In this document: one piece after another, positions 1 to 64,000 of the stretch
Numbering within the stretch: the first letter of the stretch is position 1
Layout: the number at the start of each line of letters is the position of its first letter
Assembly: GCA_031431875.1 (NCBI GenBank)
Contig: JANPEF010000082.1
Span: forward strand, 16,994 to 80,993
Direction: 5' to 3'
Source: Candidatus Eiseniibacteriota bacterium
GTDB lineage: Bacteria; Eisenbacteria; RBG-16-71-46; DASYSL01
Length of the DNA: 64,000 nt
The notes under the pieces: generated by a model
Database searches by the model: none
Seen by the model: only the letters and a program-made list of their open reading frames with translations
What the model was told of the DNA's origin: nothing
Translations under genes and position numbers: made by a program

Positions 1-372
1 GACAATGCATTGCGGGCGGTCGAAGCTCTCGCCGCCCTCGACTACCGGCCCCGGGCCCCCGTGCCGATCCGGGAGTTCGCCGACCCGGCCCGGCGGGACG
101 ATTGGGTCGCGACGAAGGGACTGACCGTCTTTTCGCTCTCCAGCCCGGCGCACCCCGCGACCGAGGTCGACCTGTTCGTCGCGGCCCCGTTCGATTTCGA
201 CGTCGTGTACCGACGTGCAGCTCGGTTCGAAGTCGCGCCCGCCGTCAGCGCCACGTTTGTGTCGCGTGCGGACCTGATCGGGATGAAGCGGCTTGCCGGT
301 CGTCCCGTCGACCTCGACGACGCGCGTATTCTCGAGTCGATGGACGACCCGGGGCCGGGGCACGAACCATGA
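1..372 (+). CDS. Putative nucleotidyltransferase-fold protein, 5'-truncated by window edge
   Basis: Frame open from base 1; EVDLF motif and C-terminal LIGMKRLAGRPVDLDD resemble small predicted nucleotidyltransferases (recalled family resemblance). Confidence 0.55.
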   Translation, partial: DNALRAVEALAALDYRPRAPVPIREFADPARRDDWVATKGLTVFSLSSPAHPATEVDLFVAAPFDFDVVYRRAARFEVAPAVSATFVSRADLIGMKRLAGRPVDLDDARILESMDDPGPGHEP

Positions 373-566
373 GCGGGACCGACCCGAACGGACCCGAGAG
401 TGCGGGCTGGGATCGCGGATTCGAGGGCCACGCCGAGGCGCAGCGGCGTCGGATCGCAGCACTGCCCCTGTGGCTGAGGATCGAGTGGCTCGAGGAAACG
501 CAACGCCTCCTCGAGCGGATGAAACGCGTCGATCTCACGATGCGTCCCGACGACATCCTTCCCTGA
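369..566 (+). CDS. Small hypothetical protein (65 aa), possible partner of upstream nucleotidyltransferase
   Basis: ATGA overlap with upstream stop; helical sequence [30 protein letters not shown]; ends 10 nt before xfp. Confidence 0.55.
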
Positions 567-576
567 AACGAGCCCG

Positions 577-3003
577 ATGACCCCTCTACGAACCACACCC
601 GGCCCCGCTCTCCTCCGCCGCATGGACGCGTGGTGGCGCGCGGCGAACTACTTGTCGGTCGGACAGATCTACCTCTACGACAATCCGCTCCTGCGCCGAC
701 CGCTGACCGTCGAGGACATCAAGCCGCGCCTGCTCGGGCACTGGGGCACGACGCCCGGCCTCAACTTCATCTACGTGCACCTCAATCGCATCATCGTCGA
801 GCGCGACCTGGGCGTGCTGTACGTCTGCGGTCCCGGTCATGGCGGGCCGGGCATGGTCGCCAACACCTGGCTCGAGGGCGTCTACAGCGAGGTGTACCCG
901 GACGTGTCGCAGGACGGGGAGGGGATGAAGCGGCTGTTCACCCAGTTCTCGTTCCCGGGCGGCATCCCGAGCCACGTCGCGCCCGAGACGCCGGGCTCCA
1001 TCCACGAGGGCGGCGAGCTGGGCTACGCGCTCGTGCACGCCTTCGGCGCGGCGTTCGACAATCCCGATCTCGTCGTCGCCTGCGTGATCGGCGATGGCGA
1101 GGCCGAGACCGGGCCGCTCGCCGCCAGCTGGCACTCGAACAAGTTCCTGAATCCCGCGCGGGACGGCGCGGTGCTGCCCATCCTGCACCTGAACGGCGCG
1201 AAGATCGCCGGGCCGACGGTGCTCGCGCGCATCCCGCGGCCCGAACTGGCCGCGTATCTCACGGGCTGTGGCTGGGATCCGATCTTCGTCGACGCCGACG
1301 ATCCGCTGCCCGCGCATCGCGCGATGGCGCGTGCCATGGACCGCGCGTTCGACGCGATCGCAAAGGCGCAGAAGGCCGCTCGCCGCGCCGGCGTGCGCGC
1401 CGGACGCACGGTGCGTCCGCGCTGGCCGATGATCGTGCTGGTCAGCCCGAAGGGGTGGACCGGGCCAGCGAAAGTCGACGGCAGGCAGGTCGAGGGTACA
1501 TTTCGCGCGCACCAGGTTCCGCTCGCCGACGTGCACCACCATCCCGAGAGGATCGCGCAGCTCGAACGCTGGCTGAAGAGCTACAAGCCGCGCGAGCTGT
1601 TCGACGCCGACGGCCGGCCCCGCCCCGAGATCCTGGGCCTCGCGCCGGCAGGCGAGCGGCGCATGGGTGCGAATCCGCACGCCAACGGCGGGGCGCTGCT
1701 GCGCGACCTGCGCCTGCCCGACTTCCGCGCCTACGCCGTTCCCGTGCCCGTGCCCGGCGCCGTCGACGCCGAGGCGACGCGCGTGCAGGGCGCCTACATC
1801 CGCGACGTGATGAAGAAGAATGCCGACCACGGGAACTTCCGCGTGTTCAGCCCGGACGAGACGGCGTCGAATCGCTGGAACCCGGTGTTCGAGGTCGAGA
1901 ACCGCATGACCACCGAGCCGATCACGAAGGACGATGACCACCTGTCGCCCGACGGCCGCGTGCTCGAGGTGCTGAGCGAGCACCTGTGCGAGGGCTGGCT
2001 CGAGGGCTATCTCCTCACCGGGCGGCACGGGTTCTTCTCCTGCTACGAGGCGTTCATCCACATCGTCGACTCGATGTTCAACCAGCACGCGAAGTGGCTC
2101 AAGTCCACGCGTCACATCCCGTGGCGGCGGCCGATCGCCTCGCTCAACATCCTGCTCTCGTCGCACGTCTGGCGACAGGACCACAACGGGTTCAGCCACC
2201 AGGACCCGGGGTTCATCGATCACGTGGTGAACAAGAAGGCCGAGGTGATCCGCGTCTACCTGCCGCCCGACGCGAACACGCTGCTCGCGGTGACCGACCA
2301 CTGCCTGCGCAGCCGCCACCTGGTCAACGTCATCATCGCCGGCAAGCAGGACGCGCCGCAGTGGCTCGACATGGACGCCGCGGTCCGCCACGCGGCGGCC
2401 GGCGCCTCGCTGTGGGAGTGGGCGTCGAACGACCGGGGTGGCGAGCCCGACGTGGTGATGGCCTGCGCGGGCGACGTGCCCACGCTCGAGACGCTGGCCG
2501 CGGTCGAGCTGTTGCGCACGCACGCGCCGGAGCTCAGGGTGCGCGTCGTCAACGTCGTCGACCTGATGACGCTCCAGCCCGAGAGCGAACACCCGCACGG
2601 GCTGTCGGATCGCGACTTCGACACGCTGTTCACCCGCGACAAGCCGGTCATCTTCGCCTTCCACGGGTACCCGTGGCTGATTCATCGCCTCACCTACCGG
2701 CGGACGAACCACGCCAACCTGCACGTGCGCGGGTTCAAGGAGGAGGGGACGACGACGACGCCGTTCGACATGGTCGTGCTCAACGACCTCGATCGCTTCC
2801 ACCTGGTCATGGACGTGATCGATCGCGTGCCCGGGCTCGGCTCCCACGCGGCGTATGCGAAGAAGGCGATGGCCGACGCGCTGGTCGCCCACACCGAGTA
2901 CATCCGCCGCCACGGCGAGGACATGCCCACGATCCGTGACTGGCGCTGGGCCGGTACCACGCCGGTCAAGGCGACGGCCCGGCCGAAGGGAGCGCGCCCG
3001 TGA
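577..3003 (+). CDS. xfp: Xylulose-5-phosphate/fructose-6-phosphate phosphoketolase
   Basis: [31 protein letters not shown] (TPP-binding) and [12 protein letters not shown] motifs; 808 aa. Confidence 0.97.
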
Positions 3004-4232
3004 ACGTCCTCGTCCTCAACTGCGGCAGCTCGTCGCTCAAGTTCCAGGTCGTCGCCACCGACGCCGCGGCGATGGAGGCCGACTCCGATCGCGTGCTCGC
3101 ACGTGGCGTAGTCGAGCGGATCGGCAGCGAGGCACTGCTCACGCTGACCGCCGGCGACGCGCCCGCCGTGCGCACCGCCGAGCCGCTGCGCGATCACCGT
3201 GCGGCGCTCGAGGCCGTGCTGCGCTGGCTCGTCGGGGGCGCCGTGCCGGGGATCGCTTCGCCCGGCGACGTGCACGCCGTCGGCCACCGCGTCGTCCACG
3301 GGGGCGAGACGCTGACCGCCGCGACCCTCCTCGACGAGGCGACGATCCGCACCATCGAGGCGTGCATCGACCTGGCTCCCCTGCACAACCCGGCCAACCT
3401 CAAGGGGATCGACGCGGCGCGCACCGCGTTCGGTCCGGGCGTGCCGCAGGTCGGCGTGTTCGACACGGCGTTTCACGCGACGATGCCCGAGACGTCTTAC
3501 CTGTACGCGATCCCGTACCCGATGTACGTGCGGCACCGCGTCCGGCGCTACGGCTTCCACGGCACGTCGCACCGCTACGTGGCGTGGCGCTATCGCCGGA
3601 TCGCGGGTGTCGCGCGCGAGGCGACGAACGTGGTGAGCCTGCACCTGGGCAACGGCGCATCGGCCTGCGCGATCAAGGGTGGCATGTCGCTCGACACGAC
3701 GATGGGCATGACGCCGCTCGAGGGTCTGGTCATGGGCACGCGCTCGGGCGACCTCGATCCGGGTATCCTCGAGTTCCTTCACCACAAGGAAGGCCTCTCG
3801 CTCGGCGAACTCGATTCGATGCTCAACAAGCAGTCGGGCCTGCTCGGTGTCTCCGGGCTCACCAGCGACATGCGCGACCTGCTCGCCGAGGAGGCGGCCC
3901 ACGGCGATCGCCGGGCCCGCCTGGCGATCGACCTGTTCTGCCTGCGGGCGCGCAAGGCGATCGGCGCCATGCTGGCGCGGATGGGCGGCGCCGACGCGAT
4001 CCTGTTCACCGGTGGCATCGGCGAGAACGCCGCAGCGGTGCGGGCGCGCATCCTCGACGGCATGGAGTGGTGCGGCGTCGCGCTGGACACGGCGATGAAC
4101 GACGCCACCGTGCACGGCAAGGAGGGCGAGATCGGCGCCGCGGGATCGCACCTGCGCGTGTTCGTCATTCCCACCAACGAGGAACTGATCATCGCGCGCG
4201 ACACGGTGCGCTGCGTCACCGGGACGCCGTGA
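3000..4232 (+). CDS. ackA: Acetate kinase
   Basis: [56 protein letters not shown] overlap with xfp. Confidence 0.97.
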
Positions 4233-4404
4233 CGCCGGTCGCGCCGTGCGCATTCGAGGCGCGCGCTGGTTGAAAAGGCGCTCGCGGCACTGCGCACCGC
4301 GAGGAGATCACGCTGCATGCTCTACCTTCTCGGAGTCAACGGGGACGGCCTCGCATTCTGGCGGCAGCTCGGCGCACAATCCCGGGGCGGGTTGCACCTG
4401 CTTT

Positions 4405-4437
4405 CCATCGATCTCGAGGCACCATCGATCTCGAGGC
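4405..4437. repeat. Tandem direct repeat, 2 x CCATCGATCTCGAGGC (17-bp period)
   Basis: Identical 16-mers at 4405-4420 and 4422-4437 in intergenic DNA. Confidence 0.85.
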
Positions 4438-4504
4438 CTGACAGGCGGCGCATCCGGTGTTAACCTCGCGGCCTCGCCGACCCACGGCCACGGAGGATTC
4501 GACG

Positions 4505-5926
4505 ATGACCGATTTCCGCAGGACCACGGGGGGCACGGTCGCCCTCTCCACCGAACAACTCGACACGCTGCGCGCCTCGTTGCGCGGTCCACTCCTTCTC
4601 GCGGGCGATGACGGCTACGACGCGGCGCGTGCGGTGTGGAATGCCATGATTGACCGCCGGCCCGCGGCGATCCTCCGCGCGCACGGCGCCGGGGACGTCA
4701 TCCAGGCAGTGAACTTCGCCCGCACCCATGGTGTCCTGCTCGCGGTCAAGGGCGGCGGGCACAGCATCGCCGGCAAGGCGACGTGCGACGGCGGCCTCAT
4801 GCTCGACCTGTCCCTCATGCGCTCGGTGCGGGTCGAGCCGAAGAAGAAGCGGGCGCGTGTCGAGCCCGGCGCGCTGCTCTCCGACTTCGACCGCGAGACC
4901 CAGGCGTTCGGACTCTCGACCCCGACGGGCATCAACTCGACAACCGGGATGGCGGGTCTGACGCTGGGCGGCGGGTTCGGCTGGCAGAGTCGCAAGCGCG
5001 GCCTCACCATCGACAACCTGATCGGCGTCGACATCGTGCTCGCCTCGGGTGAGCTGGTCGAGGCGAACGCGAAGCAGAACCCCGACCTGTTCTGGGCCGT
5101 GCGCGGCGGCGGCGGCAACTTCGGCGTCGTCACCTCGTTCGAGTATCGCCTGCACAAGCACGGGCCCGGGGTGTATGCCGGGCTCATCGTCTACCCGTTC
5201 GACCAGGCGCCCGCGGTGTTCGAGGGCTACCGCAAGTTCACCGCCGAGGCGTCCGAGGACATGACCGCGTGGCTCGTGCTACGCAAGGCGCCGCCGCTGC
5301 CGTTCCTGCCGGCGAAGGTGCACGGGAAGGAAGTCGTGGTCGTCGCGTTCTGCTGGATCGGGGCGCCGCGCCGGGGCAAGTCGATGGCCGCCCCGCTGCG
5401 CAAGTTCGGCAAGCCCGTCGGCGAGATGCTCGCCGTCATGCCTTTCGCCGGCTGGCAGACCGCGTTCGATCCGCTGCTCGAGCCGGGCGCTCGCAATTAC
5501 TGGAAGTCGCACGACCTTCACAAGGTGACCGGCGACGTCGAGGGAATCCTGCTCGATGCCGTCGGCCGCCTGCCCACCGGCGAGTGCGAGGTGTTCGTCG
5601 GGCACCTGGGTGCTGCGGTCAATCGCGTGCCCATCGGCGACACGCCGTATCCGCATCGCGACATCGACTTCGTCGTCAACGTGCATACGCGCTGGCGCGA
5701 GGCGGCGGAGGACGCGGGCTGCATCGCCTGGGCGCGCGGGCTGTTCGACGCGCTCACCCCGCACGCGACCGGCGGCGTGTACGTCAATTTCATGCCCGAG
5801 GACGAAACGCAGCGCGTCGCGGTGGGAGCCTACGGCCCGAACTACGCGCGCCTCGTCTCGCTGAAGTCGAAGTACGACCCGCAGAACCTGTTCAGCCTCA
5901 ATCAGAACATCCAACCGAAGGGCTGA
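4505..5926 (+). CDS. FAD-binding oxidoreductase, berberine-bridge-enzyme / 6-hydroxy-D-nicotine oxidase-like
   Basis: KGGGHS flavin motif, GLTLGGGFG, RGGGGNFGVVT, C-terminal YVNF...KYDPQNLF; GGAGG upstream of ATG 4505. Confidence 0.9.
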   Translation: MTDFRRTTGGTVALSTEQLDTLRASLRGPLLLAGDDGYDAARAVWNAMIDRRPAAILRAHGAGDVIQAVNFARTHGVLLAVKGGGHSIAGKATCDGGLMLDLSLMRSVRVEPKKKRARVEPGALLSDFDRETQAFGLSTPTGINSTTGMAGLTLGGGFGWQSRKRGLTIDNLIGVDIVLASGELVEANAKQNPDLFWAVRGGGGNFGVVTSFEYRLHKHGPGVYAGLIVYPFDQAPAVFEGYRKFTAEASEDMTAWLVLRKAPPLPFLPAKVHGKEVVVVAFCWIGAPRRGKSMAAPLRKFGKPVGEMLAVMPFAGWQTAFDPLLEPGARNYWKSHDLHKVTGDVEGILLDAVGRLPTGECEVFVGHLGAAVNRVPIGDTPYPHRDIDFVVNVHTRWREAAEDAGCIAWARGLFDALTPHATGGVYVNFMPEDETQRVAVGAYGPNYARLVSLKSKYDPQNLFSLNQNIQPKG

Positions 5927-5947
5927 GCCGACGCGAGGGCCGGTGCC

Positions 5948-6334
5948 ATGATCGACGAACTCCGTACCCATCTGCACTACGACGAGCCGCTGGCCGTCGA
6001 GTTCTACGTCCTGCGGCACTACCGCCACCTGCTCACCGATGCCGAGCGCACCGCGTTGGACGCGGGCCTCGCGCGCTGGTGGGACCGCCTGCTCGAGCAC
6101 ATGCACGAGTGGGGAGCGCACGCCCGCGCGGCCACGGTCGCGCCGCCGTGGGAGCCGCTGCCGCTCGACCCGGCCCACGCCGAGCAGGCGCGCGCCGTCG
6201 TCGCCCGGTTGCGCGCGACGCATGGGGACGCGATCGCGATCGCCCGCTGTGCCGCTTGCCGGCGCGTGCTGCGCGACGCGGCGGTCGCGACGTGTCCGTG
6301 GTGCGGGGCGGCGGCGGGAGCCGGAGGGGCGTAG
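5948..6334 (+). CDS. Hypothetical protein with C-terminal zinc-ribbon-like CxxC...CxxC
   Basis: CAAC and CPWC motifs; fills the gap between flanking genes. Confidence 0.6.
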   Translation: MIDELRTHLHYDEPLAVEFYVLRHYRHLLTDAERTALDAGLARWWDRLLEHMHEWGAHARAATVAPPWEPLPLDPAHAEQARAVVARLRATHGDAIAIARCAACRRVLRDAAVATCPWCGAAAGAGGA

Positions 6335-6388
6335 GTCCCTGTGGTAGAATCGCTGCGCTCGGTGCGACCCCTTCTCCTGGAGGCTCCC

Positions 6389-8638
6389 TTGCTCGACTCT
6401 GAACTCCAGCCACGCCTGGCGCGCTCCTTCGGCGTGCTCCTCGCCCTCGCGGCCCTTGCCGCCTCGTCGCCCGCCCGCGCCCAACTCGATTGCCCGACGC
6501 CGCAGCTCATGGGGTCCCCGGTACCGGTGATCACGGGCCCGAATCCGATCTTCATGGCCTGCACTGACTTCGACAAGGATGGCGATCTCGACCTTGCCGT
6601 GACGAACAGCGACTACGCCGGCGGTGGGTCGCAGGCCTCGGTGGCGGTCCTGCGCAACAACGGATTCGGTGCATTCACCCTCGACGCGACGTACCCCGTC
6701 GCGTCGAACGCCTACGGTATCGTGGCCGGTGACTTCAACGAGGACGGCATCCTCGACCTCGCCGTGGCATGCCGGTCTGCGTCGCAGATCTGCATCCTGC
6801 GCGGACAGGGCGCCGGCGGCCTGGGCGACGGAACGTTTGCCCCGGCTATCGCGTACCCGGCCGGGGGGGGGCCGTTCCAGCTCGTGACGGGCGACTTCAA
6901 CGGCGACGGGAGTCTCGACCTGGCCGCATCCATCAACGATGCCGCACGCGTCGCGATCTACCGCGGCGCGGGCAACGGCACGATCGGCGCACCGCTCCTC
7001 GCGACGATCGGCAACATCTCGACGGGGCTCGTCACCGGCGACTTCACCGGTGACGGCGTCCTCGACCTCGTCGCGACCGAGAACTACTTCGGGCGCATCG
7101 CGCTCCTGCGAGGCACGGGCACGAACGCGACCGTCAACGGCGGGTTTGCGCCGGCCGTCGCGTTTGCGGCGGGCGTCGAGCCGTTCGATCTCGAGGTGAT
7201 CGACTTCAACGAGGACGGCATCCTCGACCTGGCGGTCGCGAATGGCAACCTCGGCGGGACCGTCGTCCTGCGCGGAGGAAGCAGCGGCGGCGTGGCGAAC
7301 GGGACATTCACGACTGTGGCCACGCTCGCCACCGGCACCACGGCCGGCATTGCCGCGCTCGATGCCAACGTGGATGGCATCCTCGATCTCGTAGCGGCCG
7401 AGAGCTTGCTGCCGTTCGGGCGTCGGCTCCACCTGTTGCTCGGTCAGGGCGCGGGAGGTGTGGGGAGTGGAACATTCGTTCCGGGAGCCGTCATCGGCCT
7501 GCCTTCCTTCCCGTACCAGGTGATCGCGGAGGACCTCAACGGCGACACGTTCGTCGACCTCGCGGTCACGGAGTACCAGTCCGACCGGATCGAGTTGTTG
7601 CGCGGAGGCTGCGGTGGCGCGCTACCCGATCCGCGCAGTCCCTACCTCACCGACGTGCGCGATGTCCCTGCCGACGAAGGCGGTCACGTCTACGTTACCT
7701 GGCTGCGCAGCGGGCTCGACGTGACGGGGGGCGCGGTGACTTCGTATCGCGTCTGGCAGCGCATCCCCGACGAACTGGCGCTGCCTGCTGGTGCGACGGC
7801 GACGTCCTCGGTGGAAGGCCCTGCGTTGCGCGAAGCCGGCGGCAAGCTCGAGCGGGTCGAGGCCGGTCCTGACGGTCGGCTGCTCGTCACCTTCTGGGAA
7901 CACGTTGCCACGATTGCGGCGCAGCGGCTGGAGGGCTACGGCTACACGGCCACGACGAGCGAGGACTCGACCGCGGAGCGACCTGTCTCGACCGCGTTCT
8001 TCGTCACGGCGGCGACCGCGAACATCGATGTCTTCTTCTCCTCGAACGTGGACAGCGGTGCGTCCATCGACAATCTCGCGCCGTCGGCGCCCGCGGGCCT
8101 CGCCCTGCTCGCCTCGAGTCCCGCCGGGCGCACGCTTCGCTGGGCGGCGAACCGCGAGCCGGACGTCGAGTTCTACCGCCTGGAGCGGGCGCCTTCGCCG
8201 GCATTCGTCCCGGGCGAGGTGGTCGTTCTCTCCACGCAGCCCGACACGGAATATGTCGACACGGACCTGTCGGTCGCGTCCTACCGGGTCGTCGCCCTCG
8301 ATCACTCCCGCAACTCCAGTCCACCCTCGGCGATCGTCAATGCCGGATCCGTCGAGGTCGCGCCGACGTCGCGGCTCGCGCTCGCCGGCACGCACCCGCA
8401 TCCCGCGCGCGCGGGCTCGCTGCGGATCGCCTTCTCGCTCGCCGATGGTGGGCCCGCCCGGCTCGAAGTGTTCGATGCCCGCGGTCGGCGGGTCGCCTCG
8501 CGTTCGCTCGACGGGCAGGGCGCGGGGGATCACGTCGTGAGCTTTGCAGGAGAACGACGGTTCGCGCCGGGGCTGTACTGGGCGCGCCTCACGCAGGCCG
8601 GGGCGAGCGCGGAGCGCAGGATCGTCGTCGTGGATTGA
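6389..8638 (+). CDS. Secreted FG-GAP/VCBS-repeat protein with FN3-like domain and C-terminal T9SS/FlgD-like sorting domain
   Basis: Signal peptide ending ARA-Q; repeated DFNEDGILDLAV-type motifs; C-terminal LEVFDARGRRV...GLYWARL...IVVVD; TTG 6389 chosen for GGAGG at 6379 and TGgTAGAAT at 6342-6350. Confidence 0.8.
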   Translation: MLDSELQPRLARSFGVLLALAALAASSPARAQLDCPTPQLMGSPVPVITGPNPIFMACTDFDKDGDLDLAVTNSDYAGGGSQASVAVLRNNGFGAFTLDATYPVASNAYGIVAGDFNEDGILDLAVACRSASQICILRGQGAGGLGDGTFAPAIAYPAGGGPFQLVTGDFNGDGSLDLAASINDAARVAIYRGAGNGTIGAPLLATIGNISTGLVTGDFTGDGVLDLVATENYFGRIALLRGTGTNATVNGGFAPAVAFAAGVEPFDLEVIDFNEDGILDLAVANGNLGGTVVLRGGSSGGVANGTFTTVATLATGTTAGIAALDANVDGILDLVAAESLLPFGRRLHLLLGQGAGGVGSGTFVPGAVIGLPSFPYQVIAEDLNGDTFVDLAVTEYQSDRIELLRGGCGGALPDPRSPYLTDVRDVPADEGGHVYVTWLRSGLDVTGGAVTSYRVWQRIPDELALPAGATATSSVEGPALREAGGKLERVEAGPDGRLLVTFWEHVATIAAQRLEGYGYTATTSEDSTAERPVSTAFFVTAATANIDVFFSSNVDSGASIDNLAPSAPAGLALLASSPAGRTLRWAANREPDVEFYRLERAPSPAFVPGEVVVLSTQPDTEYVDTDLSVASYRVVALDHSRNSSPPSAIVNAGSVEVAPTSRLALAGTHPHPARAGSLRIAFSLADGGPARLEVFDARGRRVASRSLDGQGAGDHVVSFAGERRFAPGLYWARLTQAGASAERRIVVVD

Positions 8639-8704
8639 GTTTCTGGTGCGCCGTCCACTCGCTGCCCGCGGAACCCGCCATGTTGCTTCGCAAGGGAGTG
8701 CCCC

Positions 8705-9376
8705 ATGACCATACGCTCGATGTTGCACCCGCTCGCCCCCGTGCTTCTCATGTTCATGCTGATGACCTCCGCGTCCGTCGCTCGCGGCGCCGAGGAGGAG
8801 GCGGAGAGCCCGATGCAGCCCGGCGCCTGGGCAATTCAGTTCGGCATCGGCGACAACTTCGACCTGGAGTCGTTCTCGGGTGGAGCGTTGTCGGTCAAGC
8901 GCCACTCATCGGCGAACTGTGCCTGGCGGGCCGGCGTCAATCTCTCCGCTTCGAGTCTCGGACGGGATACCTCGGTCGAGTTCGCGGACTCGACGACCCT
9001 GGAGGAGGAGGATTTCGACACCGAGTTCGCCGGAGTCGACCTCGACTGGCTCCGCTACTTCGGCGCCGGCACGACGGTACGCCCTTACTTCGGGTTCGGT
9101 CCGCGCGTCTCCTGGAGCCACGGCGGGTCATCCAACTCGGCACGGGAACGCGACCAGCACTCGTGGTCCGTTGGCGTGGGCGGACTGCTCGGCGCGGAGT
9201 ACCGGGCCGCGTCCGCGATCGGGATCCACGCGGAATATCGCTACGCCCTCAGCTACACCTCGCGGACAGAGGAATTGCGCGCGGAACTCGATGTCCCTCC
9301 AGTCCTGCGATACGAGGACACGAGCTGGCAGCTATCGGGCGGCGGAGTGCGCTTCGGGCTGAGCGCCTACTTCTGA
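8705..9376 (+). CDS. Outer-membrane beta-barrel protein
   Basis: Signal peptide, alternating amphipathic strands (RPYFGFGP, GAEYR, HAEYRY), terminal GLSAYF. Confidence 0.75.
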   Translation: MTIRSMLHPLAPVLLMFMLMTSASVARGAEEEAESPMQPGAWAIQFGIGDNFDLESFSGGALSVKRHSSANCAWRAGVNLSASSLGRDTSVEFADSTTLEEEDFDTEFAGVDLDWLRYFGAGTTVRPYFGFGPRVSWSHGGSSNSARERDQHSWSVGVGGLLGAEYRAASAIGIHAEYRYALSYTSRTEELRAELDVPPVLRYEDTSWQLSGGGVRFGLSAYF

Positions 9377-9406
9377 GTCCCGTGCGTCGAGGGCTTCGCG
9401 CCGGGG

Positions 9407-10936
9407 TCAGCCCTTCGCGGCAGGTCCCGGCGCCACTCGCCCGTAGGTGACGCCGAGGCCGCGCAGCCGCTCGGCGAGGCCGGCCGTATCCGCGAAGAAA
9501 GCCGCCGGCAACCGCCACGTCCAGTTGTCCGCGACCGTCCCCGGGAAGTTGATCCGCGCTTCGTCGCCCAGCCCGAGCAGGTCCTGCGGGGTCGTGATCG
9601 CGAGCCCCCCGACCGACCCCCACGCCATCCGGATCAGGTCCCATGGCACGCTGCCCGACGAAGGGCCGCGGTAGGCCTCGAAGTACGTCCGCTCCGCCGC
9701 CGGCGCGTGCGCGTGCCAGCCGGCCGACGTCGCGTTGTCGTGCGTGCCCGTGTAGACGACGCAGTTCGGGACGTGATGATGAGGCAGGAACGGGTTCGTC
9801 GGGTCGGTGAACGCGAACTGCAGGATGCGCATTCCCGGCAGGCCGAAGCGATCGCGCAAGGCGAACACGTCGGGCGTGATCTCGCCCAGGTCCTCGGCGA
9901 TCAGCGGCAGCCCGGCGAGCCCGCGCTCGAGTGCGGTGAGGAAGGTGGCCCCCGGCCCGGGGACCCAGCGCCCGGACTCGGCGGTGACCGCGCCGGCGGG
10001 GACCTCCCAGTAGCCGGCGAAACCGCGGAAGTGGTCGAGCCGCACCAGGTCGACGAGCTTGAGCGCGGACTTCATGCGCGCGATCCACCACGCGTAGCCC
10101 TCGGCGGCGTGCGCTTCCCAGCGGTAGAGCGGGTTCCCCCAAAGCTGCCCCGTCTTCGCGAAGTAGTCCGGCGGCACGCCCGCGACGACGGCGGGGCGGC
10201 CCTCCGCATCCAATTGGAAGAGTCGACGATGCGCCCACACGTCGGCGCTGTCGTGGGCGACGAAGATCGGCGTGTCGCCGATCAGCGAAACGCCGCGAAC
10301 ACGCGCGTGTGCCCGCAGCGCGGACCACTGGCGCGCGAACGCCCACTGACGGAACGCTTCGTGGCCGGTCGCGACGCGATGCTCGGCTCGCGCCGCGGTG
10401 ATCGCCGCGGGGTGGGCGTCGCGCAGCGCCACCGGCCAGTCGACCCACGGGCCGCCGCCGTGCGCACGCTTGAGCGCGATGAACAGCGCGTAGGTGTCGA
10501 GCCACGCGGCCTCGCGCGTGCGAAAGGCGACGAAGTCGGCGGCGACCGCGGTGGTCGGGCCCGGCGTCGAGGCGACGAGCAGGCGATCGGCCGCGCGCAC
10601 GAGCAGCGGCTCCTTCCACGCGTAGACACGCGCGAAGTCGATGGGGCCATCGCCGAACGCGGGAGCATCCGCCAGGTCGGCGGCGGTGAGCAGCCCGTCC
10701 GCGACCAGCGCTTCAGGCGAGATCAGGAGCGGGTTCCCGGCGAACGAGGAGAACGACTGGTAGGGCGAGTCGCGATACCCCGTGGGCCCCAGCGGCAGCA
10801 CCTGCCACCACGCGCATCCGGCCGCGGCGACGAAGTCGACCCAGCGATGTGCGGCCGGACCGAGGTCGCCGATGCCGTACGGACCGGGCAACGCGGTGGG
10901 ATGGAGCAGGAGGCCGGCGGATCGACGGAGGCTCAT
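9407..10936 (-). CDS. malQ: 4-alpha-glucanotransferase (amylomaltase, GH77)
   Basis: GLLLHPTALP, WQVLPLGP, GVPPDYF, GQLWGNP, RLDHFRGF, AEDLG, YTGTHDN. Confidence 0.96.
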   Translation of the reverse strand: MSLRRSAGLLLHPTALPGPYGIGDLGPAAHRWVDFVAAAGCAWWQVLPLGPTGYRDSPYQSFSSFAGNPLLISPEALVADGLLTAADLADAPAFGDGPIDFARVYAWKEPLLVRAADRLLVASTPGPTTAVAADFVAFRTREAAWLDTYALFIALKRAHGGGPWVDWPVALRDAHPAAITAARAEHRVATGHEAFRQWAFARQWSALRAHARVRGVSLIGDTPIFVAHDSADVWAHRRLFQLDAEGRPAVVAGVPPDYFAKTGQLWGNPLYRWEAHAAEGYAWWIARMKSALKLVDLVRLDHFRGFAGYWEVPAGAVTAESGRWVPGPGATFLTALERGLAGLPLIAEDLGEITPDVFALRDRFGLPGMRILQFAFTDPTNPFLPHHHVPNCVVYTGTHDNATSAGWHAHAPAAERTYFEAYRGPSSGSVPWDLIRMAWGSVGGLAITTPQDLLGLGDEARINFPGTVADNWTWRLPAAFFADTAGLAERLRGLGVTYGRVAPGPAAKG

Positions 10937-10976
10937 GGGGACGCACGATACGGCATCGCGGCCCACGCGGGAATCG

Positions 10977-13587
<2,611 letters not shown>

Positions 13588-13610
13588 GCCCGTCACCCCG
13601 AGGAGTCCCG

Positions 13611-13952
13611 ATGTTCCGTTCCGTTCTCGCCGCCCTGCTCGTCGCGACGCCCGCGGCGGCGCAGACGCCCGGCGCCGGCTCGCCGATCGCCGCCTACCTG
13701 CCCTTCCTGCAGATCGGGCTCATCTTCGTGATCATGTACTTCCTCCTGATCCGTCCGCAGCAGAAGCGCCAGCAGGCGCTGGCTGCGCTGCAGGGCGGGC
13801 TCAAGAAGGGTGATCGGGTGGTCACGCAGTCCGGGATCATCGGCACCATCGCCGGCGTCGGCGACACGACGACGACGCTGCTGGTCGACAAGGACGTGAA
13901 GATCGAGTTCCAGCGCTCGGCGATCATCGGCCTCGTCGGCGACAAGAGCTAG
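13611..13952 (+). CDS. yajC: Preprotein translocase subunit YajC
   Basis: YFLLIRPQQKRQ, LKKGDRVVTQSGIIG; AGGAG RBS; follows tgt. Confidence 0.95.
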   Translation: MFRSVLAALLVATPAAAQTPGAGSPIAAYLPFLQIGLIFVIMYFLLIRPQQKRQQALAALQGGLKKGDRVVTQSGIIGTIAGVGDTTTTLLVDKDVKIEFQRSAIIGLVGDKS

Positions 13953-13962
13953 GCCCGCCGCG

Positions 13963-14508
13963 ATGCCTGTCCTCCCGCTGCGCATCTACGGCGATCCCGT
14001 CCTCCGGGCCAAGGCCAAGCCCTTGCTCGAGGTCACCGACGCGACGAGGCCGTTCGTGCTCGACATGTTCGACACCATGCTCGCCGAGGATGGTGTCGGC
14101 CTCGCCGCGCCGCAGGTCGGCGCGTCGCAGCGCCTGCTCGTGCTCGCCGTGCCGGTCAAGCGACACAAGCGGATCGACATGACGTTGATCAATCCCGAGA
14201 TCGTGCGGGCCGAGGGCTGGGAGGTCGGAGAAGAGGGCTGTCTCTCCGTCCCCGGGGTGTACGACGAGGTGAAGCGCGCGTCCTCGATCGCGGTCAAGGC
14301 GCTCGACGAATCCGGGAAGCCGGTCGAGTTCGACGCCGATGGATTCCTGGCGCGGGCGATCCAGCACGAACTCGATCACCTGAACGGCGTGCTGTTCGTC
14401 GACCGCCTCGGGATGCTGCAGAAGCGGATGCATCGCAACGAGCTCAAGGCGCTCGAAGAGGGGCGTACGCCGCAGGGCGGAGGCAAGCACGAGGGTCCGG
14501 CCCTGTAG
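13963..14508 (+). CDS. def: Peptide deformylase
   Basis: GVGLAAPQVG, EGCLSVP, QHELDHLNG. Confidence 0.97.
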   Translation: MPVLPLRIYGDPVLRAKAKPLLEVTDATRPFVLDMFDTMLAEDGVGLAAPQVGASQRLLVLAVPVKRHKRIDMTLINPEIVRAEGWEVGEEGCLSVPGVYDEVKRASSIAVKALDESGKPVEFDADGFLARAIQHELDHLNGVLFVDRLGMLQKRMHRNELKALEEGRTPQGGGKHEGPAL

Positions 14509-14526
14509 GGCCGCGCTCCCGCCGCC

Positions 14527-15504
14527 GTGCGTATCGTCTTTCTCGGAACACCCGAGTTCGCCGTGCCGTCGCTCGAGGCTCTCGCCGCGCGCTTCGACGT
14601 GGCGCTGGTCGTGGCGCAGCCGGATCGTCCGCGTGGTCGCGGACGCGAGATCGCCCCGCCGCCGGTCAAGGCGCGCGCATTCGAGCTGGGGCTGCCGGTG
14701 CTGCAAGTCGAGAAACCGAACCGCCCCGGCGTCGTCGCTGCGCTCACGGCCGTGCATGCCGACCTGTTCGTGGTGGTCGCCTACGGCGCGCTCCTCTCGC
14801 CTGTGCTCCTTGCGGCGCCGCGCCTTGGTTGCATCAACCTGCATGCGTCGTTGCTACCAGCCTACCGTGGCGCCTCGCCCATCCAGGCGGCGATCCTCGA
14901 CGGGCGCACGACGACAGGGAACACGACGATGTGGATGGCCGAGGGGCTGGACACCGGTGACGTGATCCTGTCGCGCGAGATCGCGATCGGTCCCGACGAG
15001 ACCGCAGGCGAACTGTCGACGCGACTGGCGGTCGACGGCGCCGCGCTCCTCGTCGCGACGGTCGAGCAGATCGAAGCGGGGACCGCGCCGCGCACGCCGC
15101 AGGATGGGGCGGGTGTGACTCTGACGAAGAAGATCAGGAAGGACGACGGCGGGCTCGACTTCATGGCGCCGGCCGTCCGGGTTCACGACCGGGCACGGGC
15201 GATGACACCGTGGCCGGGAGCCCAAGCAGTCTACGAAGGCACGTCGCTCCGCTTCGAGCGGACGCGCGTGGCGCCTGGTGCCGCGGACGGCACGGGTGAG
15301 AAGGACGCCGCCCCGGGGACGATCCTCGGGCCGGGCCCGGAAGGCGGGCTCGTGGTTGCATGCGGCGAAGGATGGCTCGAAGTGCTGCGGGTCCGGCCCG
15401 CGGGCAAGAACGAGATGAACGCGCTCGATTGGTGGCGCGGACTTCGCACGGGGACAGGCTCCGCCCCGCGCTTCAGCACCCCGAGCCGTGAGGAACAGAG
15501 ATGA
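14527..15504 (+). CDS. fmt: Methionyl-tRNA formyltransferase
   Basis: RIVFLGTPEFA, QPDRPRGRG, NLHASLLPAYRGASPI, LDTGD. Confidence 0.96.
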   Translation: MRIVFLGTPEFAVPSLEALAARFDVALVVAQPDRPRGRGREIAPPPVKARAFELGLPVLQVEKPNRPGVVAALTAVHADLFVVVAYGALLSPVLLAAPRLGCINLHASLLPAYRGASPIQAAILDGRTTTGNTTMWMAEGLDTGDVILSREIAIGPDETAGELSTRLAVDGAALLVATVEQIEAGTAPRTPQDGAGVTLTKKIRKDDGGLDFMAPAVRVHDRARAMTPWPGAQAVYEGTSLRFERTRVAPGAADGTGEKDAAPGTILGPGPEGGLVVACGEGWLEVLRVRPAGKNEMNALDWWRGLRTGTGSAPRFSTPSREEQR

Positions 15505-18068
15505 TGAAGAAGTCGCGTGGACCCAAGGGACCGAGCGTGTTGCCCCGCTCCGCACAGGACAAGGAAGGCCGCCCGAAGCGCGGTCCGGCACCGCGCAGTG
15601 GTGGGGGCCGTGATGACGCGCGCCCGGCGCGTCCGGCGTCGAAGTTCACGCGCGACGGTGCGCGTCCGGCGCGTCCTTCGGGCCCGCGGCGGGATGACGC
15701 GCGTCCGGCACGTCCCGCGGGGCCACGCCGCGATGACACGCGCCCGGCCCGCCCGTCCGGCCCGCGCCGTGACGATGCACGTCCGGCGCGTCCCGCGGGC
15801 CCTCGTCGCGAGGGCGAGCGTTCGTACTCGCCGCGCACCACCCGCGATGACGTTCGCCCGGGCCGTCCGGCGCCGAAGTTCACCCGCGATTCCGCGCGCC
15901 CGGCGCGTCCGTCCGCCCCGCGCCGCGACGATGCACGTCCGGCACGTCCGTCGGGCCCGCGCCGCGAAGGCGAGCGTTCGTACTCGCCGCGCCCGCGTCG
16001 CGATGACGCCGCACCGGCGCGTCCGACCTCGCGTTACCAGCGCGACGACGCGCGCCCAGCCCGGCCGCGCCCCGATGGCGACAAGCCGTACCGCCCGCGC
16101 GCGACCGGCGATGCCGCCCGCCCGGCCCGTGCGGCCTCGAAGTTCACGCGCGATGCCGCCCGTCCGGCCCGTCCCGCCGGCCCGCGTCGCGAAGGCGATC
16201 GTCCGTACACGGCAAAGCCGCGTGGCGCGGGTGATCGTCCGTACACGGCAAAGCCACGGCGTGATGCCGGAGACCGCCCGGCGCGTCCCGGCGGCGCCCG
16301 GCCGTTCGCCAGTGCCCGCCCGGGAGCTGGAGCCCGCCCTGGAGCTGGCGCCCGTCCGGGAGCTGGCGCCCGTCCGGGAGCTGGAGCTCGTCCGGGAGCT
16401 GGAGCTCGTCCGGGAGCTGGCGCCCGTCCGGGAGCTGGAGCTCGTCCGGGAGGCGCGCGTTCGTTCGCCGGTGCCCGTCCGGAGCGTCCCGGCGCGCCTC
16501 GTGCCGCTGCCGGCCGCGGCTATCGTCCGCGGGACGAGTTCGACAACCCGCGCGAGGGGCGCCGCTTCGCCCGTCCGCAGCGCTTCGACGCGAAGACCGG
16601 CCTCGCCATCGCCGAGGACGCGCCGCGTCCGAAGAGGGAGAAGCCGGGCCAGGCCGGCGGCGCGCCGAGTGCGGCCACGCCGAAGCGCGGCCCGAACGTC
16701 CGCGACCTCGCGTTGCAGGTCCTCTTCCAGGTGCAGGTCAAGCGCGCCTTTGCCGAGCGCATCATCGAGGACCTGGCGGAGCAGATGAAGCTCGACCGGC
16801 GCGACCGCGGCTTCATGAACGAACTGGTCAAGGGCACGCTGCGCCAGCGCGCGACGCTCGACTGGCAGCTCAATCGCTTCATGCACGTCGGCCTCAACTC
16901 GACGCCGGCGTGGATCCAGAACGCGCTTCGTCTGGGCGCCTACCAGCTGATCCACCTCGATCGGATCCCGCCCCGCGCGGCGGTCGACGAGACGGTCAAG
17001 CTGGCGCTCAAGTACGGGCACCCCGGCACCGCGGGTCTCGCCAACAGCGTGCTGCGGCGCATCGCCGAGGCGGTGAGCGTGGGTGATCTCGCGCTTCCGG
17101 CGCCGACCAAGGACGACGGGACGCCGGACTACGACGCGCTGGTCGCGATCACGTCGCATCCGCGCTGGTTGCTCGAGCGCTGGGTGCCGCGCTACGGCGT
17201 CGACGGGACGATCGCGCTGTGCGAAGCGAACAACCGTCACGCGCACCTGGGCCTGCGCGCCAATCGCCTGCGGCTCGACCGCAAGGAGCTGCTCAAGCGC
17301 CTGGAAGAAGCGGGTCTCAAGGGCACGCCGGGCAAGTACTGCGATCACACCGTGTGGGTCGAGGCCGACGCGGACTTCGCCGACTTCCCGAGTTATGCGC
17401 GCGGTGACTGCACCGTGCAGGACGAGAGCGAAACGCTGGTCAGCCTGCTCGCTGCGCCGAAGTCCGGCGAGCGCATACTCGACCTGTGCGCCGCGCCCGG
17501 CGGCAAGAGCACCCACCTGGCCGAGCTGATGGGCGACACGGGCGAGATCGTGGCGGTCGAGAAGATGGCTCCGCGGGCCCGCACCATGAGCAAGCAGATC
17601 CTGCGGCTGGGCCTCAAGTCGGTGAAGGTCGAGGTGGCCGACGGCACGTCGGCGAACCTGCTGCTGCTCGGCGCGGGCGGGATGTACGACCGCGCCGTCG
17701 TCGACGCGCCGTGCTCGGGCCTGGGCGTGCTCGCCCGGCGGGCCGATGCGCGCTGGCGCAAGCAGTCGTCGCTGTTCGAGGAGATGACCGCAGTGCAGTC
17801 GGCGCTGCTGCGCGCCGCCGCCGAGGTGGTCAAGCCGGGCGGCGTCATCGTCTACAGCGTGTGCTCGTTCGAGCCCGAGGAGACCGACGAGATCATCGCC
17901 TCGTTCCTCGCGGGCAACCCCGAGTGGCGCAAGGATCACGCCGCGGCGTTCCTGCCCAAGGAAACTGTGGAAGAGGGTGGCTCGATGCGCGTGTTGCCGC
18001 ACGTGCACGGGATCGACGGTGCGTTCGCCGCCCGACTCGTGCGTTCGTCGCGGCCGGACGGGGAGTGA
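15501..18068 (+). CDS. rsmB: 16S rRNA m5C967 methyltransferase RsmB with long low-complexity N-terminal extension
   Basis: NusB-like domain from ~16695, then VQDE, LDLCAAPGGKS, DAPCSGLG, YSVCS; ATGA overlap with fmt. Confidence 0.92.
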   Translation: MMKKSRGPKGPSVLPRSAQDKEGRPKRGPAPRSGGGRDDARPARPASKFTRDGARPARPSGPRRDDARPARPAGPRRDDTRPARPSGPRRDDARPARPAGPRREGERSYSPRTTRDDVRPGRPAPKFTRDSARPARPSAPRRDDARPARPSGPRREGERSYSPRPRRDDAAPARPTSRYQRDDARPARPRPDGDKPYRPRATGDAARPARAASKFTRDAARPARPAGPRREGDRPYTAKPRGAGDRPYTAKPRRDAGDRPARPGGARPFASARPGAGARPGAGARPGAGARPGAGARPGAGARPGAGARPGAGARPGGARSFAGARPERPGAPRAAAGRGYRPRDEFDNPREGRRFARPQRFDAKTGLAIAEDAPRPKREKPGQAGGAPSAATPKRGPNVRDLALQVLFQVQVKRAFAERIIEDLAEQMKLDRRDRGFMNELVKGTLRQRATLDWQLNRFMHVGLNSTPAWIQNALRLGAYQLIHLDRIPPRAAVDETVKLALKYGHPGTAGLANSVLRRIAEAVSVGDLALPAPTKDDGTPDYDALVAITSHPRWLLERWVPRYGVDGTIALCEANNRHAHLGLRANRLRLDRKELLKRLEEAGLKGTPGKYCDHTVWVEADADFADFPSYARGDCTVQDESETLVSLLAAPKSGERILDLCAAPGGKSTHLAELMGDTGEIVAVEKMAPRARTMSKQILRLGLKSVKVEVADGTSANLLLLGAGGMYDRAVVDAPCSGLGVLARRADARWRKQSSLFEEMTAVQSALLRAAAEVVKPGGVIVYSVCSFEPEETDEIIASFLAGNPEWRKDHAAAFLPKETVEEGGSMRVLPHVHGIDGAFAARLVRSSRPDGE
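15610..16290 (+). repeat. Degenerate coding repeats (DDARPARPSGPRR, REGERSYSPR, KFTRD, DRPYTAKPR)
   Basis: Recurring modules visible in DNA and translation of the rsmB N-terminus. Confidence 0.85.
16314..16451 (+). repeat. 18-bp tandem repeat, 7 full copies plus a partial, encoding (ARPGAG)n
   Basis: Unit GCY-CGY-CCK-GGA-GCT-GGM read directly. Confidence 0.95.
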
Positions 18069-18072
18069 TCGC

Positions 18073-18882
18073 GTGAGCGACGAGCCGCGGGAGATGACGC
18101 CGCCGGAACCGGAAACGGGTCCGGCGGTCGTCCCGCCGAAACGGCGGGGGCGTTTCGCTCGCTCGTTGCGCGCGTTCGTCGGCACGATCGTCGTCGCGGG
18201 CCTCGCCTTCATCACCGGGCTCCTGCTGTTCGATCGCGTCGTCATGCCGCGCTTCACCCGGCAGGCGGGCGACGTGATGGTGCCCGACCTGTCGAACCTG
18301 AACAAGCAGCAGGCCGAGTCGGTGCTGGCGCGCGGCGGATTGCAGCTCTCGGTCGCGGCCGAGCGCTTCGACGCTGCGGCGCCGCGCGGCTTCGTCATCG
18401 CGCAGGATCCCGAGCCCGGCCGCCCCGTGCGGGCGGGCCGTCGCGTGTCGGTGACGATCTCGCTGGGCGAGGAGTTCGCCAACGTGCCCGAGTTGTTCGG
18501 CGAATCGCTGCGCGGCGCGCGCCTGTTGCTCAGTCGAGCGGGGCTGCGCGCCGGTGCGATCGGTCGCGTGATCACGTCTGAAACCGGTCCGGGCCTCGTC
18601 GTCGCGGCCGAGCCGGCGTTCGGCGCGGTCGTCCCGCGTGGAACGACGGTCAACCTGCTCGTCTGCGTGTCGAACGAACCCGAGGCGTTCGTCATGCCCG
18701 ACCTGGTCGGCCGTGACGCACAGGCCGCGGAGCGTGACCTCGAGTCGCTCGGGTTTCGCGTCGACGTGAACGGGCCGGGTTCCAACTTCGCGCGCATCGA
18801 GTCGCAGAACCCGCCGCCGGGTGCCCGCGTGCTGCGCGGGCAGACGATCGTCCTGACCGTCGCCGGACGCCTCATCCAGTAG
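18073..18882 (+). CDS. Membrane-anchored PASTA-domain protein (3 PASTA repeats)
   Basis: One TM helix then VPDLSN, VPELFG, MPDLVG repeats with QDPEPG/QNPPPG; start may be GTG 18073 or ATG 18094. Confidence 0.88.
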   Translation: MSDEPREMTPPEPETGPAVVPPKRRGRFARSLRAFVGTIVVAGLAFITGLLLFDRVVMPRFTRQAGDVMVPDLSNLNKQQAESVLARGGLQLSVAAERFDAAAPRGFVIAQDPEPGRPVRAGRRVSVTISLGEEFANVPELFGESLRGARLLLSRAGLRAGAIGRVITSETGPGLVVAAEPAFGAVVPRGTTVNLLVCVSNEPEAFVMPDLVGRDAQAAERDLESLGFRVDVNGPGSNFARIESQNPPPGARVLRGQTIVLTVAGRLIQ

Positions 18883-18907
18883 TTCGACCGATCTCCGGGG
18901 GCCGCGC

Positions 18908-19732
18908 ATGCTCGTCTCGCCGTCGATCCTCTCCGCCGACTGGACCCGCCTCGACCACGCCGTGCGTCTCGCCGACGAGGGCGCCGACTGGCTGCACTGC
19001 GACGTGATGGACGGACACTTCGTGCCCAACCTCACGTTCGGTCCACCGATGGTGGCCGCCCTCCATCGCATGACGAAGCTGCCGCTCGACGTCCACCTGA
19101 TGATCGACCAGCCGCTGCGCTATGCGCGCGCGTTCGCCGACGCCGGCGCGGCCGTGCTCACCGTGCACGCCGAGGCGCCCGGCGTCGCCGGCCCCGGCTG
19201 GCCCGCGCCCGTGCGCTCGCATGGCGAGGGCGGGGCGGGGGACGATGCGGCGGGTCCACCCGCTGCAGCCGCCGCGCCGCTGGCCGGAGGGGCACACCCG
19301 ATCGACCTGCGCACGCTGCGCGCGACTCTCGAGGCCCTGCGCGCGCTCGGCGTGAAGCCCGGCCTCGCGCTCCGGCCCGACACCGGCATCGACGAGATCG
19401 AGTCCGTGCTCGACGTCGTCGACGTGCTGCTGGTCATGACCGTGTACCCGGGATTCAGCGGGCAGTCGTTCCTGCCCGCGCCGCTCGAGACCATTCGCCG
19501 CGCCGTCGGCGTGCGCCGCGCGCGCGGGCTGTCGTACCTGATCGAGGTCGATGGCGGCGTCGCGATCGAGGACACGGGCCCGCGCGTCGCCGCCGCCGGC
19601 GCCGACGTCGTGGTCGCCGGGCACGGCGTGTACCGGCAAGTCGATCCGGTCGCGGCGATGCGCGCCCTGCGCGCGCTCGAGGCGGGGGCGTATGCGCCGG
19701 GCGGCGATGCCGACGGGGGAGACGCCGCATGA
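18908..19732 (+). CDS. rpe: Ribulose-phosphate 3-epimerase with internal insertion
   Basis: SPSILSAD, HCDVMDGHFVPNLTFG, DVHLM, MTVYPGFSGQ, EVDGG. Confidence 0.95.
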   Translation: MLVSPSILSADWTRLDHAVRLADEGADWLHCDVMDGHFVPNLTFGPPMVAALHRMTKLPLDVHLMIDQPLRYARAFADAGAAVLTVHAEAPGVAGPGWPAPVRSHGEGGAGDDAAGPPAAAAAPLAGGAHPIDLRTLRATLEALRALGVKPGLALRPDTGIDEIESVLDVVDVLLVMTVYPGFSGQSFLPAPLETIRRAVGVRRARGLSYLIEVDGGVAIEDTGPRVAAAGADVVVAGHGVYRQVDPVAAMRALRALEAGAYAPGGDADGGDAA

Positions 19733-20406
19733 GCGCCGGAGCCGGATCCGCCGAGCACGACGCGGTCGAGCCCGGCCGTGTCCCGGCCACGCGGCCCGCG
19801 AACTTCGGCCCGCCCGACGCCCTGCGCACGATCGTCACGAGCCCGCGCGCGACGGTGCGCTGGCTGCTCGATCACGGAGACGGGGGGTTGTGGGCGTACC
19901 TGCTCGTCGGGACGCTCGCATTCCTCACCGCGACGATCACGGCCGCGATGGAGTCGAGCCTCACGCTGGACCACCTGTATCTCATGGCACCCGGACTCGT
20001 CTTTCGCGTGGTACCCGTCTGCGCGCTCCTCCTCCTGATCTTTCTCGGTGGCACGTTGCTCGCCGGCCGGATCCTGGGTGGGGCGGCGCGGGGGAAAGAC
20101 TCGATCCTCGCGATCGCCTGGGGCCTCATCCCGCTCGTCGCGGTCCTCCCGTTCGCGATCGCGCGGGCGCTTTTCGAATCCTCGCTACCGGGGCCGCTTG
20201 CCTCGGCCCTGGACTGTGTTGCAGTCGCGGCATCGCTGGCGGCGGCGGGGTTGACCGTTCCCACATTCGCCGAAGGCGAGCGCTTCTCCTCGAGGCGAAG
20301 CGTCGTCGCCCTCATGCTCGGGGTCACGATCGCCTGCGCGGTCCACGTGGTGACCGGGCTTCCCAGCGTGTACTTTCAATACCTCATCAGCGGCCGCGTG
20401 GGCTGA
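19729..20406 (+). CDS. Integral membrane protein, possibly Yip1-like
   Basis: About 5 hydrophobic segments; IVTSPRAT motif; ATGA overlap with rpe. Confidence 0.6.
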   Translation: MSAGAGSAEHDAVEPGRVPATRPANFGPPDALRTIVTSPRATVRWLLDHGDGGLWAYLLVGTLAFLTATITAAMESSLTLDHLYLMAPGLVFRVVPVCALLLLIFLGGTLLAGRILGGAARGKDSILAIAWGLIPLVAVLPFAIARALFESSLPGPLASALDCVAVAASLAAAGLTVPTFAEGERFSSRRSVVALMLGVTIACAVHVVTGLPSVYFQYLISGRVG

Positions 20407-20414
20407 GTCGCGAC

Positions 20415-21188
20415 GTGACTGCATCGCCACTCGCCCGCCTCGAATCCCGCGTCGTCGCCTGCCGCGCCTGTCCGCGCCTGGTCGCCTGGCGCGAGGAAAC
20501 CGCGCGCGTGAAGCGCCGCGCGTACCGAGACGAGACGTACTGGGGCCGGCCTGTCCCCGCGTTCGGTGACGTCGACGCGCAACTGCTGCTCGTGGGCCTC
20601 GCTCCCGCTGCGCACGGCGGCAACCGCACCGGGCGCATGTTCACCGGCGACTCCTCGGGAGACTGGCTGTACGACGCGCTGCATGCGCACGGGTTCGCCA
20701 GCCAGGCGACCTCGACCAGTCGCGACGACGGCCTCAGTCTCACAGACACGTTCATCACCGCCGCCGCCCGCTGCGCGCCGCCCGACAACAAGCCGACGCC
20801 CGACGAGTTCGCGGCCTGCCGCCCGTTCCTCGTGGCCGAACTGGGGCTGCTGGGCGAAGTTCGCGTCGTCGTCGCGCTCGGCGCTCTGGCGTGGGAGCAC
20901 GCGCTGCGCGCGTATGAGGAGCGTGGCGGACACGTGAAAACGCCGCGCCCGAAGCATGGGCACGGCGTCGAGATCGCTCTGGATGGAATCGCCGGGGACA
21001 CCTTTGCCGGCGGGCGGGCGATCACGCTGCTCGGCTCCTACCACCCGAGCCGGCAGAACACGCAAACCGGCCGCCTGACGCGGCCGATGCTCTACGCCGT
21101 CTTCGCCCGCGCGCGCGACCTGCTGCCCGACTCGTCGGCCCGCGCGGCGGCCATGAAGGCGCGCACACGCTCGACGTCGACCGGCTGA
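20415..21188 (+). CDS. Uracil-DNA glycosylase, family 5 (UdgB-like, Fe-S)
   Basis: CRACPRL, GLAPAAHGGNRTGRMFTGD, RCAPPDNKP, SYHPSRQN. Confidence 0.92.
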   Translation: MTASPLARLESRVVACRACPRLVAWREETARVKRRAYRDETYWGRPVPAFGDVDAQLLLVGLAPAAHGGNRTGRMFTGDSSGDWLYDALHAHGFASQATSTSRDDGLSLTDTFITAAARCAPPDNKPTPDEFAACRPFLVAELGLLGEVRVVVALGALAWEHALRAYEERGGHVKTPRPKHGHGVEIALDGIAGDTFAGGRAITLLGSYHPSRQNTQTGRLTRPMLYAVFARARDLLPDSSARAAAMKARTRSTSTG

Positions 21189-21955
21189 TCGAGCTTCCCG
21201 TCGCGCTTGAACCACGTGCCGACGATCGCGCCGTGCGCCACGTCGAGCGTGGCGCGGATGGTCGCATCGTTCACGCCCGAGCCCACCAGCACCGGCGCCT
21301 CGGGGACCGCGCGCCGCACCGCGGCGACGTCGCCCAGCGCGGCGGCCTTGCCCGTGCCCGCGCCGGTGACGATCAGGGCATCGGCAAGCCCGCGGCGGAA
21401 CGTGTCCTCGGCCATCTGCGGCAAGAGCGTCTCGCGGTCGCCCGCCAGCGGCTGCGCATGCTTGACCAGCACGTCGGCGAGGATGGCGATGCGCGTCGCG
21501 CCCAGGCGGCGGCGCTCGGCCAGCGTCTCGGCGGCGCGGCCGGTGAGCACGCCCTGATCGGTGAGCATCGCGCCGGCATGCACGTTGACGCGGATGAAGT
21601 CACAGTCGGCCGCCGCCGCGATCGACAGCGCGGCGAGCGCGTCGTTGCGCAGCACGTTGACGCCCAGCGGCACCTTGACCACGCGGCGCAGCTCGCGCGC
21701 GATCGCGGCCATCGCCGCGACCGTTGCCGGCGGCACGTGATCGCCGTGGAACGGCGCGTCGCCGAAGTTCTCGACGATGATCGCGTCGATGCCGCCAGCC
21801 TCCAGCGCCCTGGCGTCGAACAGCGCGCCTTCGAGCGCGGCGCGCATCGCATCGGCGGCACGTTCGGGGGCGCGGGCGGAGCCGGGCAGGGGCGGCAGGT
21901 GGACGACGCCGATCAGCGGACGGCGTTTCCAGTCGAGTGCGGACGGTGACGGCAT
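21092..21955 (-). CDS. BtpA/SgcQ family TIM-barrel protein
   Basis: GVVHLPPLPGS, VENFGDAPF, GVNVLRND, ADVLVKHA, VTGAGTG, VGSGV; GGAGG before ATG 21955. Confidence 0.92.
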   Translation of the reverse strand: MPSPSALDWKRRPLIGVVHLPPLPGSARAPERAADAMRAALEGALFDARALEAGGIDAIIVENFGDAPFHGDHVPPATVAAMAAIARELRRVVKVPLGVNVLRNDALAALSIAAAADCDFIRVNVHAGAMLTDQGVLTGRAAETLAERRRLGATRIAILADVLVKHAQPLAGDRETLLPQMAEDTFRRGLADALIVTGAGTGKAAALGDVAAVRRAVPEAPVLVGSGVNDATIRATLDVAHGAIVGTWFKRDGKLDQPVDVERVRAFMAAARADESGSRSRARAKTA

Positions 21956-21988
21956 GGTTCCTCCTCCAGTCATCAACGGGGCGTCAAG

Positions 21989-22312
21989 TCAACGGGCTCG
22001 ATAGCGGGAGTCGACCGACCACTTGAGCACGGTTCGCCAGTGAGTCTCGCGGAGGCGCTCGGGCATCGCCGGGAGGCCCGCGGCGATCAAACGGCTCTCC
22101 AGATCATGCACGTGGATTCGCGCCGCGACCCGTGGTGACGATGGGAAGTCGTGACGCCGTGTCCGCCCGGCGATCCTCGCCTTCAGCGCACACTCCAGCG
22201 CATACCCCGCAAGGTCGTACGCCCCCGACCACTGCCCGGACCGGAACAGCAACTTGGACTCACGCAGGCGTTGTCGCGAGAGTCTCTGCAGGGCTCGTCG
22301 ATTGAGCTGCAT
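21989..22312 (-). CDS. HEPN-domain-like protein, possibly C-terminally truncated
   Basis: AYDLAGYALECALKA helix, HDL, W...W...RY pattern; only 107 aa. Confidence 0.6.
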   Translation of the reverse strand: MQLNRRALQRLSRQRLRESKLLFRSGQWSGAYDLAGYALECALKARIAGRTRRHDFPSSPRVAARIHVHDLESRLIAAGLPAMPERLRETHWRTVLKWSVDSRYRAR

Positions 22313-22551
22313 CGGGCTCGACCGCTCCACGGGGGCGGATTCTGCGGGGGCGGGATCACTCGGGCGCAGTCTACCATGGCCGCTGCCGCGCCCGCCCCGG
22401 CCGGATGCCGCCTTGTCCGGACCCGCCCCCCGTGATAGTCTGCGCACCGTCCATCCGGTCGCCGTCCGGAGCCCTTCGCGGCCCCGGTCGGCGTTCGTTT
22501 CTCCGCTCCGAATCCGTCTGAATCGTCGTTTCCGCGAAAGGCCGTCCCCGC

Positions 22552-23907
<1,356 letters not shown>

Positions 23908-23973
23908 GCCGCACGCGAACCCCTATCGTTGCGGGCCGTGTCGCGCCCGCGTTTCCCTGGAGGCAACACCGTC

Positions 23974-24390
23974 ATGGCCGTCGTCATTCGTCTGCGCCGC
24001 ATGGGCGCCAAGAAGGATCCCAAGTTCCGCATCGTCGTCGCCGAGTCGAAGTCGCCCCGTGACGGGCGCTGCGTCGACGAGATCGGTCACTACAATCCGC
24101 AGCCCAAGGAAGCCGAGCTCAAGGTCGACGTCGAGCGCGCCACGTACTGGCTGTCGGTCGGCGCGACGCCTTCGGACCAGGTGAAGTCGCTGTTCAAGAA
24201 GGCGGGCGTCAAGCTGCCCGTTCGTGCCACCGCCAAGAAGGTGAAGAAGGCGGCTCCCGCCGCGGATGCGAAGAAGGCGAAGAAGGGTCCGCCCAAGCGC
24301 GTCGTCGCCAAGAAGGCGCGCGCCGCCGCCAAGGCCGCCGCGCCGAAGAAGGCCGCGAAGAAGGCGACGAAGAAGGACGCCAAGAAGTAG
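23974..24390 (+). CDS. rpsP: 30S ribosomal protein S16 with Lys/Ala-rich tail
   Basis: [42 protein letters not shown]. Confidence 0.97.
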
Positions 24391-24471
24391 CGTTACACGC
24401 GCCGCGCGGGGCGGCCGCGCTTTCCCCGGCGTTCCTCGCGCGCGAGGGACGCCGTTCGCCCTGGAGGGTTC

Positions 24472-25413
24472 GTGAGCGCTTCGCGTCATCACCTGAAGCT
24501 CGGCGCCCGCGGCAGCGCGCTGGCTGTCGCGCAGGCCGAAGTCGTCGCGACCGCCCTCAAGGCGGCGCACAAGGGCCTCGACGTCACGATCGAGAAGATC
24601 GCGACGCAGGGCGATAGGGACCTCGACCGCCCGCTGCACCAGCTGGGCGGCAAGGGCGTGTTCACCAAGGAACTCGACGACGCGCTTCTCGAGGGGCGCA
24701 TCGATCTCGCCGTCCACTCGCTGAAGGACGTGCCGACGGAGCTGCCCGAGGGCCTCGCGCTCGCGGCCGTCGGTCACCGCGCGCATCCGTTCGACGTGCT
24801 GCTCACGCTCGACGGTCGCATCCTCGACGAACTCGAGGAGGGCGCGAAGATCGGCACGTCGAGCCTGCGCCGTCGCGCCCAGCTCCTCCTCTACAATCCC
24901 GACCTCGAGATCGTCGATGTGCGCGGCAACCTCGAGACGCGATGGAAGAAGCTGCAGGCCGGGCAGGTCGACGCGCTGTGCCTCGCCGCCGCCGGGCTCG
25001 AGCGCCTGGGCTGGCAAGATCGCGTGAGCGAGATCTTCACCCAGGAAATCATGGTGCCCGCGGTCGGACAGGGCTTCCTCGCCATCGTCACGCGCGAGGA
25101 CGACTCGAAGACGCGCTCTCTCGTCGAAGCCTACGAGGACCCGAAGGCCCGCATCGCGGCCGATTGCGAGCGCGGCTTCCTCGCGGCCCTGGGCGGTGGC
25201 TGCCAGGTGCCGGCCGGCGCGCTCGCCCAGGTGGTCGACAGCCAGGTCGTCATCGAGGGGATCATCGCCAGCCCCGACGGGATTCACGTCTATCGCGGCG
25301 ATCACCAGGGCCGGAAAGCCACGGCCGCCGCGATCGGCAAGCGCCTCGCCATCGACCTCCTCGATCAGGGCGGCGATCGCATCGTCGCCCGGGCGCGCGC
25401 GCAGAAGGCCTGA
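24472..25413 (+). CDS. hemC: Hydroxymethylbilane synthase
   Basis: RGSALA, KGVFTKE, AVHSLKD, GTSSLRR, RGN, GGGCQVP. Confidence 0.97.
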   Translation: MSASRHHLKLGARGSALAVAQAEVVATALKAAHKGLDVTIEKIATQGDRDLDRPLHQLGGKGVFTKELDDALLEGRIDLAVHSLKDVPTELPEGLALAAVGHRAHPFDVLLTLDGRILDELEEGAKIGTSSLRRRAQLLLYNPDLEIVDVRGNLETRWKKLQAGQVDALCLAAAGLERLGWQDRVSEIFTQEIMVPAVGQGFLAIVTREDDSKTRSLVEAYEDPKARIAADCERGFLAALGGGCQVPAGALAQVVDSQVVIEGIIASPDGIHVYRGDHQGRKATAAAIGKRLAIDLLDQGGDRIVARARAQKA

Positions 25414-25415
25414 CG

Positions 25416-26258
25416 ATGTCCGATCCCGGGCCGCTCGCCGGGCGCACCGTCGTCGTGACGCGCACGCTCGCGCAGGCCGGCGAGCTGACCGACGCGCTGC
25501 GCCGCCTCGGTGCCCGTGTGCTCGAGGCACCGGTCGTCGAGCTGGCCGATCCGCCCGACTGGGCACCGTGCGACGCCGCGGTGGCCGCGCTCACGACCTA
25601 TGACTGGATCGCCTTCACCAGCGGTAACGCGGTCGATCGCTTCGTGGCTCGTGCTGCGCGCGCGGGCCGCGACGTCGCCGCCGTGCTCGCCGCGGTGCGC
25701 ATGGGACAGTCGGCCGGTCCCCGCGCCGCCGCGATCGGCGCCGCCACGGCGCGCCGCCTGTCCGCCCGGGGCATTTCCGCCGCGCTGACCGCGGACTCGG
25801 CCCGCGCCGAGGGCCTGTTCACCGCGCTCGAACGCCTGGGCGCCGCGCGACCGGGCCGCCGCGTCCTGGTCCCGCGCGCATTCGAGGCGCGCGAGACGCT
25901 GCCCGACGCACTGCGCAGCGCGGGGGCCACGGTCGACGTCGTTCCGGTGTATCGTGTCGTCGCGACGGCCTACGACGCCGCGCCCGTGGCCGCCGCGCTG
26001 CGCGAGGGCCGGGTCGCCGCGATCACGTTCCTGAGCGGGAGTGCGGCGCGTGCTTTCGTCGTGGCGCTGGCGGCTGCCTCGTCGGCGGAGGAAGACCCGC
26101 CGGCTTTCGCCGGCGTTCAGGCCGTCGCCATCGGTCCCATCACGGCCGCGGTCGTGCGGGGGCTGGGATTCGAGCGGGTTCACGAGGCGACCGGCGCGGA
26201 CATCGCCGCGGTCGCCGCCGCCGTCGTCATCGCCTGCGAGGAGGATTCGCCATCATGA
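25416..26258 (+). CDS. hemD: Uroporphyrinogen-III synthase
   Basis: [32 protein letters not shown]; between hemC and hemB. Confidence 0.9.
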
Positions 26259-27241
26259 TGTTTCCCGAGTCGCGCCTGCGCCGCCTGCGTCGCACCCCCG
26301 CGTTGCGGGCGATGGCGCGCGAGACGCGCCTCCATCCGGCGCAGTTCATCGCACCGGCGTTCGTCGTGCCCGGCAGCGGCGTGCGCCAGCCGATCGAGAT
26401 GATGCCCGGCGTCGCTCGCGTGTCGGTCGATCGCCTGGTCGAGGACGCGAAGGCGCTGGCCGGCCTCGGGATCGGCGGTGTGCTGCTGTTCGGCTTGCCG
26501 GCGGCCAAGGACGCCGTCGGCTCGGGCGCGTGGGCCGAGGACGGGCCGGTGCCCGCTGCACTGCGTGCGCTGAAGAAGGCCGACACCGGCCTCGTGCTGT
26601 TCGCCGACGTCTGCCTGTGCGAGTACACCGACCACGGCCACTGCGGCGTGATCGAGGGCGGCCACGTCAACAACGACGCGACGCTGCCGCTGCTCGCCCG
26701 CGCCGCGGTCGCCTACGCCCAGGCGGGCGCCGACGTCGTCGCACCCTCGGACATGATGGACGGGCGCATCGGCGCCGTGCGCGAGGGGCTCGACGAGGCC
26801 GCTCTGCCCGACACCGCAATCCTCGCTTACGCCGCCAAGTACGCTTCGGCGTTCTACGGGCCGTTCCGCGAGGCCGCCGGCTCGACGCCGCAGTTCGGTG
26901 ACCGCCGCGCCTACCAGATGGATCCGTCGAACCTGCGCGAGGCGATGCGCGAGATCGAGCAGGACCTGAACGAGGGCGCCGACGCGGTGATGGTCAAGCC
27001 CGCGCTGGCGTACCTCGACGTGATCCGCGCCGCTCGCGAGCGCACCGACGCCCCGGTCGCGGCCTACAACGTCAGCGGCGAGTACTCGATGGTGAAAGCC
27101 GCCGCCGCGCAGGGACTGGTCGACGAGCCGCGGGTCGTGCTCGAGATCCTCACCGGGATCCGCCGCGCGGGTGCCGACTGGATCCTCACCTACCACGCGG
27201 CCGACGCGGCGCGCTGGCTGGCCGAAGGGAAGCTCGCGTGA
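26255..27241 (+). CDS. hemB: Porphobilinogen synthase
   Basis: [47 protein letters not shown]. Confidence 0.98.
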
Positions 27242-28539
27242 GCCACACCCGCGGGCCGGTGGGCGAAGCGCTGTGGCGCGAGGCGCAGGAACTGCTGCCC
27301 GGCGGCGTCAACTCGCCCGTGCGCGCGTTCCGCGCCGTGGGCGGGAACCCGATCTTCTTCGACCGTGGCGAGGGGCCGTACCTGTTCGACGTCGACGGCA
27401 GGCGTTACATTGACCTCGTGGGTTCGTGGGGTCCACTCATTCTGGGCCACGCCCACCCGCGCATCGTCGCGGCCGCCACGCGCGCGATCGAGCGCGGCTC
27501 GTCATTCGGTGCGCCGAGCCCGGGCGAGGTCGAGCTGGCCCGGCGCGTCCTCGCGATGGTGCCGTCCCTCGAACAAGTGCGCTTCGTCAACTCGGGCACC
27601 GAGGCGGTCATGTCGGCCATCCGTCTCGCCCGTGCGGCGACCGGGCGCGACGTGATCGTGAAGTTCGAGGGCTGCTACCACGGCCACGCCGACAGCCTGC
27701 TCGTCGCCGCCGGCTCGGGCGCGCTGACGCTGGGGATCCCCGACAGCCCGGGCGTGCCGAAGGCGCTCGCCGCGCTCACCGCGGTGCTGCCATACAACGA
27801 CCTCGCCGCCGCGCAGGAGTTCTTCGCCGCACGCGGGGGCGAGGTCGCCTGCCTGCTGGTCGAGCCGATCGCCGCCAACATGGGGGTCGTGCCGCCGCGA
27901 CTCGGGTTCCTCGAGGGCCTGCGCGCACTGTGCGATCGCCACGGCGTGCTCCTGATCTTCGACGAGGTGATGACCGGCTTCCGCGTCGCCGCCGGTGGGG
28001 CGCAGGAACTGTACGGCGTGCGGCCCGACCTCACCACGCTGTCGAAGATCCTGGGCGGCGGCTTCCCCAGCGGCGCCTACGGCGGATCGCGCGCGCTCAT
28101 GCAGCTGATCGCGCCCGCCGGACCCGTCTACCAGGCCGGCACGCTGTCGGGCAACCCGGTCGCGATGGCCGCGGGGGCCGCACAGCTGGCGGTGCTCGCC
28201 GAGACGAAGCCGTGGCCCGCGCTCGAGGCCAAGGGCGCGCGGCTCGCTGCGGGCCTGGCCGTCGCCTGCGCCGAGGTCGGCGTCGAGGCGACCGTCACGC
28301 GCGTGGGCTCGATGGGCACGCTGTTCTTCCTCGCCGGTGAGGCCGGCGATTTCGCGGCCGTGAAGCGCGCCGACACCGCGCGCTTCGGCCGTTTCCATGC
28401 CGCCATGCTCGAGCGCGGGGTGTACCTGCCGCCGTCGCAGTTCGAAGCCTGGTTCCTGTCGACCGCGCACGACGACGCGGTCATCGACGAAGTGATCGCC
28501 GCCGCACGGGGAGCGCTCGCCGCCCTCGTCGCCGCCTGA
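27238..28539 (+). CDS. hemL: Glutamate-1-semialdehyde 2,1-aminomutase
   Basis: [47 protein letters not shown]. Confidence 0.97.
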
Positions 28540-28556
28540 CCCGGAGATTCGATTCG

Positions 28557-29843
28557 ATGCATGATCCTCGCTTCCTCCGCGAACAGAAGGACGTCGTCCG
28601 CGTCGGCGTCCTCAAGAAGGCCGGCGCCGTCCCGGCGCAGCTCGAACGGTTCTACGCGCTCGAGGAAGAGCGCCTGACGCTGCTCCAGGAGGCCGACGCG
28701 CTCAAGCAGAAGCGCAACCAGGCGAGCGAAGAAGTGGCGCGCATCAAGAAGGCCGGCGGCGACGCCGCCGGGATCATCGCCGCGCAGAAGTCGGTGGGCG
28801 ACCGCATCAAGCAGCTCGATGAACGCCTGCGTGTCGTCGAGGAGGAGGGCGAAGAGGCGGCCGCGTGGATCCCGAACCTGCCGCACGACTCGGTGCCCGA
28901 GGGCCGCGAATCGAGTGCCAACGTCGAGGTCGCGCGCAACGGCACGCTCCGCACCTACGACTTCACGCCGAAGCCGCACTGGGAGCTCGCCGCCGCGCTG
29001 GGCATCATCGACTTCGAGCGCGGACCCAAGCTCGCTGGCGGCGGCTTCCCGCTGTTCGTCGGCGACGGCGCGCGCCTGGTGCGCGCGCTGATCGACCTCA
29101 TGCTCGACCTGCACATCGAGCAGCACGGCTACACCGAGGTGCACACGCCGATCGTCATCAACTCGCGCTCGCTCCGCGGCACCGGCCAGCTGCCCAAGAT
29201 GGCCGACGACATGTACAAGATCGAGGGCGAGGACCTGTGGCTCAATCCCACGGCCGAGGTTCCGGTGACGAACATCTACGGCGACGAGATCCTCGAGCCC
29301 GGCGTCATTCCTGCCAAGCTGACCGCGTACTGCCCGTCGTTCCGCAAGGAGGCGGGCGCGTACGGCAAGGACACGCGCGGCATCCAGCGCCTGCACCAGT
29401 TCGACAAGGTCGAGATCGTGCGCTTCGTCCCCGCCGAGACCAGCTACGCCGCGCACGAGGAGCTGCGCAAGGACGTCGAGGACGTGCTGAACCTGCTCGA
29501 GCTGCCGTTCCGCGTGCTCCTGCTGTGCGCCGGCGACATGTCGTTCGCCGCCGCCAAGTGCTACGACTTCGAGACGTGGGCACCCGGCCAGGAGGCGTGG
29601 CTCGAGGTCAGCTCGTGCTCGAACTTCGAGGCGTTCCAGGCCCGCTGCGCCGGCATCCGTTTCCGCCGCGAGGCCGGGGCGAAGGCCGAGTTCGTGCACA
29701 CGCTCAACGCCTCGGGCCTCGCCCTGCCCCGGATCGTCATCACGATCCTCGAGCAGAACCAGGAGGCCGACGGCCGCGTGCGCCTGCCCAAGGCGCTGGT
29801 GCCCTACATGCGCGGCCAGGAGTGGCTGGCGCCGCGTTCCTAG
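28557..29843 (+). CDS. serS: Serine--tRNA ligase
   Basis: N-terminal coiled coil, PTAEVP, FRKEAG, HQFDKVE, EVSSCSN, HTLNASGLA. Confidence 0.98.
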   Translation: MHDPRFLREQKDVVRVGVLKKAGAVPAQLERFYALEEERLTLLQEADALKQKRNQASEEVARIKKAGGDAAGIIAAQKSVGDRIKQLDERLRVVEEEGEEAAAWIPNLPHDSVPEGRESSANVEVARNGTLRTYDFTPKPHWELAAALGIIDFERGPKLAGGGFPLFVGDGARLVRALIDLMLDLHIEQHGYTEVHTPIVINSRSLRGTGQLPKMADDMYKIEGEDLWLNPTAEVPVTNIYGDEILEPGVIPAKLTAYCPSFRKEAGAYGKDTRGIQRLHQFDKVEIVRFVPAETSYAAHEELRKDVEDVLNLLELPFRVLLLCAGDMSFAAAKCYDFETWAPGQEAWLEVSSCSNFEAFQARCAGIRFRREAGAKAEFVHTLNASGLALPRIVITILEQNQEADGRVRLPKALVPYMRGQEWLAPRS

Positions 29844-29852
29844 AATCTGCTC

Positions 29853-32384
29853 GTGCTATCGTCCGGGCTCGTGCCCTCCATCCGGAGAAGTAACCCGAAC
29901 CCATCGCGAACCGCTGCGCGGCCGTGCGCGGCGGCGACCCCTGCGATCGCCTTCGCCCTGCTTATCCTCGGGGTGGCGACCGGATCCGCTGCGCGTGCCG
30001 CACCGTCGCCGAACCCGCCCGCGGCCGGGGCCGATTCCGCGGCGAGCGCCCCCATGCCCGCACCGCCCCGCATCTCCCGCGTCTTCGACGAGTTCATCGT
30101 GCGCGCGAAGCTCGACGACATCGAGTCGAGCCGCACCCTGCGCACGCTGACCGCCAGCACGCTCGCCCGGCTGCCGGTCGACGGCCTGCGCGACGCGATT
30201 GCCTTGCAGGCCGGCGTCATCGCCCAGGGCGGCGAGCTGCACGTGCGTGGCGGCCGGGTCGGTGACGTCTCCATGGTGGTCAGCGGCGTGCCGTTGGCGG
30301 ATCCGCTGCGCGATCATCCGTTCGACCTGCCCCTGCTCGCCGTCGAGCGTGCCGAGCTGATCTCGGGTGGACTCGCCGGGCGCGATGGCGGGACGATCGC
30401 CGGCGTCCTCGATGTGCGCACCGTTGCGCCGCCCGATCGGCTCGAGACCACGTTCTCCTGGCAGAGCACGGCCGGCGCGGCCCCGCGCTACGACCGCTAC
30501 TCGGCCCGCGTGGGCACGCCGATCGGCGCGCGTTATGGCATCGTGGCCAGCGGCGAGGTGACCCTCGACGACACGCACCTGCCGGCCCTGCGCACGCCCG
30601 ACGAGCGAGAGGTGATCGGCGTGCCCATCGGCTGGCGCGGCGACAATCGCCTGCTCGCCCACGTCAAGCTCGCGCCGGTGCGCAGCAAGGGCGGGCCGAT
30701 GCTCGAGATCGTGTTCGACCGACGAGTCGAGAAGCCCTACGACCCCGCGTGGTCGCTGGTCGGCTGGGCGACGCCCTGTGTCGAGCCCGAGAGCTGCCTC
30801 ACCGGGCCGGGGTTCAGTCCGACGGAGTTGCCCGGGTATACCCCCTGGAATGCCGCGGATCACCTGCCGACCAACGACACGCGCCGCATCGCGACGATCC
30901 TGTCGTGGACGCGCACGGGCACCGGCCGCCGCCTCGGGGGCGCGCTGGCATGGATGCGGCAGGAGGAACGGCGTGCTCCGGGCGGGTCCCACGACGACTC
31001 GTACGTCACGCCGGAGAACCGCCCGCTCTATGGTCCGTACGACAGCCCGACGAGCGATCCGTTCCACGTCTACCGCGGGGAGTGGTCCCTCTATCACGAG
31101 AGTCGCGCCGAGCGGCTCTTCGCCCGCGTCGACGGAGTCATCGAGTCGGGCCCGCGCGTCACCTGGCGCGGCGGCGTGGGCGCGACCTACGACGCGGTGC
31201 GTCTGCACGAACTCGACGGCTTCCAATTCGACCGGAAACTCGACTCGTTGCGTGCCTACGAGGCCTGGGCGCCCGGTGGCTTCGCCTACGCCGGAGGGCA
31301 GTTCGTCCACGAGGGAATGGTCGCCCACCTCGACCTCCGGGCCGAGTGGTTCACCGCCGGACCGCAGGCCCGCCTGCAATCGATTCCGGGGGACGGACGA
31401 TCCATCGTCTCGCTGCAGCCGCGCCTCGGCATCGCCTTCCCGCTGGGGGATCGGGACGCGGTGAGCCTGAGCTACGTGCGCATCGAGCAGAACCCCGCGC
31501 GCGACTTCCTGTACGACAATCGGCTCCGCATCGACGGCCGCCAGCCGCTGGGCAATACGGGACTCACGACCGCCGGAATGATCTCGTACCAGGCAGCGCT
31601 CAAGCACCTCTTCGGCGAACGACTCTATCTCCAGGCCGCCGTCTTCTACCGCGATATCTTCTCGCAGATCGGCGCGCGCAACTCCATCGCGCCGGACCGC
31701 CTGCCCGTGCGCCGCTACGAGAGCGCGGACAACGGCTACGTCGGCGGCTTCGAGCTGTCGCTGCTGCGGGATGTCGGGGAGCGCAGTCACCTCGAGGCGC
31801 ACTACACGTACATGAATGCCCGAGGTACGCAGTCGCTCGAGGAAGGGGACCCCTACGGGCTGAGCATCGGCCAGCGTCCGCAGTCGATCGAGGCCACGCC
31901 GCTCAACTGGGATCGCCGGCACACGATCGCAGTCGCCGTATCGCGCCGCGCGGGGAAGGCCTGGTCGTTGTCGTGGGCGACGCGCGTCGGCTCGGGCCTG
32001 CCGTGGACGCCGCGCGAGCGTCGTACGCTCCTGTCGTCGTACGAAGAGGTGAACAGCCGGCGCTTCCCCTGGGTGGAGTGGACGGACATCGGCGTGCGCT
32101 GGACCCCGCACCTGTATGGACGGTGGCTCGAGTTCGGTCTCGACGTGCGCAACCTGTTCGACGAGCGGATCGACGCCAAGGCCGCCGTCGACGGGTATCC
32201 GAACTCGCGGATCAACACGGTCTTCGACGACTACGGCGCCTACCGCACCGAGACCGGGCTGGGGGGCGGGGCCTACTGGAACGATTCCGACGGTGACGGG
32301 CTCCCGGGCTGGGTCCCCGTCGGCGACGACCGGCTGCTGCTCCCCGGCCGCTCCGTGCGGTTGCAGGCGGGCGTTCGCTGGTAG
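29853..32384 (+). CDS. TonB-dependent receptor-like outer-membrane protein
   Basis: Plug motif LHVRGGR...ELISGG...G, barrel motifs QPRLGIAFP, FYRDI, LNWDRRH, RNLFD, terminal W; start uncertain (29853 or 29871). Confidence 0.82.
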   Translation: MLSSGLVPSIRRSNPNPSRTAARPCAAATPAIAFALLILGVATGSAARAAPSPNPPAAGADSAASAPMPAPPRISRVFDEFIVRAKLDDIESSRTLRTLTASTLARLPVDGLRDAIALQAGVIAQGGELHVRGGRVGDVSMVVSGVPLADPLRDHPFDLPLLAVERAELISGGLAGRDGGTIAGVLDVRTVAPPDRLETTFSWQSTAGAAPRYDRYSARVGTPIGARYGIVASGEVTLDDTHLPALRTPDEREVIGVPIGWRGDNRLLAHVKLAPVRSKGGPMLEIVFDRRVEKPYDPAWSLVGWATPCVEPESCLTGPGFSPTELPGYTPWNAADHLPTNDTRRIATILSWTRTGTGRRLGGALAWMRQEERRAPGGSHDDSYVTPENRPLYGPYDSPTSDPFHVYRGEWSLYHESRAERLFARVDGVIESGPRVTWRGGVGATYDAVRLHELDGFQFDRKLDSLRAYEAWAPGGFAYAGGQFVHEGMVAHLDLRAEWFTAGPQARLQSIPGDGRSIVSLQPRLGIAFPLGDRDAVSLSYVRIEQNPARDFLYDNRLRIDGRQPLGNTGLTTAGMISYQAALKHLFGERLYLQAAVFYRDIFSQIGARNSIAPDRLPVRRYESADNGYVGGFELSLLRDVGERSHLEAHYTYMNARGTQSLEEGDPYGLSIGQRPQSIEATPLNWDRRHTIAVAVSRRAGKAWSLSWATRVGSGLPWTPRERRTLLSSYEEVNSRRFPWVEWTDIGVRWTPHLYGRWLEFGLDVRNLFDERIDAKAAVDGYPNSRINTVFDDYGAYRTETGLGGGAYWNDSDGDGLPGWVPVGDDRLLLPGRSVRLQAGVRW

Positions 32385-32419
32385 CCGAGCCGCCGGGGCG
32401 AAGTGCTATCTTCGAAGCC

Positions 32420-33784
32420 GTGACCCCGGACCCGGACGACCACGCCCCGACTCCCGCACCCGTCGCCCGCAGCCGCACGCCCGCGCGCCGCCGAGGCTTT
32501 CTCGGCCTCGGCCTGGGCCGCGCGGGCCTGCCGCGCCTGTTCCAGGGCTACCTCTTCCTCGGTGTCGCCGGCATCGTGCTGGCGGTCTTCGTCTTCACCA
32601 ACGTCGTCGTCGCCCGGTTGGCCTCGCAGGTGCAGTCGACGTCCGAGGTCTTCGCGCGTTTCTGCGCCACCGCTTCCTTCCCGGCGACGACCGACACGAC
32701 GCTCCAGGCGATCGTGGGCGACGTCATCCAGGGCCTCAACTTCCCGATCGTGCTGACCGACGCGCGCGGGGTGCCGCGTGCCTGGAAGGGCATCGCGACC
32801 CGGACCGACGACGTGCCAGCCGACTCGATCGAGGCGTTCGCGAGCGGTCGGCTGATCGATCCCGACTTGCGCGGAAAGATCGAGAGCATCCAGGCCGACG
32901 TCGAACGGATGGACCGACGCCACGCCCCGATCGCGATGACCCGGCCATCGGGCGGCGATGCGCTCGGCCAGGTGCACTGGGGCGACCCGCCGGGTCTCGA
33001 GCTCCTGCGCTGGCTGCCGTTCGTTGCCCTGGCGGTGATGCTGCTGTTCGTCGGGCTCGCGGTGTACGGCGCGCGCTCGATCAAGCTGTCCGAGCAGCGC
33101 TCGATCTGGGTCGGGCTGGCGCGCGAGACCGCCCACCAGCTGGGCACGCCGATCTCGTCGCTGCTGGGCTGGATCGAGCTCCTGCTCGACCGGGTGAAGA
33201 GTGGCAGCGGCCCCGACGTCACGCTGCCCCGGGCCGAGATCGCGGCCATGCTCGGTGAGATGGAGAATGACGCCGCCCGTCTCAACAAGGTGGCGTCGCG
33301 CTTCAGCCACATCGGTTCGATCCCGAACCTGGCGCTCATGGACATCACCCCGGTCGTGGCCGAGGCGGTACACTACCTGAAGCGTCGCCTGCCGCACCTG
33401 GGGCGGAGAATCGACATCCGCGAGGTGTATGGCGATGTGCCGCCCATCAACGCCAGCCGCGAGCTGCTCGAGTGGGTGGTCGAGAACCTCCTCGTCAACG
33501 CGATCAACGCGGTCGACGAGAAGGGGGGCTGGATCGAGATCCGCCTCGAGCGCCGCCCCGAGACCGAGCGGGTCGAGCTCACGGTCACCGACAACGGCCG
33601 GGGCATGACGCCCGAACAGGCGGCTCGCGCATTCGAGCCGGGCTTCACCACGCGTTCCCGCGGCTGGGGTCTGGGGCTCGCGCTGGTCAAGCGCATCGTC
33701 GAGGAGTTCCACGGCGGCACCATCGAGATCCGGCGCACCGCGCCGGGGGAAGGGACCTCGTTTGGCATCGAATTTCCGACCTGA
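32420..33784 (+). CDS. Membrane sensor histidine kinase
   Basis: Two TM helices, H-box ETAHQLGTP, N-box ENLLVNA, DNGRG, GWGLGL. Confidence 0.93.
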   Translation: MTPDPDDHAPTPAPVARSRTPARRRGFLGLGLGRAGLPRLFQGYLFLGVAGIVLAVFVFTNVVVARLASQVQSTSEVFARFCATASFPATTDTTLQAIVGDVIQGLNFPIVLTDARGVPRAWKGIATRTDDVPADSIEAFASGRLIDPDLRGKIESIQADVERMDRRHAPIAMTRPSGGDALGQVHWGDPPGLELLRWLPFVALAVMLLFVGLAVYGARSIKLSEQRSIWVGLARETAHQLGTPISSLLGWIELLLDRVKSGSGPDVTLPRAEIAAMLGEMENDAARLNKVASRFSHIGSIPNLALMDITPVVAEAVHYLKRRLPHLGRRIDIREVYGDVPPINASRELLEWVVENLLVNAINAVDEKGGWIEIRLERRPETERVELTVTDNGRGMTPEQAARAFEPGFTTRSRGWGLGLALVKRIVEEFHGGTIEIRRTAPGEGTSFGIEFPT

Positions 33785-33785
33785 G

Positions 33786-34673
33786 GTGACGGCCTTCGTC
33801 GCGGCGGCGCTGGCCGCGGTGGTGCTCGCGGGCGTCGGGGTGCCCGACGGCGCGGCGGCCCGGCGCACCCGCTCGCCGCGCCCGGCCTCCGGCGCGGACT
33901 CGAACACGATCGTCTACGTCGTCGATGAATCGACCAGCGCGGCGCATACGCTCGTGCACGAGATCCGTTCCAACTACGGCGGCGACGACAACTTCGCGGC
34001 CATGGACGGGATCCGCTACTACATCACCTACGTCATGCCCGGTCCCGAGGGCGCGCCGGTGCGCACCTGGACCGAGGCGCACTACATCTGGCTGCACGGC
34101 GCGCCGCGGGCGCGCATCGAGACCGTCGAGGACAGCACGGTCATCCTGGTCAACGGCGACACGACGCACGTGCGCCGTGCCGGCCGGTGGATCGACGATC
34201 CGGTCCCGGTCGCGGCCGCGCGCGAGCAGGCGCTCGACGCGATCTGGGCGGCGCGCCTGCCGCGCAACCTCAACCACCCCGGCATCCGCGCCCGCCAGCT
34301 TGCCGAGGCGCAGCGCGGCGTGCCGTTCACCACGCGCTACTTCTACGAGCATCCCGGACTCGACCGGCCCGAGGGCACCATCCTCGAGGTCACGTTCGCG
34401 CCGCCGGCATACACGCTGCAGCGGCTCTACACCTTCGATCCGCGCGCGAAGGCGTGGACGATCCTCGAACTCGCCGACGACAAGAGCCGCTACGACTGGA
34501 CGTGGGCCGAGCGGCGCACGTTGCGCGCCGCGAACGCCGCGGGCGAGCCCGGGCCGATCCTGTGGACGGCGCTGGTGCAGGACATGCAACTCGAGGGCCG
34601 CATGCCGGACCTCCTGCTGTCGCCGCCCGATGCCGGTGCCGGCGTGGTGAGCACCCCGTCGAAGGGACGCTGA
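33786..34673 (+). CDS. Exported hypothetical protein
   Basis: Signal-peptide-like N-terminus, coding-like codon pattern, tight spacing between kinase and regulator. Confidence 0.65.
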   Translation: MTAFVAAALAAVVLAGVGVPDGAAARRTRSPRPASGADSNTIVYVVDESTSAAHTLVHEIRSNYGGDDNFAAMDGIRYYITYVMPGPEGAPVRTWTEAHYIWLHGAPRARIETVEDSTVILVNGDTTHVRRAGRWIDDPVPVAAAREQALDAIWAARLPRNLNHPGIRARQLAEAQRGVPFTTRYFYEHPGLDRPEGTILEVTFAPPAYTLQRLYTFDPRAKAWTILELADDKSRYDWTWAERRTLRAANAAGEPGPILWTALVQDMQLEGRMPDLLLSPPDAGAGVVSTPSKGR

Positions 34674-34678
34674 ACGCG

Positions 34679-36256
34679 ATGGCCGACGAGACCAGGAAGC
34701 GTATCCTCTGGGCGGACGACGAGATCGACCTGCTGCGCCCTCATATCCTGTACCTCGAGGGGAAGGGCTACGTCGTCACGCCGGCGATGAACGGCGAGGA
34801 CGCGCTCGAGCGCGTGCAACGGGAGCCGTTCGATGTCGTGCTGCTCGACGAGATGATGCCGGGCATGGGCGGCCTCGCCACGCTGGCCGCGATCAAGGAG
34901 CACCAGCCGACGCTGCCCGTGATCCTCGTCACCAAGAGCGAGCAGGAAGAACTCATGAACGAGGCGCTCGGCCGGCGCATCACCGACTACCTGATCAAGC
35001 CCGTGAGCCCGAGCCAGATCTGGCTGGCGATCAAGAAGGTGTTCGAGACGCAGGCGCTGCAGCAGGACCGCTCGGCGCGCGACTACGTCGGTCACGCGCG
35101 CTGGATCGCCGAGCTCGACACCAAGCGCGTGGACGCGGCGGGCTGGCTCGACGTGAGCCGCCGCCTGACCGCGTGGGACCTGGCGCTCGAGCACCTGTCC
35201 GAGCCCGGACTCAAGCAGGCCCACGCCGACAGCCGCCGCGAGCTCAACCAGGAGTTCGGACGCTTCATCGAGGAGCAGTATCCGCGCTGGGTGAAGGCGC
35301 CTGCGGGCGAACGGCCCATGCTCTCGGTCGATATCATCGAGCGCAAGGTGGTGCCGCACCTCAAGGCCGGCAAGCGCGTCACCTTCATCGTCATGGATTG
35401 CCTGCGCTTCGACCAGTGGCTGGCGCTGGCCCCGCTGCTCGAGCCGTACTTCGACATGGTGACCGAGCCCTACTACGGGCTTCTGCCCACGGCCACGCCG
35501 TACGCGCGCAACGCGCTGTTCTCGGGTCTGTTCCCCGACGAGATGGGCAAGAAGCACCCCGAGTGGTGGAACGAGGACACCAAGGACGACCGCAGCAAGA
35601 ACCGCTTCGAACGCCAGTTCCTCGAGGCACAGCTGGCCCGCCTCAAGGCCACCCCCGAGAAACCGATCAAGTACGTGAAGATCTACACCATGGACGAGAG
35701 CCAGAACGTGCGTCGGCAGGTGAGCACCTACGGTTCCCTCGGCATGGCCGCGCTGGTGTTCAACTTCATCGACATCATGGCGCACGGCCGCAGCGAGTCG
35801 GACCTGCTGCAGGAACTGGCTCCCGACGAGATCGCGTTCCGCGCCGTGCTGCGCGCCTGGTTCGCCCACTCGCCGCTGTTCGACGTGATGAAGGCGCTGT
35901 CGCTGCAGGACAACGTGATCGTCCTGACCACGGACCACGGCGCGGTGATGGGCAAGCGCGCGGCGCTGGTCCACGGTAACCGCGAGACCTCGACCAACCT
36001 GCGCTACAAGTACGGCACCAACCTCACGGTCGACTCGCGCCAGGCGATCAACATCAAGGATCCGACCGCATGGCGCCTGCCGCCCGGCCACAACAAGAAC
36101 TACCTGCTGGCGCGCGAGGACTACTACTTCGTCTACCCGACCCGCTTCCACGAATACGAGAAGGCATTCTTCGGCACCTTCCAGCACGGCGGCGTCTCGA
36201 TCGAGGAGATGATCGTGCCGTGTGTCACGCTGACGCCGAAGGGGCGCGTGGGGTGA
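34679..36256 (+). CDS. PorX-like response regulator (receiver + PglZ/alkaline-phosphatase-fold domain)
   Basis: ILWADDEIDLL, LLDEMMPG; MDCLRFDQW, LPTATPYARNALFSG, DIMAH, TTDHG, FQHGG; followed by tsaE as for Bacteroidota porX. Confidence 0.9.
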   Translation: MADETRKRILWADDEIDLLRPHILYLEGKGYVVTPAMNGEDALERVQREPFDVVLLDEMMPGMGGLATLAAIKEHQPTLPVILVTKSEQEELMNEALGRRITDYLIKPVSPSQIWLAIKKVFETQALQQDRSARDYVGHARWIAELDTKRVDAAGWLDVSRRLTAWDLALEHLSEPGLKQAHADSRRELNQEFGRFIEEQYPRWVKAPAGERPMLSVDIIERKVVPHLKAGKRVTFIVMDCLRFDQWLALAPLLEPYFDMVTEPYYGLLPTATPYARNALFSGLFPDEMGKKHPEWWNEDTKDDRSKNRFERQFLEAQLARLKATPEKPIKYVKIYTMDESQNVRRQVSTYGSLGMAALVFNFIDIMAHGRSESDLLQELAPDEIAFRAVLRAWFAHSPLFDVMKALSLQDNVIVLTTDHGAVMGKRAALVHGNRETSTNLRYKYGTNLTVDSRQAINIKDPTAWRLPPGHNKNYLLAREDYYFVYPTRFHEYEKAFFGTFQHGGVSIEEMIVPCVTLTPKGRVG

Positions 36257-36771
36257 AGGCGGAAGAAGCGACGTTCACGTCCAGCCTCGGGTCGCTGGCC
36301 GCCACGATGGAGTTCGCCGCGGCCCTGGGTGCCGCGCTGCGCGCGGGGGATCTCGTGTTGCTCGAGGGCGGCATGGGCGCCGGGAAGACCACGTTCGTGC
36401 AGGGCCTTGCCCGCGGCATGGGGCTGTCCTCCGCGGTCAAATCGCCGACCTACACTCTGGTCCACGAGCACAACGCGACGCAGGCGGGGCGCCCCGGCCT
36501 CGGCCATCTCGACCTCTATCGCGTCCCGGTCGGGCGCGACCTGGGGGACCTCGGCGTCGACGAGTTGCTCGCGCGCGGCGCCGTGGCCGTCGAGTGGGGC
36601 GGCCGCCTGTACGGCCCCGATGCCGACGCGATGCTGCTCGTGTTTCGCAGCGCAGCCGACGACGAACCGGAGGAAACCCGACACGTGAGCATCACCGGGC
36701 GTGGACAACGCGGGCTGGAACTCGCGGCCGATGCCATTCGCCGGCTGCGGGCGATCCCGCACGGGGCATGA
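36253..36771 (+). CDS. tsaE: tRNA t6A biosynthesis ATPase
   Basis: GGMGAGKTT, VKSPTYTL, HLDLYR, VEW; GTGA overlap. Confidence 0.93.
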   Translation: MKAEEATFTSSLGSLAATMEFAAALGAALRAGDLVLLEGGMGAGKTTFVQGLARGMGLSSAVKSPTYTLVHEHNATQAGRPGLGHLDLYRVPVGRDLGDLGVDELLARGAVAVEWGGRLYGPDADAMLLVFRSAADDEPEETRHVSITGRGQRGLELAADAIRRLRAIPHGA

Positions 36772-37988
36772 GCATGCTGCTCGCCCTCGAGGCCTCCGGC
36801 GCGCGCGCCGAAGTCGCGGTCTGCGATGTGGACGGCGACGTGCGGGCCGCGCGCCACCGGCCCGCCGCCACTGAGCATGCGCGGATCCTCGCCGGGCTCG
36901 TCGACGAGGTGCTCCGCGAAGCTGCGGTCGGCGCGCGCGACCTCGCCGGCGTTGCGGTCGACGTCGGTCCGGGCTCGTTCACCGCGCTCAGGATCGCGCT
37001 CGCCACCGCGCACGGCATCGCCCAGCCGGGCGCCGCGCGCGTCGTGGGCGTGACCTCGTTCGCCGCGCTGGTCCACGGCCTCATGCGGCCGAAGCGGGTG
37101 GTCATCCCGTTGGTTCCCGCGGGGCGCACGCTGCTGTACGCCGGGTTCTACCGCGCCGACGCGCAGGGGCGTCTCACGCTGCTGCGCGGCCCGGCGGCCG
37201 CCGACCTCCCGAGGCTGCAGGTCCTGGTCGAGGAAGCGCTCGCGCTTCGCGCGGGAAAAGTCGCGCCGCACTTCGTCGGGCCGGGAGCGGCCCGGGAGCG
37301 CGAGGGGCTCGAGGCGCGCTGGCCCGGCTCGACTGGCAACGGCGCCACCGTTGACGCGGCCGAGGGCCCCGCGGTCGAAGCGGTCGCCCGGCTCGGCGCG
37401 CAGATGCTCGCCCCGCGTGGCCCCGCCGGCATGCCCTTGCCCAACTCCGTTGCCGACGCCGACGGGGCGACCCGCCCGCTCTACGTCCGGGTGCCGCAGG
37501 CGGTCGCCAACCTGCCCGCCGAGCGCCCCTCGTGGCGCGAACTCACGCTCGCGCCGTTCACCGAGAGCGATCTCGACGAGGCGCTCGTCATCGAGCAAGC
37601 CGTGTTCAGCGATGCATGGCCGCGCCAGTTTTTCCTCGAGGAAATCCGCCAGGCGGGCTCGCGGGCGCTGGCCGTCCGGCACCGTGGTACTCTCGCCGGA
37701 TACCTGCTGGCGTGGCGTCTCGACCATGAATGGCACCTGGGGAACATCGCCGTCGCGCCCGCCCACCAGCGGCGTGGCATCGGGCGCTTCCTGCTCGAGA
37801 CGCTGGTGCGCGAGGCCGATGCCGCGGGCGACGTGTCGATCACGCTCGAGGTGCGGCCGTCGAATTTCGCCGCGCAGGAACTGTACCGTGTGTTCGGCTT
37901 CCGCGCCGTGGCCCTGCGCCGCGGCTACTATCAGGACACCGGCGAGGACGCGCTCATCATGATGCGTGATCCGCGCGCGGGTGCGTGA
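36768..37988 (+). CDS. tsaB: TsaB fused to RimI-like N-acetyltransferase
   Basis: N-terminal VGPGSFTALRI...PLYVR (TsaB); C-terminal NIAVAP..QRRGIG, LEVRPSN, RRGYY...EDA (RimI); no stop between them. Confidence 0.88.
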   Translation: MSMLLALEASGARAEVAVCDVDGDVRAARHRPAATEHARILAGLVDEVLREAAVGARDLAGVAVDVGPGSFTALRIALATAHGIAQPGAARVVGVTSFAALVHGLMRPKRVVIPLVPAGRTLLYAGFYRADAQGRLTLLRGPAAADLPRLQVLVEEALALRAGKVAPHFVGPGAAREREGLEARWPGSTGNGATVDAAEGPAVEAVARLGAQMLAPRGPAGMPLPNSVADADGATRPLYVRVPQAVANLPAERPSWRELTLAPFTESDLDEALVIEQAVFSDAWPRQFFLEEIRQAGSRALAVRHRGTLAGYLLAWRLDHEWHLGNIAVAPAHQRRGIGRFLLETLVREADAAGDVSITLEVRPSNFAAQELYRVFGFRAVALRRGYYQDTGEDALIMMRDPRAGA

Positions 37989-37998
37989 AGGAGCGGGC

Positions 37999-38889
37999 AT
38001 GTCCTGGCTCAAGAAGAAGAAGACCGGGATCACGACGCAGGACAAGAAGGAGATCCCCGGCGGCCTGTTCATCAAGTGCGACGGCTGCGGTGAGATCCTC
38101 TACCAGCCCGAGCTCGAGGCAGCGCTGTGGACCTGTCCCAAGTGCAGCCACCACTTCCGCATCGCCTCCAGCGACTACGTCGGCCTGCTCGTCGACCCGG
38201 GCTCGTTCGACGAGCTGTTCACCGACCTGGTGGCCGAGGATCCGCTCGAGTTCAAGGATGCGCGCATGCGCTATCCCGACCGCTACGCCCAGGCGCGCAA
38301 GGCGACCGGCCTCAACGACGCCGTGCGCACCGGCCGCGCCACGATCGACGGCGTGCCCACAGCGCTCGCCGTGATGGACTTCTTCTTCATGGCCGGCTCG
38401 ATGGGCTCGGTCGTGGGCGAAAAGGTCGCGCGCACGATCGAGCTGGCGATCGCCGAGCGCCGCGCGCTGGTCATCGTCACCGCCTCGGGCGGCGCGCGCA
38501 TGCAGGAGGGCATCCTCTCGCTCATGCAGATGGCGAAGACCTCGGCGCTGCTGGCCACGCTCAAGGAGGCGCGCCTGCCGTTCCTGTCGGTCCTGAGCGA
38601 TCCGTCGACGGCCGGCGTGATGGCGTCGTACGCCTCGCTCGGCGACGTGATCCTCGGCGAGCCGGGGGCGCTGATCGGCTTCGCCGGGCCGCGCGTCATC
38701 CAGGACACGATCGGCGAGGAACTGCCGGCGGGCTTCCAGCGCTCGGACTTCGTGCTCGATCACGGAATGCTCGACGCGGTCGTTCACCGCAAGGAAATGC
38801 GCGAACACGTCGCACGGCTGCTCGGATTCTTCCGCCAGTCCACCGACGGCTTCCAGCCGGCCCCGGCGGACGCGCTCTACCGGCCCTGA
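37999..38889 (+). CDS. accD: Acetyl-CoA carboxylase carboxyltransferase beta subunit
   Basis: CDGC...CPKC zinc finger, GSMGSVVGEK, SGGARMQEG, IGFAGPRVI. Confidence 0.97.
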   Translation: MSWLKKKKTGITTQDKKEIPGGLFIKCDGCGEILYQPELEAALWTCPKCSHHFRIASSDYVGLLVDPGSFDELFTDLVAEDPLEFKDARMRYPDRYAQARKATGLNDAVRTGRATIDGVPTALAVMDFFFMAGSMGSVVGEKVARTIELAIAERRALVIVTASGGARMQEGILSLMQMAKTSALLATLKEARLPFLSVLSDPSTAGVMASYASLGDVILGEPGALIGFAGPRVIQDTIGEELPAGFQRSDFVLDHGMLDAVVHRKEMREHVARLLGFFRQSTDGFQPAPADALYRP

Positions 38890-40208
38890 TCCCGCACGAC
38901 GCGTATCGCGCGGCGCTCGAGCGCCTGTACGGTCTCGAGCGCGGCAAGACCGGCTTCGGCCTGGCGGGCACGCGCGCGCTCGTCGAGGCACTCGGCCGCC
39001 CTGACCGTGCTTTCCGCTCCGTGCACCTGGCCGGCACCAACGGCAAGGGCTCGACCGCCGCGCTGATCGAGCGCGGCCTGCGCGCCGCCGGCGCCCGCAC
39101 CGGATTGTTCACCTCGCCCCATCTCGTCGACTTCCGCGAGCGCCTGCGCCTCGACGGCCGCCCCGCCGCGGCCGCCGACGTGGCGCGCGCGCTCGCCCGC
39201 GTCGAGGCCATTCCCGCGCCGCCGGGGCACCCGCGCACGTTCTTCGAGGCCACGTTCGGCCTCGGCTGCGCGCTGTTCGCCGACGCCCGGGTCGACTGGG
39301 GCGTGCTCGAGTGCGGGCTCGGCGGCCGGCTCGACGCGACCAACGTCGTCACGCCGGCGCTCGGCGTGATCACGCCGATCGGGCTCGACCACGCCGAAAT
39401 CCTGGGCGACACGCTCGAGGCGATCGCCGGCGAGAAGGCCGGCATCTTCAAGTCCGGCGTCCCGGTCGTGATCGCCGCACAGGCGCCGGCCGCCCATGCC
39501 GTGCTGGTCCGCATCGCGCAGGCCGTCGGCGCGCCGCTCGAGGCGGGGTCCGAACGCGCGCGGCTCGTCGCCGTCGACCGCATCGGCCCCGAGGGCAGCG
39601 ACGTGCGCTTCGACGTCGCGGGCTTCGGCGCGGTCGAAGCCCGGCTGGCACTGGTGGGCCGCCACCAGGTCGAGAACGCGCGCACTGCGCTGGCCGTGCT
39701 CTCGCTGCTGGCCGCGCGCGAGCCCGGGCTCGGGCTCGATGCCGCGTGCGCCCGCACCGCGCTGTCGAGCGTGCGCTGGCCCGGGCGCTTCGAGTCCTGC
39801 CCGGGCGAGCCGCGACTGTGGTGGGACGGGGCGCACAATCCCGATGGCGCGCGCGTCGTGCGCGCGGCGTGGCGCGAGGCGCTGGGCGATCCGCCGGGTA
39901 CGCTCGTGCTCGGGGTCTCGACCGACAAGGATCTCGACGCGATGCTCGGAGCGTTCGCCGGCCCGTGGCGGCGCGTGCACGCGGTCGCCGCCGAGAGTTC
40001 GCGCGCGGTGCCGCCGGAGGCGCTGGCCGCCGCGGTCGGTCGCGCCTGGCCCGGGATCGAGGCGACGGCGCACGCGTCGGTCGCCACGGGTGTCCAGGCC
40101 GCGCTCGAACGCGCGACGGGGGACGAACGAGTGCTCGTGGCCGGTTCGCTGTTCGTCGTCGGCGAAGCCATGAGCGCGATGGGCGCGGCGGAGGTGGCGT
40201 GCTCCTGA
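38886..40208 (+). CDS. folC: Folylpolyglutamate/dihydrofolate synthase
   Basis: HLAGTNGKGS, FTSPHL, TFFE, ECGLGGRLDATN, EKAGI, WPGRFE, DGAHN, GSLFVVG; start uncertain (CTG 38886 proposed). Confidence 0.92.
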   Translation: MIPHDAYRAALERLYGLERGKTGFGLAGTRALVEALGRPDRAFRSVHLAGTNGKGSTAALIERGLRAAGARTGLFTSPHLVDFRERLRLDGRPAAAADVARALARVEAIPAPPGHPRTFFEATFGLGCALFADARVDWGVLECGLGGRLDATNVVTPALGVITPIGLDHAEILGDTLEAIAGEKAGIFKSGVPVVIAAQAPAAHAVLVRIAQAVGAPLEAGSERARLVAVDRIGPEGSDVRFDVAGFGAVEARLALVGRHQVENARTALAVLSLLAAREPGLGLDAACARTALSSVRWPGRFESCPGEPRLWWDGAHNPDGARVVRAAWREALGDPPGTLVLGVSTDKDLDAMLGAFAGPWRRVHAVAAESSRAVPPEALAAAVGRAWPGIEATAHASVATGVQAALERATGDERVLVAGSLFVVGEAMSAMGAAEVACS

Positions 40209-43200
40209 GGCGAACCGTCGCGTTTGCGATCTCCGTGCTTCTTGCCGCGATCGCGGCCGTGGTTCCGGTCGAGGGGCAGGTGGCGCCCCCGGCTTCGGCT
40301 CCGGCTGCGCCCGCGCCCGTCGATTCCGCGCGCGCGATCGCGGACACAACCGCCGCCCTCCGCGATTCCGCCGCCGTTTCACGCGACACGACCCTCCCAC
40401 CCGCGACCGCGCCTCCGGTGCGGTCGATCATCACCCAACCCCGCCGCGGCAGCAGTCCGTACAACGTCGTCGCCGATCGCCTCGAGGGGGGACGCACCGC
40501 GCTCGAGGGCGAGGTGATCATGCTCATCGGCAACGTGACGCTGTCGCGCGACGGCACGGTGGTGAAGAGCCAGACCGGCCGCTACGTGAAGCGCGAGGGC
40601 ACCATTTACCTGACCGGCGGCGTCGACGCGGTCGACGGCGGGACCCGCGTCACGGCGCTGCAGGCCGCCTACAACGAGGCGACCGACTTCCTCACCCTCA
40701 TGGGGCAGGTCGTCGTGCGCGACAAGGACCTGGTGCTGGAGTCCGACCAGGGCTCGTACGACCAGTCGCGCGGCCGCGCCGAGCTGTGGAGCCGCGTGCG
40801 GGGGCGTGACAGGACGCGCACGCTCACCGCCGATCGCGTCACCTACCTGCGCGACGAGCAGGTGGCACAGGCGCGCGGGCGCGTCGTCGCCCGCGACTCG
40901 ACCGAGGGGCTCACGCTGACGGGCGAGGCCATCGACTACGACCGCCGGCGCGAGTTCGCGCTCGCCACCGCGCGGCCCACGCTGGTGCAGGCCGGGAAGA
41001 ACGGGAAGGGCGCGACGACGCTGGTCGGCGACACGATCACCGTCGCCACGCCCGAGCGCATCGCGACCGCCGCCGGGTCCGTGGTCATCACGCGCGACAG
41101 TCTGCGCGCCGAGGCCGGCCGCATGGTGTACTACGATCGCGAGGAGCGTGGCGTGCTGACCGGCGAGCCGCGCGCGTGGACCGACGAGGTCGACGTGCGC
41201 GGCGACTCGCTCGAGATCTTCACCCGCGACCAGGGAATCGACCGCCTGCTCGTCCTCGCCAACGGGCGCATCGAGTACCACGCCGACTCCGGCGCCGACG
41301 CCGGCGGCAGGAGCCTGCTCACCGCGCAACGCATGGACGTCTGGTTCGACGCCGCGGACGACGGCATCGACAGCCTCTACGCCACCGGCGAGGCGGCGAA
41401 CGAGTTCACGGGGAAGCCGCTGCCCGATCGCCTCTCCGAGTCGAACCGGACGACCGGCGACCTGGTGCGTCTCTACTTCGACGGGAAGGACCTGCAGGAG
41501 GCGATCGTCACCGGCAAGGCCGCGGGCACGTATCGCGCCGAGCTCGCCGCCAGCGACACCGCCGGCGCCCGCGCGAACGCCGTGGAGTACGAGGCCGACC
41601 GCATCGTCTTCGAGGTGCCGAAGAACCGCATCCGCCTCGAGCAGAATGCGGTGCTGCGCTACGAGCAGATCGCGCTGCGCGCCCCTGAGGTCCTGTTCGA
41701 CGTCAAGCAGCAGGTGCTCGAGGCCCGCGGCAACCCGCAGCTCGAGGACCGCGGCGACACGTTGCGAGGCACGTCGCTGGCCTACGACCTGGAGACCCGG
41801 CGCGGGACGGTGTTCGGCGCGCGCACGCGCTACCAGACCGGGTGGTACGCCGGGGACAAGATCCGCCGTCTCGGCGACGACGTAATCGACGTGGGCGGCG
41901 CGCGCTACTCCACCTGCAACCTCGACGACCCGCACTACGCGTTCCGCTCGGACCGGATGAAGATCTACCTCAAGGACAAGATCATCGCCCGGCCGGTGCT
42001 GTTCACGCTCAAGCACGTCCCGTTGCTGGCGCTCCCCTTCTACGTGTTCCCCATCCGTCAGGAGCGTACGTCGGGCCTGCTCGTGCCGCAGATCCAGTTC
42101 GGCTTCGGCGACGCGACCGGTGGGTATATCCGCAACGCCGGGTACTACTTCGCGCCGAACGACTACACCGACTTCACGGTCTCGGGCGACTGGTATCCGC
42201 AGGTGCCCTCGTGGGTGCTGCGTGGCGAGGCGCGTTACAAGTCGCTGTACAAGTTCGAGGGCCAGATGCAGGGGTCGATCGGGCGCTCGTTCTACACCAC
42301 GGAGGAGCGGAATTGGGACTTCCGCGCCCAGCACGCGCAGACGATCAACGACGCCACGTCGCTCACCGCGCGGGCCAACTTCACCTCGAGTGCGGACTAC
42401 ACGCGCGATCCGCTCACCGGCCTGCCGCTGGCGAACCGCATCGACCGCTTCCTCACCTCGAACCTGACGCTGTCGCACCGCCGGCCCTGGGCGTCGATCA
42501 ACCTGGTGCTGTCCCGCCAGGAGGATCTCGACACGAATCCGATCAGCTCGCCGCTGCCCAAGCTGCAGGAGCAACTGCCGTCGCTGTCGATCGTGCTGCC
42601 GTCGCGCACCCTGGGCCACAAGCCGGGGGCCACCGGCGGCGCGGGCTTCCTGCCGTTCCTGTCGACCACGTACCTGGGCTTCAATGCGCGCTTCCTCAAC
42701 GACCGCACCGTCTCGACGTTCCTGCGCCGCGACGAGTCGGGCGCGATCGCGGTGTTCGATACGTCGGTCGCCCGCCGCGCCTACCAGCACGTGGTGACGC
42801 TGAACGACAATCGCCGCCTCGGCTTCGTCAACTTCGGACCGACGTTCCGCTGGACCGAGGTCGTCTACCAATACGATGCGACAGGCAAATCGCCGTCGGC
42901 CGGCGGCACGTGGGCGGCGGGGGCGGGCGCCTCGATGACGCTGTACGGCACCTCGCACGGCGGGCTCGGTCCGATCACCTCGATTCGCCACGTGTTCCAG
43001 CCGATCTTCTCGTACTCGTTCCAGCCCCAATTCAGCCGCTTGCGCGTGCAGGTGCCGACCAGCGACACGACGTTCGCCACCGTCGACCGCTTCCCGCCGT
43101 TCGGCGGCATCGGGCTTTCGGGCACGCGACAGAGCTTCCTGTCGGTCAACCTGGTGAACCGCTTCGAGGCCAAGGTGCGGACCGAGAAGGGCGAGCGCGT

Positions 43201-43858
43201 GCTGTCGAACCTGCTCGGGATCGGCATCAACACCGCCTACGACTTCCTGCACGAGGCCAACGGCCGGGAGACGCCATGGCAGCCGATTCTGACCACGGTG
43301 CGCGTCCAGCCACCGAACTACATCAGCGGCGACCTGTCCCTGCGCCATGATCCCGCGGTGGACAAGCTGCTGCGCAACGCTTCGGCTTCGCTGTCGTTGC
43401 GCTTCGCCGGCGGGGGGCGTCCACCGGCGGTCGCCGAGATCCCGCTGGCCGGGAACGAGGCGCAGACTCGCGGCCCGCGCGACCAACTCGTGCCGTGGAG
43501 CCTGTCGACCTCGATCAGTTACGGGGGCAGCCGGAACGTCCTCGAGAACTGGCAGCACAGCGAGTCGGCCAACCTCGTGGCCGAGATCCAGCCCACCGCC
43601 AACTGGACGGTGCACTACTACAACCAGATCGATCTCAACGAGCGGCGGATCGTGGCCCAGGAGTGGTCGGTCACGCGCACGCTCCATTGCTGGCAGGCGC
43701 AATTCGTGCGGCGGTTCTCGGGGGGAACGGCCGATTACTACTTCAAGATCGGGATCCTCGACCGCCCCGAGATCTTCCTCGACCGCGGCACCGCCGGGCT
43801 GGGGACGATCGGCGGCCTGGGCTCGCTGGGTGGGATCGGGTCCTCGCTGGTGCCCTGA
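40199..43858 (+). CDS. LPS-assembly protein LptD-like with extended OstA/LptA-like N-terminal region (~1219 aa)
   Basis: Signal peptide; repeated jellyroll-like segments (ADRV, GDTI, GDSL, ADRI); YSTC..D.PHY, R.SGLLVP, GYYFAPNDY, terminal LHCW...YYFKIGI. Confidence 0.82.
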   Translation: MLLRRTVAFAISVLLAAIAAVVPVEGQVAPPASAPAAPAPVDSARAIADTTAALRDSAAVSRDTTLPPATAPPVRSIITQPRRGSSPYNVVADRLEGGRTALEGEVIMLIGNVTLSRDGTVVKSQTGRYVKREGTIYLTGGVDAVDGGTRVTALQAAYNEATDFLTLMGQVVVRDKDLVLESDQGSYDQSRGRAELWSRVRGRDRTRTLTADRVTYLRDEQVAQARGRVVARDSTEGLTLTGEAIDYDRRREFALATARPTLVQAGKNGKGATTLVGDTITVATPERIATAAGSVVITRDSLRAEAGRMVYYDREERGVLTGEPRAWTDEVDVRGDSLEIFTRDQGIDRLLVLANGRIEYHADSGADAGGRSLLTAQRMDVWFDAADDGIDSLYATGEAANEFTGKPLPDRLSESNRTTGDLVRLYFDGKDLQEAIVTGKAAGTYRAELAASDTAGARANAVEYEADRIVFEVPKNRIRLEQNAVLRYEQIALRAPEVLFDVKQQVLEARGNPQLEDRGDTLRGTSLAYDLETRRGTVFGARTRYQTGWYAGDKIRRLGDDVIDVGGARYSTCNLDDPHYAFRSDRMKIYLKDKIIARPVLFTLKHVPLLALPFYVFPIRQERTSGLLVPQIQFGFGDATGGYIRNAGYYFAPNDYTDFTVSGDWYPQVPSWVLRGEARYKSLYKFEGQMQGSIGRSFYTTEERNWDFRAQHAQTINDATSLTARANFTSSADYTRDPLTGLPLANRIDRFLTSNLTLSHRRPWASINLVLSRQEDLDTNPISSPLPKLQEQLPSLSIVLPSRTLGHKPGATGGAGFLPFLSTTYLGFNARFLNDRTVSTFLRRDESGAIAVFDTSVARRAYQHVVTLNDNRRLGFVNFGPTFRWTEVVYQYDATGKSPSAGGTWAAGAGASMTLYGTSHGGLGPITSIRHVFQPIFSYSFQPQFSRLRVQVPTSDTTFATVDRFPPFGGIGLSGTRQSFLSVNLVNRFEAKVRTEKGERVLSNLLGIGINTAYDFLHEANGRETPWQPILTTVRVQPPNYISGDLSLRHDPAVDKLLRNASASLSLRFAGGGRPPAVAEIPLAGNEAQTRGPRDQLVPWSLSTSISYGGSRNVLENWQHSESANLVAEIQPTANWTVHYYNQIDLNERRIVAQEWSVTRTLHCWQAQFVRRFSGGTADYYFKIGILDRPEIFLDRGTAGLGTIGGLGSLGGIGSSLVP

Positions 43859-43931
43859 GCCGACCGCCGAGGCCTCCCGTCCGCAAGTTGCAAAGCCTTG
43901 CCCGCGCGCCGCTTGGGGCGGGGGGTGCCGC

Positions 43932-43961
43932 TTGACCGGGGATTTCCCCGGCCCGTACACT
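43932..43961 (+). promoter_or_regulatory. Sigma70-type promoter TTGACC-N18-TACACT for the selenoprotein gene
   Basis: -35 at 43932-43937, -10 at 43956-43961, AGGAGG RBS at 44003-44008. Confidence 0.65.
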
Positions 43962-44014
43962 CGATCCATTCGCCGTACCCGCCGGGGGGTCCCCCGGCTC
44001 ACAGGAGGAACTTC

Positions 44015-45367
44015 ATGTCTGTTTCGACGCTGCGCTCGCGGGCGCTCCTGCTCGTGTTCGTGTCCCTCGTCGTCCTTGGCTGGACGGCGTCGGGCGCGCG
44101 CACGCAAGGGAAGCTGACGGGCAAGGTGCTTCCGGTCATCAGCACGTCTGATGTGATCGGTTACACCGCGCCCTGCGGCTGACACACGCCCAAGGGTGGG
44201 CTGGCCCGGCGGGCCAGTTTGATCGACAGCACGAGGATCAAGTTCGGCGATGCGGTCGTCGTCGACGCAGGCGACTGGGCTCCGGACTTCACCAAGCCCA
44301 ACGAGGCTCCCAAGCTCCAGTTCCTGCTCGAGATGGCGAACCTCATGAACTACGACGCCCTCGGTGTGGGCGAGCGGGAGCTTGCGTTCGGCCTGCCGAC
44401 GATCCTCGAGTTGGCCGCGAAGTCGAAGTCGCCGTTGATTTCGTCGAACCTGATCGACAAGAAGACGGGCAAGCCCGTGTTCAAGACGTCGGTCATCGTC
44501 AAGAAGGGCGGCATCAAGGTCGGCATCTTCGCGGTCCTCGGACCGAAGATCGATCTGCCGGGCAACTCCGGCGAGCTGGTCACGGTCGATGATCCGATCG
44601 CGACCGCGCAGGCCATGGTCGCCGAGTTGCGCAAGCAGGTCGACGTCATCGTCTGCCTCGCGCACCTGGGCCGCGTCGAAGGCGAGGATCTCGCCGCGCA
44701 GGTGCCGGGGATGGATGTCGTGATTCTCGCGCACCACCCGGGCTTCGTCGCCCAGGGCCGGCGCGTCAACGCGGCGATCACGGTCGCCAGCGGTGAGCAG
44801 GGCCAGAACGTCGGCTTCACGCAGGTGACGCTCGAAGGCAAGAAGGTGATGGACCTCACCTCGGAGACGAAGATCCTGATGCCCGAGATTGGCGACCGCG
44901 GCGACATCGCGCGGATGGTCAAGGAGTTCGACGACAAGCTGAACGAGGAACAGCGCAAGGCGCAGCAGACGCAGACGCTGCAGAACTCGTCGACGGCGCC
45001 CGGGTCGGATCAGTACCTGGGCAGCGAGAATTGCATGAGCTGCCACCCGGCGCAGTACGAGCAGTGGAAGACGACGCAGCACGCGCACGCCTTCGCCACG
45101 CTCGAGCGGACGCAGAAGGATGCGACGCCCGAGTGCGTCCAGTGCCACGTGGTCGGCTTTGGCCGGCCGGGCGGGTACGAGAACGCGTCGAAGTCGGCGA
45201 AGCTCAAGAACGTCGGTTGCGAGTCGTGCCATGGCTACGGCACGCAGCACGACATGTTCGCGAAGACCGGCGGCAAGGTGGCCGAAGCCGTCTGCCTGAC
45301 CTGCCACACCCCGGCGAACGACGCGGGCTGGAACTACGCGGCGAAGTTGCCGCGCGTCTCGCACTAG
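44015..45367 (+). CDS. Probable selenoprotein (Sec56, CxU): signal peptide + UshA/5'-nucleotidase-like domain + tetraheme cytochrome c (c554-like), 450 aa
   Basis: ORFs 43898-44182 and 44219-45367 share a frame and are separated only by TGA 44180-44182 in TAPCG*HTPKGGLARR; strong RBS; SECIS-like hairpin; CMSCH, CVQCH, CESCH, CLTCH. Confidence 0.85.
44198..44220 (+). promoter_or_regulatory. Candidate bacterial SECIS element
   Basis: GGGCTGGCCC-GGC-GGGCCAGTTT: 7 Watson-Crick plus 3 G-U pairs; G-initial loop starts 25 nt after the UGA. Confidence 0.7.
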
Positions 45368-45508
45368 GCGGCGGCGGGGGGCCGGGAGCGGCCCAGGGAA
45401 GGTAGCGTGCGACGCGGGCGCGGTGGTACCCTTGGCGGGTACCGCGCGCCCGCGCGGCGTTACGCCGCGGGACCCGCCTCCCCCGACTCCCTCACGCCGG
45501 AAGCGCAC

Positions 45509-46897
45509 ATGCCCCTGCAGCCCGATGGAATGACCTATTTCGAGGACATCATCCAGTCGGTCGGCAACACGCCGCTCGTCCGCCTGAACAAGATGACCAA
45601 GGGCCTCCAGGCCACCGTCCTCGCCAAGGTCGAATCGTTCAATCCCGGCGGCAGCTCGAAGGACCGGATCGGTCTCTCCATGATCCGCGCCGCCGAGGCC
45701 GACGGGAAGCTCAAGCCCGGCGGCACGATCGTCGAGTGCACCTCGGGGAACACGGGCGTCGGCCTGGCCATGGCGGCGGTCGTGCTGGGCTACAAGACCG
45801 TGTTCTGCATGCCGGACAAGGTGGCGACCGAGAAGATCAACCTCCTCAAGGCCTACGGCGCCGAGGTGGTCGTCTGCCCCACCGCAGTCTCGCCCGACTC
45901 GCCCGAGTCGTACTACCAGGTCGCTCGCCGCATCGAACGCGAGCGGCCGAATGCGTTCCTCACCAACCAGTACGACAATCCGGCGAACCCGGCGGCGCAC
46001 TACCGGACGACGGGCCCCGAACTGTGGGAGCAGACCGCGGGCAAGATCGACGTGTTCGTCACCTCGATCGGCACCGGTGGCACGATCAGCGGCACCGCGA
46101 AGTACCTGAAGGAGAAGAACCCGAAGGTCCGCATCGTCGGCGCCGACCCGATCGGCTCGATCCTCCACCAGTGGTTCCACACCCGCACCATGGGCGAGGC
46201 GCACACGTACAAGGTCGAGGGCATCGGCGAGGACTTCCTGCCCGAGGCCTACGACTGGAGCGTGATCGACGACGTCGTGCAGGTGAACGACAAGGACTCG
46301 CTGAACACGGCGCGCCGCCTCGCCCGCGAGGAGGGCATCCTGGTCGGCGGCTCGTGCGGCACCGCGCTGCACGCCGGGCTGCTCGAGGCGAAGAAGATGA
46401 AGCAGGGCGGCGTGATCGTCGTCATGCTGCCCGACACCGGCGAGCGCTACCTGTCGAAGGTGCACAGCGACGAGTGGATGCGCGACAACCACATGCTCGA
46501 TCCGGCCGAGACGCGTGTCGCCGACCTCGTCTTCGGCAAGTCGGCCGGCGGGAAGGCACTGCTGTCGGTCGCGCCGGGCGACCTCGTGCGGAAGGCGCTC
46601 GACCTCGTCCGCGCCTACGACGTGTCGCAGCTCCCGGTCCTCGAGGGCGAGGCTTCCGTCGGCACCGTGTACGACGCGGAGATCATGAAGCGCGTGCTCG
46701 ACGACCCGACGGTACTCGGCCGCACGGTGCGCGAGATCATGGACCCGCCGCTGCCGGTGATCGGCGCGCAGGAACCAGTGACGCGCGTGGCGCAACTCCT
46801 CAAGCAGAAGCACGCGGCGGTGCTCGTCTCCGCCAACGGGGGAGGACCCAGCGGAATCCTCACCCGTCTCGATGTCATCTCGCTGATCGCGGAGTGA
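45509..46897 (+). CDS. Cystathionine beta-synthase with C-terminal CBS domains
   Basis: VGNTPLV, NPGGSSKDRI (PLP Lys), TSGNTG, GTGGT, EGIG, PDTGERYLSK, CBS pair (YDVSQLPV); start 45509 or 45530. Confidence 0.92.
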   Translation: MPLQPDGMTYFEDIIQSVGNTPLVRLNKMTKGLQATVLAKVESFNPGGSSKDRIGLSMIRAAEADGKLKPGGTIVECTSGNTGVGLAMAAVVLGYKTVFCMPDKVATEKINLLKAYGAEVVVCPTAVSPDSPESYYQVARRIERERPNAFLTNQYDNPANPAAHYRTTGPELWEQTAGKIDVFVTSIGTGGTISGTAKYLKEKNPKVRIVGADPIGSILHQWFHTRTMGEAHTYKVEGIGEDFLPEAYDWSVIDDVVQVNDKDSLNTARRLAREEGILVGGSCGTALHAGLLEAKKMKQGGVIVVMLPDTGERYLSKVHSDEWMRDNHMLDPAETRVADLVFGKSAGGKALLSVAPGDLVRKALDLVRAYDVSQLPVLEGEASVGTVYDAEIMKRVLDDPTVLGRTVREIMDPPLPVIGAQEPVTRVAQLLKQKHAAVLVSANGGGPSGILTRLDVISLIAE

Positions 46898-46899
46898 GC

Positions 46900-48093
46900 A
46901 TGGTGCGCATCGACGCGAAATCCGGCCTCGGCACCCGCGCGATCCACGCGGGCAACGCCCCCGACCCGCGCACGGGCGCGGTCGCGGTGCCGGTGTACCA
47001 GACCTCGACCTACGCGCAGGACGGATTCGGCAAGCACAAGGGCTACGAATACGCGCGCTCGCAGAACCCCACGCGCGAGGCGCTCGAGGAGAACCTGGCG
47101 TCGCTCGAGAGCGGCGCGCACGGCTTCGCCTTCGCCTCGGGCCTCGCCGCGACGACGACCCTGCTGCACCTGCTCAAGGCCGGGGACCACGTCGTGGCCT
47201 CGAACAACATGTATGGGGGCACGTTCCGCCTGTTCGACCAGGTGTTCGCCCACCTCGGCATGCGCTTCTCCTACGTGAACACGGCCGACCTGGCCGCGGT
47301 CGAGGCGGCGATCGAGCCGGCGACGAAGCTCATCTACATCGAGACGCCGACCAATCCGTTGCTCACCATCACGGACCTCGCGGGCATCGCGGCGATCGCC
47401 CAGCGGCACGAACTGCTCACCGCGTGCGACAACACGTTCGCCACGCCGATGCTGCAGCGGCCGATCGAGTTCGGCTTCGACATCGTGCTCCACTCGACGA
47501 CCAAGTACCTGAACGGGCACAGCGACATGGTCGGCGGCGCACTGGTCGTCAAGCGCGACGACCTGGCGACCCGCCTGCGCTTCCTGCAGAACGCGGTGGG
47601 GGCGGTGCCCGGTCCGTGGGACTGCTGGCTCGCGCTGCGCGGCATCAAGACGCTGCCCCTGCGCATGGAGCGCCACGAGAAGAATGCCGGCGACCTCGCC
47701 GTGTGGCTCGCCGGCCAGGCGACGGGACCGCGCGGGCCGAAGGTGATCTATCCCGGCCTGCCCGATCATCCCGGGCATGCGCTGGCCAGGAAGCAGATGG
47801 CGGGGTTCGGCGGGATCATCTCGCTCGAGGTCCCCGATCTCGAGACCGGCCAGCGATTCTGCGAGGCGCTCACCCTGTTCACGCTCGGCGAATCGCTCGG
47901 CGGCGTCGAGTCGCTGGTGACGCATCCGGCGAGCATGACGCACGCCTCGGTGCCCAGGGCTCAGCGCGAGGCCACGGGCTTCACCGATGGCCTGGTCCGG
48001 CTCTCGGTCGGCTGCGAGGACGTTGACGACCTGCGGGCGGACCTGGAACGCGGGCTGGCGGCCTCCTCGGCAGCCGTGGCGGCGGCTCGCTAA
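46900..48093 (+). CDS. Cystathionine gamma-lyase/gamma-synthase (Cys/Met metabolism PLP enzyme)
   Basis: YEYARSQNPTR, FASGLAA, ETPTNP, DNTFATP, HSTTKYLNGHSD, ESLGGVESL, RLSVG. Confidence 0.93.
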   Translation: MVRIDAKSGLGTRAIHAGNAPDPRTGAVAVPVYQTSTYAQDGFGKHKGYEYARSQNPTREALEENLASLESGAHGFAFASGLAATTTLLHLLKAGDHVVASNNMYGGTFRLFDQVFAHLGMRFSYVNTADLAAVEAAIEPATKLIYIETPTNPLLTITDLAGIAAIAQRHELLTACDNTFATPMLQRPIEFGFDIVLHSTTKYLNGHSDMVGGALVVKRDDLATRLRFLQNAVGAVPGPWDCWLALRGIKTLPLRMERHEKNAGDLAVWLAGQATGPRGPKVIYPGLPDHPGHALARKQMAGFGGIISLEVPDLETGQRFCEALTLFTLGESLGGVESLVTHPASMTHASVPRAQREATGFTDGLVRLSVGCEDVDDLRADLERGLAASSAAVAAAR

Positions 48094-48206
48094 GGCCGAT
48101 TCCAATCTCATAAAATCTTATGCTGCAGTTGTTTGCGCGACTCACTCCGTCCATGTAAAGCGAACAGATCGCCCTTCGGGCGGGGATGGACCGGTGGACA
48201 AATCGC

Positions 48207-48235
48207 TTGACACCCCCCCGGCCCGAACGTACGTT
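48207..48235 (+). promoter_or_regulatory. Sigma70 promoter TTGACA-N17-TACGTT
   Basis: Consensus -35, 17-bp spacer and TAnnnT -10 in a 400-bp intergenic region, with AT-rich DNA upstream. Confidence 0.7.
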
Positions 48236-48492
48236 TCGCCGGATACGTCGCCTGGGGTGGGTCCCAACCTGTCAAGCACCCGGCTTCCCACACCTGCTAC
48301 CAATCGGACCCGCGTCCACCTGGCGAAGGGTCATGCGAGTGCCGCGTTTCGCGGTGAGCTTGCACCCTCTCCGCCTGACGCGTGGCGACACCCCGGATAC
48401 GGAACCGGAAGTTGCGGTCCGGGCAACGAGACTTTAGTTCCGACATGACCTCGCTCCGGCGCGGGCCATGGCGAAGGAGGTGAAAGCAGAGG

Positions 48493-48693
48493 ATGCGGAA
48501 GCTTATCGCGCTTGCGGCGGTTGCAGTGTTCGCTCTCACGCTCTCGCTGGGTACGATCGGTTGCGCTCCGAAGGCTGAGGAAACTCCGGCCCCGGAGACG
48601 ACGACGACGACGACCACGACCGAGACGGTGACGGAGACGGTGCCGATGGACAGCACCATGATGGCGGATACGACCACGACGACCACGCACTAA
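48493..48693 (+). CDS. Small Thr-rich lipoprotein (66 aa)
   Basis: MRK + hydrophobic stretch + TIG-C lipobox; AAGGAGGTG upstream; own terminator. Confidence 0.85.
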   Translation: MRKLIALAAVAVFALTLSLGTIGCAPKAEETPAPETTTTTTTTETVTETVPMDSTMMADTTTTTTH

Positions 48694-48731
48694 TCGCGCG
48701 CGCGTTCCGCGCCGCTGCGATCCGTACGGAG

Positions 48732-48760
48732 AGAGGGCCCGCAAGGGCCCTCTTTCTTTC
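48732..48760 (+). terminator. Rho-independent terminator
   Basis: AGAGGGCCC-GCAA-GGGCCCTCT followed by TTCTTTC. Confidence 0.85.
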
Positions 48761-48793
48761 CCCCGCTTCGCCCTCTGCAGCCCGGAGTTCCCC

Positions 48794-49288
48794 ATGGCCG
48801 ACGACTTCTCGTTCGACATCGTCTCCGAAGTCGACTGGATGGAAGTGCAGAACGCGGTCCAGCAGGCGGTGAAGGAGATCACCACCCGGTTCGACTTCAA
48901 GGGCAGCGCCGCCGAGATCAGGGCCGAGGGCAAGGACGCGCTGGTCCTCATCGCCGACGACGATCTCAAGATGAGGAACGTGCGCGAGATCCTCGACGGC
49001 AAGCTGGTCAAGCGGGGCGTCTCGCTCAAATCGATCGAGGAGGGGCCGATCGAGCCCGCCGCCAAGGGCACGCTGCGCCGCACGCTCAAGCTCAAGAGCG
49101 GGCTCGAGTCCGAGCAGGCCAAGGAGATCACGAAGTTCATCAAGGGCCTGGGATTCAAGGTGCAGTCCACGATCCAGGGCGAGCAGGTCCGCGTCTCCGG
49201 CAAGAAGAAGGACGAGCTGCAGGCGGTCATGGCGGCCGTCAAGGCCCACGACTGGCCCCGCGCCCTCCAGTTTCAGAACTACCGGTAG
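48794..49288 (+). CDS. yajQ: YajQ family nucleotide/c-di-GMP-binding protein
   Basis: SFDIVSEVD, RFDFKG, IQGEQVRVSGKKKDELQ, LQFQNYR. Confidence 0.95.
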   Translation: MADDFSFDIVSEVDWMEVQNAVQQAVKEITTRFDFKGSAAEIRAEGKDALVLIADDDLKMRNVREILDGKLVKRGVSLKSIEEGPIEPAAKGTLRRTLKLKSGLESEQAKEITKFIKGLGFKVQSTIQGEQVRVSGKKKDELQAVMAAVKAHDWPRALQFQNYR

Positions 49289-49383
49289 GGCCACCTCCGC
49301 CTCCGCCCAGGAGGCAACCCGGGCGCCCATCCCGCCGTAGGAGGGGCACGTTCGAGTCCCGTCCCACGCCCTCGGAGGCCGTC

Positions 49384-50481
49384 ATGTCCCACCGCACAGG
49401 GTTTGCCGCCCTCCTTGCCCCGTTCCCCCTGCTGGCTCTCGCCGCCCTCCTGGCCGCCGGCTGCAATGACCGCCGGGGAGTCGTGCGTGAGGACCGCACC
49501 GCCAGCGCCGTCGCCCTGGGTTCCTCGGCCGTCGTGCGCATCGAGACCCGCTCCGCCGACGTCCATCTGATCGCCAGTCCCGACGACACCGTCCGCGTGG
49601 TCACCGCGCGCCGCGTCGAGGGTTCGACCCAGCAGAACGCCGACGCCCTCTTCGCCCAGATCAAGGTCACCATGGAGCGTCAGGGTGACGTCCTCGTGCT
49701 GCGCGTGCGCGAGCCGGAGCGGCGGCGCACCCGGGTCAACGTCGATGCCGGCCCGTGGCGGATCCGCCGCTCGGTCGAGGTCGAGTTGACCATCGCCGTC
49801 CCCGCCCGCGCCCGCCTCGAGTGCGAGACCGCGCGCGGCGACTTCGACGCCACCGGCCTTCCCCAGCAGGCCGGCTTCGTGTCCAACACCGGCGACGTCG
49901 AGCTCATGCAGATGAGCGGCCGCGCCAGCGTGCAGACCACCTCGGGCGACGTCACCCTCCGCGAGTGCGACGGCCCCGCGGTCGTTCGCGTCACCTCGGG
50001 CGACGTGGACGCGAACGACCTGCGCGGCGGATTGATCGTGCGCGCGACGAGCGGCGACGTGAACGCCGCCCGGGTGCGCGGCGGCGCCCGGATCGAGACC
50101 TCGACCGGCGACGTCGAGGCGCAGGACCTGGTGGGTTCGGTGTTCGTGTCGACCAGCGCCGGCAATGTCTCGCTCTCCGCCAACGCCGACTCGTGTGCGA
50201 TCGAGACCGCTTCGGGCGACGTCAGCGCGAGCCTGTCGGGCGCGCCATACTTCGTGCAGGTGCGGACCTCGGCCGGGCAGGTCGACCTCGCGATCCCGGA
50301 GCGCACGGGCGGCACGCTCGACCTGCAGACCTCGAGCGGCGCGATCGCTGTGCGCAACGAGGTCGCCGTCGACACCATGAGCCGCAATCGCCTCACCGGC
50401 CGCCTCGGCGGCGCGGGCTCCATCGCCGTGCGGACTTCGTCCGGCGACATCACGCTGTCCTCGGAGGGAGTGACCCCATGA
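49384..50481 (+). CDS. DUF4097 / beta-strand-repeat lipoprotein
   Basis: Lipobox LAAG-C; many TSGDV-type repeats. Confidence 0.85.
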   Translation: MSHRTGFAALLAPFPLLALAALLAAGCNDRRGVVREDRTASAVALGSSAVVRIETRSADVHLIASPDDTVRVVTARRVEGSTQQNADALFAQIKVTMERQGDVLVLRVREPERRRTRVNVDAGPWRIRRSVEVELTIAVPARARLECETARGDFDATGLPQQAGFVSNTGDVELMQMSGRASVQTTSGDVTLRECDGPAVVRVTSGDVDANDLRGGLIVRATSGDVNAARVRGGARIETSTGDVEAQDLVGSVFVSTSAGNVSLSANADSCAIETASGDVSASLSGAPYFVQVRTSAGQVDLAIPERTGGTLDLQTSSGAIAVRNEVAVDTMSRNRLTGRLGGAGSIAVRTSSGDITLSSEGVTP

Positions 50482-51755
50482 ATGCCGAACGTCCCCCCGT
50501 CTTCCGCGTGACGTCCACCCGCAGCCTGGCCGGACTCGGGCTCGCCCTCGCCGCCGCGTTGAGCTTCGGCCTGGCCGCGATCGCCCTGGCGCCGCGCGCC
50601 CGGGCCCAGGAAGTCGAGCTGCCCGGCGTCCCCGTCGACTCCGTGCGCGCCGACTTCCTCTCGCCGGCGCCTCCGCCTGTCTCACCGGCCCCGGGCGTGC
50701 CCGCGGTGCCGTCCGGGCCCGGCGACCTCACCATTCGCGGCGGTGGGGGCCCCCGGACCATCGAAGGCCCTGGCGGCGTATACAAGGTCCGCGCCGGCGA
50801 GAACGACGTCGTGCAGATCGGCGAGGACATCGTGATCGAGCGCGGCGAACACGTGCTGGGCCACGTCTTTGCCATGGGCGGCAGCATCACCGTGCGCGGG
50901 GTCGTCGACGACGACGTGGTTGCCGCCGGTGGCGACGTGATCCTCGAGGACGGCGCGCAGGTGCGCGGCGACGCCGTGAGCATCGGCGGCAACGTCGACA
51001 AAGCACCGGGTGCGACGATCCTCGGCTCGTCGGTGTCCTTCGGCAACGTGCCCGCCGGCATCCTCGGGATGCAGGGTCTCAACTTCATCGGCCACGGGTT
51101 CGACGCCGTCGGCCGCGTCTTCAAGATCCTGTTCTGGCTGCTCGTCGCCTGGGTCACCGTCACGCTGACCAGGGCGCGCGCCCGCCGGGTCACCGCTCGC
51201 ATCGAGGCCGAGACGCTGGCCTCGCTGGGCTACGGCCTGCTGGGGATCGCCGCGATCGCCCCGGCCACCATCGTCGTCGCCCTCGCCGCCGTGCTGCTCG
51301 CGGTCACCATCATCGGTATCCCCGTGGCCGTCCTGCTGCTCCTCGGCTATAGTCTCGGCTTGGTCGTTCTCCTGTTCTGGGGTGCCATTCTCGGCGCCTC
51401 GGCCCTGGGCGCATGGGTCGTGCGGCGTCTGTCGCCGCGGCTCGGCACGCCCGAGCTCGTCCGCAACACCATGGTCGGTGTCGTGGCCGTGACGGGAATC
51501 GGCCTCGTGTCGAGCCTGTTTCAGGGAGTCGGACTCGTCGTGCCGCCGGCCGGGCTGTTGGGTGGGCTGCTCGAAGTCGTCGGGATCCTCGTCAGCTGCG
51601 GCGCGATGTGCGCCGGCGTCGGCGGGATCCTGCGCACGCGCGGCGGTCAGCCCGCGCCGATCCCCGTCGATTGGAGCCAGGCCGGCTTCGGCCCGGGTGC
51701 GCCCGGGATGGCGCCACCGGTCGCTCCGGCAGCGCCGCCCGCGCCCACGACCTAG
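50478..51755 (+). CDS. Membrane protein with bactofilin-like beta-helix repeat and multi-TM C-terminus
   Basis: Signal peptide; GHVFAMGGSITVRGVVDDDVVAAGGDV..V.GDAVSIGG; TIIGIP TM bundle; ATGA overlap. Confidence 0.75.
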   Translation: MNAERPPVFRVTSTRSLAGLGLALAAALSFGLAAIALAPRARAQEVELPGVPVDSVRADFLSPAPPPVSPAPGVPAVPSGPGDLTIRGGGGPRTIEGPGGVYKVRAGENDVVQIGEDIVIERGEHVLGHVFAMGGSITVRGVVDDDVVAAGGDVILEDGAQVRGDAVSIGGNVDKAPGATILGSSVSFGNVPAGILGMQGLNFIGHGFDAVGRVFKILFWLLVAWVTVTLTRARARRVTARIEAETLASLGYGLLGIAAIAPATIVVALAAVLLAVTIIGIPVAVLLLLGYSLGLVVLLFWGAILGASALGAWVVRRLSPRLGTPELVRNTMVGVVAVTGIGLVSSLFQGVGLVVPPAGLLGGLLEVVGILVSCGAMCAGVGGILRTRGGQPAPIPVDWSQAGFGPGAPGMAPPVAPAAPPAPTT

Positions 51756-51810
51756 GCTCCGCCTGAGTTAGCACGCCGGGCGTCGACCGGACGCGGAGGG
51801 ATCCACCGAC

Positions 51811-54150
51811 ATGCCGCTTGCCCTCTGGGGCGCCACGCTGTGCGTTTCGCTCGGCGCCCTGATCATCCTGCTCGGCATCGCGATCTTTCGCGAGGACCCG
51901 CGCCAGCGGCCCAACCGCTGGGCCGCGCTCATGCTGTCGTTCGGCGGCCTGGGCGCACTCCTCGTCGGACTCGCGTTGGCCGCCGAGGGCTCGCAGGCGA
52001 AGGGCGCGGTCGTCACCACCGACGCGGTCCACTACTTCTCGTACCTGTGGGAGTTTTTCTTCCCCGCGCTGCTCCTCTTCGTGCTGGTGTTCCCGCGCGA
52101 ACCGCGCTGGTTCCGCCGCGTGCCGTTCTTCGAGATCCTCGTCTTCACGCCCTACCTCTTCCACCTGCTGCTCACCGCCGCGGCGCGCCTGTCCAACGAA
52201 ACGTTCTGGATTGCGGACGTCGCCTCGCGCAGCGGCTGGGCCTCGCCGCTCCTGTCGACCATGCGCGTCGCGTTGGGCCTGCTCTACGACGCGCACACGG
52301 TCCTGTTCTCGCTGGTCAACCTGGCGTACGTCGTGGTCACGCTTCTCGTCCTGGGCGTGCGCCTGCGCGAGGTGACGAGCCCGCGCTTGCGCGACCAGCT
52401 GCGCGCCATCTCGATCGGGCTGGGCGCCTGTCTCGTCCTCTACTCGCTCGCGGTGCCGCTGCCCACGCTGTTCGGCGTCGGCGCGCGGGCGGGCCAGGCG
52501 TTCCGCTCGGGGCTGCTGGTCTTGGCGCTGACCGTCGGCTCGGGCTCGATCGCCTACGCGATCGTGCGTTACCGCTTCCTCGACGCCGGCTTCCTGGTCC
52601 GCCGCTCGATCCTGTTCCTGCTGCCGGCGCTGGGAATGATTCTCGTCTACCTGGGCCTGTCGTCGATGATCACCAGCTTCCTCGGCCGCTGGTCGGGTCT
52701 CGATCCCCGGCTGGCGCAGCCGCTGTTGTTGCTGCTGCTGGTCAGCGTGCTGCCGCCGGTCGTCTCGCGCCTCGAGGAGGTGGCCGAGGGCTACCTGTCG
52801 CGCGACCGGCGCGAGGGCCGCACCGTCATCCAGAACCTGTCGCGGGACATCGTCACCGAGCTCGACCTGTCGGCGCTGGCCGGGCGCCTGACCAGCGCGG
52901 TGGGCGAGACGCTGCTGCTCGAGCGCTGCGTGCTGTTCCGCCGCGAGGGCGAGGGCTTCGTCACCGTGGCCGCGTTCGATCGGCCCGGCGGCGTGCGCGT
53001 CGGCGAGGCGCTGAGCGGCGAGCTGGGCCTGGTCGCCTGGGCCCACGCGCTGCGCGCCGAGATGCTGGGCCCCGGCCCCACGCTGGCGAGCCAGATCACC
53101 GACGGCTGGCCCTCCGAGCGCGCCGAAGAAGCGGCCCGCATCGTCGGCGCGGCCAGGACGCTCGACATCACGCTGCTCGTGCCCGTGCGCCATCGCGACG
53201 AGGTGCTCGGCGCGATCGCGCTCGGGCGCAAGCTGACCGGCGCACGGTTCCTGCGCGAGGATTTGTTTCTCCTTGAGACTCTCGCAAACCAGACGGGAGC
53301 CGCGATGCGTACCGCATCGCTTTATAGCGAGAGCCTGCGCCGCGCCGCGCTCGAGGAGGAGCTGTCACTGGCCCGCCAGATCCAGCGCGGCTACCTGCCG
53401 CGCGCGTTTCCGCGCTGGGACAACCTCGAGATCTTCGGCATGAACCAGTCGTCGAAGCAAGTGGGCGGCGATTACTTCGACCTGATGGACACCGACGACG
53501 GCGTGCTCTGTGCGATCGCCGACGTCTCGGGCAAGGGCGTGCCCGGCGCGCTGGTCATGAGCATGATCCAGGCGTCGTTGCGGACCCAGGCCGGCGAGGG
53601 CCGCGCCGTGTCGGACATCCTCGAGCGCGTCAACCGCCTTCTCCTGTCGCGCGCCGAGTCGGGCATGTTCGCCACCGGCTTCCTGGCCAAGCTCGATCGC
53701 GCGACGATGGAGCTGCGCTACTGCAACGCGGGCCACAACCCGCCTTTCCTGCAGCGTGCCGACGGCCGCATCGAGATCCTGCACATGGGTGGCCTCCTGC
53801 TCGGCGTGTTCGAGGATCCGCGGCTCGAGGAGGGCATGGTCACGCTCGAGCCCGGCGATCGCGTGCTGTGCTACACCGACGGCGTGACCGAGGCGCGCTC
53901 GCCGGACGGCGAGTTCTTCGACGAGGAGCGCCTGAGTGACCTGATGCGCGCGCTGCCGCGCGACCACTCCGCCGAGGAGGTCGCCCGCGCCATCCACGAC
54001 GCGGTCTACGCGTTCTCGCAGAGCGAGGACCTCGAGGACGACATGACGCTGGTCGTCCTGCGCGTGCCGGCCCACGCCGCCGTCGCCATCGACGTCGATG
54101 CGGCGGCAAGCCTCGCCGAGCCGGCGCTTACGCCCGGCGACGGCGCCTGA
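51811..54150 (+). CDS. Membrane-bound RsbU/SpoIIE-family PP2C phosphatase with GAF domain
   Basis: Multi-TM N-terminus, GAF (F..ED..LL..LA.Q), ARQIQ, VGGDYFD, IADVSGKG, NAGH, YTDG, DDMT. Confidence 0.92.
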   Translation: MPLALWGATLCVSLGALIILLGIAIFREDPRQRPNRWAALMLSFGGLGALLVGLALAAEGSQAKGAVVTTDAVHYFSYLWEFFFPALLLFVLVFPREPRWFRRVPFFEILVFTPYLFHLLLTAAARLSNETFWIADVASRSGWASPLLSTMRVALGLLYDAHTVLFSLVNLAYVVVTLLVLGVRLREVTSPRLRDQLRAISIGLGACLVLYSLAVPLPTLFGVGARAGQAFRSGLLVLALTVGSGSIAYAIVRYRFLDAGFLVRRSILFLLPALGMILVYLGLSSMITSFLGRWSGLDPRLAQPLLLLLLVSVLPPVVSRLEEVAEGYLSRDRREGRTVIQNLSRDIVTELDLSALAGRLTSAVGETLLLERCVLFRREGEGFVTVAAFDRPGGVRVGEALSGELGLVAWAHALRAEMLGPGPTLASQITDGWPSERAEEAARIVGAARTLDITLLVPVRHRDEVLGAIALGRKLTGARFLREDLFLLETLANQTGAAMRTASLYSESLRRAALEEELSLARQIQRGYLPRAFPRWDNLEIFGMNQSSKQVGGDYFDLMDTDDGVLCAIADVSGKGVPGALVMSMIQASLRTQAGEGRAVSDILERVNRLLLSRAESGMFATGFLAKLDRATMELRYCNAGHNPPFLQRADGRIEILHMGGLLLGVFEDPRLEEGMVTLEPGDRVLCYTDGVTEARSPDGEFFDEERLSDLMRALPRDHSAEEVARAIHDAVYAFSQSEDLEDDMTLVVLRVPAHAAVAIDVDAAASLAEPALTPGDGA

Positions 54151-54172
54151 CCGGCCCCGGGCGCCCCACTCC

Positions 54173-54709
54173 GTGCCGCCGCTCTTCGATCATCTGGCCG
54201 TCTTCGTCCTCTACCTGTTCGTCGACGCGCTGGCGCTCCCCATCGCCTCGACGCTCTACGTCGCCTATATGGGTGAGCGCCACGCCCCTCTGCTCGTCGC
54301 CGTCCTCGGAGCGCTGGGCACGACCGCAGGCTCGGTAGCGCAGTACCTGGTCGTCCGCTGGCTGCTCGCCCACCCGACGCTGCAATGGGGCTGGCTGGTG
54401 CGCCTGCGCGCGCGCGTCGGCGGCCTCGTCGCGGGCTCGGGCCACGCGACGTTCTGGACGCTGTTCATGATCTACGCCACACCGCTGGGCGCGGGGCCGC
54501 TGCGCCTGGTCGCCGCCGCCGGCGGCTATCCGCTGCCGAAGTTCGCCGCCGCGATCGCGTTGGGCTGCCTGCCCTACTACGCGGCAGTCGCGTGGCTGGG
54601 CGATGCGATGAAGCTTCCGGCGTGGCTCTACGCCGTCGCCATCGTGGCGACGATCGCGCTCGTGGCGGTCGTGTGGATGGCGCGTCAGGCGCGGGAGCGG
54701 GCGACGTGA
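54173..54709 (+). CDS. DedA/VTT-domain membrane protein
   Basis: Hydrophobic segments, GTTAGS..Y, TPL...R pattern; start approximate. Confidence 0.7.
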   Translation: MPPLFDHLAVFVLYLFVDALALPIASTLYVAYMGERHAPLLVAVLGALGTTAGSVAQYLVVRWLLAHPTLQWGWLVRLRARVGGLVAGSGHATFWTLFMIYATPLGAGPLRLVAAAGGYPLPKFAAAIALGCLPYYAAVAWLGDAMKLPAWLYAVAIVATIALVAVVWMARQARERAT

Positions 54710-56754
54710 GCCGCCGACCCGTGTCGCGCGCGACCGTCCACGTCGGGATCGACACCGGCGGCACGTTCACCGATTTCCTCGTCGTCCACGCCGGGTCCGC
54801 CTTCCGCTTCAAGGTGCCATCCACGCCGGCGGATCCGTCGCTCGCATTCCATCGCGGACTGGCGGAGGCGGCGCGCAGGCTGCTCGCCTCCGGCGTGGAT
54901 GTCGCCGCGACCCGTCCATGGGAGGTGGCGCACGGCTTCACCGTGGCGACAAATGCGCTCCTGTCGCGCACCGGCGCGCGCGTCGCGTTCGTGGCGACGT
55001 CGGGGTTCGCGGACCTGCTCACCATCGGCCGCCAGGAGCGGCCGGTGCTGTATGCGCTGCGCCCCGAGCGGGCGCCCTCGCTGATCGCCGACGGCGGGTG
55101 CGCGACGGCCGAGGCCGAGCAGCGTACCGGGCCATCCGGGGAGACGCTGCGGGCGCTCCGTCCGGCCGCGCTGGCCCGCCTCGTGCGCAACGTGCGCGCG
55201 CTGCGTCCCGAGGCGGTGGCCGTCACGTTGCTGCACTCCTATGCCGCCGCCGGGCCGGAGCGCGCGGTGGGCCGCGCGCTGGCGCGGGCCTTGCCCGGTG
55301 TGCCGATCGCCCTGTCGCACGAAGTGGTGCGCCGCCACCGCGAGGTCGAGCGCGCCTCGACCACGGTGGTGAACGCCTACGTCGCGCCGCTCGTGCAGCG
55401 CTACTTGAAGACGCTCGATGCGCCGCGCGCCCATCGCCTGCGGGTCATGCAGTCGAACGGCGGTACCGCGCCTGCGGCGCACACCGCGCACTATCCCGTG
55501 CACACCGTGCTGTCGGGGCCGGCCGGCGGCGTGCTCGGCGCGGCGCGGCTGGGCCGGGAGGCGAAGCGCGACATGCTGCTCACGCTCGACATCGGCGGTA
55601 CCTCGACCGATGTCGCGCTCGTCGCGGGCACACCGACGACCACGCGCGAAGCGATGATCGGCGGTGCGCCGATCGCGATCCCCATGCTCGACGTGCACAC
55701 GGTCGGCGCCGGCGGCGGCTCGATCGCGTCGGTCGACGCCGGCGGCGCGCTGGTCGTCGGTCCGCGCTCCGCGGGCGCCGACCCGGGCCCCGCGTGCTAC
55801 GGCCGCGGCGGGCCGGCCACGGTGACCGACGCGCAGGTCGTGCTCGGGCGCATTCCGCTTGGGCACTTTCTCGACGGGGCGATGGCGCTCGATGCCGGCG
55901 CGTCGTGGCGGGTGATGACGGAGCTGGGGCGCGCGCTGTGCATGCGGGGCGGCGTGCGTGCCGCAGCGACAGCCGCGGCCACGGGCGTGATTGCCGTCGC
56001 CGACGCGACCATCGAGCGCGCGCTTCGCCTGATCTCGGTCGAGCGCGGTCACGACGTGCGCCTGGCGACGTTGGTCGCCTTCGGCGGGGCGGGGCCGCTC
56101 CACGCCTGCGCCTTGGCCGACGCGCTGGGTGCTTCGAGCGTGCTCGTGCCACCCGATGCCGGCGTCCTCTCGGCGTGGGGCCTGCTCGGCGCCGACGAGC
56201 GCCACGATGCGTCGCGCACCGTGTTGTGGCGGCTGGAGGCGGGTGCGGCGTGGCCGCGCACTGCGGCGGCGCGCGAGCTGGGCGCGCTCGCAGCCGCGCT
56301 GGTGCGCGCCCACGGGCGCGACGTCGCATGGCGATTGCAGGGGAGCTGGGCGCTGCGCTACCGCGGCCAGTCGTTCGAGCTCGACGTGCCTGCGGGCGCG
56401 GCCGGCCACGCCGCGGCGGCGCGCGATCCGCCCCCTGCGTTCGCGCGGCTGCACGAGCGACGCGTCGGCTACGCACGACCCGGGGAGGCGATCGAGGTCG
56501 TCGACGTGGCGCTGACGATCGCCCGGCCCGGCCCGCGGCTGCCGGCGCTGCGCGTGCCGCGGCGCACGCTCACCGGGGCGCGGCTCGAGCCCGGCCTGTG
56601 GCGGCGCGAGGCACTGGGGCGCGACGCTTCGATCAAGGGCCCCGCGCGCGTCGTCGAGTACGGCGCGACGACGTGGGTGCCCGCCGGCTGGCGCGGCACG
56701 ATCGACGCGCACGGGAACCTCGTGCTCGTGCGCGGCACGCGGAGGCCGCGATGA
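54706..56754 (+). CDS. Hydantoinase/5-oxoprolinase subunit A
   Basis: GIDTGGTFTD, ATNALL, SGPAGG, DIGGTSTD, GAGGGS, SAGADPGPACY, AFGGAGPLHA. Confidence 0.93.
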   Translation: MSRRPVSRATVHVGIDTGGTFTDFLVVHAGSAFRFKVPSTPADPSLAFHRGLAEAARRLLASGVDVAATRPWEVAHGFTVATNALLSRTGARVAFVATSGFADLLTIGRQERPVLYALRPERAPSLIADGGCATAEAEQRTGPSGETLRALRPAALARLVRNVRALRPEAVAVTLLHSYAAAGPERAVGRALARALPGVPIALSHEVVRRHREVERASTTVVNAYVAPLVQRYLKTLDAPRAHRLRVMQSNGGTAPAAHTAHYPVHTVLSGPAGGVLGAARLGREAKRDMLLTLDIGGTSTDVALVAGTPTTTREAMIGGAPIAIPMLDVHTVGAGGGSIASVDAGGALVVGPRSAGADPGPACYGRGGPATVTDAQVVLGRIPLGHFLDGAMALDAGASWRVMTELGRALCMRGGVRAAATAAATGVIAVADATIERALRLISVERGHDVRLATLVAFGGAGPLHACALADALGASSVLVPPDAGVLSAWGLLGADERHDASRTVLWRLEAGAAWPRTAAARELGALAAALVRAHGRDVAWRLQGSWALRYRGQSFELDVPAGAAGHAAAARDPPPAFARLHERRVGYARPGEAIEVVDVALTIARPGPRLPALRVPRRTLTGARLEPGLWRREALGRDASIKGPARVVEYGATTWVPAGWRGTIDAHGNLVLVRGTRRPR

Positions 56755-58370
56755 AGCGCATTCGCAAGGTCGACCCGGTCAAGCTCTCGATCTATCACCA
56801 CCTCCTGTCCGCCTGCGCCGAGGAGATGGGCGTCGTGCTGGGACGCGCGGCGAGCTCGGCGAACATCAAGGAGCGCCGCGACTACTCGTGCGCCGTGTTC
56901 GATCACGCCGGTCGCATGGTTGCCCAGGCGGCGCACATCCCGGTGCACCTGGGCTCGATGCCGCTGTCGGTCGAGGCGGCGCTCAGGCGCGGCCCGCTCG
57001 AGCCCGGCGATGCAATCCTGGTCAACGATCCCTACGAGGGCGGAACGCACCTGCCCGACATCACGCTCGTCGCACCGGTGTTCCTGCCGGGCGAGAAGCG
57101 GGCGCGGTTCTACGTCGCGAACCGCGCGCACCACGCCGACGTGGGCGGGATGAGCCCGGGCTCGCTACCCCTGGCGACCGAGCTGGTTCAGGAAGGCGTG
57201 CGCATCCCGCCGGTTCACATCGTCCGCCGTGGCGTCGTGCAGGCCGACCTGTGGCGGCTGATCTGCGCCAACGTGCGTACGCCCGACGAGCGCCAGGCCG
57301 ATCTCGAGGCGCAACTCGGGGCGGCAGCAACCGGTGCGAAGCGACTCGCCGAGCTGGCGGAGCGGAGTGGGGTTTCCGAACTCTCCGAGTATGTCGAACA
57401 CCTGTATGACTACGCCGAGCGGGGGGTGCGGGCGGTCCTGTCGTCCATCAAGCCCGGCCGCTACGCGGCCGTGGACTGGTTGGACGGCGACGGCGTGGGC
57501 GGCACACGGATCCCGATCCGCGTCGCGATCACCGTGCACCGCGGCGGCCGCGCCACCATCGACTTCACCGGCAGTGCGCCGCAGGTCGACGGGCCGCTGA
57601 ACGCGGTCGCCTCGATCACGCTCTCGGCGGTGCTCTACGTGTTCCGCTGCCTCGCGGGCTCCGACCTGCCGACCAACGCGGGATGCCTGCGCCCTCTGGA
57701 CATGATCGCGCCCGCCGGCACGATCGTCGCGGCGCGCCCGCCGGCGGCGGTCTCGAGCGGCAACGTCGAGACATCCCAGAGAATCACGGATGTGTTGCTC
57801 GCCGCGCTTGCGCGCGCACTGCCGGCGCGCGTTCCTGCCGCGAGCTACGGCACGATGAACAACGTTTTGATCGGTGGCGCCGATGGCGCCGGCTCTCCCT
57901 TCGCGTACTACGAGACGCTGGGCGGCGGCCACGGCGGCGGGCCCGACGGCCCCGGTGCCTCCGGCATGCAGGCGCACATGACGAACACGCTCAACACGCC
58001 GATCGAGGCGTTCGAACACCTCTTCCCCATGCGCGTGTGGCGGTACGCGCTACGGCGGAGCAGCGGGGGTGCAGGGAAGCATCGCGGCGGCGAGGGGCTG
58101 GTGCGCGAGATCGAGCTGCTCGTCCCGGCAACCGTCACCGTGATCTCGGAGCGGCGGGTGCTGGCTCCACCAGGGTTGGCGGGCGGCGGGCCGGGCAAGC
58201 GCGGGCGGAACGCGCGGGTCGTAGCCGGCAAGACGGCCCGTGGCCGCGTCGAGGAGCTCCCGGGCAAGTTCCAGAAGCGCTTCGAGGCAGGGGATGTGCT
58301 GATCGTCGAGTCGCCGGGTGGCGGGGGATGGGGGCGGGGCGCAGGCTCGAGGCGAGGCCGGCGGAGTTAG
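56751..58370 (+). CDS. Hydantoinase B/oxoprolinase subunit
   Basis: NIKERRDYSCA, HIPVHLGSM, NDPYEGGTHLPD, HHADVGG, YYETLGGG, NTLNTPIE, PGGGGWG. Confidence 0.94.
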   Translation: MKRIRKVDPVKLSIYHHLLSACAEEMGVVLGRAASSANIKERRDYSCAVFDHAGRMVAQAAHIPVHLGSMPLSVEAALRRGPLEPGDAILVNDPYEGGTHLPDITLVAPVFLPGEKRARFYVANRAHHADVGGMSPGSLPLATELVQEGVRIPPVHIVRRGVVQADLWRLICANVRTPDERQADLEAQLGAAATGAKRLAELAERSGVSELSEYVEHLYDYAERGVRAVLSSIKPGRYAAVDWLDGDGVGGTRIPIRVAITVHRGGRATIDFTGSAPQVDGPLNAVASITLSAVLYVFRCLAGSDLPTNAGCLRPLDMIAPAGTIVAARPPAAVSSGNVETSQRITDVLLAALARALPARVPAASYGTMNNVLIGGADGAGSPFAYYETLGGGHGGGPDGPGASGMQAHMTNTLNTPIEAFEHLFPMRVWRYALRRSSGGAGKHRGGEGLVREIELLVPATVTVISERRVLAPPGLAGGGPGKRGRNARVVAGKTARGRVEELPGKFQKRFEAGDVLIVESPGGGGWGRGAGSRRGRRS

Positions 58371-58374
58371 CCGT

Positions 58375-58529
58375 TTCACCTGCCCGGGGCAGGTGAATTT
58401 GCACATCGTTCGATCGACGTCGCGGCAACTTGCGCCAGCGCAAGTGCGATTTCAACTGTCCCCGGGGACAGTTCAAGCAGGAACACGTGCACGTGCAATA
58501 CGACTCGTCCCGGGACGAGTCGTATTGCA
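58375..58529. repeat. Cluster of five palindromes (REP-like)
   Basis: Inverted repeats at 58375-58397, 58428-58445, 58454-58473, 58484-58495 and 58494-58529. Confidence 0.85.
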
Positions 58530-58549
58530 GCTCAGCGGAGGAAACCCCC

Positions 58550-59743
58550 ATGAACATCGGCATCGTCGGCTGCGGGATCTTCGGCGCATCGGCCGCGCTC
58601 GTGCTGGCGCAGCGTGGGCACCAGGTCACCGCGTTCGACCGCGGCGGGCCGCCGGCCGACGATGCGGCGAGCAACGATCGCTCGAAGGTGCTGCGCTTCG
58701 AGTACGGCGAGCACTGTGCCTTGTACGTGCCCCTGGTCGAGGAGTCGCGCGCCGCATACCGCGACCTCGAAGCGACGCATGGCGCGCCGCTGTACGTCGA
58801 GACCGGCGTTCTGGCCCTGGCCCGCGCCTTCGGCGTGTCGCGACACGAGCGGCAGTCGTACGACTTCCTGCGCGCGGCGGGCCGGCCGATCGCGCTGCTC
58901 GATCCGCGCGTCGCCGAGCGGCGTTTCCCGCAGTTCGCCTGGGAAGGAATCAGTGCCGCAACCTGGAATCCCGAGGGCGGCTACGTGCGCGCCGCCGAGG
59001 CCACGCGAGCGACGGTCGCGGCCGCCCGCGCGCTGGGCGCCGACATCCGGGGCAACGCAACCGTGGCCGAGATCGACGAGCGGCCCGGGGCGGCGATCGT
59101 CGAACTCGAGGAGGGTGACGCACACGAGTTCGACCGCGTGCTCGTCTGCGGCGGTCCGTGGCTCGGCCGCTTCCTCCCGGCGGAGGCGGTCGCCGCGCGC
59201 GTGCGCCCGACGCGCCAGTTCGTCTCGTACTACCGCCCGCCGTCGGAGACGCTTGCCGCGCTGTTCGCGCCGGCGCCCGCTCCCGGCCCGGACCCGACCG
59301 CCTTTCCGGTCTGGATGCACGATATCGTCGACTCGGGTTGGTACGGCATGCCGCTGCAGGACGGGCTGCTCAAGGTCGCCCGCCACGCGCCCGGCGAGGA
59401 CGCCGACCCCGACACGCCGCGCGTGGTCACCGATGCCGATCGCGAACTCAGCCGCGCCTTCGTCGTCGCAAACGTGCCGGCGATCCGGCCCGAGTGGTAC
59501 GCCGAGGACCTCGGCTGCCTCTATGCGATGACCGACGACGGTCACTTTCTCGTCGATCGCGTGCCGGGTGCCGCTTCATTGTTCGTCGCGGGTGGGGGAT
59601 CGGGCCACGGCTTCAAGATGGGCCCCGCGGTCGGGCGCATGGCGGCGGATTGCGTCGAGGCAGGCGGGGCGGCAGAGGTTGGCGTCGCCAAGGTGGCCGC
59701 GGAGTTTCGGGCGGATGCGGTAAGGGCCGGGCGGGTGGCGTAG
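58550..59743 (+). CDS. FAD-dependent oxidoreductase, monomeric sarcosine oxidase / fructosyl-amino-acid oxidase-like
   Basis: GIVGCGIFG, AASND.SK, CLY..T.DGHF.VD, GSGHGFKMGP; GGAGG RBS. Confidence 0.88.
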   Translation: MNIGIVGCGIFGASAALVLAQRGHQVTAFDRGGPPADDAASNDRSKVLRFEYGEHCALYVPLVEESRAAYRDLEATHGAPLYVETGVLALARAFGVSRHERQSYDFLRAAGRPIALLDPRVAERRFPQFAWEGISAATWNPEGGYVRAAEATRATVAAARALGADIRGNATVAEIDERPGAAIVELEEGDAHEFDRVLVCGGPWLGRFLPAEAVAARVRPTRQFVSYYRPPSETLAALFAPAPAPGPDPTAFPVWMHDIVDSGWYGMPLQDGLLKVARHAPGEDADPDTPRVVTDADRELSRAFVVANVPAIRPEWYAEDLGCLYAMTDDGHFLVDRVPGAASLFVAGGGSGHGFKMGPAVGRMAADCVEAGGAAEVGVAKVAAEFRADAVRAGRVA

Positions 59744-59813
59744 CGACCCCGGGATGCGCTGGCGCCTCGCGCCCGGATGCGCCATGGTGGCGCGGCCCGA
59801 AAGGAGGCCCTCC

Positions 59814-60749
59814 ATGTCCTGCCTTCCCCTGCGCCACGCCCTTGCGGCCTGTGCGCTCGTACTGTTCGCCGCTCCTGCCCTCGCGATGCCCGCCGCCCCC
59901 AGTGGCCCCGGCATCACGTTCACGACGCCCGCTGGCGCGCGCCTCTGGTACGAAGTGCGCGGCTCGACTGCCGGCCGGCCGCTCGTCATGGTCAATGGCG
60001 GGCCCGGTTTCGATCACACCTACGTCCTCTGCTCCGACGCGTGGGATACGCTCGCGCGCTCGCGCCGCGTCGTGTTCTACGACCAGCGCGGCAATGGGCG
60101 CTCGGGCGCCCTGGCGAAAGGCCAGAGCTGCACGGTCGCCGACCAGGTGGCCGATCTCGAGGCGCTGCGCGTGAAGCTGGGTGCGAACTCGATCGACCTG
60201 CTCGGCCACTCGTGGGGCGGCTACCTGGTCATGGCCTACGCCGCGAGGCACCCCGAGCGGGTCGCGCACCTGACCATCGTCGACTCGGCATCGCCGAAGT
60301 GGACGGACACGGACTTCATCTTCAAGTACGTGTTTCCCGAAGCCATGGACCGTCAGGGCGCGCTCGACTTCTTCGATGGCGTGGGGGACAGCGCCGCAGG
60401 CAAGGCGAGCCTCCGGGAGTACCTGGGCATGCTGTTCGTCTCGGAGGAGAAGCGGGACGAGTTCCTGTCACGGGCTGCGACCTACTCGTACACCCGCTCG
60501 GTCAACGAGATCCTCAACGCCGATCTTGGCAAGCTCGACATGTGGCCCGTCCTGTCGTCGCTCACAATGCCGACGCTGGTGGCGACCGGGCGCTACGACA
60601 TCAACGTCGCGCCGAGCACGGCGTGGAAGATCCACAAGGCGATTCCGGCGTCGCGCTGGGTCGTCTTCGAGAGGAGCGGGCACCTGCCTTACTTCGAGGA
60701 GCCCGAGAAGTTCGTGCAGGTGGTGAACGAGTTCCTGGGGAGCCCGTAG
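59814..60749 (+). CDS. Exported alpha/beta hydrolase, proline iminopeptidase-like
   Basis: Signal peptide, NGGPG, YDQRGNGRS, GHSWGG, G.YD, SGH; AAGGAGG RBS. Confidence 0.88.
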   Translation: MSCLPLRHALAACALVLFAAPALAMPAAPSGPGITFTTPAGARLWYEVRGSTAGRPLVMVNGGPGFDHTYVLCSDAWDTLARSRRVVFYDQRGNGRSGALAKGQSCTVADQVADLEALRVKLGANSIDLLGHSWGGYLVMAYAARHPERVAHLTIVDSASPKWTDTDFIFKYVFPEAMDRQGALDFFDGVGDSAAGKASLREYLGMLFVSEEKRDEFLSRAATYSYTRSVNEILNADLGKLDMWPVLSSLTMPTLVATGRYDINVAPSTAWKIHKAIPASRWVVFERSGHLPYFEEPEKFVQVVNEFLGSP

Positions 60750-60752
60750 CCG

Positions 60753-61661
60753 TCAGCGGGGAGACTTGCTGGGGCTGAACTCGTTCGCTTCGCCCTCGAC
60801 CGGCACGGCGCACACGTTCCGCCCACCGGTCGGGTTCAACCACCGCTCGATTTCCACACGATAGCCCTCGTTCGGCGTGGGTCCCCGGCCATAGACGCGG
60901 ACCTTCACCCGGCAGAAGCGATTTCCGTCGTGCAGCCGGGCGAAGGCAGTGAAGTTGGAGACGTTTCCTTCCGTGGACAGGATCGCGATGTAGCCCGTCT
61001 CCGGGGCGAGGCAGCGCGCCGCGAGAGGATCGATCTCGTTCGCGGCGGGCGGCAGCCGATCGGTCGCAATCCCGGCCTGCCCCAGCCCGAGAAGGACCAC
61101 GCGATCCGGGGCCGCGCTGTCGATCCGAAACACGAAGTCCGCCGCAGCCGCATCGTCCACCACGGTGTCCCGCACCAGATCGAAGAAGACCTCCGAGCTC
61201 GAGTCGGCCAGGTCAAAGCCGATCTCCCCGCGATGGGTCACTTCTCCGGGAGCCGCCGGCGACGTCGGCAGGACGACGTCATCCTCGCCGAGCTTCACCC
61301 GGAAGATCGTCGCGTAGCCCGGCGCGCGCGCCGAGATCCGGGAGTTGGCGAGTCGCTGGTAGCGGACGACGAACTGCCCGTCGGTGTCCGTCGTGGCGAC
61401 CCCGTGCGAGATCTCCCCCACGATCGAGGGATTCCACTTTTCAGTCAGGGAGTGGACGACGACGGTCGCCCCCGTGACGCCCATGCCGGTCGTGGCGTCG
61501 ACGATGCGACCGTTGGTCTCCTCGACTTCGATCTGGCCCGTCACCCAGGCGATGAACGCACGACCCTTCTGCGTGCGCGAGTAGGAGAACAGGAACACGG
61601 CCGCAATCGCCAGGAGGACGAGCAGTCCGATCAGGCGGGCTCGCAGGGGGCCGAAGTTCAT
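60753..61661 (-). CDS. Membrane-anchored protein with carboxypeptidase-regulatory-like Ig domain
   Basis: N-terminal TM; GRIVDATTG..V.GATV, TTDTDGQF, APGY. Confidence 0.65.
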   Translation of the reverse strand: MNFGPLRARLIGLLVLLAIAAVFLFSYSRTQKGRAFIAWVTGQIEVEETNGRIVDATTGMGVTGATVVVHSLTEKWNPSIVGEISHGVATTDTDGQFVVRYQRLANSRISARAPGYATIFRVKLGEDDVVLPTSPAAPGEVTHRGEIGFDLADSSSEVFFDLVRDTVVDDAAAADFVFRIDSAAPDRVVLLGLGQAGIATDRLPPAANEIDPLAARCLAPETGYIAILSTEGNVSNFTAFARLHDGNRFCRVKVRVYGRGPTPNEGYRVEIERWLNPTGGRNVCAVPVEGEANEFSPSKSPR

Positions 61662-61743
61662 GACGCGCTCAATGTGCAAGTCGACTTGCAGTACCGCAAA
61701 TGGATTGAGCGCTTCCGGTGCGTCAACTTGCGCTGGCGAAAGT
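61661..61743. repeat. Second REP-like palindrome cluster
   Basis: TGCAAGTCGACTTGCA at 61675-61690; ACTTGCGCTGGCGAAAGT at 61726-61743 matches 58428-58445 at 17/18 in reverse orientation. Confidence 0.7.
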
Positions 61744-61768
61744 CGGCGTGAGCCCCTAGCCTCGCTCG

Positions 61769-62668
61769 ATGCTCCCCGCCACGCTGCCCCTCGACGCCTA
61801 CCGCGTGTTCCGCCGCGACCTCGACGCACAACGTCCGGCCATCGATGCGATCGCGGCGCGGCATGGCCTGCCGCCCGGCGAGCTCGTGCCGTTCCCGCAG
61901 GGCACGCAGATCGTCTGGGGCACGCCGCGTTCCGTGATCAAGTTGTTCGTGCCCACGTGGCCGGAGGACACGCGCGTGGAGAACCTCATGCTCGAGCGGC
62001 TGGTCGGCGCGGGCCTGCCGGTGCCGCAGCTCGAGGCGCGTGGAGAGATCGCGGGCTGGCCGTACGTCGTGATGAGCCGCCTGCCCGGCCGGAGCGTCTC
62101 CGAGGTCTGGCCCGGGCTCGAGGCGGACGCGCGCGCGCGACTGGCCCACGACATTGGCGCGGCGACGGCGCGCCTCGCCGCGTTGCCCGTGACCGGACTC
62201 GAGGCGTTGCTCGCTCCGCAGGAGTCGCTGCTGGCCGAGCGGCGGCCACGGCTTCTGGAGGATCAGCGCGCCCGCGGAGCTGACGACGCGCTCGAGGTGC
62301 AACTGCAGGAGTTCCTCGACACCCTGCCGCGGCTGGTGCCGGCCGCGAGCGTCCTGCTCCACGCGGACCTGACGGCGGGCAACATCCTCGTGCACGAGGG
62401 CCGGCTCACCGGATTCGTCGACTTCGCGGATGCGTTCGTCGGCCCGTGGACCTACGAGCTGGCAGCGACCTCGTGCTTCGTGACGCAGGGCGATCGGCGC
62501 TCGCAACGGGCGCTCCTTGCGGGTCGCGGCGTCGAGCCGACACCCGAGCTCCTCGCCACGCTGCACTGCTGGGCCGTGCTCCACCGCTACGGACATGTCG
62601 CGATCATGATGCGGGACGCCGGGCACTCGAGCCTGGCGAACTGGCTCGACACGCTGTGGCTGCCCTGA
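61769..62668 (+). CDS. Aminoglycoside phosphotransferase / choline-kinase-like family protein
   Basis: VIKLF, YVVMSRLPG, LLHADLTAGNILV, VDFADA. Confidence 0.85.
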   Translation: MLPATLPLDAYRVFRRDLDAQRPAIDAIAARHGLPPGELVPFPQGTQIVWGTPRSVIKLFVPTWPEDTRVENLMLERLVGAGLPVPQLEARGEIAGWPYVVMSRLPGRSVSEVWPGLEADARARLAHDIGAATARLAALPVTGLEALLAPQESLLAERRPRLLEDQRARGADDALEVQLQEFLDTLPRLVPAASVLLHADLTAGNILVHEGRLTGFVDFADAFVGPWTYELAATSCFVTQGDRRSQRALLAGRGVEPTPELLATLHCWAVLHRYGHVAIMMRDAGHSSLANWLDTLWLP

Positions 62669-62682
62669 GGCGCAAGATCGGC

Positions 62683-64000
62683 TCACCCCACCCTCACGCC
62701 CAGCCCCGCCACTTCCTGCGCCACCGCGCGCCGCATGGCGGGCGTGGCATCACACGCCGACAGTCGACCCGCGGCTTCGGTGAAGTCCGCCAGGAACGAA
62801 TCCTGCTCGAGCGCGACGAGCACGACCGGTCGGGTGGCGCACAGCGCGTGCAGCTCCTGCGTCTCCGCCGCCGAGAGCGGCGTCCGGCGCGGTAGCGCGA
62901 CGACGAGCGGATCCGGCGACGCATCCGGACCTGCAGCGCCCCCCGCGAGCCGGCGCAGCGAAGCGAAGTCCTCCGCCACCGAAGCCGTCCGCCCCGGCGC
63001 CGCGCCCGATCCGGCTGCCGCGAACTGGCGCCCGCGCGCGGGCACGCCGGCCTCGAGCAGCAGCTCGGCGATCGACGGCCCGGCCGGCCACGCAGGCTCG
63101 AGGACCTCGAGTCGATCCAGTGCGAACGCGTCCGGCGGGCTTTGCCACGAGAGTGCACGGCGGCAGATGGCGAGCATCGTCGGCTCCCACGACGGGGGCA
63201 CCAGGCGCGCCAGCGCAGCCGCGTCCATCGCGGACGGGGGCGTCGACGCGGCCGCGGACTTCTCGAACCGCTCCGCGGCCTGGGCCGCCGCGAGCAGGCC
63301 CTCGATGCCGCCGCGGGCGGCCTCCCAGCGCGCCATCGGGAGCACGGACTCGCCGCCGGCCTCCCACCGTGCGGCCGCCGCCGCCAGCGAAGCATCCAAT
63401 GACGGCGTCCACTCGCCCAGCAGCACCAGGTCGCAGCCGGCGGCCAACGCGGCCAGCAATCCATCGCCGCCGGGCGCGAGATCGGCCACGCCCTTCATCT
63501 CCATCCAGTCGGTGACCACCACGTTCCGCGCCCCCAGCGCACCACGGAGCAACCCGCCCAGGATCGCCGGCGACAGCGTCGCGGGTAGCGCCGGGTCCAG
63601 CGCCGGATACCGCACGTGCGCGGTCATCACCATCGGCGAGAGGTGCAGCGCCTCGCGGAAGGGGACCAGTTCACGCGCATCCAGCGTCGCGAGATCGGCG
63701 TAGCAGATGGGCAGCGCCAGGTGCGAATCGACGGTCGTCGCACCATGCCCCGGGAAGTGCTTCACGCAGGCCAGCACGCCACCCTCGCGGTAGCCGCGCA
63801 GCGAAGCGGCCGCCGCACGCGCGACCCGATGCGGCTCACGCCCGAACGAGCGGGGACCGATGACCGGATTCGCCGAAGCGCTGTCGACGTCGAGCACCGG
63901 TGCGAAGTTCACGTCGACGCCGAGCGCGCACAGCCAGCCGCCGACGGTGGCGGCGATGCGCTCGATCTCGAGCTCGCTCGCCGCACGGCCGAGGACGCGC
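62683..64000 (-). CDS. GH3 beta-N-acetylhexosaminidase (NagZ-like), 5' end outside window
   Basis: NFAPVLDV, IGPRSFG, KHFPGHG...DSH, MTAHV, PATLS, VTD; frame open to the window edge. Confidence 0.88.
   Translation of the reverse strand, partial: RVLGRAASELEIERIAATVGGWLCALGVDVNFAPVLDVDSASANPVIGPRSFGREPHRVARAAAASLRGYREGGVLACVKHFPGHGATTVDSHLALPICYADLATLDARELVPFREALHLSPMVMTAHVRYPALDPALPATLSPAILGGLLRGALGARNVVVTDWMEMKGVADLAPGGDGLLAALAAGCDLVLLGEWTPSLDASLAAAAARWEAGGESVLPMARWEAARGGIEGLLAAAQAAERFEKSAAASTPPSAMDAAALARLVPPSWEPTMLAICRRALSWQSPPDAFALDRLEVLEPAWPAGPSIAELLLEAGVPARGRQFAAAGSGAAPGRTASVAEDFASLRRLAGGAAGPDASPDPLVVALPRRTPLSAAETQELHALCATRPVVLVALEQDSFLADFTEAAGRLSACDATPAMRRAVAQEVAGLGVRVG

Follow-up and report, generated by a model that had tools for sequence, protein, structure and literature searches.

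The window, a stretch of 64,000 nucleotides, carries on its forward strand (as are all features described here) a single reading frame of 450 codons, which runs from ATG 44015-44017 to TAG 45365-45367 and contains only one in-frame TGA, at 44180-44182, within the motif P53-C54-G55-U56. An AGGAGG Shine-Dalgarno sequence (44003-44008) precedes the ATG with a 6-nt spacer; both were read where the first-pass annotation had placed them, and the frame is open, as described there, through TGA 44180 to TAG 45367. Translation with TGA as U, the sole departure from table 11, yields 450 residues, with the context ...STSDVIGYTAPCGUHTPKGGLARRASLID... around the TGA. Under table 11 the same sequence gives an upstream piece of 55 residues (ATG 44015 to the TGA), the stub already noted in that annotation, and a downstream 382-aa ORF starting at TTG 44219. 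The 382-aa form is the product of the public gene callers (P0002, 100% identity with 85% of the query covered), so that the expected splitting or truncation of the gene has indeed taken place.

In the interval that separates lptD from the gene lies a candidate sigma-70-like promoter (TTGACC-18 nt-TACACT, 43932-43961), a consensus match only, found as one site against 0.1 expected in shuffled sequences. Right after the stop codon there is a long GC-rich hairpin (45402-45464; -74.6 kcal/mol, z = -3.1, with 0/200 shuffles folding equally well), which was left uncalled in the terminator scan because it has no T tract, and which is possibly a U-less terminator or an insulator.

The 450-aa protein begins with a signal-peptide-like N-terminus, judged by eye (residues 1-28, MSVSTLRSRALLLVFVSLVVLGWTASGA, 44015-44098), with two Arg, a hydrophobic stretch and T-A-S-G-A; residues 6-25 are modelled by AlphaFold2 as a helix. 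It is followed by a UshA/5'-nucleotidase-like domain with degenerate metal-ligand motifs (residues ~39-290, 44129-44884; NF041198, PDB profile and Foldseek), which includes the Cys54-Gly55-Sec56 triplet (44174-44182). A long linker helix in the AlphaFold2 secondary structure (residues 296-325, 44900-44989) leads to a cytochrome c554-like tetraheme domain (residues 336-450, 45020-45364).

The read-through product belongs to a catalogued family, NF041198 'UshA-like (seleno)protein' (UshA_like_PCGU), which it matches with 290 bits (E = 3e-86, cut-off 275). Both halves match separately, at profile positions 24-283 and 399-518 of 519, the latter with 116.6 bits when residues 321-450 are scored by themselves. 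The window member falls about 70 residues short of the model's length, with positions ~284-398 largely unmatched, and it shows the P-C-G-U motif, the 5'-nucleotidase-like N-domain and the four-heme C-terminal region of the family. Of the 600 stretches listed, at least 436 proved to be relatives, and 71 of the 76 extracted family genes contain exactly four CxxCH motifs. The fusion to a tetraheme cytochrome, which the first-pass annotation had pointed out, is therefore real but not novel, being the normal architecture of this curated family. That UshA-like CxU proteins were known from genome mining was likewise correct: the family has been in print since 2008, when it was listed as 'COG0737, UshA-like, CxU' in a survey of the GOS data (Zhang and Gladyshev, PMC2398784), and it was relisted in reviews of 2022 and 2026 (PMC9312934 and PMC13188914). 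The passages on selenoprotein families in these three papers report no biochemical characterisation of any NF041198 member, and the only publication that we found to name 'NF041198' is PMC13188914.

The in-frame TGA and its downstream hairpin

Comparison with relatives points to a selenocysteine codon. Cys stands opposite the TGA in all 17 full-length homologues aligned, and column 56 is C or U in 57/57 family sequences. Across the window and 80 related genome loci from many phyla, the codon at this column is TGA in 40 copies and TGC/TGT in 41; two looser motif patterns give slightly different sets of Sec and Cys forms (40/41 and 41/37). Within the window's phylum, most N-terminal family matches among those listed contain one TGA. 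The genome also encodes tRNA-Sec (68 bits, anticodon TCA), selA (527 bits), selB (335 bits) and selD (374 bits), all above the family cut-offs. A contig from an independent study spans 44093-44324, including the TGA, and shows 0 differences over this range; another, derived from an RNA library, covers 44089-45500, and the TGA is retained in a 95%-identical genome (L020). The first-pass annotation had anticipated Cys at this column in homologues and the presence of selA, selB, selC and selD, and had asked for confirmation of the TGA in raw reads; the first two expectations were borne out, and the TGA stands in the independently assembled contig.

Downstream of the TGA we found a SECIS-like hairpin of 9 bp (44199-44219, loop GGC 44208-44210, 25 nt after the UGA), which grows to 11 pairs (44197-44221) when G-U pairs are counted. 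Folded as a single GC-rich sequence it is not significant (z = -1.4, 18/200 shuffles equal), nor is the wider stretch around it exceptional (z = -0.6), and we therefore relied on the comparison between Sec and Cys forms. In the fixed register, the 41 Sec forms have a median stem of 7 bp, as opposed to 1 bp for the 37 Cys forms (Mann-Whitney p = 2e-7, uncorrected for relatedness). Among Sec forms 82.0% of cells are paired as compared to 71.6% in shuffles, and the covariation score is 0.335 as compared to 0.183, values that 0/500 shuffles reach in either case; registers slid along the same sequences are 31-52% paired. Cys forms, in contrast, do not differ from their shuffles (51.7% and 52.0% paired; 315/500 reach the observed value). 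Six of the 41 Sec forms have 0 pairs in the fixed register, some of them with a hairpin displaced upstream. Since the hairpin overlaps the codons of the conserved G-G-L-A-R-R-A segment, part of its conservation derives from the protein. Rfam, applied to 43900-45500, recognised no SECIS family; its two matches were sub-threshold and due to chance. Judged on these alignments, the hairpin is specific to Sec forms, in which it covaries and lies 25-28 nt after the UGA, as would be expected of a SECIS element.

The reading of the TGA as a true stop, marking a nonsense pseudogene, a sequencing error or a separate 382-aa protein from TTG 44219, has in its favor the product of the gene callers and the single-sequence fold, which carries no significance alone, but it is close to refuted and extremely improbable: the TGA persists in an independent assembly and in L020, its column alternates exclusively with Cys codons over 81 copies, sequence conservation runs on past it, the hairpin is confined to Sec forms, the Sec machinery is complete, and the 382-aa form would be without the signal peptide required for heme attachment. 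The Cys column, the machinery and the Sec-specific hairpin thus support the earlier interpretation of the UGA as a probable selenocysteine codon in a CxU selenoprotein. We conclude that the frame (44015-45367) is real, a single intact gene that gene callers mis-call and that encodes a predicted exported selenoprotein. Annotation here and in most close relatives offers the 382-aa, signal-less form; the product should be a single selenoprotein of 450 aa.

A degenerate phosphoesterase fold joined to four heme motifs

The AlphaFold2 model of the protein (mean pLDDT 85.9, pTM 0.82) retrieves 5'-nucleotidases as its top Foldseek matches (2z1a, E = 2e-21, about 300 aligned columns). Over 57 family sequences, however, the only invariant residues of the N-domain are C54, G55, C/U56, G61 and G86, none of them a metal ligand. 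In the alignment to 2z1a, D-x-H is replaced by D-x-K/I and GNHE by GERE; the window protein reads D-V-I and GERE. The first-pass annotation had observed that the downstream ORF lacks the first metallophosphoesterase motif; the motifs, however, are degenerate throughout the family, and the absence does not stem from truncation at the TGA. The window protein retains the former ligand positions D46, D84, D87, H217 and H240/241, and residual metal binding may therefore be possible in this member.

Similarity in fold and sequence, these retained Asp residues and some of the His, and the name '2',3'-cyclic-nucleotide 2'-phosphodiesterase (5'-nucleotidase family)' that JGI gives to many homologues could all be taken to indicate a working metallophosphoesterase, either a 5'-nucleotidase or a 2',3'-cyclic-nucleotide phosphodiesterase. 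We regard such an activity as very improbable, given that the family has no invariant metal ligand, and given the D-x-I and GERE replacements. The protein does not carry the full set of ligand motifs of a functional phosphoesterase (D-x-H, G-D, G-N-H-E/D, H, G-H), a Pfam scan at E <= 0.1 returned neither PF00149 nor the C-terminal substrate domain PF02872, and the nucleotidase equivalogs score 50-60 bits against cut-offs of 486-883.

A SoxB-like hydrolase or oxidase of sulfur compounds, passing electrons from thiosulfate or sulfane sulfur to its own hemes, is an improbable reading as well. TIGR04486 matches with E = 6e-21 and SoxB structures match at 1e-11, and genes of the cystathionine beta-synthase and gamma-lyase types lie downstream in the window. 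The TIGR04486 score, however, is 74.3 bits against a cut-off of 550, and the similarity reflects the 5'-nucleotidase fold that both share; sox genes are not a recurrent feature of the neighbourhood, and in none of the 80 related loci do these downstream genes form part of a common cluster of neighbours.

The C-terminal domain matches PF13435 over residues 340-407 (65.6 bits, cut-off 20.8, 8e-18). Its four heme motifs, all invariant in the family alignment, are CMSCH (residues 340-344, 45032-45046), CVQCH (374-378, 45134-45148), CESCH (402-406, 45218-45232) and CLTCH (427-431, 45293-45307), exactly where the first-pass annotation had counted them, and the c554-like WxxxxHA segment that it described is WKTTQHA at residues 351-357. 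For four hemes there are only three conserved His outside the CxxCH motifs (H356, H412 and H450). The three Cytochrom_C_asm matches in the genome supply the cytochrome c maturation genes that had been foreseen; together with the export signal judged by eye and the four CxxCH motifs, they define a c-type cytochrome in which heme attachment is predicted.

Proposed redox mechanism

Taken together, we think it likely that the locus is an intact NF041198 selenoprotein gene whose product works by Cys/Sec-heme redox chemistry. SelB and tRNA-Sec would read UGA 44180 as selenocysteine, aided by the hairpin 25 nt downstream. The mature protein would then consist of a domain with the 5'-nucleotidase fold, devoid of the former dinuclear metal site and presenting a Cys54-Gly55-Sec56 loop, joined through the long helix to a c554-like domain with four covalent hemes. 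The Cys/Sec pair would alternate between the selenol/thiol and selenenylsulfide states, its two electrons being exchanged singly with the heme chain and, through it, with the periplasmic cytochrome pool. Rather than a phosphoesterase, the protein would thus be a thiol/selenol:cytochrome c oxidoreductase of the periplasm.

Genomic context and direction of electron flow

Examination of the 81 loci retrieved no conserved metabolic operon and no recurring substrate-specific neighbour. Two envelope genes do recur: LptD is encoded upstream in 18/81 loci, including the window, and a DsbA-like gene lies directly downstream in 11/81. These 11 genes code for exported proteins of ~207-211 aa with a CGHC motif in seven cases and CGSC, CHTC or CYSC in the rest, and in the nine pairs with both gene ends the start codon lies 14-133 nt beyond the stop of the family gene, an operon-like arrangement. 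All 11 loci are Cys forms from phyla other than the window's. In L063, L080 and P0124 a thioredoxin-fold domain is appended after the hemes; it carries a monothiol C-P-Y/F-G motif, not CxxC, and the DSBA model, whose cut-off is 25.6 bits, gives it scores of 25.6 and 23.9. Longer fused forms amount to only 6 proteins at E <= 1e-10, among them one thioredoxin-fold fusion and three ordinary phosphoesterases. In L098 an AhpC/TSA peroxiredoxin-type domain is joined to a similar c554-like heme module. A rhodanese gene adjoins the family gene in G078. The LptD and DsbA-like context hints at a role in periplasmic thiol/selenol redox chemistry wired to hemes, without proving it.

The family is near-universal in two phyla, being present in 80/81 genomes of the window's phylum and, as a strong match, in 56/61 genomes of the phylum of G004. 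DsbB and VKOR are nearly absent from both. In the window's genome no DsbA (by Pfam), DsbB or VKOR was detected, and the sole MauE match is sub-threshold (21.5 bits, cut-off 27). None of DsbB, VKOR and MauE exceeds its cut-off in 40/81 genomes of the window's phylum, all 40 of which have the family, and 31/61 genomes of the second phylum combine the family with none of the three. MauE is above cut-off in 40/81 and 26/61 genomes, coexisting with the family, and family and VKOR occur together in 8/81 genomes of the window's phylum; the family is therefore not a simple replacement. The presence of the family varies too little in the two sampled phyla for an association test. A plain substitution of the family for DsbB was considered and rejected, as DsbB and VKOR are nearly absent anyway and MauE coexists.

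The proposed oxidoreductase could run in either direction. As an oxidase independent of DsbB and VKOR, it would take electrons from a DsbA-like partner or from envelope proteins through C-G-U/C to the hemes, a role that is possible although we would not presume it. The DsbA-like neighbours, the thioredoxin-fold fusions, the lptD synteny and the many genomes without known DsbA oxidants, the window's included, agree with this direction, and MauE likewise has a CXC active site, with further pathways still to be discovered according to the MauE preprint (10.64898/2026.03.05.709764). Several observations weigh against it: MauE coexists in about half of both phyla, complementarity is seen in just one genome, G027, which has DsbB and VKOR but lacks a strong match to the family, no DsbA that could serve as substrate is detected by Pfam in the genome of the window, the fused domains are monothiol with DSBA scores at or just below the cut-off, and the DsbA-linked loci are all Cys forms of other phyla. 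DsbB-less lineages may also simply form few structural disulfides.

In the reductase direction, respiratory electrons would pass from the hemes to C-G-U and on to a peroxide, sulfoxide, disulfide, polysulfide or Se/As oxyanion, which we likewise entertain only tentatively. Sec is placed in the only invariant motif of the N-domain, and most known selenoproteins are homologues of thiol oxidoreductases, as stated in the 2008 survey (PMC2398784); the peroxiredoxin-heme fusion of L098 and the rhodanese neighbour in G078 would fit such substrates. Substrate-specific neighbours do not recur, however, and near-universality in two phyla is more in keeping with a core function of the envelope than with a niche respiratory substrate.

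A more specific proposal, which we put forward as doubtful but concrete, is that the UshA-like C-G-C/U tetraheme proteins constitute a missing route of oxidative folding, acting as periplasmic thiol (selenol) oxidases that re-oxidise DsbA-like partners or envelope proteins such as LptD via their hemes; such a route would work without DsbB, VKOR, MauE or quinone and deliver electrons to the cytochrome pool. The idea that disulfide or selenenylsulfide chemistry of the cell envelope is wired to hemes arises from the DsbA-like CGHC pairing, the rare thioredoxin-fold fusions, the lptD synteny and the frequent absence of known DsbA oxidants, and it can be tested. If true, it would assign a role to an orphan selenoprotein family that ranks among the largest, and would partly account for the 20.1% of species in which, by the figures of 10.64898/2026.03.05.709764, DsbB, VKOR and MauE are all missing. 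We found no literature combining DsbA, DsbB, VKOR and multiheme proteins.

Comparison with known systems

The window protein shares with NF041198 its PCGU motif, N-domain, four-heme region and Sec/Cys alternation, and apart from its shorter length does not differ from it in any essential way. What is new here is that the family has no invariant phosphoesterase metal ligand, is near-universal in two phyla, and has an LptD or DsbA-like neighbourhood.

With the 5'-nucleotidase/UshA/CD73 proteins (2z1a of T. thermophilus, 1ush of E. coli UshA) it has in common the N-terminal metallophosphoesterase fold and the GG-x-AR helix after motif I. It differs from them in its degenerate metal-ligand motifs, in the C-G-U loop between motif I and that helix, and in having no C-terminal nucleotide-binding domain, the place of the substrate domain being taken by the tetraheme domain. 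Cytochrome c554 (Nitrosomonas CycA, 1bvb/1ft5; PF13435) has the same four CxxCH motifs, and 1bvb matches at 2e-15; the CycA model NF043010, however, scores 55.9 bits, below its cut-off of 400, and the heme module is here part of a larger enzyme, whereas CycA is a free electron carrier.

To the membrane oxidants of DsbA (MauE, DsbB and VKOR) the likeness is one of analogy only, consisting of the CXC active site described for MauE (10.64898/2026.03.05.709764) and of the DsbA-like neighbour in 11/81 loci. There is no relation in sequence or fold; the protein described here would be soluble or anchored in the periplasm, and would pass its electrons to hemes and not to quinone.

The gene and its frame

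The gene opens at ATG 44015, behind an AGGAGG at 44003-44008, and passes through an in-frame TGA (44180-44182) to the stop TAG at 45365-45367, all of which can be read directly from the sequence. Translated with TGA as U, the sole codon differing from table 11, this single frame yields 450 residues, with ...TAPCGUHTPKGGLARRA... around the selenocysteine (Sec) and four CxxCH motifs that start at residues 340, 374, 402 and 427, where the first-pass annotation had placed them when it proposed a hidden exported CxU selenoprotein in which an UshA-like domain is fused to a tetraheme cytochrome c. As was also anticipated there, the gene is split under table 11: a 55-residue stub ends at the TGA, and downstream of it a 382-aa ORF starts at TTG 44219. 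Public gene calls carry the 382-aa form (P0002; 100% identity, 85% of the query covered), and most close homologues in these calls show the same truncation to 380-382 aa. The practical outcome is an annotation correction for the gene at 44015-45367.

Pfam detects only the heme part of the product (PF13435 Cytochrome_C554, 8e-18, residues 340-407), and the entire protein is described by a curated NCBIfam equivalog, NF041198 ("UshA_like_PCGU, UshA-like (seleno)protein"; 290 bits, cut-off 275). Scanned separately, residues 1-320 matched profile positions 24-283 and residues 321-450 matched positions 399-518 (of 519), indicating that the multiheme-tail fusion belongs to the family definition. By scanning one genome per species, we confirmed at least 436 relatives among the 600 stretches listed, and kept 80 loci for comparison. 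Exactly four CxxCH motifs were present in 71 of the 76 family genes extracted from the related loci, the other five being three heme-less paralogues with no CxxCH and two genes with three. In the window's phylum the family was found in 80/81 sampled genomes at E <= 1e-20, a count that takes in the unpublished genome G083 (79/80 excluding it). This gene thus represents an ordinary case of a selenoprotein family that has already been catalogued, and its novelty is low.

The 2008 GOS survey gives 76 Sec-containing and 92 Cys-containing sequences for "COG0737, UshA-like, CxU", and counts UshA-like among three major families lacking a thiol-oxidoreductase-type redox motif (PMC2398784). The family appears under COG0737 in a 2022 review (PMC9312934) and under NF041198 in a 2026 review (PMC13188914), the latter being the only full text in the literature where we found "NF041198". 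The passages on the family in these three papers give no function for it.

Some genomes hold more than one family gene. In L020, a related locus 95% identical to the window at this gene, a second, heme-less Cys-form paralogue lies directly downstream (4451-5638), and tandem pairs also occur in loci L030 and L035; we detected no such paralogue in the genome of the window. That genome contains a 1257-aa open frame (G000:C28:31135-33795; L101, L102) in which two stretches share 27-29% identity with the UshA-like N-domain, and which may encode a tandem-domain phosphoesterase-like protein.

Evidence for selenocysteine

If the TGA encodes selenocysteine, homologues should carry PCGC or PCGU at this column, as the first-pass annotation expected. 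Indeed, Cys occupies it in all 17 full-length homologues (448-485 aa), among which P53-C54-G55-C56 is invariant, and across 81 loci from many phyla (the window and the 80 loci kept) the codon is TGA in 40 and TGC or TGT in 41. Most of the N-terminal matches listed from the window's phylum contain exactly one TGA. The expected machinery is complete in the window's genome assembly (3.75 Mb, 98.45% complete), with tRNA-Sec, the selC product (68 bits, cut-off 47, anticodon TCA), and selA, selB and selD (527, 335 and 374 bits, respectively) all present.

The TGA itself is borne out in public sequencing runs, at the level of contigs throughout. A contig from run X5, which belongs to a different study, covers 44093-44324 with 0 differences; one from X6, about 97% identical, extends across the whole stretch; and a 1,415-nt contig from X9, an RNA library in which DNA carry-over is possible, spans 44089-45500. 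Positions 44171-44220, comprising the P-C-G-U codons and a hairpin, were the sole match of many diverged contigs in four metagenome or metatranscriptome runs, with a spike in depth there, which marks a nucleotide-level conserved island common to diverged family genes.

The hairpin (44199-44219) has a CUGGCCC-GGC-GGGCCAG core with its loop 25 nt past the UGA. Its fold alone is unexceptional in GC-rich DNA (z = -1.4, or -0.6 for a wider stretch), and no Rfam family matches it. Since it overlaps the conserved G-G-L-A-R-R-A codons, the Cys forms, which encode the same peptide, provide a useful control. In a fixed register the median stem was 7 bp in 41 Sec forms against 1 bp in 37 Cys forms (Mann-Whitney p 2e-7, a nominal value as the sequences are related). 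In a 30-nt alignment of the Sec forms, 82.0% of cells were paired versus 71.6% in shuffles, and the covariation score was 0.335 versus 0.183, neither value being reached by any of 500 shuffles; slid registers gave 31-52% pairing. Cys forms were 51.7% paired versus 52.0% in shuffles (reached by 315/500). Silent compensatory changes are seen in the stem, for example CUG...CAG, CUC...GAG, CUA...UAG and GCA C...G UGU. In six Sec forms the fixed register contains 0 pairs, with an upstream-shifted hairpin in some.

The homologue cysteine, the TGA/Cys alternation, the Sec genes, the Sec-form hairpin and the contigs together support the selenoprotein interpretation, and make it very unlikely that the gene is a pseudogene, that the TGA is a sequencing error, or that two separate genes are present.

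Protein anatomy

A confident AlphaFold2 model, for which 57 sequences were aligned (mean pLDDT 85.9, pTM 0.82), shows an N-terminal helix (6-25), an alpha/beta domain reaching roughly to residue 290, a long helix spanning residues 296-325 and a heme domain that is itself helical. The top Foldseek matches in the PDB are 5'-nucleotidases (2z1a at 2e-21, then CD73 and UshA) over about 300 columns, and JGI gives phosphoesterase names to many relatives. In a PDB profile search the D-x-H of 2z1a corresponds to D-x-K/I in the family consensus and its GNHE to GERE, with the C-G-C/U triplet falling in the loop that separates motif I from the GG-x-AR helix. Just five N-domain residues, C54, G55, C/U56, G61 and G86, are invariant in a set of 57 sequences that covers many phyla, none of them a metal ligand, and Pfam detects no 5'-nucleotidase C-terminal domain in the 450-aa product. 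A phosphoesterase role is therefore very unlikely.

The heme-domain invariants in the same 57 sequences are all four CxxCH motifs, H356, H412, N399, V400, E403 and G407, with H450 conserved at >=90%. This leaves three conserved candidate distal histidines for four hemes, so that one heme may have only five ligands or obtain its sixth elsewhere. In c554, heme 2 is five-coordinate.

Genomic neighbourhood

In the window, lptD (39311-43858; LptD_2, LptD_N and OstA-like domains) lies directly upstream; its open frame contains six Cys codons. A promoter-like site (43932-43961) lies between the two genes, and a very stable GC-rich hairpin (45402-45464) just past the selenoprotein stop codon (45365-45475 folds at -74.6 kcal/mol, z = -3.1, 0/200 shuffles as good), so that the gene looks monocistronic from its sequence. 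The terminator scan made no call at this hairpin because it has no T tract. Since the hairpin overlaps the GTG 45407 of the next ORF, the true start of that gene is probably further downstream. The two downstream genes, a PALP+CBS-domain gene of cystathionine beta-synthase type (45407-46897) and a Cys/Met-metabolism PLP enzyme of cystathionine gamma-lyase type (about 46900-48093), look like a reverse-transsulfuration pair; none of the 80 loci shares a neighbour cluster with this pair. Elsewhere the window encodes a fusion of a response-regulator receiver with a PglZ domain (34187-36256) and a GAF + SpoIIE (PP2C phosphatase) protein (51811-54150).

Across the 81 loci, neighbours track lineage. 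LptD is upstream in 18 loci, which come from MAGs of the FCB group under the labels Eisenbacteria, Krumholzibacteriota or Fibrobacteraceae, and HU occurs in 15, often between LptD and the family gene. DUF1573 is upstream in 11 (mostly Planctomycetota and Fimbriimonadaceae labels), and Maf and DciA flank the family gene in loci labelled Acidobacteriota. Immediately downstream, a DsbA-like gene is present in 11/81 loci (Nitrospinota, Nitrospirota and Thermodesulfobacteriota labels), all of them Cys forms, and starts 14-133 nt past the UshA-like stop in the nine pairs with both gene ends; its products (~207-211 aa, with signal peptide) carry the motifs CGHC (7), CGSC (2), CHTC (1) or CYSC (1). 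In loci L063 (993 aa) and L080 (967 aa) and in database protein P0124 (1012 aa), a thioredoxin-fold domain with a monothiol C-P-Y/F-G follows the hemes; Pfam matches in L063 and L080 are borderline (PF01323, 25.6 and 23.9 bits, cut-off 25.6; PF13462, 21.0 and 23.3 bits, cut-off 23.2). Another thiol-redox domain joined to a c554-like heme module occurs at L098 (4822-6972), a 717-aa protein with an AhpC/TSA (redoxin) domain and a multiheme region that shares 49% identity with the heme domain in the window. In genomes G078 and G142 (contig G142:C48), of one genus in the window's phylum, a MauE/DoxX gene and the family gene are ~1.7 kb apart; G078 also has a rhodanese-domain gene next to the UshA-like selenoprotein gene (L107, G078:C10:58016-61396).

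Discussion

We found no detectable DsbA, DsbB or VKOR by Pfam in the window's genome, and neither DsbB nor VKOR in 9/11 genomes with the DsbA-like pair, whose completeness is not given. DsbB occurs in none and VKOR in 8 of the 81 genomes of the window's phylum. In the phylum around genome G004, 56/61 genomes have a strong family match, and DsbB and VKOR each occur once, both in G027, one of the five genomes without such a match. MauE, which can replace DsbB via a CXC active site according to a 2026 preprint whose dataset has 20.1% of species without DsbB, VKOR and MauE (10.64898/2026.03.05.709764), is above cut-off in 40/81 and 26/61 genomes, respectively. The family occurs without any of the three in 40/81 and 31/61, the remainder being tallied as family plus known oxidant.

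One-for-one replacement of the known oxidants is ruled out by this coexistence in many genomes, and no statistical association can be claimed, since the genomes are non-independent and family presence barely varies in either phylum. The oxidant distribution allows, without requiring, a heme-wired thiol-oxidase role. We found no literature joining DsbA, DsbB and VKOR with multihemes. Envelope chemistry from thiol or selenol to heme is the best lead on the function of the UshA-like family. Analogies exist in known systems: CXC peptides mimic PDI, LptD assembly in E. coli is disulfide-dependent, and Mia40 (CPC), Erv1 and cytochrome c form a relay.
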